IMG/VR virus record: IMGVR_UViG_3300021311_000001
Location: 1-64,000 of that record
From: a virus
Lineage: Duplodnaviria > Caudoviricetes
Length of the DNA: 64,000 nucleotides
Reading direction: 5' to 3' (one strand)
Shown: positions 1 through 64,000 of the stretch, piece after piece
Layout: the number at the start of each line of letters is the position of its first letter
How positions within the stretch are numbered: position 1 is the first letter of the stretch
Notes under the pieces: generated by a model
Database searches by the model: none
What the model was told of the DNA's origin: nothing
What the model saw: only the letters and a program-made list of their open reading frames with translations
Made by a program: the position numbers and the translations under genes

Positions 1-35
1 TTAGATGGCGATTTTTGCTTCAACTTTTGAGTAAA

Positions 36-80
36 GAAAAAGCCCCGATTACCACTTTTTCAGCAGTAATCGGAACTTTT
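36..80 (-). terminator. terminator-like hairpin downstream of the tRNA fragment
   Basis: CCGATTAC (45-52) / GTAATCGG (66-73) inverted repeat flanked by A/T runs. Confidence 0.5.
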
Positions 81-127
81 TGGCAGGGGCAGAAAGATTC
101 GAACTCTCGACACGCGGTTTTGGAGAC
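81..127 (-). other. att core: 3' half of tRNA-Trp(CCA)
   Basis: Reverse complement GTCTCCAAAACCGCGTGTCGAGAGTTCGAATCTTTCTGCCCCTGCCA gives the anticodon arm, T-arm and 3' acceptor strand with CCA; the 5' half is absent. Confidence 0.85.
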
Positions 128-261
128 AGTATCCCCGTGTATTAAGTACGATTGTTTGAGTTTAAGTAGTACCTTTTAGTTTCACTTTTTACCCGATTTC
201 CCATATAATTCGTCAAAATCGTGTTTTTCGGAAAAATCGCCGTGCATTTTTTCTGCAAAAT

Positions 262-305
262 TGTTAGACGAACTGTTAGATGAAAAATGGGCTAAGTGTT
301 AGATG
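262..305 (+). repeat. putative integrase arm-type sites (TGTTAGAYG x3)
   Basis: TGTTAGACG 262-270, TGTTAGATG 274-282 and 297-305; partial TTAGATG at 1-7 on the other side of the core. Confidence 0.6.
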
Positions 306-331
306 GACGAAAGCAGCCATATCCTTTTCTT

Positions 332-424
332 TTAGTACCTTTGTTCCGCTAAAAGCTCATAAAAGAAATCGTCGTAGTCTGTCCCGTTTGTGTCCACCTG
401 ATTGCTCACGTTGTCGTCCTGCAT
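332..424 (-). CDS. 30-aa acidic peptide (not in ORF track)
   Basis: MQDDNVSNQVDTNGTDYDDFFYELLAEQRY; GGGAGG RBS and a consensus promoter upstream. Confidence 0.55.
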   Translation of the reverse strand: MQDDNVSNQVDTNGTDYDDFFYELLAEQRY

Positions 425-453
425 GTGATTTCCCTCCCGTTCACAACACAGTT

Positions 454-482
454 ATTATACTATATTATAATGTATATGTCAA
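454..482 (-). promoter_or_regulatory. sigmaA promoter
   Basis: TTGACA-N17-TATAAT; its spacer contains a 16-bp sequence repeated at 549-564. Confidence 0.75.
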
Positions 483-601
483 TTCCGATTGGAACTCTGG
501 TTTCATCGCCCGACTGTTCGGACGCTCAAACGAAAGCTCCATCTACTATATATTATAATGTATAGCAAAACTGCAAAAATAGCAGCTCTTATCCGTACGA
601 C

Positions 602-646
602 AAAAAAATAGGGGAGAAGCCGGCGCAATGCCAACCTCTCCCCTAA
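602..646 (-). terminator. intrinsic terminator of the lysis operon
   Basis: TAGGGGAGA...TCTCCCCTA stem followed by a T-run on the minus strand. Confidence 0.75.
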
Positions 647-658
647 ATCTTTTCAGCC

Positions 659-1123
659 TTACAGAAAATCGTTCTCACGCGCGCATTTCTCATAGACGTC
701 CTCAATGATCTTGATGCTCACGCGCGCCTTTTCGTTCTGGAAGTTCGGATGCTCGTCACAATATTTCACATAGTTGCTGATGTCCTCCAGAATGTTGTCA
801 AAGTGCTCGTGCGAGTGCCGATCACCGCGACGGATCTCGTCAGCAAAGCGCAGGATGCGCCGTCGTGCGTCAAGCGCCCTGTCGAGATCGCGCTGCGCGT
901 TCTGCTGCGCGTTCTGCTCCTTGATCTCGCCAATATCCTTCTTCACGCCGTCAAGCTCCGTGATAACGTCGCCGTTGATGAGCTTGCCAACCTTTTTCCC
1001 AAGCCAAGACCACGGACTGAACTTGACCTTGGACACCTCAATGCCGATCGAACCGAGAAACGCGGTCAGAGCGATAATGCCGCCCAAATGCGCAGTCGCC
1101 CATGCACAGATATTCTCAATCAT
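659..1123 (-). CDS. membrane-anchored coiled-coil lysis-module protein
   Basis: N-terminal hydrophobic helix; start MIENIC overlaps the upstream stop (ATGA); last gene of the operon. Confidence 0.6.
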   Translation of the reverse strand: MIENICAWATAHLGGIIALTAFLGSIGIEVSKVKFSPWSWLGKKVGKLINGDVITELDGVKKDIGEIKEQNAQQNAQRDLDRALDARRRILRFADEIRRGDRHSHEHFDNILEDISNYVKYCDEHPNFQNEKARVSIKIIEDVYEKCARENDFL

Positions 1124-1494
1124 GCCGCACCATCCGTTTCTTCGCCGCCCAATGCAGGAACAGCGGACGTCTGCGCATTTACGATCTTGCTCATCTCGCA
1201 CATGTCGTCAATGAGCTTGCCGATTGCATCAAGATCCACCTCGTAGTTGATGGACTCGGCCGCAGCCTTTACCATCGCCAAAACCCATTCCTTGCGATCT
1301 GCGCCACTCGCGAGCTTCTGCTCCGCCTCTGCCATCAGGTTGATGACAAGATCCATCATGCGCGACCAGTTCTTCTCCTTCGTCGCCTTCTTGACGTACT
1401 TGACCAGCTCATAAATGAGCGTGATCACGGCGGTCAAACTTGCGGCGATCGACGCGATCAGACTCAGAACCAGCTTGACTTCCTCCATGTTCAT
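1120..1494 (-). CDS. holin (LL-H-like)
   Basis: N-terminal TM helix, AEAEQ...GADRKEWV motif, next to the endolysin. Confidence 0.6.
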   Translation of the reverse strand: MNMEEVKLVLSLIASIAASLTAVITLIYELVKYVKKATKEKNWSRMMDLVINLMAEAEQKLASGADRKEWVLAMVKAAAESINYEVDLDAIGKLIDDMCEMSKIVNAQTSAVPALGGEETDGAA

Positions 1495-1544
1495 CCCTCT
1501 CTTTCCTTCGGGCAACAGCATCCGGTAGAATACCGCACCCTTAT

Positions 1545-1895
1545 TCAAATGCTCTCTTTGCTGTTATCGTCGTCCAATATCTGCGAATCCTCGACGACCG
1601 GCATGAAGTTGCGCGCTTGCGCAGCAGCGAACGTGATGCCAGCGCCGTCCGCGCCGCGATGATCGGACTTCGCGAGGTTCATGTAGAACGAACAGGCCGT
1701 GCCGTACGCGCTGTACGGAAGACCAACAAGCGCCGCGATCCACGGAAACGCGGCGTCGAAGCGCAGAATCGCGCACAAAAAAGCCAGCAAAAAGCCGCCT
1801 ACCGTGACGATCCACAGCAGCGGCACCATATCGTCAATGCACTTTTTGGAAAATTCCAGCGCTTTCTTTTGGACGCTTGTGCTTCTCTTTGCCAT
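1545..1895 (-). CDS. two-TM membrane protein, possible holin/antiholin
   Basis: LEFSKK followed by two hydrophobic segments; in the lysis cluster. Confidence 0.55.
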   Translation of the reverse strand: MAKRSTSVQKKALEFSKKCIDDMVPLLWIVTVGGFLLAFLCAILRFDAAFPWIAALVGLPYSAYGTACSFYMNLAKSDHRGADGAGITFAAAQARNFMPVVEDSQILDDDNSKESI

Positions 1896-1911
1896 ATCGC
1901 CCACCTGCCGA

Positions 1912-2736
1912 TCAGCCCAGATTGAGCTTCTTGCCATCCATCATGGCGCGCTTCGCCATAATTGCCGCCTGATAGCGCGGGATGAGCTGCATCGGGCGCG
2001 TGCCGTCCGTAATGCCGAGCCTTTTTGCCTCCTCCATCTCCGCCTCAGCCCATTTCGGAAGATCCTGCGTGGCAAAATACTCCTGCGCGCCGTTCACGAT
2101 CTCCGCCTTTTCCTCCGGCGTCAGACTTGCCAAAAATTCCTTCTTCGTCATATCCAACTCATCTCCTTTGTTGTGAGATTTCGCGTCGATCACCCAAAAA
2201 TACTTAGCCTCCGAGAAAAACGTGTCGGGATCGCCATTGGTGCGCCGGTCGGACGTGCTTGCCGGATCGTTGATCCGGATCTTGTTGTCCGCCCACCACA
2301 CCACAATGAAGTGACCGCCGCCAGTCCACGTCCCCCGAATGAAAGGATCAACGGATTTCGGTTTCATCAACGCGATGATGTAGTTGCCTTCTTCGAGCTT
2401 ACGAATGACTTTCTCACGCACGGGGCTGTTGCGGTTCATGCAAACCTCGTTTGTGAGCCGTTCGCATTTAAGCCCATACTGCTTGAACTGCTCTACGAAG
2501 TAATCGCGCGGCTGATAACTCGTACCCTGCTCCGCTACGACGTAGTTGTTCGCGCACGCCCATTCCATCGTCTCAGTCGGAAACACATCGCGCCCGATCA
2601 GTGTGGCGATCAGCATGGCGGCGCTGGTTTCGCCGCAGCCGCCTCCGCCGATGCTCATAGTGCCGCCGATGCAGGGATAGCGCTTACCGCTCCATCTTCC
2701 ATCGGTCTGCATATAGTAAACGGGCTTTTTGTTCAT
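1912..2736 (-). CDS. C39-like peptidase, putative endolysin
   Basis: Q..W, GCGETSAAM (Cys), GHFIV (His), INDP (Asp); C-terminal SLH-like WAEAE...LGITDGTRP. Confidence 0.7.
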   Translation of the reverse strand: MNKKPVYYMQTDGRWSGKRYPCIGGTMSIGGGGCGETSAAMLIATLIGRDVFPTETMEWACANNYVVAEQGTSYQPRDYFVEQFKQYGLKCERLTNEVCMNRNSPVREKVIRKLEEGNYIIALMKPKSVDPFIRGTWTGGGHFIVVWWADNKIRINDPASTSDRRTNGDPDTFFSEAKYFWVIDAKSHNKGDELDMTKKEFLASLTPEEKAEIVNGAQEYFATQDLPKWAEAEMEEAKRLGITDGTRPMQLIPRYQAAIMAKRAMMDGKKLNLG

Positions 2737-2804
2737 AGTCTCGCCTCCTCCCCGTTTTTGGAACGCGCGAGGCGCGGGATTTCTCCCGCGCCAGTCGCTT
2801 ATCC

Positions 2805-2963
2805 TTAATCGAGCAGTCTGGAAAACCGCTCGTTGACCTCGGCGCGTTCGTCCTCCAGAACAGTTGCGCCAAGCTGTTCGAGAGCCTTTGCCTGTTCCTT
2901 GATGATGCGGTTCTGCATCTCGCAGATCTTGCTCAGCTCTTCGATAATTTGCAGATTGCTCAT
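2805..2963 (-). CDS. 52-aa coiled-coil protein (not in ORF track)
   Basis: MSNLQIIEELSKICEMQNRIIKEQAKALEQLG...; starts 3 nt after the upstream stop. Confidence 0.6.
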   Translation of the reverse strand: MSNLQIIEELSKICEMQNRIIKEQAKALEQLGATVLEDERAEVNERFSRLLD

Positions 2964-2966
2964 GCG

Positions 2967-3161
2967 TTACGCCTCATACGGCTCACCGACGATCTCCTCG
3001 TAGCGCTCGGCGGTCATGCCGTTCTTGCCAGTCTCAACGTCACCGCGCAGAACGGTCTTGACGTCGGCCTTGCGGCTCTGCGGAACGTCGTCCCAAGTGA
3101 AATTGCCCGCCTCAAGACGGTTCGCCCAAATGCGTGCCATAGCAGAAATAGCCATAATCAT
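2967..3161 (-). CDS. small phage protein (CD1375-like)
   Basis: ARIWANRL...TWDDVP...VK pattern. Confidence 0.55.
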   Translation of the reverse strand: MIMAISAMARIWANRLEAGNFTWDDVPQSRKADVKTVLRGDVETGKNGMTAERYEEIVGEPYEA

Positions 3162-3176
3162 ACCCTCTCTTTCTTT

Positions 3177-3518
3177 TTAACCCATATCCATTTCGCACAG
3201 AGCGGCCTCGATCTCAGCCTTCCATGCCTCATTTGCCTCGTCGGATTCACACACGGCGGCTTCCAGTTCCGCGATGCTCTCGCCGTGCTCGCCGATAGTC
3301 TTGCCGGCGTCGTACTCGTTGAGTGTCACTTCGTCAAGATCCTCCATGTCGCGGCTCTTGCCGAGAGAGAACACACCAAGAGAAATGGCGATACCCGTGG
3401 CGTGCTCCTTCGTGGTGAGTCCCATATCCCCGTTGACAAGGCGCTTGATCCACGAGGGCTTGTCAACAAGAGCGATGGTCTCGCCATTCTTCTTCACTTC
3501 GTACATACTGTCTCCCAT
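3177..3518 (-). CDS. hypothetical phage protein
   Basis: Overlaps the RT1 stop; C-terminal EIEAALCE repeats. Confidence 0.6.
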   Translation of the reverse strand: MGDSMYEVKKNGETIALVDKPSWIKRLVNGDMGLTTKEHATGIAISLGVFSLGKSRDMEDLDEVTLNEYDAGKTIGEHGESIAELEAAVCESDEANEAWKAEIEAALCEMDMG

Positions 3519-4648
3519 CCTTTCCTGTTCGGATAGAACCCGAACAAAGTTTTGAAATACTGGTTGGTCTGTTCCATGATCCGGAAGCTGTCCCCACGCT
3601 TCATGTGTCCGAGATAGCTGTTATACGCGCATCTGAGATCGTCATACGTCATCAGCCCGTCAGCGATCCGGCCTTTGAACTTCCGCAGCTTGCGCCGCAT
3701 GATGATCGTCGCCCTGCGGCGCATCCTGATGTAGACGCGCCCGTTCTCGTCAAGCGTGAACTTCGTCTTGAGAAAGAAAACGCCCCGCCGAAGCGGGACG
3801 ATCTTCGTTTTCTTGTGATTCAATTCAATCTTGGATTCTGCTGCCTTTTCCGTAAGCATCCGATAGCAATATTCCAGATACTCGCGGCTTTCGTGGATCA
3901 AATGCCCGTCGTCCATATACCTGCCATATCCGCGTATGCCAAGCTGCTCCTTACAGAAGTGGTCAAGCGCGCTCGGTAGCAAAAGCGCGTTCGTCTGCGA
4001 CACCTGACTGCCAAGCCCCAGCCCGCAATCATGGAAATCGCTGATAAATCCATCGGATAATCTGCGAACGTCATCGTAGTAGAGCCGCCTCTTGGACTCA
4101 GCGAAAAGCGGCTCGTGCGCGGCGAGGTTGAAGTAGTCGTGGAAATCGTAGAACAGTACCCATCCGTCACGCCCGTGCTTGCGGTAATACTCCTTCAGAT
4201 GCCGCTCAAAGCGCCGCAGCGCGAAGTCCATACCTCGATTTTGGAGGCTCGCGGTATTGTCATAGATGAACGCGCCGGAAAACGACGGAACGATGCAGTA
4301 GTCGCAAAGGCACTTCTGCACGACGCGCTCCGTAATGTGGACGCTTCGGATATGCCGCAGCTTCCCTCGCTCCACCAGATCGAAGCAGTAGAATTTCCCG
4401 TGGCGGAACGTGCCGTCCAGGATCGCTTGTCTGGAACGCGCCGAGTTGACGATCAGGTTGCTCAGATACTTTTGCGTAGATGCCTTCCATCGGACGTTTT
4501 TCGCCGATTTCTTGCCGGACAGATAAAGATGACGGAACGAGAACACTTCGTCCATCGTTCCGCACGCTTTGCTCCGCGCGAAGCGTTGCTCATCCCGTTT
4601 AGCCTTACGCCTGCGGTAACGCGCTTCGCGTCTTTCTTCACTTGTCAT
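3494..4648 (-). CDS. DGR reverse transcriptase 1 (about 384 aa)
   Basis: ERGKLR, GLGLGSQVSQ, YGRYMDD; likely start MTSEERREARY; downstream of TR1. Confidence 0.95.
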   Translation of the reverse strand: MTSEERREARYRRRKAKRDEQRFARSKACGTMDEVFSFRHLYLSGKKSAKNVRWKASTQKYLSNLIVNSARSRQAILDGTFRHGKFYCFDLVERGKLRHIRSVHITERVVQKCLCDYCIVPSFSGAFIYDNTASLQNRGMDFALRRFERHLKEYYRKHGRDGWVLFYDFHDYFNLAAHEPLFAESKRRLYYDDVRRLSDGFISDFHDCGLGLGSQVSQTNALLLPSALDHFCKEQLGIRGYGRYMDDGHLIHESREYLEYCYRMLTEKAAESKIELNHKKTKIVPLRRGVFFLKTKFTLDENGRVYIRMRRRATIIMRRKLRKFKGRIADGLMTYDDLRCAYNSYLGHMKRGDSFRIMEQTNQYFKTLFGFYPNRKGWETVCTK

Positions 4649-4944
4649 GTATTCGATCTCCCTTTTCTGGGTTCTTTTGCCTCCCGTACAGCTGGAAAAA
4701 TGTGCGCGCGATAGCTGCGTAGCCTCAGTGACCATGAAACGGATATACGCACTTACCTCCGCCATGCAAGCACACCACGCATTTTTACCGCGTGGCGTGC
4801 CGAGCGCGCGTTCCTTACGCGATCGGCAGCGTCCGGTCAGAGGCATCGAGAGGCATGTTTAGCCTTGCGGCAAGGATCAAGCTCTCCTTCCATAAAAGTG
4901 CTCATTCGCCGTATTCGGTTACTTTTCTTGACTGTTTGCTTATG

Positions 4945-5080
4945 GAATCAGGGCGCGACGCCATTGGCGTTACTCGCGTTGTTATTGTTGGTGTTGCCGT
5001 TGCTGTTGACATTGCAGAAATTCGAGTTGCTGCCGTTCCAGTTATTCGGGGAACGCTCCCACCAGTAGTTCGCGGAACCA
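4945..5080 (-). repeat. DGR1 template repeat (TR1)
   Basis: 136 nt, ungapped alignment to 5632-5767; all 17 mismatches at TR adenines; AAC-rich. Confidence 0.95.
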
Positions 5081-5133
5081 CGGGCAGGCTGTCAGACCAC
5101 ATCGTAACGATTCAGAGCTTGTCCTGAATGGTA

Positions 5134-5562
5134 TCAATCGGGCAGATTTGCGTAGCGCGCTCTGTCTGCCTGTTTGACCTTTGCGATCAGCTTCGCTTCC
5201 TCGGCGATATACTTGCCGAACTGTTCCATCGCGTGATCTACCCACGGGAACTTTTCGGGATTCTGCAAGATCGCGTCGTAGAGAAGCTGCAGCTTTGGAT
5301 CAAGATTTTGGAGGGCGCAGTTCGCGGCGATCAGGTGGTCGCGGCGCATCTGAGCCTCGTGCTTGTTCAGCGGAATGATATTGTTCGCGGCGCGAACCTC
5401 GTCATGCACCGTTGAAGCAAGCGCGAAAATCTTCTCCGTCAGATAGGGCGCATAGCGTTTCGGCGCTTTGATGCAAACCGAAAGCGCAAACGCCTCAAGC
5501 TCTTTTGCGGTTTGGATAAACTGCATAGAGCTTTCGTTTCTTTTGGACTTGATAACTGACAT
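5134..5562 (-). CDS. avd: DGR accessory protein Avd 1
   Basis: 142-aa helical protein (MSVIKSKR..., AANNI) between VR and TR. Confidence 0.85.
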   Translation of the reverse strand: MSVIKSKRNESSMQFIQTAKELEAFALSVCIKAPKRYAPYLTEKIFALASTVHDEVRAANNIIPLNKHEAQMRRDHLIAANCALQNLDPKLQLLYDAILQNPEKFPWVDHAMEQFGKYIAEEAKLIAKVKQADRARYANLPD

Positions 5563-5581
5563 AGATCTCTCCTACGCCCTC

Positions 5582-5605
5582 TCCCGCCCCATAGGAGGGG
5601 CGGGA
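5582..5605 (-). promoter_or_regulatory. DGR1 target-recognition hairpin
   Basis: TCCCGCCCC-ATAGGA-GGGGCGGGA just past the target stop codon. Confidence 0.75.
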
Positions 5606-5622
5606 TGGACTTAGATAATAGA

Positions 5623-7881
5623 TTAAAAATTGAAGCAGGGCGCGACGCCACTGGCGCCACTCGCGTAGTGATTGCTGGCGTTGCCGTCGCTGCTGACATT
5701 GCAGAAAAACGAGCTGCTGCCGCTCCAGGTATACGGGGAACGCTCCCACCAGTAGTACGCGGAACCATTGACCTTCTTCACGCGATTGGCAGCCGTATCA
5801 TTGGCCTTGTACCACGCATAGCGCGTACCCTCGTTCGTTCCGCCCTTGGCGTAAGTGGCAGATCCGAAGACCTCCACCTCGGCAGGCAGGAAGAGCTTAT
5901 CCGCCGTCGTGTTGAGCGTCGCCGTGGAAACGTCCTTCGCCGTAGAAACGTTGACCTGCTTGATGGCGTTCTGCGCGCTCGACGGGAAGTAGCCGAGCAT
6001 CGTACCGCTCATCCACGTCCGAAGGTCGGAGTTGTGCCAGCCGTCTGTACTCGCCATGCTCGCTTTCATCTTCTGCGTGGTGTTGAAGCAGTCCACCATC
6101 TGCATGAGGATGCCGGCCTTGCCCGTAGTGGTAGCCGAACCGTATGCGGTCGCGCTCGTCAGAGCGTAGTGGTTGAAGCCCATCACGCGGAATGAGTAGC
6201 TCGTACCGGAAAGCGTGTAGCTGATAGTATCGCCGATAGAGATGTGGCGGTTATAAACACTCACCCACACCTCGCTCGTATTGCTGTTGATGGCGGAGTT
6301 GTTGGAGATGCCGTTTGCGATCTCGCTGATCTGCGCATCGGTCAAACCGGACAGACCGTTGGTATAAGTAACGCCTGCCTGGGCGGATGTGTACGCCACC
6401 GGAAGGAACTGCGCGTTGACCGTCACGGTCTTATCGCTCGGCGTGGTGTAGTTCGTGCAGCCGGTAACGCTGCACGTCACAGTAACCGTTCCGCTTTTGC
6501 CATTCTGACTCGTCACCGTCACGGTGTTGCCGCTCTTGGAAACCGTCGCGACGGTCGTGTCGCTGGACTGCACGCTGACCGTACCATCGTGCTCGCCTCC
6601 GATCGTAAACGTATCCGTGAGCTTGCTCGCGTTGAGCGTGATCGTGCTCTTGCTCACCGTCAATGTACCAGTCTTCTTCGCGATCGTCACGGTTCCGACA
6701 CTCACCGCCGCGACGTCGTTGACATTGCTGTCGCCCACAACGCGATAGCTCACGGCGTAATCGCCGGCTGCCGTCTCGGACGGACTGGTAGCCGCCCACG
6801 ATCCGGAATTGACCTTGTACTGCAGCGTGCCGTAGTTGGTGGAACCGTCCGTGGCGAGAAGCGCGTGCGCGCTGCCGTCGTATGTCGTGTCGCTTGCCTT
6901 GGTCGGCGCGGTAACGGTCGGCGTCACTTTACCGATCGTCCAATCCGGCGTCTTGGCGGAGGTCGTGCCGTCAGACCACTTATAGTCGTCCTTCGGCGTA
7001 AAGCTCGTGGTGTTGTAGGTGCCGGCGTTCGTCTGCCCGATCTCGGTCTTGGTCATCTTCGTGGCGTCCTCATCCGCCCACATCGGCGTCTGCGAGGTGC
7101 CGTCATAGGTCAGCGTCCCGCTCTGGGACGGCACCGTCGCGATGGTGAGTCTGTCAGCCGTGCCGCTCGTGCGGTTCGCGGTGTTGGTGTTGACCGCGCC
7201 CTCCGTGCTTGTCGGGAAGAACGTCACATAGTACGTCGTGCCGTTGGTCAGCCCCGTTGCCGTCAGCGGCGTCGAAGCGTAAGCGTTGCGCGTGTTGCTG
7301 GTAAAGCTCCACGCCGCGTCGGGGTCGTCCGGATCGGTCGCATAGGAACCGGCCTTGACGACGACCTTCGTGCTGCCCCACGTTGCGAGCGTCACGCCGT
7401 CCTGCACGACCGTCGCCGCAGGGTCAGTCCACTCGATCGCGAGCTTGCCGTTGCCGGCCGCGACCGCGCTCATGGAACTCACATTGCCGACCTTGATCGC
7501 CTCCGGCATCGCGTTGAACTCGTCGGCGGGATCGTCGGTGTAAGTCCCCGTGGTCGTATACGGGAACAGCTTGTAGTAATAGGTTGTGCCGTCCGTCAGG
7601 CCGGAATCGGTAAAATAGGTGTTCTGATAGGCGCTGCGCGTCTTGGAGTCCACCACGACCGTACCATCGCGGCGGCTCACGGGAGCACTGCCCGCCTTGC
7701 GGACGAGGATGGTGCCTTTCCACTCGGCAAGCGTCGTGCCGCCGACCACCACGTCTGCTGGGTCAGTCCACTTGACATATACCTTGCCGTGGCTCACCAG
7801 CGTCGTGATGCCGGAGCACGGTGCAAGCGTTACGCCGCCTCCGCCGCCGCCAGCGCCGGAAGGGAAATTAGAAGTAATCAT
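5623..7881 (-). CDS. DGR1 target: tail fibre/adhesin with FN3/Ig-like repeats and C-terminal CLec-like variable domain
   Basis: Two WTDP...TTYY repeats, Thr-rich Ig-like segments, KLFLP..EVFG, YWWERSP; start MITSNF after GGAGG. Confidence 0.88.
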   Translation of the reverse strand: MITSNFPSGAGGGGGGVTLAPCSGITTLVSHGKVYVKWTDPADVVVGGTTLAEWKGTILVRKAGSAPVSRRDGTVVVDSKTRSAYQNTYFTDSGLTDGTTYYYKLFPYTTTGTYTDDPADEFNAMPEAIKVGNVSSMSAVAAGNGKLAIEWTDPAATVVQDGVTLATWGSTKVVVKAGSYATDPDDPDAAWSFTSNTRNAYASTPLTATGLTNGTTYYVTFFPTSTEGAVNTNTANRTSGTADRLTIATVPSQSGTLTYDGTSQTPMWADEDATKMTKTEIGQTNAGTYNTTSFTPKDDYKWSDGTTSAKTPDWTIGKVTPTVTAPTKASDTTYDGSAHALLATDGSTNYGTLQYKVNSGSWAATSPSETAAGDYAVSYRVVGDSNVNDVAAVSVGTVTIAKKTGTLTVSKSTITLNASKLTDTFTIGGEHDGTVSVQSSDTTVATVSKSGNTVTVTSQNGKSGTVTVTCSVTGCTNYTTPSDKTVTVNAQFLPVAYTSAQAGVTYTNGLSGLTDAQISEIANGISNNSAINSNTSEVWVSVYNRHISIGDTISYTLSGTSYSFRVMGFNHYALTSATAYGSATTTGKAGILMQMVDCFNTTQKMKASMASTDGWHNSDLRTWMSGTMLGYFPSSAQNAIKQVNVSTAKDVSTATLNTTADKLFLPAEVEVFGSATYAKGGTNEGTRYAWYKANDTAANRVKKVNGSAYYWWERSPYTWSGSSSFFCNVSSDGNASNHYASGASGVAPCFNF
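5632..5767 (-). repeat. DGR1 variable repeat (VR1)
   Basis: Encodes GSAYYWWERSP...GVAPCF at the target C-terminus. Confidence 0.95.
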
Positions 7882-8014
7882 ATTGCCTGTGCCTCCTTTT
7901 TTCTTACGGTTTGGAAAACGAGGTCGATTTTGGAACGCCTCGTTTGGAGCATTTTGGTTTTTCAGGGCTGCGCCGCCGCGCGGCACTTCCGGAAATGTGC
8001 CGCCCGTACTGCCG

Positions 8015-8422
8015 TCAGCCCAGGAGCGTCACGACAAACGGAATGTCCAGATCGGGCATCTCACCGTCCGCCGAGATCGTAAGCTGCCCCGCCGCCTGTC
8101 CCGTAACGGCGAGCATTGCTTCCCGCGCGACCTGCCTCTGCTCAAACGTCGCGCTCTGGCTGACGTTGATGTCGCCAGCCTGACCGACCTTGAGACCTGT
8201 AACGGAGACAGTCTGCGTAAACGGAGCATCCACGCCGCTCCAAGCGTTCGCGCGCAGAACGCCCGTGACCTGCGTGCTGGAATCCGCCTTTTCGCCGAGC
8301 ACGCGGTCGATGATCTGCATATTGCTCGTTTCCGCCGTTCCGTTCATTTTTTGCCGCCACGTCAAGAACTTGGTCGTGGCGTCGTCCTCGGTATAAAGCC
8401 CGTAGTTTGTGGTTTGACTCAT
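8015..8422 (-). CDS. tail fibre adaptor-like protein
   Basis: C-terminal part resembles an internal domain of the DGR2 target (L..W...QTV.V.G...P..DIP). Confidence 0.6.
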   Translation of the reverse strand: MSQTTNYGLYTEDDATTKFLTWRQKMNGTAETSNMQIIDRVLGEKADSSTQVTGVLRANAWSGVDAPFTQTVSVTGLKVGQAGDINVSQSATFEQRQVAREAMLAVTGQAAGQLTISADGEMPDLDIPFVVTLLG

Positions 8423-8449
8423 GCTTCACCACCTTCTTCTTTTCAAAAA

Positions 8450-9607
8450 TTATTTCCACCGTGGAGCATCCGCGCCGAAAAGCTCCCGATACAGCGTCGT
8501 GATACCCGCACGCTGCTTCCTCGACATCATCTTGGCGTATCGCCCCATCCACGAGCGGAACGCCTGATCGGACTGCTCGCGCGGCATCCGACCATCCCGC
8601 ACGAGCCTCGCGTGCGCGCGCAGCCGCCGCCTCTCCCGTGTCACGGCTTCGGGACAGATGCGCTTCTGCACACGTCCGCGCTCCTCCAGCCGATAGCGGA
8701 CTTTGAGGAAGGTGTAGCAGTCGCCCAGCCGCGTGACGTGCGTTTTTCGCTCGTTGACAAAAAGCCCGTCGCGCCTTGCGATCTCAGCGACCATCCCGAC
8801 CGTATCCTCCAGATACCCGCGCTCGCGATGGATGAGGTACGAATCGTCCATATACCGCCCGTAGCGCCGGAAGCCCCTCACGACCGTAACGAAGTTGTCG
8901 ATCTCGGTCGGGAAGAACACGCCGATGTTCTGCGACACCTGATCCCCGATGTCCAGCGATTTCGGAAGAAATTTTCCGCCCGTTTTCATATCCTCGGAAA
9001 CCTCCGCAAGATACCGCACGGAATCGAATTTTTCGTCCAGCGCCGCCGCATACTGCTCGTCCGTCAGATACGAAACGTCCACGCGAAACCCGCGCAAAAT
9101 CTCCTCCAGAAGCCACATCTCGTCCTCTTCGAGATGTGGAGCGATCTTTTCAAGCACCTTGTCGTGCCGGATGTTGTCGTAATACTTGGAGAAGTCCATA
9201 AAACAGACCCATCCGTTGTTGTCACCGTACTCAAGGTAGAAGTTGTGCAGATCGCGTTCAAACGCCTTCCTCGCCGCGTCCACACCCTTGCCTGTCTGCG
9301 AGGCGAAGTTGTTGTGGATGATGTACGGCGCGAGCTTCGGCGTGAGCACCGCGTCGCAAAGGGCGTGGCGCACCACGCGGTCGCGCATCCTGCCGCCGTG
9401 GACGTGCCGCGTTTTCCCGCGCTCGTTCAAGAGGAAGTCCGAACCCTGCGAGGTCTGATAGGTCTTCTCCGCCAGCTCGTGCCGCAGCCGGTTGATTTCC
9501 GAGAGGAAATCCGTCTCGAACCGCTGCGGCTCCTCCTTCCACGGGCTGCTCCGCATCGACGCGCGGAAGGCGTCGTACAGCACGTTCATGTCGCAAATCG
9601 TTGACAT
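8450..9607 (-). CDS. DGR reverse transcriptase 2 (385 aa)
   Basis: ERGKTR, DFSKYYDNI, IGDQVSQ, YGRYMDD. Confidence 0.95.
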   Translation of the reverse strand: MSTICDMNVLYDAFRASMRSSPWKEEPQRFETDFLSEINRLRHELAEKTYQTSQGSDFLLNERGKTRHVHGGRMRDRVVRHALCDAVLTPKLAPYIIHNNFASQTGKGVDAARKAFERDLHNFYLEYGDNNGWVCFMDFSKYYDNIRHDKVLEKIAPHLEEDEMWLLEEILRGFRVDVSYLTDEQYAAALDEKFDSVRYLAEVSEDMKTGGKFLPKSLDIGDQVSQNIGVFFPTEIDNFVTVVRGFRRYGRYMDDSYLIHRERGYLEDTVGMVAEIARRDGLFVNERKTHVTRLGDCYTFLKVRYRLEERGRVQKRICPEAVTRERRRLRAHARLVRDGRMPREQSDQAFRSWMGRYAKMMSRKQRAGITTLYRELFGADAPRWK

Positions 9608-9830
9608 TTCCTTAACACTCCGCCTCCTGTGGAATATTGCCGTGCTCCCCTCGCGGGGTTAAGACTCGTGCAGGGAGACAGACGCATCCGTTCCCATAAG
9701 CCAAACCGGCACGGCGCGGCTCCGCCGTCAGGCGCTTGCATTTACCCCGCGCGGAAAGCGCGGAAGAAGGACATGGCTTCCTTTCGCATCGGGCGTCTTG
9801 CCTATCTCACGAGGTCTTATCTGACGCCAT

Positions 9831-9950
9831 CGAAATCCGGACGCACGCCATTAGCGTTGGAAGCGCCGTTGTAGTTCGCATTGCCGTTGCTGTTGACATT
9901 AGCGAAATTCGCCGCAGAAACAACGTCGCGCAACCACCAGTTCGAGCGGT
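9831..9950 (-). repeat. DGR2 template repeat (TR2)
   Basis: 120 nt, ungapped alignment to 10738-10857; all 14 mismatches at TR adenines. Confidence 0.95.
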
Positions 9951-9982
9951 CATTCAAGCCATGCCCTATGAAGCGGCTTATT

Positions 9983-10552
9983 TCAGCCGTTTTCACCGTT
10001 TTTCTGTGTGTTCTTCCTGCCCTTCGGCTTCAAAAGCCGGTTGTCCGCCGTCCGCACGCCCTTGTAGAGCGCCACCTGCGCGTCGATCATATCCGCGAAT
10101 CTCGCATATCGGTTCAGGTCGACGGGCAGCGTGCGGATAATGTAGTGGATCTCCTGCTTGAGCACATAGCATTGCGCGATTGCGGCGTCGATGTGCTTCC
10201 GCCGCTCGCGGAACTCGTCCTCCTTGGCGGGCGTCTCGGACGGATAGATCGAATTGCCAAACGTAAACTCGGATTCGATATTGCGAAGAATGGCGAGCAC
10301 CGCGTCCTTCTCCTTGTCGATGAACCATCGGGTCATCGCGCGGCTTTTCTGCTCCCAGCGCTCGGTCAGCTCATCCACGTTGTCGTTCGCCGCGTGCATG
10401 GAGCGATACCGCTCGATCTTCTTCGCGTACTTCTCCTCGGAAAACCCGAAGTTGTAGAACATCAGCTCCGTCACGCTGTCGCGCAGCTTGTAAAAGTGGT
10501 GCTGCGCCTCAAATCTGGATTCCTTCCTCCGGCTCAATGGCACGTTTGACAC
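9983..10552 (-). CDS. avd: DGR accessory protein Avd 2
   Basis: VPLSRRKES..., GNSIYP...RR pattern; located between VR2 and TR2. Confidence 0.8.
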   Translation of the reverse strand: MSNVPLSRRKESRFEAQHHFYKLRDSVTELMFYNFGFSEEKYAKKIERYRSMHAANDNVDELTERWEQKSRAMTRWFIDKEKDAVLAILRNIESEFTFGNSIYPSETPAKEDEFRERRKHIDAAIAQCYVLKQEIHYIIRTLPVDLNRYARFADMIDAQVALYKGVRTADNRLLKPKGRKNTQKNGENG

Positions 10553-10697
10553 AGCCTCGCCTCCCTTCTGCGGCAATCCCCGCCCATCTGGTGTTGTGCG
10601 CTGCGGCAGTCCCAGCTATTCGGATGCTGGGACTCAGCCATGTTTCGCGGTTGCCCCGTCAGGGGCGAGCGAAACGGCGATAAAAACAAGTAATCGA

Positions 10698-10718
10698 CCC
10701 CGCCCACAAGGGGCGGGG
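10698..10718 (-). promoter_or_regulatory. DGR2 target-recognition hairpin
   Basis: CCCCGCCC-ACAAG-GGGCGGGG just past the target stop codon. Confidence 0.75.
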
Positions 10719-10726
10719 ATTGGAGA

Positions 10727-13147
10727 TTACTTGATAGCGAAAGCCGGACGCACGCCAAGAGCGCTGGAAGCGCCGTGGCAGTTCGCATTGCCGCCGCCGG
10801 TGACATTAGCGAAAGACGCCGCAGAAACAACGTCGCGCAACCACCAGGCCGAGCGGTTGCAGATGCGCGTCGGGTCGAGCCGGAACAGCGCAAACTGCGT
10901 CGTGTCGATAGTGTAGATGTACGGAATGGTCGTGCCATTGTTGGCGGGCGTAAAGATATACGAGCCGTAGACGTTGATCTCGTTCATCAGGTCAACGGTC
11001 GAATCCACCCACGCGCCTGCGGTCGGGATGCCGTTCGAGACCGTATTCGTGAACAGCTCGCGCTTCGAGAGGATATGCGCCGAACCAAACGCGCTGTTGA
11101 TGGTGGTCTTGGCGTTTGCGAGGTTTGCCGTATACATCTGCGAGCCGATGTAACCGCCCGTCGTGACGTTGGAGTCGTTCATCTTCGCGGTGTAGAGGTT
11201 CGTGTCGGGGACGATGACGACGTGGTGCGTCGAGCAGGCGGTATCGCCCTTGCCGTACCAGTAGTCGAAATCCACAATGCGCCAGTTTACGCCGCCGATC
11301 GTCCAGTAGTCGCCGATGTAGAGGTCGTCAAACGTACCCGCACTGATAGCCGCGTACTGCTCCGCCGTAACGGACGAGCCGAGGTACTTACCGCGATAGA
11401 TGTTCGCGTGCATACGCGCCGCGCCGAGAACAGCCGTGCTCGGCAGAGCTTGGATCGCGTTGTACACCGCGTTCGAGGTGGCCGGCCGCATATTGCCGTC
11501 TGTTATGGAATCAACAGGGGTCAAATCGTGCCATTCGCCCCACACACGCGGAGAAACGGTCGCCAATGACCTCATAATAAGGTTTCCGCCAGACCCTTTG
11601 AGAATGTATTGCTGTTCATTATTGCCGCCTGCCGCGCCGCGAACATGGAACATGATGCAGTAACCGATGTTATCGGGTACGTTTGCGGGTAAAGAATTGC
11701 TCGCCCACGCATAAACGCCGACCGTATTAAGCGCGTCAATATCGTCTGCGGATGTCAGAATAGTTGCCATACCGCTCAATTTCACGGTATCAAGCGCACT
11801 CAAAGCACCCTCAACCGTGGACGCACCCGCAATAGCCGTTGCAAGGGCTTTCGTCTGATAGTCGTGCAGGTCAAAGGCGTTTCCCATCAGATTGAACAGA
11901 TAGGTGTTTGCTCCCGCCTTGATGATACCCACGTTGTCGCCGATGTTGATGGTCTGTCCGGCACCCTGCAAAAACAGCGCGGTTGTCGTGCCGCTGTCGG
12001 TCATCTGATACACGTTGCCGACATTCGCTTCGATAAGCAAGGCGGAAGTCAGGCTGGCGCATGCAAGGTCGCCACGCGGCGTGTAGATGCTCGACAGGGC
12101 GTTGTTGATGGCAGAATAGACCGCGATACTCTCCACAAGGTCATGGCTGTTCGGTTGAACATGGTCGGTGGAGTTTTTAGCCGCCGCTGTGCCGAGCGTC
12201 GGCTTGTTCTGGATGTAGGAATCCGCCGCATCGTCGTCCTCCTCCCAATCCGCCTGCACGTTCTTCTGCGCCTCCGCCTCGATGTCGCCGAGCTTGTTTT
12301 TCTCAGCCGTTGTGAAATCCTCGGTGGAAAGCCCCTTGCCGCTGACCTTATCGACCTTGCCGTTGTCCAGCTCATTGATTGCCTCGACCGCGCTGGATTT
12401 GTTGGTCGTCGTCAACTGAGAGACGTCGCCAAGGTCGGCGGCACTCGCCCAGCTCCCGCCGCCACCAGCGGCGCTTCCTTGCGGGAAGATGATAACGGCG
12501 ATTGGAATATCGACGCTCGGCACGTCGCCCATCGCGGTGATGGTAACACTGTCCGTACCCTGAGCGGAAACGCGCAAAGCCGCGTCGCACGCCGCCTCGT
12601 ATGCCGCCGTCGTAATGTCCTGCGTAAGTCCCGCCGTACCGTTGGTAGCGGAGTCGACGCCGCTAACCGTCACGGTCTGCTCGTTGCCAGTCCAACCGGA
12701 TGAAAGCAGCGTCGCGAGCACAACGGAGGAATCGCCCACAAGAAGCGTCTGCCAGTCATCGTTCGCGTCAAGATACGAGAGAACGCCGGTCGCAGCGTTG
12801 TACTTCAAACCGTGGACGCCGTTCGTGGAAAGAATCGTCTGCTCGATGTGCTCGCTTGCGCTCTCACCATCCGCCCAGAAGTGCCACTCGCCGCCGATAT
12901 AGCGCCAGAGCTTCGTATCCTCGCGGACAAAATAGAACTTGTCGAGCGGCGAGACGATGGCCTCACGCGCCTCTTCGGTTTCGATTTCCTCGATGTCGCC
13001 AAGGAAAAGCCGCGTACCGCCGAAGTCGTAGCAAAGCTGCTTCGTATCGGTCAGAATGAGGAACAAACCGTTGTCGATCGGGACAGTAGTGTAGTTTTTT
13101 GCCTTGCTTTTGGTCGCCGTAGCGAAATGCGCAAAAGTATTCGGCAT
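10727..13147 (-). CDS. DGR2 target: tail fibre/receptor-binding protein with CLec-like variable domain
   Basis: KVDKVSGKGLSTEDFT fibre motif, FDDLYIGDYW, WWLRD C-terminus containing VR2. Confidence 0.88.
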   Translation of the reverse strand: MPNTFAHFATATKSKAKNYTTVPIDNGLFLILTDTKQLCYDFGGTRLFLGDIEEIETEEAREAIVSPLDKFYFVREDTKLWRYIGGEWHFWADGESASEHIEQTILSTNGVHGLKYNAATGVLSYLDANDDWQTLLVGDSSVVLATLLSSGWTGNEQTVTVSGVDSATNGTAGLTQDITTAAYEAACDAALRVSAQGTDSVTITAMGDVPSVDIPIAVIIFPQGSAAGGGGSWASAADLGDVSQLTTTNKSSAVEAINELDNGKVDKVSGKGLSTEDFTTAEKNKLGDIEAEAQKNVQADWEEDDDAADSYIQNKPTLGTAAAKNSTDHVQPNSHDLVESIAVYSAINNALSSIYTPRGDLACASLTSALLIEANVGNVYQMTDSGTTTALFLQGAGQTINIGDNVGIIKAGANTYLFNLMGNAFDLHDYQTKALATAIAGASTVEGALSALDTVKLSGMATILTSADDIDALNTVGVYAWASNSLPANVPDNIGYCIMFHVRGAAGGNNEQQYILKGSGGNLIMRSLATVSPRVWGEWHDLTPVDSITDGNMRPATSNAVYNAIQALPSTAVLGAARMHANIYRGKYLGSSVTAEQYAAISAGTFDDLYIGDYWTIGGVNWRIVDFDYWYGKGDTACSTHHVVIVPDTNLYTAKMNDSNVTTGGYIGSQMYTANLANAKTTINSAFGSAHILSKRELFTNTVSNGIPTAGAWVDSTVDLMNEINVYGSYIFTPANNGTTIPYIYTIDTTQFALFRLDPTRICNRSAWWLRDVVSAASFANVTGGGNANCHGASSALGVRPAFAIK
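10738..10857 (-). repeat. DGR2 variable repeat (VR2)
   Basis: Encodes RSAWWLRDVV...GVRPAF. Confidence 0.95.
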
Positions 13148-13177
13148 AGTCTTCTACCCCCTTTTCTTTGAATGGTT

Positions 13178-13214
13178 AAAAAATAGGGGAGCTATGAGAT
13201 TTCACAGCTCCCCT
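13178..13214 (-). terminator. intrinsic terminator
   Basis: AGGGGAGC...GCTCCCCT followed by a T-run on the minus strand. Confidence 0.6.
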
Positions 13215-13235
13215 TTGGATTACGCTCGCGGCGGC

Positions 13236-14330
13236 TTAGAAGCTGCCGACGAGGATAGCGTCGTAGGCGATGTCAAGGTGCTCCTTGTCCACGCCGCTCA
13301 TCGCGCCGTTCTTCGCGGCGACCGCCTCGGCGACATAGTAGCCGGTAGCGGGGTCGCCGACGTTGGGCTGCGGGTCGGCAACCGTGCCAACATCGTCGGA
13401 GTAGTAGGTCACGCCGGACTGCACATCGCCCGTCGCTGCGACATACTGCGTGGTCGCAGCCGCCGCCATGCCGAGCTTGAGTCCGTCCGTATCAACGGCA
13501 AGACCGTTGGCGTGCGCAGAGTCGATCTTGATGGAGATTTCGTCGTTGTCCGTGCCGACGATCTCAATGCCGACGCCGGCCTTGAGCGCGATGCCGAGAT
13601 CCTTGACGTTCAGATAGATGTGGCTCTCGGTGCTGCCGTCCACGACGTAGTACGCGGAAACGTCGGTCACGCCCTCCTCAAAGCCGGTGGTGTCGACGAG
13701 CAGCGTACCGGCCTCGTCCTGATAGTAGATCGTGCCGGCGACGTAGGTGCCGGTCGCCTTGATAAGCGTGCGAGTGTTGACGGTGAAGTCGATGTACTGG
13801 TCGCCCTCGGCGAAGCGATCGTCATTCTCGAACTTACCGCCCGCCGCCTTGTCAGCAGCCGTCACGACGTCGAGCTTGGCGTCCTTGAGCAGGAAGTCCT
13901 TCGGAATGTCGATGACGCAGTTCTTGGTCGGGTCGGTCGTCGGAACCTGAACGCCGCCCTGGAAGAGCGCGTAGGTCGCGAACGCGCCGCTCGTCGGCGT
14001 GGAGAGCTTGCGGATCTGATAGGTCATGCTCTCAGTGGAGGCGATGACGCAAACCCAGTCGCCGGGATCGCCGAGCGTCACGTCGAAGTTGCGCACCCAG
14101 CCGGAGTTGTCGGCAAGGTCGAAGTAGACGACGCCCTTCGCGGTCAGCGCGTCACTCGCGGGCAGGTCGCGCGCGGTGCCGAGGTCTGCGGAGGTAAACA
14201 GCCGCACAGCCTCCGTATAGAGGTTCATGCCGAAGTACAGCTCGCGGGTATCGGTGCAGAGATAGAAAGAGTCGGCGTTGCGGGAGACGGGCAGATTCGC
14301 CTTCAAACCTTTGTAAACAAGTTTAGCCAT
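13236..14330 (-). CDS. tail-associated structural protein
   Basis: 364 aa; IDIPKD and GAMS..DK motifs seen in tail-fibre-type proteins. Confidence 0.65.
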   Translation of the reverse strand: MAKLVYKGLKANLPVSRNADSFYLCTDTRELYFGMNLYTEAVRLFTSADLGTARDLPASDALTAKGVVYFDLADNSGWVRNFDVTLGDPGDWVCVIASTESMTYQIRKLSTPTSGAFATYALFQGGVQVPTTDPTKNCVIDIPKDFLLKDAKLDVVTAADKAAGGKFENDDRFAEGDQYIDFTVNTRTLIKATGTYVAGTIYYQDEAGTLLVDTTGFEEGVTDVSAYYVVDGSTESHIYLNVKDLGIALKAGVGIEIVGTDNDEISIKIDSAHANGLAVDTDGLKLGMAAAATTQYVAATGDVQSGVTYYSDDVGTVADPQPNVGDPATGYYVAEAVAAKNGAMSGVDKEHLDIAYDAILVGSF

Positions 14331-14630
14331 GATAGATACTTCCTTTCATACAATTTATTTTTTTCGCGTCTGCGGACGCGAAATGAACCAGATCGAAAAA
14401 TCCGACGACATGCGCGTCGGATTTTTCTCTTTGCGCGAAGTGGAAACAGCCGAAGCGCCGCCTGTGGCGGAGCAAGCGAGGCTGTTTCGAGGCAGCGCCC
14501 GTTTGCCGCGACCGAAGGGAAGCGGGAAACGGCTGGCGCAACGGTGACAGGTGCGCCGCAGGCGTGCGGGAAACGCAGCGAGATCCCCTCGTTTGAAAGC
14601 CCAGCAAAGCGGGTTTCAAACGAAATGCTC

Positions 14631-15011
14631 TTAATCGCCGAAATTGCCGACGAGCGCATCGGTAATATCCTCGGTGGATGCAAGCTCGCCCTCCTCGATG
14701 TCCGCTGCGGTTCCGCCCGCAACGACGGAGAACGTGTAGATCTTGCCGGCTGTAACCCAAGTGAGGTGGCTGCCGGATGCGTCGTTCTTCACATAGAATA
14801 GGTCGTCCTTCTGCGTCTCGCGCGGCGTGTCGTCCGCCGTCATCTTCCATGTGCCGTCGATGTTGTAGACGCCGGTGGAAAGTCCGGAAATGGTAATGCC
14901 GCTGCCGGCGAGGTTGGTCACGGGACGGTTGATGAGGTCGTTGTAGTTGGTCGTGCCGCCGCCACCACCGCCGCCGGAGCCGTTGTTGGGGAAAAAGCTC
15001 TGATCTGCCAT
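14631..15011 (-). CDS. tail-associated protein
   Basis: FP..GGGGGG TTNYNDLINRP fibre-type motif. Confidence 0.6.
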   Translation of the reverse strand: MADQSFFPNNGSGGGGGGGTTNYNDLINRPVTNLAGSGITISGLSTGVYNIDGTWKMTADDTPRETQKDDLFYVKNDASGSHLTWVTAGKIYTFSVVAGGTAADIEEGELASTEDITDALVGNFGD

Positions 15012-15024
15012 CGCTTTTCACCTC

Positions 15025-15315
15025 CTAAAACATATAGTAGATATTGACGTCCACAGCGCTCTCGAATACGAGAGATACAATGTCGATCTGGTTCATACCC
15101 AGCTCGAAGACGCCGGTAAAAATCGGGATTTTCTTCCCGTTTATAGAAACCACAGTGCCGGCGGGGCAGGAGATGCCGAACTTCTTGAGCACGAGGTCGC
15201 CGTAGTTGAGGATGCTGTTGGGATTGTCGGCGATTTCGTTTGCCTTGAAGATGTCAAGCATATTGACGTTCGGCGTTACCGTCCCGTTGAAACTGCCAAG
15301 ATGTGCCTGCGACAT
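15025..15315 (-). CDS. hypothetical structural protein
   Basis: Has an RBS; in operon context. Confidence 0.6.
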   Translation of the reverse strand: MSQAHLGSFNGTVTPNVNMLDIFKANEIADNPNSILNYGDLVLKKFGISCPAGTVVSINGKKIPIFTGVFELGMNQIDIVSLVFESAVDVNIYYMF

Positions 15316-15334
15316 GGGTTTACTTCCTCCTTTC

Positions 15335-16258
15335 TCAGGTAAGCGTCACATAGTAAAGCTCGTCGAGCGTCATATCGTCGATGTCGTCGAGCGTGATGTC
15401 GTCCACGTCGTTCAGCAGCCGATAGCGGCGCAAAACGGTGCTTGCCGCCGCGCCAAGCACAACGCCGCTCTCAGGCTCGATATACCGAAGTAGCGTCTCC
15501 GTCGCCTCCGCGATAATGGAAAGCGCGCTCGCTGCGGCGACAAATTTCTGCGCACTCAGCCCCGTTACGCGAGAGCCGATGTTCACAGTGGAAGCGCCGT
15601 ATCCGAGCGGATAATGCAGCTCCGTGCCGAGCACGATCTGCGAAATGCCGATGGCGCTCGCCGCGACATCATAGACGCGGCGGCACAGATCGAGGATGTT
15701 CGCGTCAAGCACGACGCCACTCTCCGCCGCAAAAGCAGATTTCTTCTCCGTCTCGACGTCCAAAGCGTCGAGCACAATGCCGCTTTCCGTGCGAATGAAA
15801 TTCTGCTGCGAAACGATGGCGGCTGCGGACATGACGATACCGGAATTTGCCTCTCCGAACGAACGACTGACAGACACCAGAAGCGGGGATGCTGCGATCA
15901 GCACGGCGTCCCTCGCGTCCGTAAAATTCTTGGCAAGGAGAGACACGTCCTGCACGGAAAGCTCGACGACGTTCGCCTCCGGTCTATTCGGATACCGAAG
16001 CGTCGCCGCAGCCTCCGCGCCAAGCTCCACGCCAACGCTCAAAAGCTCGTAGCACCGCTTGATCATATCGTCGATATGCGCGGTCAATACCGAGCCGGTT
16101 TGCACGGCGATGAACTTTTGCAAAAGATAGCTTTGCAACACGCTCTCGATGATCAGGCGGTCGTAGACGCTCAGGGTGTCACGATACTGCAGGCTGTTGA
16201 TGAAAAGGTCGCACTCCGTTACGCGACGGTTGAGATAGACGTCAAATACCTTCGCCAT
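15335..16258 (-). CDS. hypothetical tail protein
   Basis: 307 aa, repetitive beta-rich; GGAGG RBS. Confidence 0.6.
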   Translation of the reverse strand: MAKVFDVYLNRRVTECDLFINSLQYRDTLSVYDRLIIESVLQSYLLQKFIAVQTGSVLTAHIDDMIKRCYELLSVGVELGAEAAATLRYPNRPEANVVELSVQDVSLLAKNFTDARDAVLIAASPLLVSVSRSFGEANSGIVMSAAAIVSQQNFIRTESGIVLDALDVETEKKSAFAAESGVVLDANILDLCRRVYDVAASAIGISQIVLGTELHYPLGYGASTVNIGSRVTGLSAQKFVAAASALSIIAEATETLLRYIEPESGVVLGAAASTVLRRYRLLNDVDDITLDDIDDMTLDELYYVTLT

Positions 16259-16273
16259 GCGGCCGCCTCCTTG

Positions 16274-16681
16274 TTACGTCGGGTTCTGCGCGCTCAGGTT
16301 CAGATAGCCTTCCTTGATGGTCATAATCGTCGCCGCCTCAACGCTTCTCGGCGTAGAAAGCGCGCCGTACATCAAAAGGTTGCCACCGCCGACCGTATCC
16401 GTGTCGAAGATAACGAAATGCGTGATCGTACCCCACGACGCGGTGGATTCGTTGAAGTTGATCGCCTGCTCGTTCGTCACGACGCCGCCGCTCGGCTGGC
16501 TCAGGCTCGTCAGCTCAACGCGCGCATAGCCAGCGCCCGCGTTCGGCTCGGTCACGTTCGTGCCGTTGATGGTCGGAGCCGTCGTGGAAAGCCCGATGTA
16601 ATACTTCGTCGGGATCGCCGGATTGGTCTTCGTGCCAAACACGTTACCGGCAACGATGTCCAAAAAACGTGTAGTGTTCAT
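16274..16681 (-). CDS. phage tail/baseplate protein
   Basis: YIGLST..P...E...GYARV...WGTITHF..GGNLL motif. Confidence 0.7.
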   Translation of the reverse strand: MNTTRFLDIVAGNVFGTKTNPAIPTKYYIGLSTTAPTINGTNVTEPNAGAGYARVELTSLSQPSGGVVTNEQAINFNESTASWGTITHFVIFDTDTVGGGNLLMYGALSTPRSVEAATIMTIKEGYLNLSAQNPT

Positions 16682-16729
16682 GCCATTTTGCCTCCTTATG
16701 CTTACTTTTTGGCGCGAAAAAGCCCCGTC

Positions 16730-17119
16730 TTACGACGAGGCGATCGCACTCTTATTGATGTTGTTGCTGATAAACAAAACCCCCTGTTTGGGGATCTCCG
16801 TCTCTCCGCTCATGTCGCGGAGCGTGATCTGATAGATGTACTTACCACTCAAATTGACGGACTCGCTCGGCGCGATTGTTACCCGCAGCACGTTAAGCAC
16901 TGTCCCGTGTTCGTCGTAACCAGCCGTCATCGGCTTGGACAGAATCGGCGCGCCCGTCTTGTTGAGGCTGCTCACAATCGCGAAATTTGCGGTCGCGCCC
17001 GCCATGCCGAACGGCTTGTCCTTCGAGTGGAAGTATACGTTGAACACAAGCTCCTGCGTCTCTCCACCAACAAACTCGATTGTCGGCAGCGAGTGTGGAT
17101 TGCAGCCGCAGCTTGTCAT
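16730..17119 (-). CDS. BppU N-terminal-like baseplate protein
   Basis: GET..L.F...L.GKYIYQI pattern. Confidence 0.5.
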   Translation of the reverse strand: MTSCGCNPHSLPTIEFVGGETQELVFNVYFHSKDKPFGMAGATANFAIVSSLNKTGAPILSKPMTAGYDEHGTVLNVLRVTIAPSESVNLSGKYIYQITLRDMSGETEIPKQGVLFISNNINKSAIASS

Positions 17120-17144
17120 AGCCGCTCACCGTCCTTTCTGAATG

Positions 17145-17333
17145 TTACGCCTCCGCATCGCCGTCGTTTTTCTTTTCCGGCTCAGAAAACTCGGCGTTTT
17201 GGAGCATCGCGCCGATCTGGTGCAGTACTCGCAGGCTGCCCGCGAGATTGGCAAGATTCTCCTCCCCACACACTGATACATTGTTCAGCGCGCCGATTAC
17301 GGCGTCAATGTTCTGCAAAATCTGTTCTTTCAT
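17145..17333 (-). CDS. small hypothetical protein
   Basis: MKEQILQN...LNNVSVCG.EN; RBS present. Confidence 0.55.
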   Translation of the reverse strand: MKEQILQNIDAVIGALNNVSVCGEENLANLAGSLRVLHQIGAMLQNAEFSEPEKKNDGDAEA

Positions 17334-17346
17334 AGTTATCCCTTTC

Positions 17347-18276
17347 TTATAAACTGTTGATCCAGTTGTTGATTTGTGTTGTGATTTGCGTGAAATAGTA
17401 GCCGTATACCTTGTCTCCTCTTGAGACGGGACTCCATTGGTCATAGGTGTTGTGCCTCAAGCTGTTAAATCTCGTCGCGGTCAGTATCTTGTCGCTTCCG
17501 CTCATACACGTGTTGTTGTAACTCGCATATGTGGTATTCCACGGGAATCCGGCCGCCTCACGGACAGATTTGACTTTGGCGCAAAGATCGTTCCACACAA
17601 GATAGGAGAAATCAGACACCTTACCTTTCCCGGTCACGGCGCTGTAGGCGTTGCTCGTCTGCATTGCCGTCGCTCTGCCGTTCGATGACGACCAGCTCCA
17701 CTTTTCCAGCGACGACATATTGACGCTTGTTGTGTACTCATCGGAATACCCATTTCCGTTTGTAATAACCAGCTTGACGGAGTAATAGCCGAAGTAATCA
17801 AACGTGATCGTACAGCTCCCGCTGCCGCGCGCGCTCCCGCTCGCCTTTGTCCACCATTCGCCGCTCGTGTCCGGCGACTTGATTTCATAGGTTGCGCCGC
17901 TGTCAAGCCCCGATACGCTCCACGAGCAATACGCCGTCTTTTTGCCGATGCCGGTCTGCGATACGATGAAAGAGGAAATGGACGGGATGGACGGCGCGGT
18001 ATAGTTGCCTCGATCCGTTACGGCGGTCGTCCATTCCGTCGCGTCCGCGTTCTTGTATTGCAGCTCGAATGTGTATCCGTATACGTTGCCGGAGGATACG
18101 GAGATCGTCACGTCGATTGAGCCGGATGTTCCATAGATTGCTTGGCTGCCATAGCTGCTGCCAACGGAATAAAGGATGCGCCGCGAGCCGGTGTACCCCT
18201 CCTGCAAACCGGAATAATGGCAGGTAAAGGTGGCGCGTCCGCCGCTGTACGAAATCTCTGTATACAAACTTGCCAT
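17347..18276 (-). CDS. tail-tip associated protein
   Basis: Ser/Gly/Tyr-rich beta protein downstream of Tal. Confidence 0.6.
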   Translation of the reverse strand: MASLYTEISYSGGRATFTCHYSGLQEGYTGSRRILYSVGSSYGSQAIYGTSGSIDVTISVSSGNVYGYTFELQYKNADATEWTTAVTDRGNYTAPSIPSISSFIVSQTGIGKKTAYCSWSVSGLDSGATYEIKSPDTSGEWWTKASGSARGSGSCTITFDYFGYYSVKLVITNGNGYSDEYTTSVNMSSLEKWSWSSSNGRATAMQTSNAYSAVTGKGKVSDFSYLVWNDLCAKVKSVREAAGFPWNTTYASYNNTCMSGSDKILTATRFNSLRHNTYDQWSPVSRGDKVYGYYFTQITTQINNWINSL

Positions 18277-18289
18277 CTACGCCGCCTCC

Positions 18290-21200
18290 TTAGCCAAACC
18301 TTGCCGTAACATCAATACCTTCCGTACCTCCATAGAATACAACCTTATCTTGGAACCTTACTTGCCCTCGTACATAAGTATCATTAAAGTTCCATGTGGC
18401 ATCTCCGACAGAAGTATAATTATCACCACCAGAAATCTCTACCATTGGCTGTCCATAATCTGGCACAATATAGTATTCAACTTTGAATCTTGTTTGTAAC
18501 TGACGAAATGTATCGTATCCTTTTATTACAAACCCACCCATTGTGTTATCTGAATATCTTGGCGTAACTGTAAACACATTCGCGTAAATATTCGGCGAAT
18601 AAATTGACGTCCCACTGATGAACGTTCCGCCATCATACGTTCCGTTCGCGATCTGCTTTGCGATCTTCTCCGCGTTCGTACCCGCGCTTTTCGCACTCGC
18701 GATGTCGTCGTCAAGCGCTTGGTGATCCGTAACGTTGTCCCACGAAATATATGCGTTCGGCCCCATCGTGACGTTGCTGCCGACGACCAGATTCTTAATG
18801 GTGACTTTTTTCGCGTCGATCGTCCCTGCCGTGATCTTGTTCGCGGTTAGGCTGTCGATGTAGTCGTCCTTCCACTTACCGTTTTGCATCATCAGGTTGC
18901 CATCTGCATCACGGAACGTAGCGCCATGTACCGTGCCTTTGAACGTACCACTGTTCGCAGTCAGATTGCCGCTGGAATCCACATTGAAGTTATACGTCCC
19001 GTCGCTCCGCTTGCCGATGTGCAGCTCGCCACCGTAGAGCTTCAAGCCGCTCACCGTACCAGCCGCGATCGCCTCGGCGACGATGCCGTTGTGGTTGATG
19101 GCGGTCGTCCATGTCCATGCGCTCGAAGTACCCGGATCGGATGTCTTGCTTCCCGTTCCGAACAAAATGCCGTTTTCGTTCATCCATACGGCTCTGGTGG
19201 TAGTCTCCTTGGTCGAACCGTCCATCAGCCAGATGCCGTCGCTGTCAAAGAGCACATTACCGCTCGAAGACTTCATCTGCGCCATCTGCGCGGAAATAAC
19301 GCCCTTGAGCTTCGTGGAGTCCAGATACCCGCTGTTGTAGAACTCGCGGATCGTGTCCTCCGTCTCCTCGATCGTATCCCTGACGCTTCCGATCTGATCG
19401 TCCGTGTAATCCTTGATGTCGTCAAACTCACTGTCGAGCGACTTGTTGGAATCGTTCGTGATGTAAAACTTCATCGAATTGATATACACGCCGTTGTTGT
19501 CCACCTTGAAATGCCCCTTGCTCGTGGTGATGTTAAGTTCCGTACCGACAACGAGATTGCCGGCGATCACCTCAGCATTCACGCCAAAGTAGTTTGTCCC
19601 ACTCGCGTTCTGGAAGTAGCCGATGGCGAGCTTCGCGCTCTGCCAGCCGTCGTCCGTGATAGCGAGCATATCATTGACAATGCGCATCTGGCGTGGATTG
19701 GACGCCTCGCCGATCTGGATGCCGGCCTGGTCGATCACAACGCTCTGGTTTGCAGCCGACTTGATGCGGTTCGCCGCAAAGTCCAAAGACTCGCGAATAA
19801 ACTTCGCCGCGTCCGTCGCCTCGCTCGCCGCCGTGTTGTAGGTATGCTTGCTCAGATCGAGGCTGCGGCTCGTGGAGTACGACTGCTCGATCATGTCGCG
19901 AAGCGTCTGCACCATGTCCCTGCGCTTGAAGCGGTTGGAGAACAGAATCGAAAACTCGTCCGCCCTCTCGAAGTTCAGGTCGATCTCGACCAAATACGAT
20001 GTGATGACCTTCTCATGCGGCAGACTCAAGTAGATGCCCTTGCCAAGCTCCAAGTCGTTCCGAAACGGTGCGAACTCCCGCGCGAACAGAAAATTACCGC
20101 TTTGCACCGTAAACTGATACGTCGGCACGGCAAAATCATCCAACAGCTCCACGGCATAACGATAAAGCTCCTCCTCCACCGCCCAGCGCTGAAACTCGCC
20201 CGCGCTCGCGCTGAGATACAGGCTCGTGCTTCTCGTGCGGAAGCTGAGGCGCGTCCCACCATAGGTGGTCACGCCATTGACGTTTCGTGTGGAAATATTG
20301 CTCGAAACACCGCCGTTCATCGCACCTGCAACAGTGATGATACCGGACTCGGACGAGGCGTTTCCAACCGTGATTTTGCCTGTGTATAGTGTGAGCGTGA
20401 ACGTATTGTCGTTGTCGACTTCCAACGTTCCGCGAATGATGTCAGCCACCACGTTCGACACCGCGACCGTACCGCCCGTAATAGAATACATCGTACAAGG
20501 GTATCCGGTCGTCAGCGTCACGCGCGAGATAGCAGCGTCCGTAATCGAAACAGTCGCACCGGAAAGTGCGTGTACCTCTGGCGTCATGTCCGTCGCGATG
20601 TCCGACACGACGAAGGTATCGTCGGTCACGTCCTGCTGAATGATGTAGGGCAAAAGCCTTTTGTACTCGTCATCCGTAAACGCCGCACGCAGGGAAAGTC
20701 CAAGCGTAGAGCCGCTTCCGTTCACCATCGCGTCGATTGCCGTCTGGATACGTGCCTTGTTCGCGAGCACCGCGTCAATGACGCCCTGCTGCGTCTGCAT
20801 CTGCGCGCGCTTGGCACTGACCTGATTGGCGAGCGAAGGCAGCGCGCTCGCGTGTTGACCCTGAATCGCCGCGTTCTGCTGCGTGAGCAGCCCGTCCAGC
20901 TCCAGTTGTAAAGCATTGTACTTCGCCGTCTCGACATAGTACCGCGACCACATCGAAGCACGCGCCGCCGTCAACGCGCTGTAATACGCCTTGTTGTTCA
21001 AAAGTCGCTTCTGCCACGCGGTAAACTTCTCAGCAAGCGCACCGCTCAAATCGCCGCGCGCGATAAATCCTGACAAGTCATACACCCAATCGTCGCCGGT
21101 CGGATTGACGTCGTGGATGGAAAGCTCATCCGCTCCATACGGACGAATCGCCGTACGAAGCTCGTCGGAAAGCTCCTCGACGTCCGCCTCCTTCAAGAGA

Positions 21201-21868
21201 TTGTCAAATCCCAGATAGATCGGAAGCGACGGACGTTCCTCGTCCGCGTCATACACGCTGATGGTCTTCCCCGGCTTTTCAGGCGTCCCATAGGGATCAA
21301 ACACAAACACACAGCGATATTTCTGCATGGCGTTGTTCATCATAAAATCGTACAATTCACCGTCGAACTGCTCAAATGCGCCGTACTTGGATGTGATCGC
21401 ACTCGACACATAACCGATGTTCCACGTCGGGTCGATTTCCAGAACGCGCCCGATGATGGTGCTCGTATCCCGCACATTCGTGATATTGCAGAACTTATAA
21501 ACGCCCTCTTCCAAAAAGAACTTCTTGGTGCCAAGCAGCACCTCCAGCGACTTCGCCGTAACGTGCTTGACGTCCTTCACACCATCACTCGTCACCTTCG
21601 GCTTTTCGGTCACATAGATACCGTAAGACTTGGTGTAGATCATCTTGTAGGCCGTGACAGACTCATAAAGCGGATTCACTGTGCCGTCGTCCAGCGCGGA
21701 TGGAATGTCAAACTCCATCTCGCTCTGTTCCACAAACTTGATTTTGAACGTCAGGTTGTGAACGCCAGGAATCGTGCCGAGCGCATCTCCGCCGAGCGTC
21801 TGCAAAAGAAGCTCCGGCTGTTCATATCCGCCGCCGTTCATCGGCAGCTTGGAAAAATCAAGAATCAT
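18290..21868 (-). CDS. tail spike / Tal-like protein
   Basis: 1192 aa after Dit; TDDGWQSAKLAIG and GIVAEAIAAG (gp58-like) motifs. Confidence 0.75.
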   Translation of the reverse strand: MILDFSKLPMNGGGYEQPELLLQTLGGDALGTIPGVHNLTFKIKFVEQSEMEFDIPSALDDGTVNPLYESVTAYKMIYTKSYGIYVTEKPKVTSDGVKDVKHVTAKSLEVLLGTKKFFLEEGVYKFCNITNVRDTSTIIGRVLEIDPTWNIGYVSSAITSKYGAFEQFDGELYDFMMNNAMQKYRCVFVFDPYGTPEKPGKTISVYDADEERPSLPIYLGFDNLLKEADVEELSDELRTAIRPYGADELSIHDVNPTGDDWVYDLSGFIARGDLSGALAEKFTAWQKRLLNNKAYYSALTAARASMWSRYYVETAKYNALQLELDGLLTQQNAAIQGQHASALPSLANQVSAKRAQMQTQQGVIDAVLANKARIQTAIDAMVNGSGSTLGLSLRAAFTDDEYKRLLPYIIQQDVTDDTFVVSDIATDMTPEVHALSGATVSITDAAISRVTLTTGYPCTMYSITGGTVAVSNVVADIIRGTLEVDNDNTFTLTLYTGKITVGNASSESGIITVAGAMNGGVSSNISTRNVNGVTTYGGTRLSFRTRSTSLYLSASAGEFQRWAVEEELYRYAVELLDDFAVPTYQFTVQSGNFLFAREFAPFRNDLELGKGIYLSLPHEKVITSYLVEIDLNFERADEFSILFSNRFKRRDMVQTLRDMIEQSYSTSRSLDLSKHTYNTAASEATDAAKFIRESLDFAANRIKSAANQSVVIDQAGIQIGEASNPRQMRIVNDMLAITDDGWQSAKLAIGYFQNASGTNYFGVNAEVIAGNLVVGTELNITTSKGHFKVDNNGVYINSMKFYITNDSNKSLDSEFDDIKDYTDDQIGSVRDTIEETEDTIREFYNSGYLDSTKLKGVISAQMAQMKSSSGNVLFDSDGIWLMDGSTKETTTRAVWMNENGILFGTGSKTSDPGTSSAWTWTTAINHNGIVAEAIAAGTVSGLKLYGGELHIGKRSDGTYNFNVDSSGNLTANSGTFKGTVHGATFRDADGNLMMQNGKWKDDYIDSLTANKITAGTIDAKKVTIKNLVVGSNVTMGPNAYISWDNVTDHQALDDDIASAKSAGTNAEKIAKQIANGTYDGGTFISGTSIYSPNIYANVFTVTPRYSDNTMGGFVIKGYDTFRQLQTRFKVEYYIVPDYGQPMVEISGGDNYTSVGDATWNFNDTYVRGQVRFQDKVVFYGGTEGIDVTARFG

Positions 21869-21880
21869 ACCGTCGCCTCC

Positions 21881-22672
21881 TTACCCTGCCACGTTGTAGA
21901 GGAAGCGTCCGGAAATCTCCAGCGTCCCGCTTCCCGTCACGGCGAGCAGATTGTCGCCCTGCACCGCGCGAAAGAAATTCATGTTGAAGCCCGCGTAGTA
22001 GTTGTGCGCCTCCGCGCCGCGAATAATGCCGTTCTGATTGTCGATTGTCACGTCGCTCACGCTGTTCGGAAGGCCGCTCAGACGGAACTCCCGCCCGTCA
22101 TCACTCTCATTGACGATGGAAAGCGCCCCACCACCAGACGACGGTGTAAACACGAGCTTTGGGCGCAGATACTCGCGGCACGAACCTTCGTTGCGGAAGT
22201 TGATGCGCGTTTCCCCGTTCACGCGGTAGGTATAGGAAAATGGATAGCCGTAGGCATACGGGCAGTCACACCGCACCGTCGCCTCAAACGCCACCGGCGA
22301 CCACGCCACATGGATCGGCGTGAGCTTGGTAACGATACACCGAAACATGCAGTGCTCCAAGTCGGGCTGTACGATGGTCAGCCACTTGTAATCGCGGTGT
22401 CCCGTCAGCCACAGCGACACCTCCTGCATCTCATAGCGGTCGAGCATTTTGGTGTCGTATGTGCCGAACACCAGCGTAAACTCCAGCGGAGAAGCGTTGT
22501 AGTTCACGCCATAATGGATCGGCGTTACCCGCGTGTTGCTCCGCGTTTCGATGATGCTCGCCTTGTTGCCGAAGCTCACGGGACTTTGCTTCTTATCTCC
22601 GAGATCGAACATGTGCAGCCCGTACATCTCGCTGGAAATCCCGTCAAATGTAAATTCATAACTTTTGAACAC
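21881..22672 (-). CDS. distal tail protein (Dit)
   Basis: FTFDGISS, WLT, CDCPYAY, GDN; directly after the TMP. Confidence 0.75.
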   Translation of the reverse strand: MFKSYEFTFDGISSEMYGLHMFDLGDKKQSPVSFGNKASIIETRSNTRVTPIHYGVNYNASPLEFTLVFGTYDTKMLDRYEMQEVSLWLTGHRDYKWLTIVQPDLEHCMFRCIVTKLTPIHVAWSPVAFEATVRCDCPYAYGYPFSYTYRVNGETRINFRNEGSCREYLRPKLVFTPSSGGGALSIVNESDDGREFRLSGLPNSVSDVTIDNQNGIIRGAEAHNYYAGFNMNFFRAVQGDNLLAVTGSGTLEISGRFLYNVAG

Positions 22673-22727
22673 GTTCCCGCTCCTCCTCTCTCAAAGAATA
22701 TAGAGAGGGGAGGCTTTTCGCCTCCCC

Positions 22728-25700
22728 TTAAAATAGGTTCTGCTTATGCAGGTCGAGGTGCTTCAAGACCTCGTTCGCCTGCTCGCGGCTGATCTCCTGA
22801 TGCTGCCGCACCGTCTCGGCGTTCCCGCCGTTGATGATCGTATCGCCGAACGTCACGGTCACGCTGCGGTTATTGTTCACGCTCGAAAGCGCTCCGCCGC
22901 CTGTACCGCCAAAGATCTGCTCTCGTACCGCGCTCGGAAGGGACGCCGCCGTGCCCCGCAGCTTACCCATGCGCTCCAAAAGCCCCGTCAGCTTCTCCGC
23001 CATATCCTCGGTCAGTACCCACTCGTGATTCTTGAGAAGCGCGAACTGCTCGTTCTCACGGATGCCTCCGCCGCCGACGATGCCGCCCTGATGGTACACG
23101 TCGTAAAGCAGCTTGCCGACGTTGGACGGATTCAGCTCATCGCGCGTGATCCGCCAGTAACCGTCCTTATTGTATTCCGCGTGGACGCCGTACTGGTCGA
23201 GCTGCGCCGCAAGCTGCGCCGCCTTCGTATGAAGCGCCTCGTTGGTCGCATCGCTGTTGTCGCGGCTCCACTGAGCCGAAAGCCCTTTCATCTGCGCAAC
23301 GATATTGCGCACGGCATTTGCGCTTCCGCGATTGTTCGTATAGCCGGTGTCACTCGGAAACTCCGCCTGTCCTACCGTATCATTGTGCGTCGTACCGCCC
23401 GCCGCCGAAATATCGGCGTCGATGCTCGAAAGGGCGGAAACATAGTCGCCGTAGCGCTGCGCCGCCGCAAGACAGTTTTCCCACGCGCTCGTGATCTCAC
23501 TGTTGAGCACCGATCCATATTCGGTGTTGTACGAAATCAACTCGTCGTAAAGAGTCTCCCAATGGCTTTGGATATACTCGATCGCCATGTCGTAGAGCTT
23601 CTGATAGGACGAAATCGTATCCTCAAGGATCTTGATTTCCCTGTCCTTCTCTTCCTCATACGCCTTCTGCTGCTCGTCCAGCGCGTCCTCCGTCGCCTCG
23701 ATCTGGTGCTCGCGCTGCTGATCCCCGATCTCATCCTGCAGCTCAGCAAGCTCCTCTTCGAGCTTGAGGCGCTTCGCCGTCGCGTCGCGACTCGTGTCGA
23801 GCCGAAGCGCGTCGATCTGTGCCTGCAGCTTCGCCGCCTCTTTGAGCTTGGAGTTGAGCGACTTATGATAGTCGTCCTGCTTCTTGGTCTGGCGCAGCAT
23901 CTCCTTCTGCTCACTGATGATGTCGGCATACGCCTTCTTCATGTCTTCGAGCTGCTGGATCTGTTCCTGGATGCGATGCTTGAGCATTTCCATGACGTAT
24001 TTTAGAATATCGTCAAGCCCGCTCTTCATCTTCTCCAGCTCCTCACGGCTCTCGCCGGCGACCTTGCCGATGCTCTGCACCGCCGTGAAAGCCAGCGACC
24101 GGAGCGCGTTGATGTTGTGCAGCGCCGCACGGTACTGCTCCTCGTCCAAATCCAAAAGCGCGAGGTTGGCATACACCAGATCCCACGTCGATTTCGCCGC
24201 CTCGCTCGTCGCGAAAAGCAGATTGTTCAGCGTGGCCTCGTCCTTCTCCTGCAAGGCGATGCGCAGCTTTTCGATGTAGGCAAGCGCCTGCTCGATTGCA
24301 AGCTCCTCGGTCTTCGCCGCCATGATCTTCTCGATCTTCTCATCCGTAATGGTGAGAAGCCCGTTCTGGTCGCGAAGGAACTGCATATACTGCGCGCCGA
24401 GCTGGATAATGCTCTGGAACGTGTCGATGGAGATAAAGCCGCCGTTTTCGGCAAACTCATTCGCCGCCTGATGGAACTTGTCGTATACATCCTGAATTTT
24501 GTCCACGCCGTCATGCGCCGCCTGCACGATCTTATCCCACGCCTCGGCGGTGATGGAAAGCCGCTTTTTCTCATAGTCCCACCAAAGATCGCTGAGCTTG
24601 CTCACCTCGTCGCTCTCGTCGCTGTAGCCCTTGGAGCGATAGTACGCCGCCTCCGCCGCGATATTCTCCTGCATCTTGCTGTAGTAGTCCGCAATATTGT
24701 CGGTATACTCGCGCACCTTGGCGTAGTCCATGTCGCCGACCGCGTTGTCCAGCCAGTTTTCCGTCAACGTGATCTTGTTCTCGTAGAGCTTGGTAAGGCT
24801 CTCGAACTTGTCGATCACGTTCTGGATTTTGTCCGCCTCGCGATCCCACCAGTCGCCGGACGTCCCCTCGTTGGATTCGTTCCATTTCTCGGTGGTCTCG
24901 ATCAGCTTTTCGGTCGCCTTGATCAGCTCGTTCGTCGATGCCTTGTCCTTGGCGTTCAGCTCGTTGATGTGATCCAGATTTTCGATCCAGAGCTTGTTAT
25001 GCACATCGTCGTAAGAGACGTCAAAGCCCATACCGGCCAGCTTCTCGATGTTTTCATGGATTGCCGCGGCGCGCTCCTCATTGAGCGCGTGCATCGCAGC
25101 CTGCTCGTCCTCAAGCGCCTTCGTCAGCTTCTCACGAAGCGCGATTTCATCGCCGATGGAATGCGTGCGCGCAAGCTGCGCCTCGATCTGCTCGCGCTCC
25201 TTCTGTGCCTCGTCGAGCCTGTGCAGCGCCTCGCGGAAACGGTCAATCTCCACGGTATAGGCTTCAATATCCTTTGCCGAGCTTCCATTACTGCCGCTTC
25301 CGCCCGCCTTCGGCACGCTAACCGTCACCTCCGGCAGCTCAACGGTAACATCGTCCGTGAAGCCCTCCAGAAGCATATCCTGATAGCGCTTCATCGCCAT
25401 ACCGTACTGCGTGGTCGCCTTCATGCCGGGGCTTGCGCTCGCTTCGAGCTTCTGCATCTGCGCGAGAATTTGCATCCGCTTTCCGGCAATGCCTGCCGCG
25501 TTCGCCATCTGAATGAGTGTCGCAATCGTTCCGGCATTCGCGGTCGCAAAATCGGTCGTCGCGATCTTCGCCTCAAGCTGCTTCTTGCGCAGCGCTTCGA
25601 TTGCGGTGATGTCCGCGTTGGTCGCGCCGATCTCACGCAGCTTTTGCTCGACAACGCTCCACTCGGCGTCCGCCAAGCCAAGCGCCGCAACCTTCGCCTC

Positions 25701-27950
25701 CAGCCGCACGAGCCGTAGGCGGGATTCGACCACCTCGTCCGCGTTCGTCACGCCGATCTTTTCGAGCATGGTCTTCACCAGCTCCGCGTTGCCCTCGCGC
25801 AGCATATCGAGCACCGTCGTCGAGTTCATAAACTCGCTTGCGAGGTCGTTCGCCGCCTGTTGCGCCTGTTCCATCGAAGAGGCGGAGTCCATCATCACCT
25901 TGGCGAAATTCTCAAACGTATCGAGGTCGCCGAAAGTTTGACCGATCTCGGCGAGTGTGTCGTTGGAGATCGTGCCGTCCTCGTTGAACTCTTTAAGCGC
26001 CTTACTGAGCTGATTGACTTTGCTCTCGGCGTCGGCGAATTTCTCCGCCATCGTCGCGATGCTCGGATTGTACTCAGTCAACGCCTGTAGCTCCGCAACA
26101 AGCTCAGAAAGCTCCTGTGCGTTGCCGACTTCCAAAATCGCCTCATGGATTTCGTGCAGGCGCGTGGCAAACTCCTCCGCCTGCTCGTTGTTCTTCTCAA
26201 ATGTCGTCTTGTCACCGAAGACGCCGAGGAACAGTCCCTTTTGGTCGTACGCTTGGTAGTTGGTGCTCTTGTCCTTCTTCGCCGCCTTGACGACGTTTGC
26301 GACGTACTTGCTCAGCTCCGCATCGGAAAGGATCTCTCCGTTCGGTAGGATAGGCGTCACAACAATCGCGCTCTCGCCCTCTTGAATAGTTTTCGAGAGC
26401 ACCGTCATCCGGTCGCCCACCTGCGCGTTCGCATCGTGCGACATCACCTTGCTGAGATTGCTGTTGGTGACTTCCACCACACGGCGGTCAAGCAGATCGA
26501 CGTTGCCGCCGTGGGCGTACAGCTCCTTTTCCTCGACGCCGAACTTCTTGAGAACATCGGTCAGGTTCTGCACCCTGTCTGCGCTCTCATCCGCCGCGTC
26601 GCCGGTTTTACCAAGCATTTCGGAAAGTTCGTCCTTCGGGATGTCCTCGACGATCAAACCGAGATCGCGTAAATACTCGTTGACCTCTGCGACTTTCTCC
26701 GCAGTAAGCTCCGCGTCGTCATCGAAGAGGCGAGAAATAATGGATTTCGTCGCCGCGTCCGGATCTTGCATTGCCCGGATGCGGTCAAGCGCCATGTCAA
26801 GCTCGCGGATAAGACCGGCAGACTCCGGATCGTCCGGATTGAGTGCCGCGCGCAGCTTGATCGCTTCGTCCTGCAGCTCCGTCATGCGCGAAAGAGCCGT
26901 GGTCATCAGCTTTTCTTGTTTCTCAGCCTCTTTCGCAAACTTCTGCTGCTCCTTTTCGGTCTCAGCCGCCGCACCGTCATCGACGGCTTTCTCCCACGCT
27001 TCCTTTGCCGCCTTGTAGTCGGCGATCGCAGCCGTAAGTCCGCCCCGTCCCGTGTACTCCTGCACGGGATCGGAGAAACCAGCCGAGGTATCGCGCCAGC
27101 CTGCGTCACTGATCCACTGCCGCGCGTCCTGCTCCGCCTTGCGATAGACTTCTCCCTGCTTGGCGGCAATCAAATCCTTTTGGAGCTGGATCTGCGACTC
27201 AAGCAGCTCGTTTTCACGCTCCAAGCGTTTCAGCTCTTCGCTTTCGACAATGGAGATCGTGCCGCCCTCGCGCAGTGCGCGAAGCTCGGCGAGCCGCTTG
27301 TTGTTGTCGTCCAGCTTGCCGTCAAGCTCCGAAAGCTCATCCTGCAAACCGGAAAGATCGGTCTGCAACTGCTCCAGCGTCGGATGCGCCGCCTCGTACA
27401 GCTCCTTGAATTTCTTACCCGCCGTAATCAGCAGCGGAATGAGCATGAGAAGAAGCGACACCCAGCCCATCGGCGTCGAGAGCATCAGTGCCGCCGTCTC
27501 CTTGAGTGCAAGATTATAGCCCTGCTGCGCGCCGGTCGCCGCGATCGTCGATGCTGTTTTGGCGTCCTCCGCCACCTTACTCGCAAGATATTGCAAAACG
27601 GACTCCGCAAGCTCACCGCGAAGCGCGCCGGTCGCAATCGCGTTTGCGATCGTCGCCTCGGTCAACTGATCCTTTGCTTTCAGATTGAGCTTCGTTGCAA
27701 GCGTATTAGCCTCGATGTGCAATTCTTCCGCAAGCTGCTCCACCGTGTAATTCTGTCCGGCAGCAGTCAGTTTCGTAAAGTTGAGCACAGCTTCGCGCTG
27801 CTGCTGATTGAGCGCGAATTGGCTCAACGCCACCTTTTGTTGTGCGGCGTCAAGGCTTGCAAGCTGCGCGGCATACGTCGCCTGCGCCGCGCGCGTATCA
27901 TCATAGACGATATTTGCGGCGCGAATAGCGTCCACAGTAGGTTTAATTGC
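22728..27950 (-). CDS. tape measure protein, exon 3
   Basis: Long helical coiled coil, C-terminal YHQGGIVG; joins exon 2 in frame (AAG|AIKPT). Confidence 0.85.
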   Translation of the reverse strand, partial: AIKPTVDAIRAANIVYDDTRAAQATYAAQLASLDAAQQKVALSQFALNQQQREAVLNFTKLTAAGQNYTVEQLAEELHIEANTLATKLNLKAKDQLTEATIANAIATGALRGELAESVLQYLASKVAEDAKTASTIAATGAQQGYNLALKETAALMLSTPMGWVSLLLMLIPLLITAGKKFKELYEAAHPTLEQLQTDLSGLQDELSELDGKLDDNNKRLAELRALREGGTISIVESEELKRLERENELLESQIQLQKDLIAAKQGEVYRKAEQDARQWISDAGWRDTSAGFSDPVQEYTGRGGLTAAIADYKAAKEAWEKAVDDGAAAETEKEQQKFAKEAEKQEKLMTTALSRMTELQDEAIKLRAALNPDDPESAGLIRELDMALDRIRAMQDPDAATKSIISRLFDDDAELTAEKVAEVNEYLRDLGLIVEDIPKDELSEMLGKTGDAADESADRVQNLTDVLKKFGVEEKELYAHGGNVDLLDRRVVEVTNSNLSKVMSHDANAQVGDRMTVLSKTIQEGESAIVVTPILPNGEILSDAELSKYVANVVKAAKKDKSTNYQAYDQKGLFLGVFGDKTTFEKNNEQAEEFATRLHEIHEAILEVGNAQELSELVAELQALTEYNPSIATMAEKFADAESKVNQLSKALKEFNEDGTISNDTLAEIGQTFGDLDTFENFAKVMMDSASSMEQAQQAANDLASEFMNSTTVLDMLREGNAELVKTMLEKIGVTNADEVVESRLRLVRLEAKVAALGLADAEWSVVEQKLREIGATNADITAIEALRKKQLEAKIATTDFATANAGTIATLIQMANAAGIAGKRMQILAQMQKLEASASPGMKATTQYGMAMKRYQDMLLEGFTDDVTVELPEVTVSVPKAGGSGSNGSSAKDIEAYTVEIDRFREALHRLDEAQKEREQIEAQLARTHSIGDEIALREKLTKALEDEQAAMHALNEERAAAIHENIEKLAGMGFDVSYDDVHNKLWIENLDHINELNAKDKASTNELIKATEKLIETTEKWNESNEGTSGDWWDREADKIQNVIDKFESLTKLYENKITLTENWLDNAVGDMDYAKVREYTDNIADYYSKMQENIAAEAAYYRSKGYSDESDEVSKLSDLWWDYEKKRLSITAEAWDKIVQAAHDGVDKIQDVYDKFHQAANEFAENGGFISIDTFQSIIQLGAQYMQFLRDQNGLLTITDEKIEKIMAAKTEELAIEQALAYIEKLRIALQEKDEATLNNLLFATSEAAKSTWDLVYANLALLDLDEEQYRAALHNINALRSLAFTAVQSIGKVAGESREELEKMKSGLDDILKYVMEMLKHRIQEQIQQLEDMKKAYADIISEQKEMLRQTKKQDDYHKSLNSKLKEAAKLQAQIDALRLDTSRDATAKRLKLEEELAELQDEIGDQQREHQIEATEDALDEQQKAYEEEKDREIKILEDTISSYQKLYDMAIEYIQSHWETLYDELISYNTEYGSVLNSEITSAWENCLAAAQRYGDYVSALSSIDADISAAGGTTHNDTVGQAEFPSDTGYTNNRGSANAVRNIVAQMKGLSAQWSRDNSDATNEALHTKAAQLAAQLDQYGVHAEYNKDGYWRITRDELNPSNVGKLLYDVYHQGGIVGGGGIRENEQFALLKNHEWVLTEDMAEKLTGLLERMGKLRGTAASLPSAVREQIFGGTGGGALSSVNNNRSVTVTFGDTIINGGNAETVRQHQEISREQANEVLKHLDLHKQNLF

Positions 27951-27992
27951 CAATCCATTCAATAATCCGTGTGATCAGCACGAAAATTATCG

Positions 27993-28021
27993 TTGATTTC
28001 CTGTTGTGTTAGTGATATAAT
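27993..28021 (+). promoter_or_regulatory. sigmaA promoter inside intron 2
   Basis: TTGATT-N17-TATAAT with extended -10 TG. Confidence 0.65.
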
Positions 28022-28051
28022 CCATAGTAAGAAGAGAGGAGCGTGTGTTCT

Positions 28052-28747
28052 ATGGCATTGATTGTGTGTCCTGAGTGCAATCAGCAGGTGTCGTCCGCAG
28101 CGGAGGCTTGCCCGCATTGCGGCTTTCCCATCGCGAACCATCTAAAAGAACAGGAACAAAACTCCTACCATCAAAAACTGCTTTCACAGGTCGCGATGTT
28201 CCCACTCTCATCTCCGCAGCCGCGCGCAAGAGTCTGCGCAAAATGCGCTGAACCATACTTCTATAATACGAATTTCGCCAACAACGATACGCCGATGTGC
28301 GAATGTAATGCGCCGACAGTCGAGATAGACATTTCGCAAGAGGAAATGAGCGGTCGTGGAGGAGTCGCTTCCGCAGACGCGGATATTTTTGAACGTCTCA
28401 TATTTCCACGCAATATCGGCGACAAGTCATCACAGGAATACAAAGCTCGTATTAACGACATATATAAGCGGTTGAACCTCAGCCTTTCCGAACGCGGTGA
28501 ACCGCCGCACGAACCGCCCGCGCCGATCAAGGATCTGGTCGACCGATCACAGTGGAAACCGCAGAGCAGCATATCGCACACGCATGTCAGCGCACCATTA
28601 CGTCCAACCTGTCCATATTGCCATTCCGCCAGCCTCACCAAAATCTCAAAATCCGGCACCTTCCTTAAAATCGCTGCGCTCGGCTTATTCGGTGCGAGCG
28701 ATATTGGGAAGACTTGGAAGTGCAACAACTGTGGAAGTAAATTTTAG
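28052..28747 (+). CDS. multi-zinc-ribbon protein (intron cargo)
   Basis: CPEC..CPHC, CAKC..CEC, CPYC..CNNC; hydrophobic GLFG segment; GAGGAG RBS. Confidence 0.8.
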   Translation: MALIVCPECNQQVSSAAEACPHCGFPIANHLKEQEQNSYHQKLLSQVAMFPLSSPQPRARVCAKCAEPYFYNTNFANNDTPMCECNAPTVEIDISQEEMSGRGGVASADADIFERLIFPRNIGDKSSQEYKARINDIYKRLNLSLSERGEPPHEPPAPIKDLVDRSQWKPQSSISHTHVSAPLRPTCPYCHSASLTKISKSGTFLKIAALGLFGASDIGKTWKCNNCGSKF

Positions 28748-28758
28748 GAGGTTTTACC

Positions 28759-28935
28759 ATGCTCTTTTTACTTGGCGTTGTCGTGCTAATTTTTATGCTC
28801 GCTCGTGAAAGCTCGCAGCGGAGGGACGCGGAAAACTTCTCCAAATGGATGAAAAATAACGCGCCGAATCGCTACGTCAGAAACGACGAAATGAAGCATT
28901 ATATCAACCAGTACAATAACAGCAAACACCGCTAA
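28759..28935 (+). CDS. 58-aa single-TM protein (intron cargo; not in ORF track)
   Basis: AGGAGG RBS then MLFLLGVVVLIFMLARESSQRRD...SKHR. Confidence 0.7.
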   Translation: MLFLLGVVVLIFMLARESSQRRDAENFSKWMKNNAPNRYVRNDEMKHYINQYNNSKHR

Positions 28936-29275
28936 AATAATTGCCTCAGCCGTTTTCGATCTGCGGCGGCCTGACCGCATATCATCTTTGACAGCCTGCC
29001 CGTTTGGGCGGGCTGTTGGATTTGGAGCACCCCATCGCGATCCGCAGACCGCGCCGACATTATGCTCTCTGAACCGTCTCACGCTGCCGTGAGCTTGGCT
29101 GCGGATTACCCTTGCGGGCTTCCCGGACGAGGATGATCTAAACTCGCCGCTCCTTGCGGAGCCATGTTCGTCGGTTTTTCCAACACCCCCTTGCAAGCAG
29201 TCATGCCGCTTGCTCGTTCCATGTCGCCATCGGGGTATAGGCGGGCGCAATTACGGAACCCGTCACTTTGGGTTC

Positions 29276-30013
29276 ACCCGCCGCTTTATTCAGTTGTGTA
29301 AATGCGGAAATAACGCCGCCGACAAACATGGTTCCGAAGATACCCAGCTTGTCGGTCAGTGTGTCAACGACGTCGGAAAGCGCTTGGAAAATCGCAAGCA
29401 CCGTCTTCATGTCGTCGGTCTGCAGCATGTTCTGCGCGACGCCCACCCAGGTTTCCTTCAGGGCGTTCGCGCGGTACTCCACGCTCTCCATGACCTTCGC
29501 CATCTCACGCTCGGCGCTGCCGGCGCTCGACTCCATCTTCTTCATGGCGTCCGCCGCCTGCTCAAAGTTGGAGAGGATAGCGGAACCGACCTGTGCCTGC
29601 CGCTTTCCGAAAAGCGCCTCAAGAAGCTCCGCGCGGTTCTTGTCCGTCAGCTCGTCCCAGATGTCCGCGATGTCCTGCAAGATCGCATAGGTCGAGCGAT
29701 AGGTATTCGGATCGCCCACCTCGAAGAGGCTCACGCCTCTGCCGCCGTTGCTTGCAACCTTCGTAAGGTCGGCGATCTTGCCGGTGAGCGTCGCGACGTC
29801 GGCGCTGTACTCCTCGGTCTCTTCGTCATAGCCGCGAATACGCATGGATAGCGTCTTGAGCGCGTTGCCCGTGGTCGCGGCGTCGCGTGTGATCTCCACC
29901 GCAGCGGTCGCGAGCGCGATCGTCTCCTCAAACGAATTGTTCGCTGCCGACATAGCGCTCGATGCGCGCGTCATCACCTCAACGAGGTCTTTGTTGCTAA
30001 CGGCGAACTTGTT
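29276..30013 (-). CDS. tape measure protein, exon 2
   Basis: NKFAVSN...GNALKTLSMRIRG...LFGKRQA (TP901-type core); 246 codons. Confidence 0.85.
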
Positions 30014-31296
30014 CAATCTGTTACTTTCGGCTTTCACCTACTGACTGCGCCATAGCACAGCGGGCAGGACTTTCATCCTGCCTCCCGCGTTTCATGTATT
30101 TGGATTATTGCGCGGGTTCAGACTGTATCTTCATCTATCAGAAATTATTTGTCTATTGCTAACCAAAAAATCGGTTAGCAAAACAGAGATTTTTTCTGTA
30201 GAGAGCAGCGAAACCGCCCGTGTTACCACGAGCGGTATTACAGTCGTTACGGATAAATGGTATTTGTGATTTTTTCTCTGATTTCTCGCTCCTTGTTGGA
30301 GTCATTCAGCCGAAGCAAAGGAATGTTGTTCCTCTTGCAATACTCGGTTTTTATGGCGTCTCTTTCTTGCGTTTTTCTCAAGGATTCTGTTCCGCCATAC
30401 ATAGGTACAGGAATAAAATGCTGCTTGCCGTCGTACTCGATCAGACAGTTGATACTGTCATCATCATTGTAAACGACAAAGTCAAAAGGAAGCGTATGTT
30501 TGCTCTTGCAGTCTGGGAAGCGCTTTTGTTCGCAATACTTCACGCCCATTTCTTCAAGTATTTGCTTAATCATGCGCTCTCTGGACGACATGACCTTGCA
30601 TCCGCATGAAGTTGTGTGATTTGCCAAGATTTTTGCCGGAAGCGCGACAAACACACTGCCGCACAACGGGCATTTACAGTTCCACATCCACACGCCACGC
30701 TTATTCTGATAGGCACGCGAAAGCAATTCAACGCCAGATGTAGATTTCATACCGGTGAAATCTTTTACCGTTGACTCCCACACCGTTTCTTTTATTCTGC
30801 ATCCGCAAGACTTTGTATGGCCTGTCACTACGTCACTTTTATTGGTTGTTATAACATTGCCACACTTGCACCTGCATACAGCCATCGCAGGCTTCATGCG
30901 TTCGTTCCTTATGATTTTCAAAATCGTTAAGTCATTGAACGTCTGCCCCGTCTCATCATGCTGTTGCCACACAGAACGATGATAACCGGTCATACACCCA
31001 CACGAAGCCGTCTTGCTGTGTCGCAGCGGATACGCCTCTTTGATTGTTTCGTTTCCGCATTCGCATACGCATCTGCAAAACATTTTCTTGTTTCCCTTGT
31101 ACCTTGGCAACATTTCCTTGACAGTAAGATGACCGTACTTCTGTCCGGTCATGTCGATCACGTCTATGTTGACCACCAGCTTTTGTTGTTTATTTCACAA
31201 ATACCAAGTCTTTCCTCGGTCTGATCTGTCCCCAGACTTTAACCGATATAGCTGCTTTCTGACGACGTATCACTACGCCGCTGGGCAATCTTGTTT
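30014..31296 (-). ncRNA. group I intron 1 of TMP
   Basis: Exon ends in U, intron ends in G; P1 UGGGU/GCCCA; P3 AGCAGC/GCUGCU; P7 GACUG/CAGUC (S element AAGAUACAGUCU); splicing restores INEVG|NKFA. Confidence 0.9.
30247..31176 (-). CDS. intron-encoded putative homing endonuclease
   Basis: Three D.TG...C.C.CG...SCGC repeats plus PFDF...IEYDGKQH nuclease motif; lower GC; stop codon abuts P7. Confidence 0.75.
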   Translation of the reverse strand: MVNIDVIDMTGQKYGHLTVKEMLPRYKGNKKMFCRCVCECGNETIKEAYPLRHSKTASCGCMTGYHRSVWQQHDETGQTFNDLTILKIIRNERMKPAMAVCRCKCGNVITTNKSDVVTGHTKSCGCRIKETVWESTVKDFTGMKSTSGVELLSRAYQNKRGVWMWNCKCPLCGSVFVALPAKILANHTTSCGCKVMSSRERMIKQILEEMGVKYCEQKRFPDCKSKHTLPFDFVVYNDDDSINCLIEYDGKQHFIPVPMYGGTESLRKTQERDAIKTEYCKRNNIPLLRLNDSNKEREIREKITNTIYP

Positions 31297-33309
31297 ACCC
31301 ACCTCGTTGATCTTGGAAATAATACCGTCCAGCGTGTCGTTGACGTCCACGCCGTAAGCCTTAATGATGCTCACAAGCCCGTCCGTCGCCATCTGCTGCT
31401 CCATGCCGGGAGACACGGCGGCAAAGATAGCGGAGTTCTCCGCGAGCTTCGCGGCGTCCTGCAAGGCGAATCCTAATCGCGCCCACTCGGCGGTTTGTGA
31501 AATGACCGCCTCGGTCGTCACGTTGAGCCGCTTCGCCGTCTCGTTCGCGCTCTCATAGAACGAGCGATACTCTTCGCTCGTCGCCTTCGTGACCTTGCGC
31601 AGGTCGATCATCGCGGTGTCAAGGTCTACGACCGTCTGGATACCCTGCTTCAAATACCGAAACGCACGGAACAAAAGCGTCGTCGCGCTCACCCACTGAA
31701 GCACCTTGCCGAGGTTGTTCTGGAGCGTGTCACCGAGCGACTGCACGTTCTTGCCGGCAGCCTTGACGTCGCTCTTGAACTTGTTGAACTCGGCGCGCCA
31801 CTTCGATAAGTCGCTGGCGTTGTTCACGCGGTCGAGATTGACAAGAAGCTGCTCAAACTGCGCATTGAGTCCCTTGTCGGTTTTCAGCGCGCTCCACGTC
31901 CGTCCGACCGTCAACAAATCAGCCTTTGCCTTTTCGATATTCGGGAACAGCTTTTCATCGCGAAGTCCCGTGTTTTGCGTCCGCGTCAGCGACGCCATTT
32001 CGGTGTTCACCAACGCAAGCGTTTGGCGGAGACGGTTGTATGCCTCGATCTTACGATTGGCGTCCTGCTCACTGTTCACCGCCGCGCTGAGCCGCCGAAG
32101 CTGCTCCATGTTCGCTTTCAGCGTTTCACTCGGTTGGATAAGACCGTTGAACCGCGCCGTCGCCGCCTCGATCTGAGAGGGCATGACAGCCATCTCGCGG
32201 TTGATGGTCGCGATCGTTGCCTCTAAGTCCTGTCCCGCCTTAAAAGAGACGACATCGCCCTTCAAGCGGTCGAACTGATCCGCAAAGCTCGTCAGGCTCT
32301 TGCTGTCAAACGCGCCAGCAAGCTCGACGCGCAGCGCCGCCACACGCTTTTCAAAGTCAGAAGTCAAAAGACCGGACGACTTGAGCTTCTTTTCATAGGC
32401 GTCCAGCTCGCTCGCGTAGTCCGCGTTGACCTGCCACACCGTCTTGGTGCGCAGCTCCGTAGCAACGTGCTCCGCCTTGGAATACTCCGTTGCAAGCCGT
32501 TCAAGTGCATTGATCTGTGCGTCAATATCCGAGCGCTGCGATGCGCTCAGCGCACCGCTTTCGCTTCGCATCCTCTCGATGCTCGCCGAGATTTCGCCAT
32601 ACCGCTTGTTAAGCTCCGCGAGGTGGTCGCTGCCGACCACGCCGTTTGCGCGCGTCAGCCCCTCATACTTCGCCCTAACGTTCTCAAGCTCCGCTTCGAG
32701 CTTCGTAAGAGAAGCGGCGCGCTTGTCACTCGCCGCTTGCTCTTTCTTCGCCGCAGCCTCACTCGCGGCGTTGAGTTTTTCGATGTTCAGCGTGACGTCC
32801 TTGACCGTCTCGCTGACCTTGCGCCCGTCCTGCGCATACTGCTGCACCAGCGAAATTTCCTTGCCGAGCGCGTCGCGCCCGGAGATGTCAAGCTGCAGCA
32901 GCCGTTCCTTTTCGCGCCCGACCTTTACCCACTGCGCATGGATCTTGCCGACCTGTACGTCCATACCCGTGAGGTTCTGCGTCATGGACTTCATCAACTC
33001 CGAGCTTGCCTCGATGCCCGTGCCGCTCATGGCTTCGCGCAGCATCTTCTTCGCGTCGCCCGTCACCTTGACGCCGATGCTCACCGGCTCCACATGGATA
33101 TTCGAGAGCTGGCGCGTGATTTCGCCCTGCATCCGCGCCGTCGTGCGCTCGTCGAGCGACACACCGACCTTGATACTGCTCTTCTGATTGATTTTATCCG
33201 CGATGGACGGAAGCTGTGCCGAAATCCGCTGCGCGGACGCCTCTTCATCCGCCTCCAGTCGTGTTCTGACCACTACCATCAAATCGTCGTTTTCAGCCAA
33301 GCTCCTCAC
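31297..33309 (-). CDS. tape measure protein, exon 1
   Basis: Coiled coil ending LDTAMIDLRKVT...ISKINEVG. Confidence 0.85.
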
Positions 33310-33842
33310 CGTCCTTTCTTAGAAATCACTTTCAAGCCCTGCCGCGCAAGACCTTCCGCGAGCGCTTGCGCGGCTTTCCCGCCGCGCAGCGCCGCGCGTG
33401 TTTTTTCGATAAACGGCCGTGCCTTTGCATCCGGCCAGTAGTCGTAACCGTAGCCGCTTGGGTTGTAGATGCCATACTCCACAAGCCTCGCGATACTTTC
33501 GTCCTGCGGCGTGGTGGAATACCCGCCAACGCCGTCGATGCGCCCGACGCCGACGCCGTTTTTATACGGATTGGGCGGCGTGTCGTTCTCAACATACAGC
33601 GCACCGAGCTTGAGCGATGCGTTGTTGATGACAAGGTTATGCTCCGTGTCAAGAAGTCCGCCGCGCTCGCCGCGCCGCTTGTAGTGCTTCGGCTTGTACT
33701 TGTCGTACACCTCGCTTTGGATCGCCGCGTGCTCGACTTCGGCAACCTCGTCCAGCACTTCGCCGGATAGCGCGTCGTTCACCATCGGACGCAGCTTCTG
33801 ATTTGCGTATTTAAGCGCCTCCGAAATAGACATTGCCTTCAT
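33306..33842 (-). CDS. tail completion-type protein
   Basis: VYDKYKP..Y.R and ARPFIE motifs; upstream of the TMP. Confidence 0.5.
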   Translation of the reverse strand: MKAMSISEALKYANQKLRPMVNDALSGEVLDEVAEVEHAAIQSEVYDKYKPKHYKRRGERGGLLDTEHNLVINNASLKLGALYVENDTPPNPYKNGVGVGRIDGVGGYSTTPQDESIARLVEYGIYNPSGYGYDYWPDAKARPFIEKTRAALRGGKAAQALAEGLARQGLKVISKKGR

Positions 33843-33863
33843 CGCGCACACTCCTTTCGATCG

Positions 33864-34499
33864 TTATTTCACGAGCGTCAAGCCAGCCTTGACCACCGCG
33901 TCGCGAAGCGCGTCCGGCTCCGTACCGTCCGCCGCTTTCGCGAGCTTCGAGGCGTACTCCATCATGGCCTCCGCGTCAATGGACTCGACCTTTTCGCCAA
34001 GCGAAGTCAAAAGCGCACGCGCCGCGTCAACCGCAGCGCGGATGCTCTCGCCGCTTCGGTTCAGCTCACGCGCCTTGCGCCACTCGACGGCGCTCTGCGT
34101 GAGGAACACAAGCTCGCTCATCATCTCGCGGTATCCGCCGCCGGAAAAACCGTCAAGATTCAGCGCGACATACAGCGCATCCATCGCGTCAAGATCGAGC
34201 TGGCTTTCGCCGCCATCCTTCGCGCGCACGGAAAGCGCAGGCAGATCCGTACACATCTGCAGGATAGTCGCGCGCAGCATCGGCGTAAAGTATTCCGGGC
34301 GATACTCGCCGCGCTCGTCAAAGCATCCGCTCAGCACACGCGCGATAAACGTGGATTTTTCAGCCGTCGACAAATGCGTGCGGATCGTCACGATGACGTC
34401 CTTGCCGTCCTCCAGACGCAGGTGCGCCTCCGCAGTGCCGTTAGGCTTGGTCTCCTTGAGATACGTCTTTACCGTATCCACAGAAATTTTCTTGCTCAT
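33864..34499 (-). CDS. hypothetical, possible tail assembly chaperone
   Basis: Position in the tail operon. Confidence 0.5.
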   Translation of the reverse strand: MSKKISVDTVKTYLKETKPNGTAEAHLRLEDGKDVIVTIRTHLSTAEKSTFIARVLSGCFDERGEYRPEYFTPMLRATILQMCTDLPALSVRAKDGGESQLDLDAMDALYVALNLDGFSGGGYREMMSELVFLTQSAVEWRKARELNRSGESIRAAVDAARALLTSLGEKVESIDAEAMMEYASKLAKAADGTEPDALRDAVVKAGLTLVK

Positions 34500-35248
34500 T
34501 CCTTATCCCCCATGCTCTTTTGAGCGATTGCAAAATTGAGATCGTCCGCCCTCTGACTGATCCAGCCGCGATGATTGACTACGAGCTTACACACCGCCGT
34601 CCGCTCGTCACCGGCAAACCAGTTGAGGTAATGCACAAAACCGCTGTGCTCAGGGTTTTTATAAAGATCGTTCTGCCCGTCGTGTCCGATCACGATAACC
34701 TTGCAGCTATCGTGCATCCGCGTGAGCACCTTTTTCAGCTCGTCGAAATAGTAGTTTTGCGCCTCGTCGATGATGACGACCTGCTCCTCGAAGTTCGCGC
34801 CGCGCAAAAACGTGTGTGTCATACAGCGGATATACGCAGTGCCGTTCTTTTCATTCAGAATATCGCCGAACGCCGCCGTGTTCATGTTCACGCCAATTTT
34901 TTCCAGTGCCTCATAAAACGGCTCAAAGTACGGCTCCGACTTTTCCTCGATTGTGCCTTTCAAATACCCCTGCTTCTGCTCCTGCGTAGGCGAGGCAATG
35001 TAGGAAATACCCTTGTAGCGCCCATATCGACAGAGAAGATCGGCCGTCGCCGTCGCGATCAGTGTCTTGCCGGTTCCAGCCTTTGCGTTGCAAAAGACGA
35101 TGTTTTTATCTCCGCTCCAGATCGCGTCGCGAAACGCGATCTGATACTCGTCGAGCTTGAGTCCGTAAAACGGATGGTCTGCAAGCGTCTGCGGCGCTTT
35201 TTCCTTTGGCGCGTCCTGCGCCATGTTGGGAGCACTCTTTCGTGCCAT
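34496..35248 (-). CDS. phoH: PhoH-family ATPase
   Basis: AGTGKT, FLRGANF, IIDEAQN, LTR, GHDGQND. Confidence 0.9.
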   Translation of the reverse strand: MARKSAPNMAQDAPKEKAPQTLADHPFYGLKLDEYQIAFRDAIWSGDKNIVFCNAKAGTGKTLIATATADLLCRYGRYKGISYIASPTQEQKQGYLKGTIEEKSEPYFEPFYEALEKIGVNMNTAAFGDILNEKNGTAYIRCMTHTFLRGANFEEQVVIIDEAQNYYFDELKKVLTRMHDSCKVIVIGHDGQNDLYKNPEHSGFVHYLNWFAGDERTAVCKLVVNHRGWISQRADDLNFAIAQKSMGDKE

Positions 35249-35261
35249 GCGCGATCACTCC

Positions 35262-35903
35262 TTAAAGAATAGTGTCGAGATCGGTCACGATCTCATCGGC
35301 AATGCCAAGCTCGATCATCTCGTCGCTGAACAGGAACCAGTCGCGGCGATAATTCTTGTCAAAGACCTCCTCGTCGATCTTCGTCACGCTGAGGATGTAC
35401 TTCTTCACGCGCCGCTCAAGCTCCTTGGTAAATTCAAGGTTGTCCAGCATCTTGCCGATGCTTCCGATCGCACCGGAGGAACCGTCGTGAATAAGACAGC
35501 TCGTGTGCTCGAAGATATATCGCCGATGTCCGGCCATCAAAAGCAGTCCGCCGGCGCTGTAAACGCGGCCAAGACCGATGGTGTAAACCGGCGTCTTGGA
35601 AAGGCGGATCGTGTCGATAATGTTCATCACAACGTCGACGCTTCCGCCGTCCGAATTGATCAGGATGCGAATGGGCTTGCGTTTCTCCGGCTCGATGCCG
35701 CGATCCTCGCGGTTCCACTTGCGGATATAGTGAGCGATGTCCAGCGTGCCGTCCTCGATGTCGCCGTTCCACTCGATCTCGCGGTTTTTAAGCCCGCGAT
35801 AATATTCAAGCATGGCCGGTTCGGGGAGATGTGTGTCCATCAGCTCGGAAACGTCGATGAAGTCCTCCTCCATCTCAAAGCCATTGTTCTTGTCGTTCAT
35901 CAT
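35262..35903 (-). CDS. clpP: ClpP-family protease
   Basis: INSDGGSV, YSAG (Ser), LIH (His), RDWF...GIAD. Confidence 0.85.
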   Translation of the reverse strand: MMNDKNNGFEMEEDFIDVSELMDTHLPEPAMLEYYRGLKNREIEWNGDIEDGTLDIAHYIRKWNREDRGIEPEKRKPIRILINSDGGSVDVVMNIIDTIRLSKTPVYTIGLGRVYSAGGLLLMAGHRRYIFEHTSCLIHDGSSGAIGSIGKMLDNLEFTKELERRVKKYILSVTKIDEEVFDKNYRRDWFLFSDEMIELGIADEIVTDLDTIL

Positions 35904-35915
35904 AATCGCGTCCTC

Positions 35916-36461
35916 CTATTGCTCTTTGATTTCGCACACTCCTTCGGAAGTGATGCTGATATTGTGCAGACAGTAATGCCCCAGCATAATGCTGTCCGCA
36001 AGGTTGTCATCCTCTGTCTCGATACCGTAAATGTTCTTTGCCGCTTGGATCGAGAGGATCTTGGACGTCTTTTTACCGCTTTCGATCTCGGTCACATTCG
36101 CCTTGATCTCCTTGCTTGTCCTGCCTCTTGCCTTGCAAAAGCTCTGCCACTGCGCCGGTGGAACCAAACCGTAAAGGTATTCGTTCTTTTCGCAAAGATT
36201 GACGAGTACGCCTTGGAGCTGAGCCAGTCTCTTAAAGGACTGCACATTCCTGCGCAGTTGAATGTCCTCCAGGAAAACCGCATCGACGCCCTGCTTGCGT
36301 ATCACTCCATCCAGCAATGCTTCGATTTGCAAAACAGCCTGTTCAAACGTGCATTTTTCGCTCGGATACGACCACACACCGTAGTCGAGCAGTTTCTTCT
36401 TCTCATAATCGAACACCGACCATGCGCCGTTGCGCGCCTGATCGACCGCCAAAATCTTCAT
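35916..36461 (-). CDS. RuvC-like nuclease/resolvase
   Basis: ILAVD, FLED, DDNLADS. Confidence 0.75.
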   Translation of the reverse strand: MKILAVDQARNGAWSVFDYEKKKLLDYGVWSYPSEKCTFEQAVLQIEALLDGVIRKQGVDAVFLEDIQLRRNVQSFKRLAQLQGVLVNLCEKNEYLYGLVPPAQWQSFCKARGRTSKEIKANVTEIESGKKTSKILSIQAAKNIYGIETEDDNLADSIMLGHYCLHNISITSEGVCEIKEQ

Positions 36462-36478
36462 TCCTTCTCACCTCATGC

Positions 36479-36508
36479 CAAAAAAGAGAGGGCTTTCGCC
36501 CTCTCTTC
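36479..36508 (-). terminator. intrinsic terminator
   Basis: AAGAGAGGGC-GAAA-GCCCTCTCTT followed by a T-run. Confidence 0.7.
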
Positions 36509-36839
36509 ATTTCTCTGCGTTCGCGGTATCCGCCGCATCCGGCGTTTCCTCCGCGATCGGTGCGAGCGCCACGGCGCTCTTACCCTTGTGCTCGCGGTAG
36601 ATCTCTCCCAGAAGCGACCGCACGCTCTCCGTGTACCCTTCCGTGCGGAAGAAATCGACGCCGCGTTTGCGAAGCGCGCGATATGCGCGTTTCGCGTCGC
36701 GGTCTGTCTTGTAGTCCATCAGCACGGTAAGAATGTAGTAGTGGTCGAGCGTGTCCGTATGCACGCGCCAGCTCTTCGTCTTCTCACAGACGTAGCACGT
36801 CTCATACATGGCTCCGCACACGCTGCACGCGCGCTGCAT
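36507..36839 (-). CDS. small Cys-containing protein
   Basis: CSVC...CYVC...W; follows the major tail gene. Confidence 0.6.
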   Translation of the reverse strand: MQRACSVCGAMYETCYVCEKTKSWRVHTDTLDHYYILTVLMDYKTDRDAKRAYRALRKRGVDFFRTEGYTESVRSLLGEIYREHKGKSAVALAPIAEETPDAADTANAEK

Positions 36840-36851
36840 TGCCGCCTCCTC

Positions 36852-37634
36852 TTACTCGTTGAAGAGGATGTAGCACAGCTCCGCGTCGTCGGAGCAGTAA
36901 TCCTTGAGCGCGGTGAAGCCGAACGGGTGCGTACCCTCGGTCGTGAGCGTAATGGAGAAGTTGTTGTCGATCTTCGCCTTCGGGAAGACGATCACACCGG
37001 CGCGCTTGCTCGCGGGATTGCACACGTCCGCCGCGAGGATGTCGACGATGTACTCGGCGGCCTCGGCGAAGTTCTCGCTGCCGTCAATGACCTTGACGGC
37101 GCTGTCGGTCTCGTACTCGTACAGAACACCGATCATGGTGCCGGTGAAGCTGTCGGGCAGAGTAACGACCTTGCCGGAAATGCTGGCGTCGCCGGCCTCC
37201 GCGCCGATGGCAATGGTATCGGCAATGGTCTTGTCCTCGGCGAGAACGTAGATCTTCGCGGGTGCGGTCTTCGGCGTATGGGTAAGCGTCGCGGTCTTGG
37301 TCGCGGGATCGCCGGAGGTAACGACCTTCAGCGTCTCGAAGACCTTACCGGTCAGCTTGTTGCTGGCGTCCGCCACGTCGACCTCGGTGCCGAGCTGAGA
37401 GGCCATCAGGTCGAGGGACAGAAGCGAAGCCTCACCGGAGAAGTTGACGCCCTTGGCGGTGTCGAAACGGGCAAGCAGCGTGCCGTAAGCATCGGTCTTG
37501 TCCGTGCTCTCGCCGGTGAACTCGATCTGCGGGTTCGCAATGCTCGTCAGGGTGAAGTCGACGTCGCCGCTCGTCAGATTGACGCGGGTAACGCGGCGAA
37601 CCTTGTCGATAATGAAGTTAGTTGCATTGAACAT
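36852..37634 (-). CDS. major tail protein (putative)
   Basis: 260 aa, strongly biased codon usage, position. Confidence 0.65.
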   Translation of the reverse strand: MFNATNFIIDKVRRVTRVNLTSGDVDFTLTSIANPQIEFTGESTDKTDAYGTLLARFDTAKGVNFSGEASLLSLDLMASQLGTEVDVADASNKLTGKVFETLKVVTSGDPATKTATLTHTPKTAPAKIYVLAEDKTIADTIAIGAEAGDASISGKVVTLPDSFTGTMIGVLYEYETDSAVKVIDGSENFAEAAEYIVDILAADVCNPASKRAGVIVFPKAKIDNNFSITLTTEGTHPFGFTALKDYCSDDAELCYILFNE

Positions 37635-37688
37635 GGTTACATCTTCCTTTCATTGTGTGATAAAAAGAACCTCTCGGCTCTCAGTTTG

Positions 37689-38426
37689 TCATTTCAGATC
37701 TCCCATCCAGTCAAGCTGGCTCTTGGTGATCCGCTTGACGTCCACGTTGCCGGCATAAATACCGCTCATCGTGTAGCCGACGCTTTTGACTTTCTGCACG
37801 CGCGCAACGGCGTCCATAAACGCGCCGATCGGCATATTCCACGCTTCAAAAAAGCCGTACTTGAACTCCACGCAATTCGTCATCGCGGAGATCAATGGCA
37901 TGAGAAGAGAACCATGCGGCTTTTTTGCCGCCGCCATCAGCTCGTCGCGGTCATCCTCGATCATAATGTCGCGCGTGGAGTCGTTGTATCCGGTATCCAC
38001 GTTCTTTGTGAAACGGTGGACGGCGCGGAGATAACCGGTGAGACTTGCGTGGATCGCGCGGTCGATGACAATTCCGTCCGCATTGCGCAGCACGATCTCC
38101 TGCGTCTTGGTATTCACGACCGGACGGAAACTCGAAACATCCAGTCCGGGAAACACAATAGAGCAATCCTGTTTCTGCGCCGCACCGAAAAGCGAGACGA
38201 ACAGTTCAAACTCGTCCATCTGCTCCCAGTAGATATGCAGCGCGTCCCAGATCGCTACCTTCTGGTCTGCGGGCGTCGCCGTCAACGTGCGCACCAGCGC
38301 GAAATAATCGCGTTCGCCGTATTCCTCGATCTCATCGAGCGTCGGTTGGCGCACCGTAATACCTCCACCGATTTCACACGGCTTGCCCCGTAGCAATCGC
38401 AAGGCGTCAAAGCTATTGTTCATCAC
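37689..38426 (-). CDS. hypothetical tail-module protein
   Basis: QPTLDEI..GE motif; operon context. Confidence 0.6.
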   Translation of the reverse strand: MMNNSFDALRLLRGKPCEIGGGITVRQPTLDEIEEYGERDYFALVRTLTATPADQKVAIWDALHIYWEQMDEFELFVSLFGAAQKQDCSIVFPGLDVSSFRPVVNTKTQEIVLRNADGIVIDRAIHASLTGYLRAVHRFTKNVDTGYNDSTRDIMIEDDRDELMAAAKKPHGSLLMPLISAMTNCVEFKYGFFEAWNMPIGAFMDAVARVQKVKSVGYTMSGIYAGNVDVKRITKSQLDWMGDLK

Positions 38427-38929
38427 AGATTTTCCGCCTTTCGATTGACTTCGTGAACCATATAGCGCATCTGCCAGCCGGAGTATCCATCGGCAAATCG
38501 CACTTCCTCAGCGCCTTGGATCTGGACGAATCCGTATCCGAAGAGCTGCCCATCCGTACGGTTGAGGATCTGGTCGATTTCATCCGCAAGAAGGTCTGCG
38601 CGCGATCCTTGCAAAAGGTCGATCTGGTCGTCGTTGCAGATAACCAGCACAACCATATCCGTCTCCTTCACGACGTTGTTGTCCGCCGCGCGGATCGAGG
38701 AGCGCATCGCGATGAAGTTCTTGTCGATCTGCTGCGTGCCGGGTACATAGAAGTGCGTCTTAATGAGATCCTTCGCGGGGCTTTTGCTGCCCGTTCGGAT
38801 ATTGTCAAACTCCAGCACGTTGTCCCCCGTGTTCATCAGAAGATTAACAACGCTCTGGTTTTGCAGCAGCGCTTTCTTCAAAGCCTGCTTTTGGTCAATG
38901 ATGCTCTTATAGTGAGCCACAGTCCGCAC
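38423..38929 (-). CDS. tail terminator-like protein (putative)
   Basis: R.DLLADEID motif; position. Confidence 0.5.
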   Translation of the reverse strand: MRTVAHYKSIIDQKQALKKALLQNQSVVNLLMNTGDNVLEFDNIRTGSKSPAKDLIKTHFYVPGTQQIDKNFIAMRSSIRAADNNVVKETDMVVLVICNDDQIDLLQGSRADLLADEIDQILNRTDGQLFGYGFVQIQGAEEVRFADGYSGWQMRYMVHEVNRKAENL

Positions 38930-38933
38930 CTCC

Positions 38934-39992
38934 TTACCACTCGACCACGCGGATCGTCAGCTCCGCCGTCGAGCCAAGCGTATCGCTCACGGCGCGCACG
39001 GTGATGACCGCGCCGACAAAGCGCTCGTCCGTCGCGGCGCGCAGCGTCACCACATCGCCGCCGCTGTGAACGACCTCCGCCGCGCCGTCCGCCAAATCGT
39101 ACTCCATGCGGTAGTCAAATCCCGTTACCTCCGCGCCGTCCGCGTCCACGCAGCCGACCGCGATGCTCTTCTCCTCGCCGAGCGTCAAGCGGAAGTCTCC
39201 GTCGAGGTCTTTGAGCGTCAGCGTGTAACCGCTGCTGCCGGTCTCCTCATTCTCCTGTCCGTCCTTCGGCTGGTAGAAGTCCGCGATCATCTCCTCGCGG
39301 CTGTCCGTGACCTCGTTGAACTGCGACTGCAGCACCATCCACTGCAAAAGCCCGTCATCAAACTGTTCCACGCCCACGGCGTAAGAGGTGGAGTCCACCC
39401 TTGTCACGCTGTAGACGCTCGGATTGTCACGGTTCTTGTCCATGATGAAACGGAACCCGTTGTCAATCGGGATCGTTTCGCGGTTATACGGGATATAAAC
39501 GAGGATCTTGTCATCCCCGATAGACATGTTGGTTTTGTTCGCCTCGCCGTCGCCGTACTGCGTCGCGTTCTCGCTGCGGATCGGGTATTCCACGATCTCG
39601 CCGGTCAGCGGAGACAAAAAGCGAAGCGTGTGGTTGCATTTCCAAAGCACGGCTTTTTCGTACACACGGTTGTTGTCCGGCACGCCGCTGACCAACCACA
39701 GCGATCCGTCGTAGCGGACATACTGCCCGCAATGCAGCGTTCCGATGCGGCAAAGGATCTGCCGCACGGTCGAGCTGGTGTAGGTGTCGCTCGTCTTCTG
39801 CTGCACGATCGCGCGCACGCGCTGCGGCGTGGCGGTGATCTTCTTGTCGTAGATCAGTACATCCGCACCGATTGCGGAGGCAAGCAGCTCATCAAAGCCG
39901 TCCTGCCCGTACGCCCAGAACTCGTCGTTTTCAAAGCCGCTGTTGAAAAGCGGTCTCGTCATCCGATACCACTTCTTCGATTCATCCGACAT
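38934..39992 (-). CDS. head closure / neck protein (putative)
   Basis: GQYV..WLV...CN pattern; Ig-like C-terminus; position. Confidence 0.5.
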   Translation of the reverse strand: MSDESKKWYRMTRPLFNSGFENDEFWAYGQDGFDELLASAIGADVLIYDKKITATPQRVRAIVQQKTSDTYTSSTVRQILCRIGTLHCGQYVRYDGSLWLVSGVPDNNRVYEKAVLWKCNHTLRFLSPLTGEIVEYPIRSENATQYGDGEANKTNMSIGDDKILVYIPYNRETIPIDNGFRFIMDKNRDNPSVYSVTRVDSTSYAVGVEQFDDGLLQWMVLQSQFNEVTDSREEMIADFYQPKDGQENEETGSSGYTLTLKDLDGDFRLTLGEEKSIAVGCVDADGAEVTGFDYRMEYDLADGAAEVVHSGGDVVTLRAATDERFVGAVITVRAVSDTLGSTAELTIRVVEW

Positions 39993-40005
39993 ACTTCCCA
40001 CCTCC

Positions 40006-40398
40006 TCAGTTGTAGGCGGGATCTTTCTGTCGGTGCAGCAGGCTCTCCACACGGGCGAGCTGGTCGTCAAGCTCCTGCTTCGTCACGCGCTTCGTCGCGT
40101 CCTGTCCGGTGAGCTGCACGTCCTTGCCGTAGATACCGTTGAGCGCCATCACGCGGGAAAGCTCGCGCTGGAGATATTGGACATACATCATCTGCGCAAG
40201 CGTGCGCTGCACGGTCATGTCAAGGTCGCCCGAAAACTCGCTCGTCTCTGCGCTGTATCCAAGCGGCGCGTCGATGTTCAGCTCATAGTCCGCGACGGCG
40301 ACCGCCAGCCATGCTTTTTCCAAGCCCTCCGGAATATCGAACTTCGTCAAAGGCATGGAATGGAAGATGGTCTCGATGTCCGAAAACGTAGTCGCCAT
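40006..40398 (-). CDS. head-tail adaptor (putative)
   Basis: MATTFSDI...; position after the capsid genes. Confidence 0.5.
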   Translation of the reverse strand: MATTFSDIETIFHSMPLTKFDIPEGLEKAWLAVAVADYELNIDAPLGYSAETSEFSGDLDMTVQRTLAQMMYVQYLQRELSRVMALNGIYGKDVQLTGQDATKRVTKQELDDQLARVESLLHRQKDPAYN

Positions 40399-40419
40399 AA
40401 CCACGCCTCCTTTCGATTA

Positions 40420-40887
40420 TCAGAAATCGCGCTGATCCGCGAGCACACGCAGCGCGTCGACCTTCCAGGTCTCCGCGTCCTCAGCGCCGACCTTGAACGC
40501 GATATCCACGAGCATACGCTTCTCCGCGTCGGTGCTCACCAGCTCGCGAAGACGCTCGTTGAACTTCGCCTTGCTCTTGATCGCGAGCAGCGCCTTGACA
40601 GCCTCCTCATCCAGGACGATCGGCTCGCCAGTCTGCTGCTCGTCGAGGCCGAACACATCGCGGCGCGCGGCGTCATCCACGATACGAATACGCGCGTGAT
40701 CGCCAAGCCCATCCTCGCCGGTGAACATCTTGTTGCCGAGCTGGATCTGCGCCTGCACCTCATCGCGGGAGAGCAGCGGATAACCCTTCGCGTTCGCGGG
40801 GATCATCACGTCGCCCTGTCCGGTCGCGCGGTGGAAGTACAAAGGCCATGAGCACAGATTGTCTACCAGAACATTGTTTGTCGCCAT
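40420..40887 (-). CDS. hypothetical head-module protein
   Basis: Operon context. Confidence 0.6.
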   Translation of the reverse strand: MATNNVLVDNLCSWPLYFHRATGQGDVMIPANAKGYPLLSRDEVQAQIQLGNKMFTGEDGLGDHARIRIVDDAARRDVFGLDEQQTGEPIVLDEEAVKALLAIKSKAKFNERLRELVSTDAEKRMLVDIAFKVGAEDAETWKVDALRVLADQRDF

Positions 40888-41011
40888 GATCGTAAATTCC
40901 TTTCATAACCCACTATGGGGCGTATTTGGGTATCGCAAAAACAAGGAGAGGCCGTAAAGCCTCTCCCTGTAATTATCCGCCCGCAGACGGCTCAGATTTC
41001 AAATGAAATTC

Positions 41012-42121
41012 TTAGCCGACGTTGGGACGCTCGTAGTTCGTGTCGGAGATGAGACCGATCTGGTCTTCCATGCCCTCCGCGATACCAGCGCCGAACTCCA
41101 TGTCGAAGCGCGTCATGTGCTGGCGCGTCACGATGTCGTCGCCGGTCATGCTGGTCATGCCGCCGCGCAGGAAGCACTGCAGCGGAGAAACGCTGCCCTG
41201 CGGCAGGAAGAACAGGAGTCCCTGCGGCATGTAGAGGTCGTAGTCGGTGCCGGCAGCGTTGAGCTTCGTCCAGTTGATCGCGTTGGGAAGCTCGGTGACA
41301 TACGCGCCGTTGTAGAAGCTGATGAGGCCGGTCTTGCGGATCTCATCCGCAACAACGTCAGCGCCGAACGGAATGGTATTCGCGCCAACGGTCAGGTAGC
41401 CGGCAAAGTCGTTGAACTGGCTCACGACGCTGTAGTCGCCGGCGATGTTGACCTTGCCGTAACGACGCATGGACTTGAGCATGTTGTCAACGCCGGTCTT
41501 GGTGATACCGGTGGACTCGGCAAAGTGCTTGACGCCGCTGGCGTTCTTGAGACCGTTGTAGAGAACGGTCATCACGAAGTAGACGGCCTTGTTCTGCATG
41601 TCGATCTTGACCTGATTGACGCCCTCGGCAAGGTTGCCGTCGAAGTTGCCGCTCTGCAGCTCACGGTAGTCGATGCTGATGCCGCCGCTGATCGTCTGAG
41701 TGGCGATCGGATACTCGCGCCAGTTGACGGCAGCGAACGGCACGTCGGAGCTGCCCGCCTGGAAGCGGCTGTCGACGCTCTCGTACTTGTAGGTCTTCAT
41801 CATCGCCTGCTCGTTGTAGCCGATGCGCTTGAAGGAACCCATAAAGTTGAAGAGCTTGATCGCCTGCATCAGCTTCGGCTCGATGGAGAAACGGATGATC
41901 GCGTTGATCTCACTCTGGGCGACGGGATCGCCGTTCAGAGCCTTCTCAGCAAGCGAGCTGATCTCGGCGACGGACTTGTCCAGAACCTTGTCGCTGACGT
42001 TGGGGCGATTGCCCTGCACCAGCGCGGAGAAAACCTCCACGATGGGAGACTTTTCGGTGACGCGCGCCGGAGCGTTGTCAGGACGGGCGTTCGCCATATT
42101 GATTTCATAGATAGTGCTCAT
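41012..42121 (-). CDS. major capsid protein
   Basis: 369 aa, strong codon bias, followed by a hairpin at about 40944-40968; position after scaffold and decoration genes. Confidence 0.75.
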   Translation of the reverse strand: MSTIYEINMANARPDNAPARVTEKSPIVEVFSALVQGNRPNVSDKVLDKSVAEISSLAEKALNGDPVAQSEINAIIRFSIEPKLMQAIKLFNFMGSFKRIGYNEQAMMKTYKYESVDSRFQAGSSDVPFAAVNWREYPIATQTISGGISIDYRELQSGNFDGNLAEGVNQVKIDMQNKAVYFVMTVLYNGLKNASGVKHFAESTGITKTGVDNMLKSMRRYGKVNIAGDYSVVSQFNDFAGYLTVGANTIPFGADVVADEIRKTGLISFYNGAYVTELPNAINWTKLNAAGTDYDLYMPQGLLFFLPQGSVSPLQCFLRGGMTSMTGDDIVTRQHMTRFDMEFGAGIAEGMEDQIGLISDTNYERPNVG

Positions 42122-42144
42122 TGTATAGCCCTCCTTTTCTTTTC

Positions 42145-42606
42145 TTACTGCACGCGGATCACGGCAAGCACGCCGTTACCCATGTAGGCGGTCTTCTCGA
42201 TGACCTCGAAATAGACCTTGTAGCCGTCAACGTCGGCGGTCTTCTCCAAAAGACCTCCGATGCCGAACACGAGCTTGTCGTTCACTGCGACGGAAGCGTA
42301 CGCGGTGCTGATCTCGCTCGCGGCGAACTCGATTTCGAGATTGCCAACCGTGGTGAGGTCGTCCGCGCGGACATACTCACCGGTCTTGACCTCGACGGTC
42401 TGGGAGAAGTTGTGCATCTCCGGCTTGTCGTTGATGTTGGTCACGATGCGATAGGCGGCCTTCGCCTCATCCGCAGTGGTCGGCAGCTTTGCGGTCTTGT
42501 TCACCTGATTGAGAATGACGCCCATACCGACCTTCATGTCGACGGCAGCCTTGCAGTTGCCGACGTTCTGCACGTTCTTGAACGCGCCAATAGTCTTGTA
42601 CTTCAT
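42145..42606 (-). CDS. capsid decoration / minor head protein
   Basis: 153 aa between scaffold and capsid genes. Confidence 0.55.
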   Translation of the reverse strand: MKYKTIGAFKNVQNVGNCKAAVDMKVGMGVILNQVNKTAKLPTTADEAKAAYRIVTNINDKPEMHNFSQTVEVKTGEYVRADDLTTVGNLEIEFAASEISTAYASVAVNDKLVFGIGGLLEKTADVDGYKVYFEVIEKTAYMGNGVLAVIRVQ

Positions 42607-42628
42607 GTTGGTATTCCTCCTTCAAAAA

Positions 42629-43831
42629 TTAGTACACGCTGACGTCATCGTCAGGCTGGTCTTCGCTCTTGGGAGCGGTTTCTGCGATTGCGAACACGTC
42701 GATCTCGCTCGCGGCGTTCTGCTCGCTCGTCTTGGCAACCTGCGCCGCACGCACGATCTCCGTGCAGATCTTGCCGACGATCGCGTTGATCTCAACGCTG
42801 CCGGGATTCTCGTTAAAGGCGTTGATCTCCGCCTCCGCGACCTTGCGCTGCTCCTCGGTGTAGGGCGCGAGCGCCGCGTTCAGCTCAGCCTTGAGCTGTT
42901 CGTTCGCAAGCTCGGTGTTCTTGGCCTCCATCTCTGCGATTTTGGCGTTCAACTCCTCGACCTTGGCGTTCGCCTCGGTAAGACCGGCCTCCTTCGCGTC
43001 GAAGTCCGCGCGAAGCTGAGCCTTTTCCTCCTCGACGTGCGCGATCTGGGCTTCCTTATCCTTGATCTCCGCCTCAAGCTCCGCGATCTTCGCGTCCTTG
43101 GCGGAAAGCTGCGCCCAGTATTCGTCCCAGCGGTTGTTGGCTTCCACCATAGCGTTCGAGACGGCCGCCTTCGTCTTGTTCAACATTTCCTCAAAATCCA
43201 TGCTGTCATCCTCCTTCGCATTTTTCTTATTATTTAACTCCATCACGATCGCCGTCTCATCTGCCGGCTTGATGCCGAGGATCGCGTAACCGCTGTAATC
43301 GTAGATCTGCGGCACGCGCCCCTGCTCCTTCCAACCGCCGGAGTAAATAATCTGACCTTCGTTTTCCGGCTTGCCGGCGATCTCCACGCTGCCCTTGACG
43401 GTTCCGTCCGCCATGTGCTGCGTCAGCCAGTCCACGAACTTCGGATAGCGCATCTCGTCCAGCCACCCTTCCGCGATCAGAACGCGATGGGTTTGCCCGT
43501 CGATCTGCACATCGTCCACATACGCCTTATCGAAAAACCCGACCATCGTGGCGTCCTCGAAAAGTGGCATATTGTTGCGCGCGCCGGTCATACCGTGACC
43601 GTACGGAACGTCGCGATCTCCCGTCAAAAACTCAACGGTAAGCGACATGCCCTTAACGGACTCGATGTTGTTGCGCACATACTCCTCATTCCACGAGATG
43701 CCGTTTTCCTGCCAGCTCTGATCGTTGGGAAAGATCTCGTGCAGCACGACCTTGATGTGCCGTCTGCCCGCGACCGTCGATTTGCTGGCAATCTCGAAAA
43801 TGGGAAACTTCATTTTGGATCTCTCAAACAT
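42629..43831 (-). CDS. prohead protease-scaffold
   Basis: NGI, GHG, SVEI, ILG..PAD protease-like N-terminus plus coiled-coil C-terminus. Confidence 0.7.
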   Translation of the reverse strand: MFERSKMKFPIFEIASKSTVAGRRHIKVVLHEIFPNDQSWQENGISWNEEYVRNNIESVKGMSLTVEFLTGDRDVPYGHGMTGARNNMPLFEDATMVGFFDKAYVDDVQIDGQTHRVLIAEGWLDEMRYPKFVDWLTQHMADGTVKGSVEIAGKPENEGQIIYSGGWKEQGRVPQIYDYSGYAILGIKPADETAIVMELNNKKNAKEDDSMDFEEMLNKTKAAVSNAMVEANNRWDEYWAQLSAKDAKIAELEAEIKDKEAQIAHVEEEKAQLRADFDAKEAGLTEANAKVEELNAKIAEMEAKNTELANEQLKAELNAALAPYTEEQRKVAEAEINAFNENPGSVEINAIVGKICTEIVRAAQVAKTSEQNAASEIDVFAIAETAPKSEDQPDDDVSVY

Positions 43832-43847
43832 CCTGCCTCACCTCCCC

Positions 43848-45509
43848 TCAAGTGCCTGGGGACGGCAGAGCGTTCCCGTCGTTCTCCGTCGTGCTCTCCG
43901 TGCTGGGATTCTGCTCGGCTCCGGCGTGGCTCTTGTCCACATCGTCGTCGGGCGCATCCTTGCCCGTCATGGTGAACGATGTCTTATGCACGGGATAGAC
44001 ATTCTCAAAGTCCTCATCAAGCTCATAGTCCATCAGCGTCAGATAGTCGTCCGCGTTCACGCCGCTTGCGGCGATCCACGCGATCAGGCTGCCCTTGCCG
44101 CGCGCATAGAGGTCGGAGAGGATCTTCACGAGCTTTTCGCGGTTTGCGAACGTGATCGGCAGCACGCGGAACTCCACACGGTAATCCGCATCCTTCATTG
44201 CGCCGTAGCCAAGGCACTTGTTCAGCTCCTCAACGACCGCCTCGATCCATGTGAACACCTTGTTTGCGATGATCTCCAGATTGAGCGACGCCGTAGCGTA
44301 GTTGCCCGTTGAGCTGCCGCCGAGCGCGGCGGCGGAGAAGCCGATGCCGTCGTTGACCTTATCCTTGATGCCGTTGTCGTTCTCCTCGTCGAGAATGTCG
44401 ACGTCGACCGGAAGCCGTTCCATCTTCGTGCCGGCCGCAAGGGAAAAGAAGCTCACGCCGTTTTCGCTGCGCGTGGTAAGCGCGCCCTTTACGGTGTCGT
44501 GCTGCTTCTTTTGCTGCTTGTCGGTCAGCGCGGATGTACCCTTGTCCTTGCCCTCCGGAAAGGTCTCGTAGTAGATTTGGTTGTTCACCGTATCGAGCAC
44601 ATGGCGCTTGGTCTTGGTGAAGTAGTTGGCATAGTCGATGTCATCGAGCGCGGCGACCGCAAACGGTACGCCGAAGGGATCGTTGACGCCGCTTTTGATC
44701 TTGACCACGATCGTCTTGCGCCAGTCGAGTCGCAGCCAGCACTCGCCGTTCTTGAAATCTCCCTTGTGATACTTTCCCCATCCGTCCTGGATCTGCTTAG
44801 GGAAGCTCGCGAGCTTTCGCTTCTGCTCATCCTCACTCATGCCGTCGAAATACCGCAGGTCAAACGCCGCCTCATAGCAGTTGTTGCGCCGCCCGATGAT
44901 GCGCACATAATCCACCGGCAGCGTAAAAACCATCGTGTTTACACCGCTCTCGTTAATCTCCGAAATGCTCCGGATGTCTTCATCGGTCAGCGCCATGCGC
45001 CGATCCACGCTCACACGGCGCGTTTCCATATACCCGACGTACATGCCCTCGTTCGCCGCGTGATGAATGGCGTTGCGGATGACCTCCTTATACCGGATCG
45101 AGCGCAGCACGGCGTTCATCCGATCGCGCTGATCCCTGCTCGCGCCGCGCGCGACGTCCGCGCGCTTGGGTTTCGTCACCACGATGTAGTCCAGCGAGTG
45201 CAGCGTTTCCAGGCTGTCGATGGCGTTCGTTACCGTGCCGTTTGCGTAATACGCCCACTTCGCCCACCGGCGCAGCTCACGAATATACGTCATGGGATTG
45301 CGCGCCATGCGCTGCACAGCCTCCGGCGAATACGGCGCGCCGACACATTCCGAATGGTCGACGTTGATGTTTACCCACGCGCCAAACGAATTGACCTCGC
45401 CGCCCTGCACGCTCTCCGGCGCGCTTGCCGCGCTCTGCTCGGTCTGCGGCGCGGCGCTTCTGCTGCCGCCCCTCGGCTCAAAAAGCCGAAACCTCGATTT
45501 TTCTGCCAT
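43848..45509 (-). CDS. portal protein
   Basis: 553 aa directly downstream of the terminase; YPVHKTSFT C-terminus. Confidence 0.75.
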   Translation of the reverse strand: MAEKSRFRLFEPRGGSRSAAPQTEQSAASAPESVQGGEVNSFGAWVNINVDHSECVGAPYSPEAVQRMARNPMTYIRELRRWAKWAYYANGTVTNAIDSLETLHSLDYIVVTKPKRADVARGASRDQRDRMNAVLRSIRYKEVIRNAIHHAANEGMYVGYMETRRVSVDRRMALTDEDIRSISEINESGVNTMVFTLPVDYVRIIGRRNNCYEAAFDLRYFDGMSEDEQKRKLASFPKQIQDGWGKYHKGDFKNGECWLRLDWRKTIVVKIKSGVNDPFGVPFAVAALDDIDYANYFTKTKRHVLDTVNNQIYYETFPEGKDKGTSALTDKQQKKQHDTVKGALTTRSENGVSFFSLAAGTKMERLPVDVDILDEENDNGIKDKVNDGIGFSAAALGGSSTGNYATASLNLEIIANKVFTWIEAVVEELNKCLGYGAMKDADYRVEFRVLPITFANREKLVKILSDLYARGKGSLIAWIAASGVNADDYLTLMDYELDEDFENVYPVHKTSFTMTGKDAPDDDVDKSHAGAEQNPSTESTTENDGNALPSPGT

Positions 45510-45529
45510 GCTGCTCTCACCTCCTTTTT

Positions 45530-47347
45530 TCAGTTAAATAATGGCGTGTACTCGTATTCGGTGCTGTCGGAGAAAAGGTCTTTTTCCAACAGTTCGATAA
45601 AGTAGTTGCCGTAAGAAACCGACGTGTAGCGGTCTTTCCGCTCCGTCGCCCTCTCTGCGATCTTGATAAGCTGCGTCTGATCCATCACCGTGTACTCCAG
45701 TGCGATCATCTCGTTTACCAGCGCCACGGTCTCCAAATACGGACGCTCATAGAAGATCTGCAAATCAACATCCGCCTCGGCATACTCCGGCACGCGGCGG
45801 GCAAGCTCCTCAACGCCCTCCTGATGGTTCACCATCAGGTCGATCATGCGGTCGGTCAGCGTCTTTTTCATACACACCGCGATCGCGCTGTTCATCTCAA
45901 GGCTCGCCTTGATCGAGAAAACAACTTCCTTTTGTCCTGCGATGACCACGCGGCCTTTGAGCTTTTCGTCGTTCATGCACGTCCACGGCTCGTACTCCAC
46001 GTTGCGTTCCTCGTCATAGAGCACCTTGGCAAGGCTGTCGTAAATCGAAACACCCGCGTTTCGCGTATCGAGCACGCAATAATCCGCGTCAAAGTCAGCG
46101 AAAAGCTGCTTGATGCGGATTGCCTGCTTCGTCGTTTCAAATTCACTCTGCGCCTCGATGTAGACCACCTGACGCCGATAACCCTGCTTGACCTCGATGT
46201 GCTCGCCGCCCGTGTCGGTCGACTTGTATTCCTTGCTCTCCGGCAGCGCGCGGATGCACGAATAGATCGAGTTATCATTCCCGTTGCCGCCCTCAGAGGC
46301 AATATCGCACGCGATGATGCGGATTTCGCCCTTCTGCTTGGGAATGGCATACTTGTTCTTCGTGTGCGACAAGACATCCTCGTTGCGGCGCGGATAGAAA
46401 GCGCGCTTGATGACGCGGTTTTTGTTCAACAACTCGTAGGTGAAGTAAGCGTGCGCGTTCTCGGAAACCATCTGATTTTCGTACTCGATCGCCCACGCAA
46501 CGCGGTCGAGCTTCTTGCGCTCCTTGATGAGGTAATTGCGCGTCTTGATCTTGTGCCGCAGCGCGATGGAATAATCCATCGCGATAAGCATGGAGGTCTT
46601 GTTCGTCAGCATGTCCTTGGTAAAGAGCTTGATGATGCTGTTCCACATCCAATGGCTCTTGTACCACGCGGAGCTGATGTAGACCTCCTTCGGCTCCTCG
46701 TTCAGATCCTCATACTCCTCTTTGTCCATAAACGGCGCGTGCCGCACCACAAGAAACGGCGAGAGTACCGTATCCACGATCTTTTTGAGGATCATGCGGA
46801 ACTCTTCGTAGATGATAAAAGTCGCGCGGTGTCCGCGCGCCGTTTCGATCGCCGGCACGACCACGATGGAGCTGCCGTTTTTGAAGATGACCTCCGTTTG
46901 GTTCTGGCTATCGCGGAACGTCTCGATCTCCTCGGAAAGCAGCGGCGCGCGCGGCAAGATGATCGTTTTGATCTTCTCGCTCACGATGAGCTTTGCCTGC
47001 CCCTTGGTCGCTGACGCGATCACGATTTGCGATCCGGGATACAAAATCGACATCACGCACGCGCCGACCGCGATGATAAAGCTCTTTGCGTCGCTTCGCG
47101 CCGCGACGACGCAAAGGCTCGGAAACCAGAACATGAACAAAAGAATAATGTGCTGGTACAAATGGAGCTTCATGTTGAAATACTGCTCGGCAAACCGCCC
47201 AGGGTTGCGCCGCCAGAACGTCATCCAATCCAACAGCCGCTTGACGTGCTCCGGATCGCTGAGGTAGTCCTTCGCCGAAAATTTCTCGTGTAAATAAAGC
47301 TGATTGTCGTCCATCAGCTCTTCGTAATTCATTTCCATGCCGATCAC
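45530..47347 (-). CDS. terminase large subunit
   Basis: AARSDAKS (deviant Walker A), ARGHRA, IYEE, CDIA, KDRYTS. Confidence 0.88.
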   Translation of the reverse strand: MIGMEMNYEELMDDNQLYLHEKFSAKDYLSDPEHVKRLLDWMTFWRRNPGRFAEQYFNMKLHLYQHIILLFMFWFPSLCVVAARSDAKSFIIAVGACVMSILYPGSQIVIASATKGQAKLIVSEKIKTIILPRAPLLSEEIETFRDSQNQTEVIFKNGSSIVVVPAIETARGHRATFIIYEEFRMILKKIVDTVLSPFLVVRHAPFMDKEEYEDLNEEPKEVYISSAWYKSHWMWNSIIKLFTKDMLTNKTSMLIAMDYSIALRHKIKTRNYLIKERKKLDRVAWAIEYENQMVSENAHAYFTYELLNKNRVIKRAFYPRRNEDVLSHTKNKYAIPKQKGEIRIIACDIASEGGNGNDNSIYSCIRALPESKEYKSTDTGGEHIEVKQGYRRQVVYIEAQSEFETTKQAIRIKQLFADFDADYCVLDTRNAGVSIYDSLAKVLYDEERNVEYEPWTCMNDEKLKGRVVIAGQKEVVFSIKASLEMNSAIAVCMKKTLTDRMIDLMVNHQEGVEELARRVPEYAEADVDLQIFYERPYLETVALVNEMIALEYTVMDQTQLIKIAERATERKDRYTSVSYGNYFIELLEKDLFSDSTEYEYTPLFN

Positions 47348-48309
47348 TCCTCCGCGCCGGACAGGTTGAACTCCTTGTCCATCTCCTTAGAGCCGGTCAG
47401 CAGATTGCGCAGCGGGCGCGCCATAAAGCGCTCAATGTACTCGCCGAGCTGGTCGTAATCGGAGTAGAGCTTCTTGTCCTTGAAGAACTCGGCCGGCGTA
47501 AACTGCTCGATGTCGCGGTACAATAGTCCGATCGGCTTTAGCTCAACCGCTTCCGCAGCGGCTTTCTTACGGTCTTCGATCTCCGTCGTCGCCGCTTCAA
47601 TGAAGCTCTTGTACGAATTGGCAACCGTTCCGATATTGCCGCTGCCATTCTGCGTGCTCTTTTGCAGGTTGAGCCGCAGATAGCACATCGTCACATAAAG
47701 CTCCTCCTGCCGCTTGTCGATGGGCTTTCCCTCTTTCTCCACCCAACTGTCGTACTCGGCCTGCATCGCGTCATAGTCGCTGTCGGAAAAGCCAAGTCCG
47801 AAGCGACGCGCCGTGTCAATGTCGACGCCGTTCTTCTCCGCCTGCTCAAGGCTTTCCGCGTTCTGCGCTTCGCTTTCCCATCGCTTGACCAGCGTATCCG
47901 CGTATGTCGAGCCGACCGCGCTCTGGTTGAGGTTGAGCTTGGCGACATAGGCGCTCATGCGGTTGCGATCCGCGCTGATCTTTCGGCTTGCCGCCCATGC
48001 CGTCTCGTCGACGTACATGTCCGTGATTTGACAGATGCGCTCCATCGCCGCGTCTTCGTCCTTATCGAAGAAGTCGATGTACTGGTCAAAGAGCTGCCCG
48101 ATGCAGCGCTTGCAAATGGTCATATAACCGTTATTCCCTTTGTAGATCGGGGATTTGGAAACATTGAAATTCCCTTCCTGCTTGGCGTACTTGTGTCCGC
48201 AGCAGGAGCAACGGTACGACTCATCCGACACGACGCGAGGCTCAATGTCGCTCGGCTTCGCGTTCTTATTGACCTTGGGAACCGTCTTTTTAAGCTGCTT
48301 CTTTGCCAT
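47344..48309 (-). CDS. putative terminase small subunit
   Basis: CSCC...CKRC zinc finger; directly upstream of the large subunit. Confidence 0.55.
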   Translation of the reverse strand: MAKKQLKKTVPKVNKNAKPSDIEPRVVSDESYRCSCCGHKYAKQEGNFNVSKSPIYKGNNGYMTICKRCIGQLFDQYIDFFDKDEDAAMERICQITDMYVDETAWAASRKISADRNRMSAYVAKLNLNQSAVGSTYADTLVKRWESEAQNAESLEQAEKNGVDIDTARRFGLGFSDSDYDAMQAEYDSWVEKEGKPIDKRQEELYVTMCYLRLNLQKSTQNGSGNIGTVANSYKSFIEAATTEIEDRKKAAAEAVELKPIGLLYRDIEQFTPAEFFKDKKLYSDYDQLGEYIERFMARPLRNLLTGSKEMDKEFNLSGAEE

Positions 48310-48444
48310 AGCGACACCTCCTTTCGCAGCCTGAAAAACATAAAAAGAAAGAGCAGAGGGGAGTCGTCTCTGCTCTTCGTATATCGCCGCCGCGTCCGCT
48401 GACCGCGACGGTTCCGCCGTTTCTACTCATGGCAGATCGGCAAA

Positions 48445-48519
48445 TGGTTGCGGGTGCTGGATTTGAACCAGCGTCTTCGCCGTATGGGGGCGACAAGGCA
48501 TCCGCTCCTCCAACCCGCA
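48445..48519 (-). tRNA. tRNA with CAT anticodon, initiator-like but atypical
   Basis: 75-nt cloverleaf TGCGGGT...TCGCC-CCCATAC-GGCGA...GGTTCAAATCC...ACCCGCAACCA. Confidence 0.85.
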
Positions 48520-48522
48520 GTA

Positions 48523-48756
48523 TTAAGACTTGTCAGCGTCCGCCACAGGATACAATTCCTGTGGCGTCATCGCGCTCGTCAGCTTGATATACCCGTTCGG
48601 GACGATGCGCCAGAGCGTAAAACGCCCTTTTTCAACGCAATGGCTCACGCAATACTCCCTGCCGGACTTTGTGATGTAGTGGACGCCATGCCCGTTTTCA
48701 CTCGTCGGCAGCTTACGCGCCGCCTTTTCCTCGGTTGTTGCCTTTCTGCTTGCCAT
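48523..48756 (-). CDS. hypothetical protein
   Basis: GGAGG RBS; 77 aa. Confidence 0.55.
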   Translation of the reverse strand: MASRKATTEEKAARKLPTSENGHGVHYITKSGREYCVSHCVEKGRFTLWRIVPNGYIKLTSAMTPQELYPVADADKS

Positions 48757-48864
48757 AGAAAATTGTCCTCCAGTTCGGGTATAGAATAATCAGTGCCTTT
48801 CTCATGCGTCCAAAAACGTCGAGCTTTCACCGCCAGTCCGCAGACCTCGGAGGGCTTGAGATTT

Positions 48865-49170
48865 TTACTTTTCCTGTTTGGCGAGCTTCCCCAAGTCGCC
48901 GCTCTTCACGGCCTCCTTCAGATTCTCGCCCGGTCTGAATGACACAACCGGATAATCGGGCAGCACGCGGTTTTCACCCGTCGCCACATTATGCGCCAAG
49001 CGCCCCTTGTGCGTCTTGACCTCAAACGTGCCGAAGCCGTACACCCGCACGCTCTCCCCGCGTACCAGCGCCTCAGAGATGATACGAAACAGATCCGTGA
49101 TCACCTCGCCGGCCTGCCCCTTGCAGTATCCGAGGTCGGAGAGCGCCGACGTCATATCCTCTTTGAGCAA
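48865..49170 (-). CDS. HU-family DNA-binding protein
   Basis: GFGTFEV...R..HN..TGE...FRPG..LK. Confidence 0.9.
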   Translation of the reverse strand: MLKEDMTSALSDLGYCKGQAGEVITDLFRIISEALVRGESVRVYGFGTFEVKTHKGRLAHNVATGENRVLPDYPVVSFRPGENLKEAVKSGDLGKLAKQEK

Positions 49171-49196
49171 ATGGTATCATTCCTTTCGTTTGGCTT

Positions 49197-50432
49197 TCAC
49201 AGCCGAATTTGGTATGTGGCGTCCGCACCAACGCCGCTTCTGAAGAACATCAAAAGCTGCCCCGGCGTCGAATAGAGCCGCTTGTCATTGGCATAGTCAT
49301 CCACGCCGCAAAGTGCGCGCACGATCATCGCCTCAACGCCAAGCTCCTCAAACTCCTCCTTGTGGTGCTTGTCGGCCAGCAGCACATAGTCAATGCCGGT
49401 GCCGTACTTCTTCTGGAACAACGTATTGAGCGTCCGTCCGGCACTTCTCACGTTGTCAAGGTCGCCGTGCGTCGCGCAGACATGGTATCCGCAGACGTCG
49501 AAATACAAGAACTCGTAGTATTCCGCCTCCGGGAATGTGACGTCGCTGCGCTCGCCAAGGCGCTGCTCCAGCCACCACGGGATCAGCCGCTCCATGTTGT
49601 CGGCGTGGATGCTGTCTTTCTTGTTCTGTACCGTACGCAGGTGGTTCCCGTACGTCGCGTGGACGACGGTTTCCTCCACCTCGTCGGCAAGCACGGCGAT
49701 CGCGCGGGCGATGATCTCGCTCACCTGCATCACCTGTTCGCACACAAGCTCCTCGCTCGCCACGCGCACGCTCGTATGGATCGCGCCATGCGCCATGTCG
49801 CCCAGCAATACGACGTGCAGCCTCTTCGGGCGGTGCAGCCGCAGCCTGTCGATCACGGCGTCGACGAGCGTTTCCACGCGCTCGCGGCAAACGTCGGTGT
49901 CGTAGTGCTGCCAGATGTTGTTCGTCACCATGCCGTAGTGCCAGTCGGCGAGCACCAAAACAGCTTCGTCGTCGCACGGCAGATACTCCCTGTCCTTATC
50001 CACCGCGAGCGGCACGGACTCGTTCAGCTCGCGCGCAGCAGCGACCAGGCGGTCTTCCAGGTTCTCCTCGCGCCCCAGCTTGTCAACGAGCTTGTTAAAC
50101 TCGCGGCGCTGGTCGTAGAAGCGTTTGGCTTCCTTGCGCATCTTCATGGTCTTGGCCTCGATCTCGTCGAGGTAGGCGCTTTTCGCCGTGTCGGAGGACG
50201 CGCCCAGCTTCTTCTTGAAGTGCTGCATCACCGCGTAACCGGAGTACGGCGTCACCGCCGCAGCCTTGCGCAGGCTGTCCCTGTGGCAATCGAGGCCAAG
50301 CGCCTCCACGATGTCCTGCCAGTCCAGATCCTCCGGCTGCTCCTCCACCTTTGTCGCAATCAGCCGAAGCCCGTACTCATACGCATCCTCGCCCTCGCGC
50401 CTCTCATACTTGGGATTCACGTCTTCCGTCAC
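49197..50432 (-). CDS. metallophosphoesterase (YonJ-like)
   Basis: DWHYG, LGD, GNH, HGD, DKHH. Confidence 0.8.
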   Translation of the reverse strand: MTEDVNPKYERREGEDAYEYGLRLIATKVEEQPEDLDWQDIVEALGLDCHRDSLRKAAAVTPYSGYAVMQHFKKKLGASSDTAKSAYLDEIEAKTMKMRKEAKRFYDQRREFNKLVDKLGREENLEDRLVAAARELNESVPLAVDKDREYLPCDDEAVLVLADWHYGMVTNNIWQHYDTDVCRERVETLVDAVIDRLRLHRPKRLHVVLLGDMAHGAIHTSVRVASEELVCEQVMQVSEIIARAIAVLADEVEETVVHATYGNHLRTVQNKKDSIHADNMERLIPWWLEQRLGERSDVTFPEAEYYEFLYFDVCGYHVCATHGDLDNVRSAGRTLNTLFQKKYGTGIDYVLLADKHHKEEFEELGVEAMIVRALCGVDDYANDKRLYSTPGQLLMFFRSGVGADATYQIRL

Positions 50433-50623
50433 CTCTCTCCTGTCGGCGGCATCTCGCGCCGCCGTTCAATCGTGATCGTCACGTCCGGCACGCCGTCCCA
50501 GCGCTTGAGGATTTCGCCGATGGCATAGCTGCACACCGCGTCATCCCGATACTCCGTCACCGTCTGGTCGGCGCAGTCGATCGTGGCGTGCTCATATCGT
50601 TCGATCCTGTCCTGAAACGCCAT
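50429..50623 (-). CDS. YonK-like protein
   Basis: TVTE..D....Y...EIL..WDG...V.ITI; same position as in SPbeta. Confidence 0.6.
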   Translation of the reverse strand: MAFQDRIERYEHATIDCADQTVTEYRDDAVCSYAIGEILKRWDGVPDVTITIERRREMPPTGER

Positions 50624-50862
50624 CAGCGATCACGACTCCAATCATGCCGCCTGCGACGTTCGCGCATCGCCCTGCGCCTGTCGAACTCGCGCACCAGCTC
50701 CGCCGCCGCCTCGTTCGTGTCGGCGATCGCGCGCATCAGCTCCTCGGACTCCGTGCAGAAGTAATGGTGGCGCTTCGTGCGCTGCTTCATCGTGCGCGGA
50801 TACTTGTACTGGGGGTACAGCTTCTCCAGAAGCATCTTTTCGTCCTTGGTAATAGAGATCAC
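50623..50862 (-). CDS. hypothetical protein
   Basis: MISITKDE..L; 79 aa. Confidence 0.6.
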   Translation of the reverse strand: MISITKDEKMLLEKLYPQYKYPRTMKQRTKRHHYFCTESEELMRAIADTNEAAAELVREFDRRRAMRERRRRHDWSRDR

Positions 50863-51072
50863 AAAACTTCATCCTTTACATTTAGATTTGAACAAGATCG
50901 TCAACACAACTATCTTTCGTGCATACGCGCGAAAAAAGTGCTATCCTTCTCTTATCCAAAATGCCCTAATTCTGGAATCTCCGAAATCACCAATTAAAAC
51001 TGTCCGCTGCACGCAATTTGTTCAGAATTATTCGAGGGAAAAACGTTCGATATTGTTTGTTATTGTTTATTT

Positions 51073-53892
51073 TCAACAAATATCATCCTCTATCTTGTGT
51101 GGAATTGACGGAACCTTACGAAAGCGAAAGCCGTAGATCGTCACGCTGCCGGCTGCCGAATCGTCCTCCTCCAGTACCATGATCGGCTCGCGGCTCTCCT
51201 CGATGAGGTCAAGAAAGCTCTGGTTGGGAAGCGTAAAGAGCATATAGAATAGACTGCGGGAGATGTCCTTGTTCTGCGGTTCCTCGATGGCGAGCAGCAG
51301 CCGATACGCCGTATGACGATTGAGCTGGATCGACTTGATGTAGTCATAGCACTCCTCGCGGATCTCGCCGACGAGCGACGCCTTTTCCGCGTTATCCATG
51401 CCGCTTTCCTTATCGTCCCACACCGCCTTGATCTGCGCGCGCATATTGCGCACCAGCTCCAAAATGCGATTCACTTGCTCATACCAAACATTACGGTTTG
51501 ATATTTCATTGCAAACAATGAGCATTTCAGAAAACGGCACAAAACCGCTTTTCTTTCGATTGGCACGAAAACTGTTGAGGCTGTGCTGCAAGTAATCCAT
51601 CGTCGTGTCGTGAAAGCGATAGTTTTTCCGCGCGCTGTCATAGTAGCCCTTCATGCGCGCGATCTTGCCGAAGAAATTCGGCTTGACCTGCCGCCCGTCC
51701 TCGTCGCGGATCTCGTACTTCTGCTTGAGCCGCCGCAGCTCGCCCACGCTGTCCACCGCAAATTCCTTTTTCGCCTTGTCGATCTCAAGCCCGCTGAGCA
51801 CGTCGAGCTTGGCGATGTCGCAGTAAAGCTCCTCGACGTCCGCGAACGTCCTGCCGCCATTGAGCGTGTGCCAGAGTCGCGTGTTCAGCTCCTGCGAGAG
51901 GTTGACGATCTCGCCGATCTTGTTGACACTCGTTTTGATGTCGAGGTCTGCCTGCTCCGCCCATGTGTAGTGGCGCACGACCTTCTTGGCCTCCACCATG
52001 CTCGTCGGTACCAGAAAGCGGTCGTAATTGCGCTCCGCCGCGCGGATGAGGATGGGGTTGTCGGTGAGCAGCATCGTGTCGCTGTCAAAGTCTGCGCCGG
52101 AAAGCCGCATCAAGATGTTCTCGCCGATGCTGTTGATGCAAACGATTTCCCTTGTGGGGTTGAAATATCGCTCGATTTCGTCGTTTTTGCGGTTTTTTGT
52201 CAGCAAAATGTTCCCCATCGTCACATGGGGACTGCGGCTGCCGAGCACCGTTTGGTTAAACCGAAAACGCTTGGAGTAGATGTTGCCGACGCCGATCTGA
52301 CTCGTTCCGTCAAATTTTCCAACGGCTGACAAAAGCATCTCCACCGGATTGCCGAGGAGCGTCGAGTAATTGCCGTCCACCATCAAATGCCCGCGCCGAA
52401 GCGTCTTCATAAAGGACTTCATCAAATCGTGCTTAAAATCGTAGTAAAGCCGCGTCTGCGAAAACTTGTCACTCACGCCGAGCATCTGGTAAACCACATC
52501 GTTCGTCGTCGCTGCGGCGCTGATCTCCTCATCCTCGCCGCCGTATCGGATGTGGTAGCGCAGCACGGCGGGATCTTGGTGGATCATCTGCAAATAGTCA
52601 AGCGACGGCTTGACCAGCGCGGCGACATCCTCCTGCGACATCTGCAAGGTATTGAGGAGCTGGTAGTGCGTCATCACCAGCCGCCCGTCAAAGAAATGCG
52701 TCGGTTTCTCGTGCTTCACCACACCGAAGCTCCCGTCCTCATCCAAAAGCCTCAGCCAGTTTTCAAGCGTTCCGAATTTCACATACTTAATGCTGCTCGG
52801 CGTCGTGATGATCTTGATGTCCTCCACACGCTCGGCGAGCGTAAAGCCATTGAGCTGCGAAACCTCCGTAATGCCGTAGTCGGCAAAAAACGTCTGAATG
52901 TTGGTGTTGAAGCACGCGGACTTAAAGAAACGGTTGCGAAGCAGGATCATGCCGCGCTCCTGGTACGCGCCCATCGCGCTCTTGTCGATCAGCGATTGCC
53001 CGTCCCAAATGCTGTTTTCGACGTCCACATCCTCCGGCTTCGACTCAAGCCATCCGTCCTCGCCGATGCGGGAAACCACGGCGCAGTCGCGGAAAACGCT
53101 CTTGTAGTCGTCGATAACGAGGAAATTTTCAGGCCGCAGCGTGATGGTGTCGATGATACTGCTGAGCGTCAGCGCGATATACGCCTCCAGAGCCGCAAGG
53201 TCGATTTCCTGCCCCTCGCGAACATGCAGCCCGCACATCTCCCACCGGTGCATCCGACTGTAAAGCTGCTCGTCGATAAAAAGGCACTTCCCAACACGGC
53301 TCGAACCGCTGGAGCGCTTGAAGCGGCGGAAATTGATACCATCGCAGCGAAAGCCGTCGCGATACAGCCTTTCGCGAAGCTGCGCCACCGTAAAGAGCAC
53401 CTTCATCTGCTTGCCGAGGCGGTACATTCCGTCCTCAAAAACAAACAGCCCACCGAGCAAACCTGCGTCAACCGGCTGCTCCACCGGCTCATCCACACGC
53501 ACCGCCAGAAGCTCACCGTCACGCACACATACACCGTCATGCAATTCCACGTCGCTCGGCAAATACCCGAATTTGATGTAGGTGTTGCCGGCAAAGCGGT
53601 TAAACTCCTTGACGCTGTACTTGAACGTCACATTGACGACGCGGCGGCAATACTCCTTGCCACGCTTGTTGAATGTAAAATCCATACGCCGGTAGACCTT
53701 TTCATAGACCTCGCGCAGCTTGATAAGGTCGAGGCTGTAGTCCAGCGTATTGATAAAGCGCTTCGTATTGTATTCGCCGGCGCTCTCCCCGGAGGCGTAC
53801 CGAACCGTATAGCCGGTACAGCGCTCCGAGGAGTAGTTGGCGAGAAACAGATCCTTTGCATCCGCCGATACGATATAAACGCCATTCGCCAT
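51073..53892 (-). CDS. YonO-like single-subunit RNA polymerase
   Basis: RSSGSSRVG, WDGQSL, LRN.FFK, RSPH, LSGADFDSD, IG.IVN.SQ, IDKAKK. Confidence 0.85.
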   Translation of the reverse strand: MANGVYIVSADAKDLFLANYSSERCTGYTVRYASGESAGEYNTKRFINTLDYSLDLIKLREVYEKVYRRMDFTFNKRGKEYCRRVVNVTFKYSVKEFNRFAGNTYIKFGYLPSDVELHDGVCVRDGELLAVRVDEPVEQPVDAGLLGGLFVFEDGMYRLGKQMKVLFTVAQLRERLYRDGFRCDGINFRRFKRSSGSSRVGKCLFIDEQLYSRMHRWEMCGLHVREGQEIDLAALEAYIALTLSSIIDTITLRPENFLVIDDYKSVFRDCAVVSRIGEDGWLESKPEDVDVENSIWDGQSLIDKSAMGAYQERGMILLRNRFFKSACFNTNIQTFFADYGITEVSQLNGFTLAERVEDIKIITTPSSIKYVKFGTLENWLRLLDEDGSFGVVKHEKPTHFFDGRLVMTHYQLLNTLQMSQEDVAALVKPSLDYLQMIHQDPAVLRYHIRYGGEDEEISAAATTNDVVYQMLGVSDKFSQTRLYYDFKHDLMKSFMKTLRRGHLMVDGNYSTLLGNPVEMLLSAVGKFDGTSQIGVGNIYSKRFRFNQTVLGSRSPHVTMGNILLTKNRKNDEIERYFNPTREIVCINSIGENILMRLSGADFDSDTMLLTDNPILIRAAERNYDRFLVPTSMVEAKKVVRHYTWAEQADLDIKTSVNKIGEIVNLSQELNTRLWHTLNGGRTFADVEELYCDIAKLDVLSGLEIDKAKKEFAVDSVGELRRLKQKYEIRDEDGRQVKPNFFGKIARMKGYYDSARKNYRFHDTTMDYLQHSLNSFRANRKKSGFVPFSEMLIVCNEISNRNVWYEQVNRILELVRNMRAQIKAVWDDKESGMDNAEKASLVGEIREECYDYIKSIQLNRHTAYRLLLAIEEPQNKDISRSLFYMLFTLPNQSFLDLIEESREPIMVLEEDDSAAGSVTIYGFRFRKVPSIPHKIEDDIC

Positions 53893-54207
53893 TTACTCAC
53901 CGTCCCGATTTTTCTTGGCGTCCGCAAGGCGCTTTTGCCTTGCATTTTCCAGTCTCGCCCGCGCCGCGTCCTTCTGCTCCTGCGTCATGTTCGTCTGCTT
54001 CTTCGGTCGCAGCCTAAACCACGACGCGGAGAGTCGCGCCACCAGCGAGCCGTCCTCATTGACGACGCGAATATCCACATCGTCTGGATATTTCTTCTTG
54101 AGGTCTTCGACCACCTTGATCCACTTCTTCTCTGACGTCGAGAACGTGGCGAATTTCTCACCCGCTACATGATCCCACGCGGTCTCCTTAAAATCATCCA
54201 CACGCAC
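53893..54207 (-). CDS. hypothetical phage protein
   Basis: NEDGSL.A.L..W motif. Confidence 0.6.
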   Translation of the reverse strand: MRVDDFKETAWDHVAGEKFATFSTSEKKWIKVVEDLKKKYPDDVDIRVVNEDGSLVARLSASWFRLRPKKQTNMTQEQKDAARARLENARQKRLADAKKNRDGE

Positions 54208-55432
54208 GCACCTCCTCCGTGTCTCCAGCCAGCTCCGCGAGCCAGTCCATCAAAAGCGTCCGCATACGCCGCGACGGAATGTAGATCCAGATTTCCTTTC
54301 CGTCGCGAATGGCGCTGCGCCAGATCCATTGGATCATCTCGCCAAGCGCCCAACGATCCTCCTGCACATCGACGCCGTGTGCCTTGTAAAAGTTGCTGAG
54401 CACGGGATTAAAATAGTTGTTCACGCAAAAGGCGAGGTGGTCACGCTCGCGGTAGGCGTTGGTCGCCCGCGTGTTCCACGAAAGAAAGCCGCTCGTATAT
54501 CCCTTTCCCTTGAGCGCGTCCTGATAGTCCTTGAACGTCGTCCACAGGTTTTTGGACGTCGGCGTCTCATACTTATGCTTGAACACATTCACGAGGTTAT
54601 TTTTGAGCTGTTTGATATTCTCCTTGCCGCGACTTTTCGCGGCGCGGTCATACCACGACACGGAAAGCGCCGTGTCCGCGTCGCCGATGGCGTTGAGCTT
54701 GCGGTCGTCAAGCACATGGATTTTATCGCGCAGCGTCTTCACATACTCCGGCATCACCGGCACATCGCAAAATCGGTATTCTCCACGCTCGTATGTCGTC
54801 CCGATCTTTCGCACACGCACGCCGCCTATGTCAAAGTAGTATTTCTGCGGCTGAGCGTCAAAAAGATACGTCAGGATCGTCACGTCGCAAAACGCCTCAA
54901 ATACCTCGATTGGGAACGTCCAGAGCATCATGCAGTCCTGATAAAGCGTCACATGGCCGGTATTCACCGTATCACGCAGCTCGTTGAATTTCCCGTCGTA
55001 GGTGTCGTCAGTCCACCGAACGCGGCCGTCGAGCGCATCAACCTCGATCACGCCGTTGCGCCGCAGCAGCCGAATATCCTGCGGAGATACTTCAAGATTT
55101 TCGTAAACCTTAGTCACCTCGTCGAGAATGAGCTTGTATCCACCCTCTCGCAGCAGTCGGATCGTTGTGTCGTTGTAGGTGTGAAAAAGTGCGTGCGTGC
55201 TTGCGATATTGCACCCGTGCGCGAGCTTTTCGTGCAGATCGTCCAGCTTGCGACAGCCAAAGTTCTTCGGATCATAAAACGCGCGCTCCGCGCAGCTTTG
55301 CTTGATGCGCTCCACCTCGGCGAGGTATGGCGTGATGAAAACATAGCGGCTGCCGGCATCCTCCTTCATCCGCGTGATGGCGGATTCTGTCTTCCCCGCG
55401 CCCATGATCATGTCGCACACGTTCACTACCAT
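54194..55432 (-). CDS. SF2 helicase-like protein
   Basis: MGAGKT, ITPYL.E, ILDE, QWIWRSAIR. Confidence 0.8.
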   Translation of the reverse strand: MVVNVCDMIMGAGKTESAITRMKEDAGSRYVFITPYLAEVERIKQSCAERAFYDPKNFGCRKLDDLHEKLAHGCNIASTHALFHTYNDTTIRLLREGGYKLILDEVTKVYENLEVSPQDIRLLRRNGVIEVDALDGRVRWTDDTYDGKFNELRDTVNTGHVTLYQDCMMLWTFPIEVFEAFCDVTILTYLFDAQPQKYYFDIGGVRVRKIGTTYERGEYRFCDVPVMPEYVKTLRDKIHVLDDRKLNAIGDADTALSVSWYDRAAKSRGKENIKQLKNNLVNVFKHKYETPTSKNLWTTFKDYQDALKGKGYTSGFLSWNTRATNAYRERDHLAFCVNNYFNPVLSNFYKAHGVDVQEDRWALGEMIQWIWRSAIRDGKEIWIYIPSRRMRTLLMDWLAELAGDTEEVRACG

Positions 55433-56145
55433 CGCGCCGCCCCCGTTCTGATTCTGAAATTATCTGCGATGCGGTCAAGCAGCACCGCGCGCGTCACAGC
55501 GCCGACGCCGCCCTTGCGCGCGGTGATCGTAATGTGACCGTTATATCGCAAAAGGGCATCGTTTTTTTCGTTGAATGAATTGCTGATGTCAACGATCAGC
55601 TTTTCGCACTTTGCGTTCGCCGGATAAAACTTAGCGTCACGCGCCGCGCAAAATACAACGTCCGCACGACAGATCGCTTCGTACATGACATAATCTCTCG
55701 TTCTGCTGTGGCAAAGCGTCACCGTTGCATCGCGATCAATAAGCTCACGCGCGATCTCGCGTCCGATCCCGCGCCCAATAACGGTCGCGCTCTTTCCGGC
55801 AAGCACCATACGGCTCTCGGCAACTCGCAGCGCCGCTTCCGTTACCGCGCGGATTTGTCTCCCGCCTCTAAAGTTGTCAACGTCCCACTCCATCGGCGGT
55901 CGATACTCCATCTCGCCGAGCGTCAGCACACCATCAAGGCCGGACAGCGCGCCGTCGCGCCTGTCCGTCACAACGTCGATGCCAAGCTCCTCCGCGTCGC
56001 GACGGATACCGCGCAGGTACATCTCATCATCGGCTGCGTCGCCGGCGCGCATCACCAAAAGTACCGGACGACCGCCAACGAGCTTGGCGCTGATACCGGC
56101 TTTGATCTCATCCGCAATCGGCGTGCAGTCCATGTACTCGATCAT
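55426..56145 (-). CDS. FolD-like protein (degenerate)
   Basis: AEELGI, DVD, GK.ATVIGR, ATVTLCHSRT, AD, GGVG.VT. Confidence 0.75.
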   Translation of the reverse strand: MIEYMDCTPIADEIKAGISAKLVGGRPVLLVMRAGDAADDEMYLRGIRRDAEELGIDVVTDRRDGALSGLDGVLTLGEMEYRPPMEWDVDNFRGGRQIRAVTEAALRVAESRMVLAGKSATVIGRGIGREIARELIDRDATVTLCHSRTRDYVMYEAICRADVVFCAARDAKFYPANAKCEKLIVDISNSFNEKNDALLRYNGHITITARKGGVGAVTRAVLLDRIADNFRIRTGAARW

Positions 56146-56579
56146 AATTCACCTCTTGCTTTGAGGTACTTCCGCACCGCGACGAGCGCCGCCCATACGA
56201 GATCGCAGTACGGCATCTCGCCATTGCCGTCGTAGGCGCAGATCGCAGCCGTAACATCTTCCTTGGTAAGACCGGACGGCAGCTCGGAAAAGAGCGCGCG
56301 ATACTCCTCCATCTTCTCCGACATGCGGATGTTGTCGGCGCAGGTCTTGATCTGGCTGCGCGCCAGGGCGAGCATCGTCATCGCGTCGATCCCGTACAGC
56401 TCCGATGCGTCCGAGTAAACCTTGCACTCCGCCTCAAGCGCCTCGATGTACTCCTGCTGCTGCGGATCGTAGGCAGCGAGCGCCAGAAGCGCCGCCTTCT
56501 TCGTGCTTGCGCGCAGCGGCGCGTGTCCGTCGTACTGCTCCAGATCGCAGATCGCTTCCAGTGTTTCCTTCAGTTTCAT
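56142..56579 (-). CDS. hypothetical protein
   Basis: Translationally coupled to its neighbours. Confidence 0.55.
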   Translation of the reverse strand: MKLKETLEAICDLEQYDGHAPLRASTKKAALLALAAYDPQQQEYIEALEAECKVYSDASELYGIDAMTMLALARSQIKTCADNIRMSEKMEEYRALFSELPSGLTKEDVTAAICAYDGNGEMPYCDLVWAALVAVRKYLKARGEL

Positions 56580-56827
56580 TGCATCACATCCTTTTTTACT
56601 CTTTTTCCAAACAGGAATTGCCATTTGGTAATCCCGTGCTTTTCGTAGTAATCCCGCCACGCCTCATACTGCCTCAGCGCCCGCACCGGATAGAAGAGAA
56701 AGTAGAGAATCGGGTAAAGCAACCCGCACGCCCAGCGCAGCGCATAGTCCTCGTCAAACTGCGCCAAAACGATCGAAACCGCCCAAAAAATCACAACCGT
56801 CAATAAAACGATTTCATACCACGCCAT
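56576..56827 (-). CDS. small membrane protein
   Basis: Two hydrophobic segments; GGAGG RBS. Confidence 0.6.
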   Translation of the reverse strand: MAWYEIVLLTVVIFWAVSIVLAQFDEDYALRWACGLLYPILYFLFYPVRALRQYEAWRDYYEKHGITKWQFLFGKRVKKDVMQ

Positions 56828-56859
56828 ATCGTTTCCTCCGTCATCAAATTATTGTCGCG

Positions 56860-57459
56860 CTATTGAGCGCCAAGGCGTTTTTTCAAGCACTCGGAAATTT
56901 TCTCCCTCAGAGCGGCGCGCGCTTCCTCATCCACGCCATCCTCAGCCCCGTAGATCCTGCGCCCATTCTTCCATTTTTGCTTGATTCTCACAAGCTGCTG
57001 CGAAACCCAAGCGCGCGTTTTTCCGTATGCCTCGGAAATTTCGCCGTCATTCTGGCCTTGCAAGCGCCGATAGATAATGTCGAGCTTGTAAAGTGGCGCA
57101 CGCTCGATGATCCAATCGAAATACGCAATCTCATTCTCCGCCTCAATGCGGTCAAGGTGATCCGGAACAAAGAAGCTAAATTCGTCGCCGGACTCATCCT
57201 GGATCATCGCGTCGAGCGAACCGGCTTTGACGAGCTTGTTTTCCGTCCGAAAGCGTATCAGCATCATGTTCTTCATCGCGCGGTACGCCAGCACGGAGAG
57301 TTTAATGCCCCTGCTTGCATCGTAAGCACGCGCAGCTTGGCAAAGTCCAACAGCCAACTCGCCGTACCAGTCGTCGGAAAGGTGGTACTTGTTCATAAAG
57401 CTGTAGATGAGCTTGTGATTGCCCTCTACCAGCTTTTGATATGCTCTCTCGTCCTTCAC
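56860..57459 (-). CDS. sigma-70-family factor
   Basis: LVE.N..LIY, GL..AA..YD.SRG.K (region 2); C-terminal HTH. Confidence 0.75.
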   Translation of the reverse strand: MKDERAYQKLVEGNHKLIYSFMNKYHLSDDWYGELAVGLCQAARAYDASRGIKLSVLAYRAMKNMMLIRFRTENKLVKAGSLDAMIQDESGDEFSFFVPDHLDRIEAENEIAYFDWIIERAPLYKLDIIYRRLQGQNDGEISEAYGKTRAWVSQQLVRIKQKWKNGRRIYGAEDGVDEEARAALREKISECLKKRLGAQ

Positions 57460-57472
57460 TCGCTGCTCCCCT

Positions 57473-57835
57473 CTACCAACTGCTGATGTCGGTAATATCC
57501 TCTTCCTCGCCGCAGACCGGACACTTCACCTTGATGCAGGCACCGATGCCCGTGCCGGTGAGCGTGTAGATATAGGTGTTGCCGCTTGCCCTGGTATGCG
57601 GCGTGTGCATCTCAAAATGTCGGCTCCGGAACGAGCGATCCGCCTCCTGTTCCTTGTCGGAGAAGATATGCAGCGCATGACGGCGAATATAGTCCCTCTC
57701 TGCGTTGGCCGCCGCGATCTCCTCATCCTTGCGAAATTCGCGCACAGTCTCCTGTGACTCCTTGACGCGCTCCTCCATCCGATGATATTCCTCACGCAGC
57801 GCATCGAGCGTCTTGTCGAAGTTATCCAAAAACAT
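57473..57835 (-). CDS. hypothetical phage protein
   Basis: TGIG...KCPVCG..DITD. Confidence 0.6.
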   Translation of the reverse strand: MFLDNFDKTLDALREEYHRMEERVKESQETVREFRKDEEIAAANAERDYIRRHALHIFSDKEQEADRSFRSRHFEMHTPHTRASGNTYIYTLTGTGIGACIKVKCPVCGEEEDITDISSW

Positions 57836-57853
57836 CGCGATCCTCCTTGTTCG

Positions 57854-58204
57854 TTATTCAATGATGCCGTAAAAGAGCATCCGCGCATAGGCGTCACCGT
57901 ACGGGATCTTTGTTCTCCGCGCGGTACGCTTCGCGTCTTTCTTTGATGCGCCGCGCGACATAAGCGCCCTGATAAACCGCTTGCGGCTCATCCGCGCCAG
58001 ACGAAAATATCCCGTACCACAGAAATCGCGCGGCAGTCCGAACGCCTTGGCGTCAACGTCATCGTCCGGCATCATGGCGACCGTCATGCTCTGCAATCCG
58101 TCGAAACGGATGGGATTGCCGTCCGCGCCGACCATATAAAGCCCGTTCGTAAAAGATATGTGATTGTGTTGTTCCCGGTCACGGCATTGGCGACGTCGAG
58201 CCAA
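57854..58204 (-). CDS. hypothetical protein (start uncertain)
   Basis: SRKRFIRALMSRG motif; overlaps the upstream ORF. Confidence 0.4.
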   Translation of the reverse strand: MARRRQCRDREQHNHISFTNGLYMVGADGNPIRFDGLQSMTVAMMPDDDVDAKAFGLPRDFCGTGYFRLARMSRKRFIRALMSRGASKKDAKRTARRTKIPYGDAYARMLFYGIIE

Positions 58205-58743
58205 ATCTGAATGACGAATGGTTTATCGGTTGGCCGGTAGTCGACGAAATGCTTGAAGTATTCGGGATATCTTTTCTCAAAGTCGTCAAGCACCTGCTGC
58301 CATGTTACCGTCTTATTTCCTCTTTCACACGGCAACCACACCAAAAGTCCCGCTTCCTCTGCGTCCTCATAGGCGCGCAATTTGTTGTATATCTCCGCGT
58401 CGTTGCACATTACATTGACTTCATGCTTAAAGAACCCGCAATCCTTGCTACACGCGCAGTAATCCGCGCAAATATCAAAGTTTTTCTGTGTCAGTCGTCG
58501 TTCCATGTGGTTTTCGGGAAGCGCATCCTTAACGCTCACCCACGCTCTCTCGCGTTCACCGTCCGCCTCTTCACCGCGCGGCGCTGCTGCAGGTACTTCA
58601 TTGATCGCAGACAGAGCACACATTTTCATTCTCATCATGCCACGGCACTCATCCGTACTCACACACACGGACATGGTATCCGCAAGACCAGCAACGCTTT
58701 CGAGCGCATCACGGCGGCGGATCAGGTCATCTCTTATTGCCAT
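58084..58743 (-). CDS. mosaic hypothetical phage protein
   Basis: DDLIRR.DA, WVSVKDALP and KLRAYEDAEE.G.LV.LPC mini-motifs. Confidence 0.5.
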   Translation of the reverse strand: MAIRDDLIRRRDALESVAGLADTMSVCVSTDECRGMMRMKMCALSAINEVPAAAPRGEEADGERERAWVSVKDALPENHMERRLTQKNFDICADYCACSKDCGFFKHEVNVMCNDAEIYNKLRAYEDAEEAGLLVWLPCERGNKTVTWQQVLDDFEKRYPEYFKHFVDYRPTDKPFVIQIWLDVANAVTGNNTITYLLRTGFIWSARTAIPSVSTDCRA

Positions 58744-58841
58744 TTTGATTCTCTCCCTCTACATGGTTTCTCCAACACACCAATGCGCTTTGATAGTTTA
58801 TTGTCGCGCAAACCTCACGTCTTTTCTTCCTCATTCATTGA

Positions 58842-59552
58842 TCACATCGGCGTTCGCCGCAGCATTTGCTCGGCATCGAACTTTCGTTCCGGCGTGGTGA
58901 TGCAGGAAAACGCAAACCGCACAAATGCCGGATCGTCCCTGCCCCAAAGCCAGTCGTCCAGATGGAGCGTACAATAGACAAGGTTGTACGCGGCAGTACG
59001 GCGATAGTAGTCGAGATCGTCGTCTTCGCAGATAGAATAATCGACGTGCCTACTTCCCAAGTTGAGAACTCGGTTCACTTCGGGCAATGCCGCCGTACGC
59101 AGCTTATTGATCTCCTCATCCAGATCGTCGTCCAGGCCACGAAACACCTCAAATGGATAATCCTGATCGCAACTGTTCTGGAAAAAGATATGCCTCGCGT
59201 TCGTTTTGCTCTTGTCCGGCCAGCCATCGCCAACAATGGCAACCAAACTGTTTCCGGGGAAGTAAACGAATCGGTCTTTTCCCAGAAGTTCCAGCCAGTT
59301 TCGGTCAGCTTCCGAGATGTAGCCGGGGCGCTCGTCACTCTGCGGCGAGCAAAAGCGACGGGACGGAATGTAGTACCGGTTCTTGAAGATCCAGTGCTCG
59401 AAACTCTCCCAACGCGCTTCGGACGCCCGCCATGCCGTATCAAAAGCGTCACCTCTGGAATCGGCACGGAGGAAAGTCAAGTCAAAAGCATAGCTCACAG
59501 GTATACCTCCAAAATGTTTCTTTGCAACCGCATCATCGCAAAATAGTTGCAA
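58842..59552 (-). CDS. hypothetical protein
   Basis: 236-aa ORF. Confidence 0.5.
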   Translation of the reverse strand: MQLFCDDAVAKKHFGGIPVSYAFDLTFLRADSRGDAFDTAWRASEARWESFEHWIFKNRYYIPSRRFCSPQSDERPGYISEADRNWLELLGKDRFVYFPGNSLVAIVGDGWPDKSKTNARHIFFQNSCDQDYPFEVFRGLDDDLDEEINKLRTAALPEVNRVLNLGSRHVDYSICEDDDLDYYRRTAAYNLVYCTLHLDDWLWGRDDPAFVRFAFSCITTPERKFDAEQMLRRTPM

Positions 59553-59807
59553 AATTGCAAGTTCACTTTTATTTTGTCACCTCGGAGGTTCCCAAATCCG
59601 ATTTTGACCTCCATTAACGCCGTATAAACAGGCGTTTCTCAAATTCAGCCCCTTAGAATATAATCGCTTTTTCTATTTTGCCAAAAAAGTTGCAAAAATA
59701 ACTTTTTCACGTTTCGTAACTGCTCGCTCGCTTCGCTCGCTTAATCCATAAGATAGCGCCAAACCCAAAAGCAAGCGCAAACCCATCCGCTCGACAGGGG
59801 CGTCGAG

Positions 59808-60716
59808 CTATCTTTGTATGCCAGGATACCCGATCACATCGCTTGCAACCGCCAAAACCATAGCATGATAAAGGGCTTTATCCTCTTCATCCATCACGCC
59901 GATGTAACGCAGCGTCGTCATCGGGCTTTCGTGTCCGTACAGACGTTGGAGCTGAGCGACATCGCCGTACTGCTTACCGGTGTTGGTGGTGTATTGCCAC
60001 CATCCCCACGTCTTGCGCATGGTGTGCGTTCCGATGTTCTGGCGGATGCCTACGGCTTCGCACGCTTCCTTGAGAACCTTGCGAAACGTATCGACTTCGA
60101 TCGTCCCACCCTCTCTGGATGAGAAGATATATTTATTATTTTTGATCCCTGTCGGACTTTCGCCGAAGTACCACCGTAATGCCGCAACGCAGGCTTCGTT
60201 GAGATACACGGTGCGGATCTTGCCGTGCGTCTTGCTCTGCGAGATACAGATGCGGTCATTCGTGTTTTGCGTGTCCTCGATGTAGCGGATGGTGCCATCG
60301 GGAAGAAAGATGTCAAGCATCCTGAGCTTCAAAAGCTCGTTTGCACGAAGTCCGAGGTTGATCCCAAGGATGAAACCGAGGAGATATTTGTGGTCTTTGT
60401 TCTCATATAGCCATAAGGCCACGCGCTCCAGCTCCTCCATCTTTTTGATGGGATACACCGTCTGCGTACCACCCTTACGGTAGTTGGCATGATACCCGTT
60501 GCTCTTCATCTTCCGCAGAGCATCCAACGCATCCGCCGTATCGACGCCGGGGAAGAGCACCACGTTGCGGGGAAGCTCGGCGCTCATGTTTGCCGTGGTG
60601 GTTTTCTGTTCATCGGCATCATAGCGCATCGGTACTTCGTATCGCAGAGCAGAGCCATCCTCCCTTACGGAAGAGCTGTTTACATACGAAGCAAAGAGAT
60701 CCATCTGGTTATCCAT
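59808..60716 (-). CDS. tyrosine recombinase
   Basis: GLRANE, HTMRKT, GHES, TLRY catalytic set. Confidence 0.9.
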   Translation of the reverse strand: MDNQMDLFASYVNSSSVREDGSALRYEVPMRYDADEQKTTTANMSAELPRNVVLFPGVDTADALDALRKMKSNGYHANYRKGGTQTVYPIKKMEELERVALWLYENKDHKYLLGFILGINLGLRANELLKLRMLDIFLPDGTIRYIEDTQNTNDRICISQSKTHGKIRTVYLNEACVAALRWYFGESPTGIKNNKYIFSSREGGTIEVDTFRKVLKEACEAVGIRQNIGTHTMRKTWGWWQYTTNTGKQYGDVAQLQRLYGHESPMTTLRYIGVMDEEDKALYHAMVLAVASDVIGYPGIQR

Positions 60717-60840
60717 GCTGACTTCTCCTTTACGGAATGTCCGGTACAACCTGCGGCAGTAGTATCTTGTTGTCGTCTTACAGTTGTAATTTTTTGGCGT
60801 GCTTATGCAAAAGCAAAAACTCGCTTGTTTCATTGGCTAT

Positions 60841-60869
60841 ATTATACAATATTGCATCCTCCATGTCAA
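60841..60869 (-). promoter_or_regulatory. sigmaA promoter of the recombinase
   Basis: TTGACA-N17-TATAAT. Confidence 0.75.
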
Positions 60870-61902
60870 TACGTTTTATAAATTTTTATCGCACTTTTCG
60901 GAAGAAATTTCAAACTCCCTTTGGAGGTTTCCTGTAGATGCCGGTTCCATCTCTTGCGATAGCGTTGCGACTGCGGATGCCATCAGGTCAAGAAGAGTTG
61001 AGACTGCCTGAAACAATGCTTTGCGGTTATATGGCGGAGGTAGTGAAATGTCTGTTTGCGAAGCTCCTGTGGCGAGAAGCGTCATTTGATCTGCTTGTCT
61101 ACGGAAAGCGGCAATAACAGTCGGCGGCAGTTGGAAAGAAAATCCGAAGTTGGTGCAATTTTGGAAAAGTCGCAATAATAAATGTGTGTCGTTACCGGTT
61201 TTCGTGTATGGCACGGTCTGGGAGAAGTGGCGGAATAGAGGATTTGAAATATTTGAAAATGGTGCGTGGTGTGAGGTACTGTGTGCCTCCGGAACACCTG
61301 CCGAGTCGCCGAAAATGTCAAGGCTCCCCCTACTCCAGACAAGTGCCGCGCCTGGGCTGGTGCTGCTCGCCGTCGATCTGCTCCGCGCCGAAAAACCGCT
61401 TGATTCTGGGCTTTTTCGCTGGCGGTTCTGCATACTCGCAAAAAGCAGAATTGCGGAGCGGCTGCGGATGGGCTGCGCCTGGTCGATTTGAACGGCTCCG
61501 GCCTGCGGTGCTCCGCTTCCCTGGTCGATCTGCTCCGCCGGCGCTGCTCTTCCACTCCTGGGTTGCGGCTCCGCCGCGAGCGTGCCGCGCGTTCGATCTC
61601 TTCGCCATATTGCCGCCGCGCGTGCTCCGTCTCCGTTCCTCTCTCCCTTCCTTTCCTTCCCGCTTTTCGCTCGCTCTTCGTCGCTGCTGCTTCCGTGGTC
61701 TTGTGCTGCTCCTGGGCTTTGCTCGCGTTGCTCGCGCTCGCTGTCGCTCGTAGGTGCTCCGCATTGGCTGCGGTCGCTGCGCTTCCTTCGCCTTGCTTCG
61801 CCAATTCGATCGGCTCCAGCGCATCTTTTCGGCTTCGTCATTTTGCACAAAATAGCACGCCAAAAATCTACACTATTTTGTGGTTAGCACGCCAATAATT
61901 TC

Positions 61903-61931
61903 TTGCCTTTTATGGGGCAAGGTGCTATAAT
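61903..61931 (+). promoter_or_regulatory. sigmaA promoter overlapped by an inverted repeat
   Basis: TTGCCT-N17-TATAAT with extended TG; CTTGCC...GGCAAG inverted repeat. Confidence 0.65.
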
Positions 61932-62039
61932 TATAAGTGTCAAGGGAAAGGGCGCGCGGCGCTCCGGTGCTTCTGCTCCAGCTCCGCTTCTCCTCTTCCC
62001 GTAGCACGACAAATATTTATCGAAAAGGAGATCACCACC

Positions 62040-62846
62040 ATGAAAACCACCACCAACACCACCACCCGCAACGCTTCCGTTATGCTCCGCGCGTGGGACA
62101 TCCGCCGCGCTGCTGCCTCTGAAATCGGCTGCAAGGTTTCCGAAGTCCTCTGGAGCGCCTGCCTGCGTATGGCGTGGGCTGAGGCTGAAGGCGCGAACGC
62201 TGAGCGCAACGCGGCGCGCGTCGTTTCCGCTTGGGCTGCCCTGTCTGAGGGCGAGCAGATCGCTTTTATGAAGAAGTGCATCCACAAAGCCGCGAAAGAC
62301 CGCATCAAGTACAGCACCGAAGACCACTACCTGCAGTTTTCTGAGGTTCCCGCCTTCGGTCTGTACGGCCTGCACGATCTTGACGAGTTCGTTTCTGAAA
62401 CGTGGCTGCGCCTGTCGGTCAAGCTCGCCGACGCTGACAAGCTGACGAAGCGCAACGAGCGCCGCGCGGCACAGGGCAAGCGCCCGCTGACGCTGGTCAA
62501 GCTGGTATACGAAGCTGCCGACGCGAGCATTGCAGCGATCTTCTACCAGGACACGAAGCACAGCGCCGCGAGCGTGCGCGAGCTTGAAACGGAAGACGGC
62601 GAGACGGTGAGCGCGGTCGAGTCGATCTGTGCGGCTGCTGACGACACGGAACGCGCCGCGATTCTGAAGGCGGATGTTGCGAGCTTCCGGAACGGCTGCG
62701 ACGAAATCAACGACCGCATTCTGGAGCTGGTCGGGCGCGGTTATACGGAGCGCGAGATTGCCGCCGACATCGGCACGATCTCCAATGTTGCAGTGCATAA
62801 GCGTATTGTCAAGATGCGCGAGCAGTTGACCGCGCTGCACATGTAA
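62040..62846 (+). CDS. sigma-factor-like / region-4 HTH regulator
   Basis: DLDEFVSETWL; GYTEREIA...ISNVAVHKRI; AAGGAG RBS. Confidence 0.7.
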   Translation: MKTTTNTTTRNASVMLRAWDIRRAAASEIGCKVSEVLWSACLRMAWAEAEGANAERNAARVVSAWAALSEGEQIAFMKKCIHKAAKDRIKYSTEDHYLQFSEVPAFGLYGLHDLDEFVSETWLRLSVKLADADKLTKRNERRAAQGKRPLTLVKLVYEAADASIAAIFYQDTKHSAASVRELETEDGETVSAVESICAAADDTERAAILKADVASFRNGCDEINDRILELVGRGYTEREIAADIGTISNVAVHKRIVKMREQLTALHM

Positions 62847-62953
62847 GAAAATTTTCCGGAACGGTTAGCAAGCCAAAAATCTAATCTCATGTATAGGCGC
62901 GCCGTGGTTACGGCTGCGGCGCGCTACTTCAAAACGAAAAGGAGAACACCACC

Positions 62954-63313
62954 ATGACGATCAACAATGCAAAGCTGCAGCACTGCTTCAAGCTGTCCAG
63001 CAAGATTACCGTTTACGTTCCCGCGACTGCGGACGTAGACAAGGCCGCCGACAATACGGAACAGGTCAAGGCGACGGCGGCGCTGCTCTCTCAGCTTTTC
63101 GGCGGGGCGACGTCGACGCCTGCGCTTGGCTATTGGCTCAGCCCTGCGGCCGGTCTGGTTGCGGAGAACACCACCGTTGTTTTTGCCTACGCCGCCGACG
63201 CTGACCTGCAGGAGCATATCGGCGAGGTCGTGGAGCACTGCGAAAAGCTCAAGGCGGAAATGGGGCAAGAGGCCGTAGCCTTGGAGCTGAACGGCGAAAT
63301 GTATTTTATCTGA
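62954..63313 (+). CDS. hypothetical protein
   Basis: FGGAT...G.W...E...MGQEAV; RBS. Confidence 0.7.
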   Translation: MTINNAKLQHCFKLSSKITVYVPATADVDKAADNTEQVKATAALLSQLFGGATSTPALGYWLSPAAGLVAENTTVVFAYAADADLQEHIGEVVEHCEKLKAEMGQEAVALELNGEMYFI

Positions 63314-63394
63314 CGGGATGCGGCGCGGCGGGCTGCTGGAACGGCTCGCCGTCGCCAATGGAACGACACAAACGGAACGGAAGGAGCGGAACGG

Positions 63395-63631
63395 ATGGAA
63401 TACACGGCTTTATATTACGTCGTGGTCGTCGCTGGCGCGCTGACGCTCGCAAGCTGGTTTATGCGCCTGGTGGAATGGCTGGAGCACGGCGGACGGCGCA
63501 CAAGGCGGAACGGCGGACGGAACCGAAACGGAAAACGGAACAAGCGCGGCGGGCTGGATAAGCTCGCCGCTTTTCGTTTCCGGAACGGCGGCGGATTTTG
63601 GAGCGACAAAATTTATTTTTCCGCCGGTTAG
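63395..63631 (+). CDS. small membrane protein
   Basis: N-terminal TM segment; AGGAG RBS. Confidence 0.45.
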   Translation: MEYTALYYVVVVAGALTLASWFMRLVEWLEHGGRRTRRNGGRNRNGKRNKRGGLDKLAAFRFRNGGGFWSDKIYFSAG

Positions 63632-63741
63632 CAAACGCGGGAAAGTTTCTGTTATATGGATGGGAACCGCGCGACGGACTGCGGCAAGAGCTGCGGAGAA
63701 CACCGGACGACGCGAGTTAGACGAACGGAGGAACGGAACAC

Positions 63742-63918
63742 ATGAAAACGGCACGCGATACTTTCCCACGCACGCGCTACTATCAGAACATCGAAACGGG
63801 TGAGCTTCTGACCTATCGCGAGATGGTGGAACAGGCGGCGGAACGGTACGACCTTGGCGACTGGACGAACGCGCTGGAGCTGCTGGAATACTACGAGCTG
63901 ACCGACATTGAAATTTAA
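63742..63918 (+). CDS. 58-aa hypothetical protein (not in ORF track)
   Basis: GGAGG RBS; MKTARDTFPRTRYYQNIETGELL... Confidence 0.55.
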   Translation: MKTARDTFPRTRYYQNIETGELLTYREMVEQAAERYDLGDWTNALELLEYYELTDIEI

Positions 63919-64000
63919 GGAGGACGGAAAAAATGAGTTATGCGGAGCTTGTGAACATGCTACTGGAGGATGGCCTGACGGAAACCGCCGCGATGGAGAT

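Follow-up and report, generated by a model that had tools for sequence, protein, structure and literature searches.

Organization of the Locus

The window analyzed here covers the initial 64 kb of a complete tailed-phage genome (126,284 bp, with a 127-bp direct terminal repeat) and carries two full DGR cassettes on the minus strand, DGR-A (8450-13147) and DGR-B (3494-7881) (Table 1). DGR-A comes first and DGR-B second in the direction of transcription, with a single 135-aa gene between them, and the genes for TerL, portal, tape measure, Dit and a minor tail protein are located upstream on the same strand. The order of the parts is common to both cassettes: target (VR), hairpin, avd, TR, structured RNA and RT.

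A preliminary description of this DNA, in which DGR-A was named target2/avd2/TR2/RT2 and DGR-B target1/avd1/TR1/RT1, had proposed two complete DGRs in tandem, and all parts of both were found on the minus strand where it had placed them. Two of its gene starts were revised. The start of RT-B at 4846 was not borne out and was set to the ATG at 4648 by the Rfam RT-2 RNA that occupies 4659-4936, and the start of target-B was replaced by that of our own ORF caller (7881); relatives align from residue 2 of this version. A 111-aa ORF (9993-10328) considered as avd-A was rejected as spurious, the real gene being in the frame of ORF 9983-10576.

Table 1. Features of the tandem DGR cassettes and of the gene between them, from the highest to the lowest coordinates.
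Feature	Position	Strand	Evidence or remark
target-A, 806-aa tail-fibre-like protein	10727-13147	-	ORF
VR-A, variable repeat at target-A 3' end	10738-10857	-	120 nt alignment to TR-A
GC-rich hairpin after VR-A	10698-10718	-	8-bp stem CCCCGCCC/GGGCGGGG, 5-nt loop, read from sequence
avd-A, 189-aa diverged Avd-like four-helix-bundle accessory protein	9983-10552	-	fold match
TR-A, template repeat	9831-9950	-	10 AAY codons in VR frame, 25 adenines
Structured spacer RNA between TR-A and RT-A	9608-9830	-	covariation; kept among DGR-A-type loci
RT-A, 385-aa DGR-type reverse transcriptase	8450-9607	-	RVT_1 1.4e-8; phrog_1423 5e-50
135-aa gene between the cassettes ('adaptor' of the preliminary description)	8015-8422	-	kept (62%) in relatives, immediately upstream of their target-B homologues
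target-B, 752-aa tail-fibre-like protein	5623-7881	-	ORF; DUF6273 3.8e-22
VR-B, variable repeat at target-B 3' end	5632-5767	-	136 nt alignment to TR-B
GC-rich hairpin after VR-B	5583-5604	-	8-bp stem CCCGCCCC/GGGGCGGG, 6-nt loop, read from sequence
avd-B, 142-aa accessory protein in Avd position	5134-5562	-	phrog_30516 (function unknown) 2.7e-14
TR-B, template repeat	4945-5080	-	16 AAY codons, 39 adenines
RT-2 RNA (Rfam RF03077)	4659-4936	-	fills gap between TR-B and RT-B start codon
RT-B, 384-aa DGR-type reverse transcriptase	3494-4648	-	RVT_1 1.5e-9; phrog_1423 2e-67

Components of DGR-A and DGR-B

The last ~240 aa of target-A constitute a DUF6273-type (C-type-lectin-like) domain that terminates in VR-A. 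Its Pfam DUF6273 match is weak (8.7e-4, under the cut-off), DUF6273 clusters account for 27 of 30 ESM-Atlas feature matches, and the C-terminal 240 aa share 60-62% identity with the targets in loci L002-L004. Residues 140-221 are homologous to the inter-cassette gene, for which neither a Pfam nor a PHROG family match was obtained. The hairpin begins 9 nt past the stop codon and is kept in L003 and L004, and the RTs of these two loci are 54-57% identical to RT-A, which bears the motifs IGDQVSQ (residue 220) and YMDD (residue 252).

Searches of Pfam, PHROG and NCBIfam gave no match for avd-A, and the 392 homologues found also have no Pfam domain. The four best VIA-align matches of its AF2 model (pLDDT 85), 2gsc_A (Z 14.0), 2rld_A (13.4), 8ub7_B (12.8) and 4dwl_A (12.8), all have the Avd fold, with rmsd values of 2.0-2.5 A; 8ub7_B is a chain of a DGR RNP entry and 4dwl_A is the Avd of a Bordetella phage. 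The adenines of TR-A are distributed 11/13/0 over the codon positions, with none in the third. The spacer RNA that follows was not matched by any Rfam family at E<=1, and covariation across 28 loci comprises 37 pairs, 26 of them with compensatory changes; 97.0% of cells are paired, against 84.4% in shuffled alignments (0 of 500 reach 97.0%) and 32-54% in slid ones. Two of its helices join the final TR-A bases to sequence just downstream.

In target-B the N-terminal 425 aa are kept in related phages at 58% identity. Modeling of its 193 C-terminal residues with AF2 gave a structure (pLDDT 95.5) matched best by 9qa6_A (Z 14.7), a gut-bacterial IgA peptidase domain, and then by C-type-lectin folds, among them those of TvpA (2y3c, Z 6.3) and Mtd (1yu0, Z 4.8); as modeled, the C-terminal DUF6273 domain, which ends in VR-B, has a C-type-lectin-like fold. 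The avd-B product, without a match in the Pfam search, shares 31-35% identity with its positional counterpart in relatives, and hhalign against the Avd-A family gave a probability of 53% (E 1.3e-4); its position and this weak profile match indicate that it is probably Avd-like. TR-B adenines are distributed 20/18/1 over the codon positions. The RT-2 RNA scores 125.3 bits (gathering score 40; E 1.6e-29) over the full model (1-222), and RF03077 is likewise present at this position in L008, L014 and L016. The motifs of RT-B are LGSQVSQ (residue 212) and YMDD (residue 244).

Divergence of the Cassettes and Possible Origin of Their Parts

The earlier view that the tandem is not a recent duplication agrees with the divergence of its proteins: RT-A and RT-B are 28% identical, BLASTP finds no similarity between Avd-A and Avd-B, and the targets share 25-34% identity confined to roughly the last 85-220 residues. 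The spacer RNAs also belong to different families, Rfam RT-2 in DGR-B versus a covarying, Rfam-unmatched RNA in DGR-A. At the nucleotide level, TR-A and TR-B can be aligned locally over 79 nt at ~75% identity, including one exact 20-mer, and the stems of the two hairpins are nearly identical 8-bp GC helices.

No second RT was found nearby in any of 36 DGR-A-type or 8 DGR-B-type loci. The tip, Avd and RT of DGR-A are 54-64% identical to cassettes in unrelated viral contigs of 17-31 kb, and in the relatives that share the target-B N-terminus (58%) Avd and RT are just 34-35% identical. Each cassette (lectin tip, avd, TR and RT) may have been gained as one unit and joined to a conserved fibre shaft.

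Adenine-Specific Differences and Variation in Natural Populations

All differences between template and variable repeats are located at TR adenines: 14 of 14 mismatches over the 120 nt of TR-A/VR-A, where 14 of the 25 adenines are changed, and 17 of 17 over the 136 nt of TR-B/VR-B, with one C/A mismatch 3 bases past the latter stretch, at the edge of homology. The chance that all mismatches would fall on A is ~3e-10 for DGR-A (25/120 adenines) and ~6e-10 for DGR-B (39/136). Each VR derives from the TR of its own cassette, since non-adenine mismatches are absent although the TRs differ from each other at many non-A positions; a genome-wide search detected no additional VR for either template.

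Population variation was examined in Logan contigs, from which rare variants are dropped, of three 2018 faecal metagenome runs (X2, X4 and X5) of similar size that may be one campaign, X2 and X4 being possible sources of the window DNA. Over 3400-13200 (9.8 kb) the long contigs of the three runs show 0 differences except at the two VRs. Alternative VR-B contigs, with 16-21 differences each, number 3 in X2, 2 in X4 and 1 in X5; for VR-A two alternative alleles occur in X4 (12 and 15 differences) and one in X5 (11 differences), while X2 has the allele of the window. The templates are invariant, TR-A in the X2 and X5 contigs and TR-B in the long contigs of all three runs, and the contig graph breaks precisely at TRs and VRs. 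Among the variants listed (40 of 267 rows), all 23 VR sites correspond to TR adenines (2/2 in VR-A, 21/21 in VR-B). Both VRs thus vary at adenine sites in nature, and the 9.8 kb around them are invariant.

A Third DGR in the Same Genome

The full genome contains 3 RVT_1 matches, and a third divergent system, DGR-C, is encoded outside the window. It has two small targets that share the domain of the target-A and target-B tips and lie among non-structural genes, beside a methyltransferase-like and an SPFH gene; one of the two targets weakly matches a Hoc-like head-decoration PHROG family. DGR-C diversifies both of these small proteins. The three RTs are 28-36% identical to one another and all keep GxxxSQ and YMDD, the accessory proteins of all three lack a Pfam match at E<=0.01, and recent adenine-site variation occurs in all three DGRs.

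Interpretation and Alternative Explanations

These data are best explained by a complete tailed phage of animal-gut, Oscillospiraceae-type hosts in which the tail module ends with two tandem DGRs, each using its own template (probability about 0.8). Each RT, presumably assisted by the Avd-like protein of its cassette, would reverse-transcribe the RNA of TR and spacer, misreading adenines, and the resulting cDNA would take the place of the VR at the 3' end of the target gene in that cassette. In this way 14 codons of target-A and 23 of target-B could be rewritten, giving ~10^14 and ~10^23 proteins, respectively, at the C-type-lectin-like tips of two different fibre-like proteins of ~750-800 aa. 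Because both targets sit where the TMP-Dit-tail module ends and carry these tips, we infer that they are receptor-binding tail fibres; if so, diversification would be combinatorial for host range. The two RT/Avd machineries are not expected to cross-react, because both the Avd families and the spacer-RNA families differ.

The independence of the cassettes and the nature of their targets are the points at which other readings deserve some weight, although each of these is rather unlikely. One RT/Avd pair might use both template RNAs, or cDNA made from one TR might home to the other VR, so that the tandem would operate as a redundant single system; the 20-mer and ~75% identity shared by the TRs, the nearly equal GC stems and the domain family that terminates both targets are compatible with this. 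Against such cross-use, both RTs are intact and as distant as 28% identity, the Avds lack BLAST similarity, the spacer RNAs come from different families, and no chimeric VR is seen, because mismatches to the own TR, like the population variants listed, occur at adenines only. A similarly low probability is given to the targets being other binding proteins, of the virion or not, such as a mucus- or glycan-binding decoration or an adhesin, whose benefit is not host-range variation. No fibre annotation was obtained for either target: Pfam yields nothing beyond DUF6273, their PHROG families are of unknown function, and a sequence search of the PDB gave no match. The tip is structurally closest to the IgA peptidase domain, and the DGR-C targets with this domain lie among non-structural genes, one with its weak Hoc-like match. 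On the other hand, the target genes close the tail module, after Dit and the minor tail protein, the target-B shaft and the small upstream gene keep their place in related phages, and lengths of 752 and 806 aa with a C-terminal variable tip fit the layout of the Bordetella phage Mtd, whose variable tip is C-terminal.

Decay of one cassette into a passenger with old VR differences is very improbable: the identity of VR-A in X2 and the window would suit it, but both cassettes encode full-length RTs that keep their catalytic motifs, neither TR/VR pair has non-A mismatches, and VR-A alleles in X4 and X5, as well as up to three VR-B alternatives per run, are embedded in identical flanks. The preliminary description had named an inactive RT with an invariant VR as a refutation, which these observations contradict; the other refutation it named, an assembly chimera, here of two phages joined between 7900 and 8450, is less probable still. 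Assemblies often break at VRs, where 5 of 14 related loci end, but separately assembled contigs (X2, 5758-9939; X4, 5758-9866; X5, 6679-8696) span this junction with 0 differences, the 135-aa gene and target-B shaft are syntenic in relatives, and the record is closed by the terminal repeat.

Comparison with Known Systems

Taken singly, each element is an ordinary DGR whose mechanism is already known; three DGRs stacked in one phage are unusual. The DGR of Bordetella phage BPP-1 consists of mtd with its VR, avd, TR, spacer RNA and brt, with a GC hairpin after the VR and the VR at the C-terminal tip of a lectin fold. The cassettes described here resemble it in the target-avd-TR-RNA-RT order, the adenine-specific TR-to-VR differences, the GC hairpin, a lectin-fold tip with the VR at its C terminus, and the helical-bundle structure predicted for Avd-A (4dwl_A, Z 12.8, rmsd 2.0 A over 106 residues). 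They differ from BPP-1 in that this genome has three DGRs, two of them adjacent, accessory proteins without a Pfam family (Avd-A of 189 aa), DUF6273-type tips only distantly like Mtd (Z 4.8, target-B model), and spacer RNAs that are Rfam RT-2 in DGR-B and an Rfam-unmatched family in DGR-A. As in related phages, the RF03077 RNA of DGR-B follows the TR, its 278 nt between TR-B and RT-B matching the whole RT-2 model, although it scores lower (125 bits) than they do (169-179 bits); the neighboring DGR-A uses another RNA.

A Quimbyvirus gut phage is reported to have one DGR with two lectin-domain targets, one encoded after the tail-fibre genes and the other among non-structural genes in the vicinity of methyltransferases, a single RT and TR serving both (PMC8008677). 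The present phage likewise combines structural and non-structural targets, those of DGR-C adjoining the methyltransferase-like and SPFH genes, but, unlike that account of Quimbyvirus, has separate RT/Avd/TR sets for them. Further publications describe two DGR RTs in the Trichodesmium erythraeum genome (PMC8867640), up to five DGRs in Bacteroides isolates (bioRxiv 2024.11.15.621889) and five near-identical DGR copies in Syntrophobotulus glycolicus (PMC5758913). As in these cellular genomes, as far as they are described there, more than one RT/TR system is present, each with its own targets; those cases concern megabase chromosomes, whereas here three divergent systems, two of them 1.2 kb apart, are contained in 126 kb of phage DNA.

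Two tandem DGRs with separate templates

A repeat search of the window returned two direct repeat pairs, each made of a template repeat (TR) and a variable repeat (VR), which define the cassettes DGR-A, the first to be transcribed, and DGR-B; the suffix of a component denotes its cassette, and the minus strand encodes all genes of both. In minus-strand reading, TR-A is mismatched to VR-A at 14 of 120 positions and TR-B to VR-B at 17 of 136, every mismatch falling on a TR adenine (14/14 and 17/17); a single C/A mismatch is located three bases past the homology of the second pair. By our own arithmetic, the chance of such an all-adenine pattern is about 3e-10 for DGR-A (adenine fraction 25/120) and 6e-10 for DGR-B (39/136). 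Each VR closes a long ORF, stopping 11 nt (VR-A) or 9 nt (VR-B) ahead of the first stop-codon base, and the ORF after each TR matches RVT_1 beyond the Pfam cut-off. The adenines are distributed over codon positions 1, 2 and 3 as 11, 13 and 0 in TR-A and 20, 18 and 1 in TR-B, with 10 and 16 AAY codons, and the 14 and 23 variable codons give about 10^14 and 10^23 proteins, respectively. An adenine-masked scan of the entire genome detected no extra VR for TR-A or TR-B.

The VRs agree with their own TR at every non-adenine position, and many of these positions distinguish TR-A from TR-B; each VR is therefore templated separately. The preliminary description of two complete DGRs in tandem is confirmed by two adenine-only TR/VR pairs, each with a VR-ended ORF and an RT, and its view of the two as independent is supported by the templating of each VR by its own TR. 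A GC-rich VR 3' end followed by a hairpin constitutes the target-recognition elements of BPP-1, a layout that the 8-bp GC-stem hairpins found after VR-A and VR-B appear to match.

Coordinates of the DGR components and neighboring features (window positions unless marked as genome or L001, a segment of the phage's own genome)
Feature	Position	Strand	Remark
Terminator-like hairpin	13185-13214	-	13-bp stem and T run
DGR-A	8450-13147	-
VR-A	10738-10857	-
Hairpin after VR-A	10698-10718
Stem-loop element	10637-10681	-	about 45 nt
avd-A frame	9983-10576	-	probable start GTG 10552
TR-A	9831-9950	-
DGR-A spacer	9608-9830	-	223 nt
135-aa gene	8015-8422	-	between the cassettes
DGR-B	3494-7881	-	target-B start 7881
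Target-B tip	5626-6204	-	DUF6273
VR-B	5632-5767 (5629-5767 in the repeat search)	-
Hairpin after VR-B	5583-5604
TR-B	4945-5080 (4942-5080 in the repeat search)	-
RT-2 RNA	4659-4936		Rfam RF03077
RT-B start	4648	-	ATG
DGR-C region	genome 74313-89583		L001 2314-17584
DGR-C target 2, remote	genome 74313-74945	+	210 aa, DUF6273 protein
VR of target 2 (VR3a)	genome 74826-74906
DGR-C target 1	genome 87357-87968	+	203 aa, DUF6273 protein
VR of target 1 (VR3b)	genome 87855-87935
avd-C	genome 87978-88343	+
TR-C	genome 88374-88454	+	matches two VRs
RT-C start region	genome about 88559-88669		L001 16560-16670
RT-C	genome 88666-89583	+
tRNA gene	genome about 90013-90098		L001 18014-18099

Reverse transcriptases and accessory proteins

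RTs of the DGR type are recognized by the motif-4 signature GxxxSQ and a YxDD catalytic box. These motifs read IGDQVSQ and YMDD in RT-A, LGSQVSQ and YMDD in RT-B, and LGNQCSQ and YMDD in RT-C, which belongs to a third DGR (DGR-C) beyond the window. All three proteins match RVT_1 over the cut-off, RT-A and RT-B also match phrog_1423, and their pairwise identities are 28-36%; these values, together with the differing spacer RNAs, bear out the earlier statement that the two systems are clearly different. We infer that the machineries of DGR-A and DGR-B are orthogonal at the protein level.

The gap between TR-B and the RT-B start codon is occupied by the RT-2 RNA, and an alternative RT-B start at 4846 was ruled out because it would lie within this complete Rfam model match. 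The start of target-B comes from our own ORF calling, and the alignment of relatives begins at residue 2 of the resulting protein. As for avd-A, the ORF 9993-10328 was rejected as an arginine-rich spurious frame without matches.

The Pfam scan at the avd-A locus had read this spurious ORF; the true Avd-A (189 aa) was scanned against PHROGs and NCBIfam and gave no match in either. It has 392 metagenome homologues, the 120 listed of which bear no precomputed Pfam domain, and a sequence search of the PDB returned 0 matches. Its predicted structure (pLDDT 85) retrieved nothing in Foldseek at E<=0.001, while VIA-align against 48,161 chains placed 2gsc_A, 2rld_A, 8ub7_B and 4dwl_A as the best four, with Z of 12.8-14.0 and an rmsd of 2.0-2.5 A over 106-114 residues, values to be read with the caution that for helical bundles a Z below about 13 may reflect a generic arrangement. 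2gsc and 2rld are structures that we take to be Avd-family members, 8ub7 chain B is part of a DGR ribonucleoprotein and 4dwl_A is the Bordetella phage Avd. Because of this ranking, more than the Z values, Avd-A is taken to be a four-helix bundle of Avd topology, encoded between target and TR. Pfam-A, its Avd-type model included, gave no real match at E<=0.01 in the Avd-A frame, for Avd-B or for Avd-C. Avd-C matches phrog_3206, 'Avd protein of DGR' (4e-13). Avd-B (142 aa) is probably Avd-like, as its position and size fit; its only PHROG match is phrog_30516, a family without known function, and hhalign gave a weak match to the Avd-A family (probability 53%, E 1.3e-4, 46 columns) and a probability of 1.5% against Avd-C.

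Spacer RNAs

The RT-2 RNA of DGR-B matches the whole Rfam model with 125.3 bits against a gathering score of 40, and the same RNA is found 3' of the TR in related phages. The spacers of DGR-A and DGR-C had no Rfam match at E<=1. The sequence following TR-A is conserved in 28 DGR-A-type loci (the window and 27 IMG/VR loci among L039-L074), across which 26 of the 37 predicted pairs show compensatory changes. In this alignment 97.0% of the cells are paired, compared with 84.4% after shuffling (reached in 0 of 500 cases) and 32-54% with the partners slid, although the structure was predicted from the same alignment used for testing, which favours it somewhat. Two of the helices join the final bases of the TR to the sequence immediately downstream. 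The DGR-A-type spacer is, on this well-supported evidence, a structured RNA without Rfam match, obtained as a by-product of the analysis.

A separate stem-loop element of about 45 nt is located within a stretch of about 115 nt, between the VR-A hairpin and avd-A, that is absent from the related loci L003 and L004. In all four metagenomes compared, the element occurs next to many differing flanks, and its depth is very high, reaching about 700. No copy at up to 3 mismatches was found in 19 loci, its 34-nt core has no exact copy in IMG/VR, and the genome holds no second copy.

Target proteins and their genomic context

The minus-strand structural block comprises the large terminase, portal, tape measure, Dit, a minor tail protein and several small genes, followed by target-A. 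Since the targets are placed at the end of this block, both are likely receptor-binding fibres. The C-terminus of target-B matches Pfam DUF6273, a family of C-type-lectin-like domains, at 3.8e-22; target-A has a weak match to the same family (8.7e-4), and 27 of its 30 language-model feature matches (Atlas) are DUF6273-like. Sequence searches of the PDB returned 0 matches for either target.

The last 193 residues of target-B were modelled with a pLDDT of 95.5. The best structural match of this tip in VIA-align was PDB 9qa6_A (Z 14.7, rmsd 2.1 A, 155 residues, 24% identity), the matched portion being residues 50-282 of a Thomasclavelia ramosa IgA peptidase, and 9qa6 was also the sole Foldseek match at E<=0.001. 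Most of the remaining VIA-align matches listed were domains resembling C-type lectins, often with C-type lectin or CRD in their title and with Z of about 4.6-5.7. The list also contained two variable proteins of DGRs, TvpA (2y3c) with Z 6.3 and Mtd (1yu0) with Z 4.8, both modest values. According to the model, VR-B would be displayed on a C-type-lectin-like fold.

Between target-A and the preceding gene there is a strong terminator-like hairpin, and therefore the DGR block may have its own transcription unit; a promoter scan performed no better than chance (4 found, 3.8 expected). The 135-aa gene is homologous to residues 140-221 of target-A, and in relatives (L008 9248-9975) the same domain also terminates the large gene that replaces target-A. 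Its presence on neighboring fibre genes therefore makes this domain a recurring module.

Variation of DGR-A and DGR-B in faecal metagenomes

The 9.8-kb stretch is present in ten public runs, five of which hold 0.96-0.99 of the sampled words. Four metagenome runs (X2, X4, X5 and X6) were compared as assembled contigs, in which rare variants are hidden, rather than as raw reads; this DNA may itself stem from X2 or X4, which carry a flag to that effect, and the runs may be one campaign. Outside VR-A and VR-B, the long contigs of X2, X4 and X5 show 0 differences across 3400-13200. VR-B is represented in X2 by three alternative contigs (16, 20 and 20 differences), whose depths of 7.4, 6.5 and 8.4 add up to the flanking depth, in X4 by two (21 and 16 differences) and in X5 by one (20 differences). 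VR-A has two alternatives in X4 (12 and 15 differences) and one in X5 (11 differences), and is identical to the window in X2. Among the 40 of 267 variants listed, 23 lie within VRs and all of these fall on TR adenines (21/21 in VR-B, 2/2 in VR-A). The contig graph is broken at the TRs and VRs.

VR alleles of DGR-A and DGR-B thus differ at adenine sites, which reflects ongoing mutagenic homing, and the adenine-specific variation anticipated at both VRs is found in the contigs of X2, X4 and X5. An assembly chimera between 7900 and 8450 had been considered as another origin of the tandem arrangement. The contigs of the same three runs span this junction without differences, and the join is therefore not chimeric. 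The run X6, from a different study, holds 0.36 of the words in pieces 93-99% like portions of both cassettes; it was given no weight because these pieces cannot be tied to one genome. Variants at 9862-9873 were rejected as variation of TR-A, since all of them derive from one X2 contig with joints and a depth of 1175, which is read as a further DGR-A-type element, abundant in the X2 sample.

A third DGR in the second half of the genome

The complete viral record, whose first half is the window, measures 126,284 bp and has a terminal repeat of 127 bp; a third RVT_1 match in it corresponds to RT-C. TR-C is mismatched to the VR of target 1 at adenines in 19 of 20 cases and to that of the remote target 2 in 15 of 17. 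The two targets are found among non-structural genes, beside a methyltransferase-like gene and an SPFH gene.

The 5.5-kb viral contig L020 is identical to genome positions 87263-92999 save for a 225-nt deletion inside RT-C and 9 substitutions. All nine are at TR-C adenine positions, with A in L020 and G or T in the phage, and thus DGR-C was recently active. The GTG start of relatives (L021) reads GCA here; in frame, a start codon follows only after 35 codons, and the ATG located 5 nt before the lost start is in another frame. RT-C may therefore be truncated at present, or may depend on an unusual start or on a frameshift such as that reported for the Quimbyvirus RT (PMC8008677). The tRNA gene just downstream of RT-C is conserved in L021 and L022.

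Relatives and origin of the cassettes

The nearest relatives of the whole phage are metagenome contigs only. Megablast with 3400-13200 as query found nothing among GenBank phages, and IMG/VR pattern scans with RT-B, or with the gene upstream of target-A, as query recovered no relative. Terminase relatives with 70-73% identity are found in Oscillospiraceae-type genomes (Dysosmobacter, Hominicoprocola and Butyricicoccus), which therefore suggests a member of the Oscillospiraceae as the host.

In related phages that have the neighboring tail genes in common with this one, the shaft of target-B is shared at 58% and the 135-aa gene at 62%. These phages have one DGR after the 135-aa gene, and at the place of target-A they carry a DGR-free gene. 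In the ten records of relatives searched, four of them at least 90% complete, one RVT_1 match was found in eight and none in two incomplete ones. The Avd and RT of these relatives are just 34-35% identical to those of DGR-B. The tip, Avd and RT of DGR-A are 54-64% identical to cassettes of unrelated small viral contigs, and the 36 DGR-A-type IMG/VR loci contain, within the fetched flanks, one RT region in 35 cases, none in 1 and two in 0. None of the relatives examined shares the tandem pair with this phage, and each cassette, lectin tip included, appears to have been acquired as a module. This comparison with relatives suggests more generally that DGR cassettes may move as modules along with the lectin tip.

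Five of 14 related contigs (L007, L011, L013, L015 and L017) terminate in or at the VR of the target-B homologue, an assembly break as expected for a hypervariable site. The locus L006 (12116-12757) carries a target-B-like shaft (75% identical) with a different DGR, in which the VR-to-TR interval has no avd and an Rfam RT-18 RNA follows the TR.

Significance and comparison with known systems

Each of the three cassettes is an ordinary DGR and no new mechanism is claimed; the interest is in the arrangement, with 126 kb containing three divergent, recently active DGRs, of which two form a tandem on neighboring fibre-like genes. A further-reaching reading, to which we assign a probability of about 0.5, is that the three DGRs are mutually orthogonal, with an RT, an Avd type and a structured template RNA particular to each, and operate in the same infected cell without cross-templating, so that two tail-fibre tips and two intracellular proteins are varied separately. 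If this holds, the two tips would vary independently over about 10^14 x 10^23 combinations, and the intracellular proteins separately from them; variation of both tips together would enable combinatorial receptor recognition, if both bind receptors. The phage would also offer targeted-mutagenesis modules that occur ready-made in nature and do not interfere with one another, and cassettes consisting of lectin tip, avd, TR, RNA and RT would spread as plug-in units that can be stacked on neighboring fibre genes. The coexistence of three DGRs is a natural test of template and target specificity (RT, Avd, spacer RNA and VR 3' end), a question that bears on the construction of several non-interfering DGR-based mutagenesis tools.

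In the literature searched, supplementary tables aside, bacterial genomes with multiple DGRs are described, and no account of a phage with two or three independent DGRs was found; viral contigs with more than one DGR may be listed in the supplements of PMC8144416 and PMC5758913. Of the complete genomes that bear a DGR, about 10% are reported to have more than one, the copies numbering as many as five and being nearly identical (PMC5758913). Two DGRs are described for Trichodesmium (PMC8867640), and a maximum of five for Bacteroides isolates (bioRxiv 2024.11.15.621889). Quimbyvirus differs from the phage described here in that, as excerpted from PMC8008677, a single RT serves both a structural and a non-structural target.

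What the first reader, a model, noticed from the sequence alone, without database searches (positions are those of the whole stretch)
27951..29275. Group I intron carrying an antisense, independently promoted two-gene cassette inside the tape-measure gene
Seen: the second TMP interruption has a complete group I core on the minus strand (P1 with U.G; Q 29097-29107; R 29062-29074; P7 changed compensatorily to GAGCA/UGCUC from canonical GACUA/UAGUC). P9.0 (AAUCCA/UGGAUU-G) and a 7-bp P10 both place the 3' splice site at 27951/27950 and restore the frame. The ~1-kb P9 extension has no recognisable endonuclease. It holds, on the opposite strand, a sigmaA promoter, a 231-aa zinc-ribbon protein and a 58-aa TM peptide. 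Known: group I intron ORFs are normally sense-strand homing endonucleases. Inference: the ribozyme makes a neutral insertion site for a moron (superinfection exclusion, defence or toxin-antitoxin) expressed in the lysogen, and its transcript is also antisense to TMP pre-mRNA.
Basis: partly seen in the sequence, partly recalled or inferred. Interest (0 to 1): 0.9.

Follow-up and report, generated by a model that had tools for sequence, protein, structure and literature searches.

The report
Spliced tape-measure intron with backwards gene
The gap in this gut phage's giant tail-length gene is a genuine self-splicing-type (group I) intron that is cut out exactly as predicted, and like dozens of related phage introns it shelters a small zinc-binding protein gene that is read backwards from its own promoter and whose job is still unknown.

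Summary
Observation confirmed. Window 29275..27951 (minus strand, 1,325 nt) is a group I intron in the tape-measure (TMP) gene. Contigs of two metatranscriptomic runs join exon 2 to exon 3 by skipping exactly these 1,325 nt. The spliced product is colinear with uninterrupted TMPs of relatives. A hand-drawn group I fold is 99.3% paired over 48 distinct relatives, with 16 compensatory pairs. Rfam gives only a sub-threshold local hit (17 bits).

The opposite strand holds the best sigma-70-type promoter of the region, a 231-aa three-zinc-ribbon protein, a 58-aa hydrophobic-headed orphan ORF and terminator-like hairpins. No nuclease family or fold was found.

Interpretation partly supported. The intron does act as a container: relatives hold 1.3-4.0 kb of differing genes, including a MazF-like toxin. 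But the zinc-ribbon gene is not a chance moron. All 14 complete introns examined, the window's own included, carry it backwards beside the 3' splice site. No uninterrupted TMP relative has it (0 of 23). Expression in a lysogen is not shown.

This scan has met the family before on other DNA (93 notes, at least 59 genomes). Six paper searches found no description. New variant of a known kind; interest moderate to high.

The parts
29276..30011 (-). TMP exon 2. It carries the second half of the PhageMin_Tail domain and ends ...AAA GCG GCG GGT.
   Evidence: Pfam PF10145 positions 87-201 and phrog_4211 positions 722-950. The joints bound it at 30011 and 29275/29276.
27951..29275 (-). Group I intron 2, 1,325 nt.
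   Evidence: RNA-library contigs skip exactly this stretch. Covariation supports the fold. Rfam gives a local hit to P4-P5-P6-J6/7.
28950..29275 (-). Ribozyme part: P1 with an extension hairpin, P2, P3, two extra hairpins between P3 and P4, P4-P6a, P7, P8, P9.0 5' strand, and the P9 and P9.1 hairpins.
29240..29253 (-). Internal guide: UAAUUGC (the P10 partner of exon 3) followed by GCCCGCC (the P1 partner of exon 2).
   Evidence: Read. The guide covaries with the exons in relatives.
27951..27957 (-). P9.0 3' strand UGGAUU plus the terminal omega-G.
   Evidence: The same element is in L020. All 14 complete introns end in G.
27993..28021 (+). Sigma-70-type promoter TTGATT-17-TATAAT with an extended -10 TG, 43 nt inside the 3' splice site.
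   Evidence: 10 of 12. L020 has 11 of 12 at the same place. Motifs are enriched in 14 of 18 relatives.
28052..28747 (+). 231-aa zinc-ribbon (ZR) protein gene, antisense to the TMP. It has an N-terminal ribbon, a middle Cys4 ribbon, a helical part and a C-terminal ribbon CPYC...GKTWKCNNCGSKF.
   Evidence: AF2 mean pLDDT is 81.
28759..28935 (+). 58-aa ORF with a hydrophobic N-terminal stretch of 15 residues. It has its own GGAGG and starts 11 nt after the ZR stop. It is an orphan.
   Evidence: It is absent from L020 and L034.
28962..29013 (+). Two terminator-like hairpins with T-rich tails on the + strand. They are the complements of the ribozyme's P9.1 and P9 hairpins.
   Evidence: The first is conserved in L020.
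22728..27950 (-). TMP exon 3, beginning GCA ATT AAA.

Best explanation
Intron 2 is a working group I intron. After transcription of the tape-measure gene, the ribozyme at the intron's 5' end folds. The 7-bp P1 and 7-bp P10 guide pairings, with a 6-bp P9.0, bring the 3' splice site from 1.3 kb away. The exons are then ligated in frame (shown: structure, covariation, joined RNA-library contigs; inferred: the chemistry).

The intron belongs to a large family sitting at one site of the TMP genes of gut Clostridia phages. The family layout is ribozyme, then variable cargo, then a backwards zinc-ribbon gene whose promoter lies just inside the 3' splice site (shown by comparison).

In this phage the cargo is minimal: the ZR gene plus one orphan 58-aa ORF. 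The cassette is transcribed from its own sigma-70-type promoter, away from the splice site. It is stopped by the complements of the P9 hairpins before reaching the catalytic core (inferred from sequence signals).

The ZR protein has no conserved catalytic residues, only cysteines. I therefore read it as a non-enzymatic zinc-ribbon binding protein that is a fixed resident of the intron, not a homing nuclease. Its most likely role is a phage-host or phage-phage interaction or regulatory function expressed independently of the late genes. That role is inferred and unproven.
For: Splicing:
- a 14,283-nt contig in X7 (depth 18.5) and a contig in X8 both skip 1,325 nt at 27949/50-29275/76. They also skip intron 1 (1,283 nt).
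- The DNA run X1 shows only the unspliced form.
- In X7 the spliced-to-unspliced depth ratio differs between the two introns: 18.5 to 17.5 for intron 1, 18.5 to 3.5-7.7 for intron 2. RNA explains this more simply than two DNA variants.
- The exon 2 + exon 3 product aligns in one piece across the junction with uninterrupted TMPs L169, L173, L175 and L188 (47-50% identity over 457-507 query residues).

Structure.

Family:
- The 19-mer of R/P7/P3' occurs in 58 IMG/VR contigs.
- The 5' splice site could be placed in 57 of the 60 oriented loci (58 IMG/VR, L001 and the window's own L002), always at the same TMP site.
- 14 complete introns measure 1,325-3,975 nt.
- The ZR C-terminal domain is in 13 of 13 other complete introns.
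- Of 80 TMP relatives, 34 have the core, 23 are uninterrupted, 21 are interrupted without a core hit and 2 are undetermined. An antisense ZR gene lies within 3 kb in 27 of 34, 0 of 23 and 2 of 21.
- In 18 of 22 further ZR loci, a >1,000-aa opposite-strand ORF starts upstream of the ZR gene.

Signals.

Not a known nuclease:
- Pfam, PHROGs and PADLOC match only zinc ribbons and families of unknown function.
- 11 of the 21 invariant columns in the 14-sequence alignment are Cys, and none is His or Asp; the only invariant acidic residue is Glu8 of the CPEC knuckle, which the more distant relatives do not keep.
Against: - Rfam's group I model stays far below its gathering score (17 against 50 bits).
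- Two hairpins sit between P3 and P4, which is unusual, so the subgroup is not assigned.
- All laid runs are contigs. They cannot show strand, transcript ends or the level of the antisense cassette.
- An intron-less DNA variant would give the same junction as splicing.
- RNA run X6 shows only the unspliced form.
- The constancy of the ZR gene is what one would expect of a mobility or maintenance gene, and my exclusion of a nuclease rests on absence of matches.
- The best structural match is Z 5.2 on a helical hairpin, and Foldseek finds no match with E below 0.001. Neither excludes a new fold.
- The 58-aa ORF has no homologue, so it may not be a gene.
Confidence: 0.7

Rival explanations
1. The ZR protein is the intron family's own mobility or maintenance factor. 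It could be a new kind of homing endonuclease, or a DNA-binding adaptor that recruits a nuclease or recombinase to intron-less TMP alleles. It would be encoded backwards so that late transcription and ribosomes do not disturb the ribozyme.
For: - It is the one gene common to all 14 complete introns.
- It is absent from 23 of 23 uninterrupted TMP relatives.
- None of the cargo proteins I scanned matched a homing-nuclease family: the window's two ORFs, nine ZR-type proteins and ten other cargo ORFs of relatives. Most ORFs of the 14 introns were not scanned. Yet the intron sits at one site in TMPs that are only 33-82% identical.
- Antisense homing-endonuclease genes are known in nuclear rDNA group I introns (PMC9548176; search listing and abstract only).
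Against: - No His or Asp column is invariant, and the one invariant Glu (E8, in the CPEC knuckle) is not kept in the more distant relatives.
- The N-terminal parts differ completely between subfamilies. Only the ~45-aa C-terminal ribbon is shared.
- No nuclease family or fold was matched.
- ZR-C proteins also occur outside TMP genes: L147 lies in a 581-kb bacterial contig without a flanking giant ORF.
Confidence: 0.15
2. One reading: the cassette is an ordinary moron (exclusion, defence or toxin-antitoxin) that landed by chance in a neutral site offered by the ribozyme.
For: - It has its own promoter and terminator-like hairpins.
- Other cargo in relatives varies and includes a MazF/PemK-like toxin domain and a retropepsin-like protease.
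- L020 has a second self-contained antisense mini-cassette in another loop: a 12 of 12 promoter, a 27-aa hydrophobic peptide and a 15-bp terminator.
- The 58-aa ORF is present here but not in L020 or L034.
Against: - The ZR gene keeps its position, orientation and presence across subfamilies whose TMP exon 2 is only 33-36% identical to the window's. A chance landing would not.
- No PADLOC family matched at E below 0.001.
Confidence: 0.08
3. What matters is the antisense RNA, not the protein. Transcription from the 27993-28021 promoter makes an RNA complementary to the cargo part of the TMP pre-mRNA. That RNA lowers TMP expression, by duplex cleavage or by transcriptional collision, whenever late transcription is weak.
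For: - Geometry: the promoter faces into the intron, and terminator-like hairpins lie before the core.
- The arrangement is conserved.
Against: - The protein is clearly under selection. Cys and other columns stay invariant at 30-73% identity, and AF2 gives pLDDT 81. RNA alone does not explain the gene.
- No strand-resolved data exist.
Confidence: 0.05
4. The joined contigs are DNA of intron-less phage variants that contaminates the RNA libraries. In this phage the TMP would really be made as separate pieces.
For: - RNA libraries can hold DNA, and X6 shows only the unspliced form, identical to the DNA run's contig.
- An intron-less allele would have the same junction.
- Intron-less relatives exist.
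Against: - The joined form was seen in 2 of 3 RNA-labelled runs and 0 of 1 DNA run.
- The flanking 1,450 and 737 nt of the X7 contig show 0 differences from the window.
- The unequal spliced-to-unspliced ratios at the two introns would need at least three DNA variants.
- The ribozyme fold is conserved with compensatory changes. That has no explanation if it is never used.
Confidence: 0.02

Closest known systems
Group I introns TMP-IVS1, IVS2, IVS3a and IVS3b in tape-measure genes of Bacillus cereus-group prophages (Tourasse and Kolsto 2008, PMC2504315; passages read)
   Same: - They are group I introns inserted in frame in a phage TMP gene.
- P1 and P10 are adapted to the site.
- Most lack a complete homing endonuclease gene.
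- They are shared by different phages.
   Different: - The passages I read assign those introns to subgroups IA1 and IA2 and describe them with a remnant or complete sense-strand nuclease gene (GIY-YIG or HNH). 'Antisense' and 'opposite strand' occur 0 times in that paper.
- Here the family carries a fixed backwards zinc-ribbon gene and kilobases of other genes.
- No DNA similarity to annotated phage records was found except one unannotated faecal contig. I did not compare the sequences directly.
IStrons (CdISt1, BcISt1; Tourasse et al. 2014, PMC4227781; abstract read)
   Same: A group I ribozyme makes the insertion of a large non-nuclease passenger harmless to the host gene. As I recall, the ribozyme lies at the 5' end and the passenger before a distant 3' splice site (this layout is recalled, not read).
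   Different: - The IStron passenger is an insertion sequence with a transposase that gives mobility to many sites.
- Here no transposase family was matched.
- The element sits at one TMP site, and the constant passenger is a small zinc-ribbon protein read backwards.
Nuclear rDNA group I introns with antisense homing endonuclease genes (PMC9548176; search listing and abstract)
   Same: A protein gene lies on the strand opposite to the intron RNA.
   Different: Those genes are His-Cys box nucleases in eukaryotic rDNA. Here no nuclease is recognisable, the host is a phage, and the gene has a bacterial promoter.
Giant mitochondrial ND5-717 group I intron of corallimorpharians (PMC6545197; search listing and abstract; that it holds whole genes is recalled)
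   Same: A group I intron with a very long insertion.
   Different: The cargo there is organellar housekeeping genes on the sense strand. It is not a set of self-promoted accessory genes in a virus.
Phage morons (a concept from lambdoid phages; recalled, not read here)
   Same: A gene with its own promoter and terminator that is embedded in, and independent of, a late operon.
   Different: Morons lie between genes and vary among relatives. The ZR gene lies inside a gene, made harmless by splicing, and does not vary.

Membership tests
Group I intron | 5' splice site after a U that forms a U.G pair closing P1 with an internal guide sequence | tested here: met
   U29276.G29246. The U.G pair is present in 48 of 48 distinct relatives, and two P1 pairs change on both sides between subfamilies.
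Group I intron | Terminal G (omega-G) and P10 pairing of the guide with the 3' exon | tested here: met
   G27951. P10 is 7 bp. 14 of 14 complete introns end in G. P10 follows the exon in other subfamilies: GAUUGU with ACAAUC or ACAGUU.
Group I intron | Conserved core P3-P8 with the P3/P7 pseudoknot, a bulged A and a G-C pair in P7 | tested here: met
   The helices were drawn by hand and counted. P3, P4 and P7 are invariant. P2, P6, P6a and P8 show compensatory changes. P7 changes by two pairs against the L231 subfamily.
Group I intron | Score above Rfam RF00028 gathering threshold | tested here: not met
   17 bits against 50. The local match covers model positions 60-145 only. The model misses this family. 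I do not treat this as a defining biological feature.
Group I intron | Exact exon ligation in RNA | tested here: met
   Joined contigs in 2 of 3 RNA-labelled runs, and none in the 1 DNA run laid. These are contigs, so the strand is not shown and a DNA origin is not fully excluded.
Group I intron | Guanosine-dependent self-splicing in vitro | not testable with these tools
   This needs a bench assay.
Homing endonucleases (LAGLIDADG, GIY-YIG, HNH, His-Cys box, PD-(D/E)xK, EDxHD) | Family motif or fold in the intron-encoded protein | tested here: inconclusive
   Pfam, PHROGs and PADLOC give no such family for the ZR protein or the 58-aa ORF. Foldseek finds no hit with E below 0.001, and the best VIA match is Z 5.2 on 60 residues of helix. 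No match is not proof of absence.
IStron | Insertion sequence with a transposase (IS200/IS605 or IS607 type) fused to the ribozyme | tested here: not met
   No transposase family in the window's intron. Only weak, sub-threshold zinc-ribbon hits such as Zn_ribbon_IS1595 at 15 bits.
Moron | Own promoter and terminator, variable presence among related phages, expression from the prophage | tested here: inconclusive
   Promoter and terminator-like sites are present. Variable presence is met for the 58-aa ORF but not for the ZR gene. Expression from a prophage was not tested.
LITAF/BRI3-like membrane-inserting zinc ribbon (a lead only) | Two zinc knuckles flanking a hydrophobic membrane hairpin | tested here: inconclusive
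   The C-terminal ribbon has CxxC...CxxC around FLKIAALGLFGA. AF2 pLDDT is below 50 for residues 200-216. One relative (L097) hits PF10164 BRI3 at 21.3 bits, below its 25.9 cut-off.

The most novel reading that the evidence does not exclude
The ~45-aa C-terminal zinc ribbon (CPxCxS...GKxWxCxxCxSxF) marks a new class of intron-resident protein. It would be a non-nuclease partner that this group I intron family needs for its own persistence. It might guide recombination into intron-less TMP alleles. Or it might be a membrane-associated factor aimed at the tape-measure protein of incoming rival phages, kept genetically welded to the TMP allele it must spare. On this reading the intron plus ZR gene is a composite selfish element that also serves as a loading bay for further accessory genes inside an essential virion gene.
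Probability: 0.25. Interest if true: 0.85.

Novelty: new variant of a known kind. Interest (0 to 1): 0.62.

Why it matters
Group I introns in phages are textbook selfish elements whose only passenger is a homing nuclease. Here a whole family lacks a recognisable nuclease. The family is abundant in gut Clostridia phages: 58 IMG/VR contigs share one exact 19-mer. It always keeps one small backwards zinc-ribbon gene and often adds kilobases of accessory genes, toxin-antitoxin-type genes among them, inside an essential tail gene.

This raises two testable questions. How does such an intron spread or persist? Is splicing being used as a general device to hide independently expressed genes inside late operons?

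It also matters for annotation. Standard RNA models miss the intron (17 bits), so these tape-measure genes may be annotated as broken or split, and the passengers as intergenic genes.

For this window in particular, the metatranscriptome contigs give rare direct support that both TMP introns are removed in nature.

Tried and rejected
- Rfam at gathering threshold over the whole window found no intron. The permissive searches gave only the 62-nt local hit.
- RNAalifold cannot draw the P3/P7 pseudoknot. It proposed a competing helix, columns 114-122 with 324-332. I replaced it with the canonical P2 and P7 and tested that by counting.
- I did not build a covariance model, because a ~300-position model would exceed the time limit stated for that tool. 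A sequence-only nhmmer profile of A2 was used instead.
- Brevibacillus phage Sundance TMP confirmed the intron 1 junction (848 to 849). It is too diverged after exon 2 to test the intron 2 junction.
- The first search for relatives with exon 3 alone found none.
- PHROGs on the first 500 aa of exon 3 gave nothing useful.
- Inverted-repeat search found no long helix closing off the cargo. A second GCAAUUA at 28944-28938 that could mimic the 3' exon is not conserved in L020, so I dropped it as chance.
- A Walker-A-like string (GASDIGKT) in the C-terminal ribbon was considered. I rejected it: it is not kept in other subfamilies and lies inside a 45-aa zinc ribbon.
- ESM Atlas gave only unnamed viral zinc-ribbon clusters, scores 0.90-0.93.
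- Foldseek against pdb and VIA-align wide gave no informative fold.
In each related locus where I compared the coordinates (L063, L064, L065, L075) exon 1 runs straight into exon 2, so intron 1 is absent there.
- Depth differences inside the intron in X7 (6.9-7.8 over the 5' half of ZR, 3.5 over the core) might hint at an extra antisense transcript. Contig depths cannot carry that claim.
- Parts of the stretch without cover in X7 and X8 are not interpreted.
- Supplementary files of papers were not opened. Tables of intron sequences in PMC2504315 and PMC4227781 might show relatives that I could not compare.
Full report
**Setting.** The window is the first 64 kb of a 126,284-bp virus record with direct terminal repeats. 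On the minus strand the tape-measure (TMP) gene lies in three open pieces: 33309-31273, 30037-29201 and 27962-22728.
- Piece 1 matches Pfam PhageMin_Tail positions 3-87 and phrog_4211 positions 447-721.
- Piece 2 matches PhageMin_Tail 87-201 and phrog_4211 722-950.
- The first gap holds a 309-aa sense-strand nuclease gene (phrog_559, phrog_9084, DUF2726).
- The finding concerns the second gap.

**Check of the observation.**
- P1: 29282-29276 with 29246-29240, ending in U29276.G29246.
- P10: UAAUUGC (29253-29247) with the first seven bases of exon 3.
- P3: 29174-29170 with 29058-29054.
- P7: G29069 and 29067-29063 with 29029-29024, with A29068 bulged.
- P9.0: AAUCCA (29022-29017) with UGGAUU (27957-27952), then omega-G at 27951.
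- The frame is restored: ...AAA GCG GCG GGT | GCA ATT AAA...

Rfam does not call the intron at its own threshold. Its group I model does align locally to P4, P5, P6 and J6/7 at 29127-29066 (17 bits; E 0.044 in the 366 bases searched).

**Relatives and covariation.** One unannotated faecal phage contig in GenBank holds the same intron at the same TMP site with other cargo. The 19-base R/P7/P3' string occurs in 58 IMG/VR contigs.
- The 5' splice site could be placed in 57 of the 60 oriented loci (58 IMG/VR, L001 and the window's own L002). It always follows GGGT at the homologous TMP position.
- The guide changes with the exon. GCGGGU pairs with GCCCGC in the window, L020 and L034. CUGGGU pairs with GCCCAG in the other 54.
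- I aligned 48 distinct cores and counted a hand-drawn group I structure with the P3/P7 pseudoknot. Of 59 pairs, 99.3% of cells pair and 16 pairs carry changes on both sides. 0 of 500 shuffles reach the observed values. Slid controls give 37-48% paired and 0-3 such pairs.
- P3, P4 and P7 never vary within this set. A sister subfamily at the same TMP site (L231-L246) has the canonical GACUA/UAGUC.

**Splicing.** Public runs that hold this DNA are animal faeces and gut samples. I laid three RNA-labelled runs and one DNA run on 26500-31600.
- In X7 a 14,283-nt contig (depth 18.5) joins 27949 to 29275, skipping 1,325 nt. In X8 a contig does the same.
- The joint has one base of ambiguity. That makes it identical to the predicted 27951-29275.
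- The same runs skip 1,283 nt at 30011-31295, which is intron 1.
- The DNA run X1 and RNA run X6 show only the intron-containing contig.
- These are contigs, so strand and transcript ends are unknown. An intron-less DNA allele would give the same joint.
- Against a DNA origin: the exon parts are letter-perfect, and the two introns have unequal spliced-to-unspliced depths in X7.
- Independently, the exon 2 + exon 3 product aligns in one segment across the junction with uninterrupted TMPs of relatives (47-50% identity over 457-507 query residues).

**The antisense cassette.**
- The best promoter-like site in 27700-31500 is TTGATT-17-TATAAT with TG at 27993-28021 (10 of 12). It lies 43 nt inside the 3' splice site and faces inward.
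- A GGAG box precedes the ATG at 28052.
- The 231-aa product has an N-terminal zinc ribbon (UPF0547/Zn_ribbon_3), a middle Cys4 unit, helices, a proline-rich linker and a C-terminal ribbon.
- AF2 on a 14-sequence alignment gives mean pLDDT 81 and pTM 0.61.
- Eleven bases after its stop, behind GGAGG, starts a 58-aa ORF with 15 hydrophobic residues at its N-terminus. It has no homologue among 5.8 billion proteins.
- Two + strand terminator-like hairpins follow (28962-28979 and 28998-29013). They are the complements of the ribozyme's P9.1 and P9 hairpins. The first is kept in L020.
- No nuclease, transposase or defence family is matched. No solved fold is informative.

**What the family shows.**
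- Fourteen introns with both ends in hand measure 1,325-3,975 nt, and the window's is the shortest.
- All fourteen have a 199-234-aa gene on the opposite strand next to the 3' splice site. All thirteen others share the window protein's C-terminal ~45 residues (E from 2e-113 to 4e-6). The N-terminal parts differ between subfamilies.
- The remaining cargo varies and lies on both strands. It includes a MazF/PemK-like domain (L052) and a retropepsin-like protease (L008).
- L020 and L034 are the closest relatives (82% in exon 2). They keep the ZR gene (68% identity) and its promoter (11 of 12), and they lack the 58-aa ORF.
- L020 and L034 also carry a second backwards mini-cassette in the P6 region: a 12 of 12 promoter, a 27-aa hydrophobic peptide and a 15-bp terminator.

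Starting from the ZR protein:
- 18 of the 80 loci kept in IMG/VR have the intron core on the opposite strand by nhmmer.
- In 18 of 22 further loci, a >1,000-aa opposite-strand ORF begins upstream of the ZR gene, often followed by a long same-strand gene row.

Starting from the TMP, of 80 relatives:
- 34 have the core after exon 2, 23 are uninterrupted, 21 are interrupted without a core hit and 2 are undetermined.
- A backwards ZR gene lies within 3 kb in 27 of 34, 0 of 23 and 2 of 21.

Promoter-like motifs of at least 9 of 12 lie upstream of ZR in 14 of 18 loci, against 21% of control windows. Relatives in GTDB are in MAGs of Oscillospiraceae, Lachnospiraceae, Clostridiaceae and the like.

**Reading.** The ribozyme and its splice sites are real and used. 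The zinc-ribbon gene itself is the fixed companion of the intron, not a chance passenger. Eleven of the 21 invariant columns are cysteines and none is His or Asp; the single invariant Glu lies in the CPEC knuckle and is lost in more distant relatives. So I favour a non-enzymatic binding protein. A mobility role, a TMP-directed exclusion role and an antisense-RNA role remain open and are ranked in the rivals. Lysogeny is possible, since the genome has two tyrosine recombinase genes, but it is not shown.

**Known and new.**
- Group I introns in TMP genes are in print (PMC2504315; passages). Spliced introns in tail genes of Cluster J mycobacteriophages are also published (PMC3706429; passages).
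- Published precedents for single features are IStrons (PMC4227781; abstract), antisense nuclease genes in rDNA introns (PMC9548176; listing and abstract) and giant mitochondrial introns (PMC6545197; listing and abstract).
- Six full-text searches found no description of a phage intron family with a fixed backwards zinc-ribbon gene and accessory cargo.
- This scan has noted the family many times on other DNA (93 notes in at least 59 genomes). Those notes reach the same verdict as mine, that the gene is a fixed resident. They are unchecked AI notes, not independent evidence.

Noticed in passing
window 30012-31294 (minus strand): Intron 1 of the TMP gene is also skipped in the RNA-library contigs of X7 and X8 (1,283 nt, two bases of ambiguity). 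It carries a 309-aa sense-strand nuclease gene (30247-31176; phrog_559, phrog_9084, DUF2726). In each related locus where I compared the coordinates (L063, L064, L065, L075) exon 1 runs straight into exon 2, so intron 1 is absent there and may be a recent gain.
   Followed up: partly
L020 1479-1730 (also L034): The closest relative's intron has an extra ~280-nt insert in the P6 region. The insert is a self-contained backwards mini-gene: a perfect TTGACA-17-TATAAT promoter, a 27-aa hydrophobic peptide and a 15-bp-stem terminator. It looks like a type I toxin-like or small membrane peptide cassette.
   Followed up: partly
window 4659-4936 (minus strand): Strong match to Rfam RT-2 RNA (125 bits, full length).
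   Followed up: no
window 48448-48519 (minus strand): A tRNA gene (50.7 bits) inside the phage genome.
   Followed up: no
L027, L033, L038, L041, L044, L054: In several relatives the exon 2 equivalent is itself split again, near residues 57-60 or 143-145 of the window's exon 2. So TMP genes of this phage group hold further interruptions at other sites.
   Followed up: no
window 59889-60368 (minus strand) and G000:C1:125598-126083: Two tyrosine-recombinase (Phage_integrase) genes in a 126-kb phage with terminal repeats. This is compatible with a temperate or plasmid-prophage lifestyle.
   Followed up: no
L066, L068, L069, L076 (about 5000-10500 in each locus): In more distant phages the backwards ZR gene heads a row of five or six same-strand genes (more than 5 kb) inside the TMP gene, but the nhmmer core profile finds no ribozyme there. 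Either the core has diverged beyond the profile or another kind of interruption is at work.
   Followed up: no
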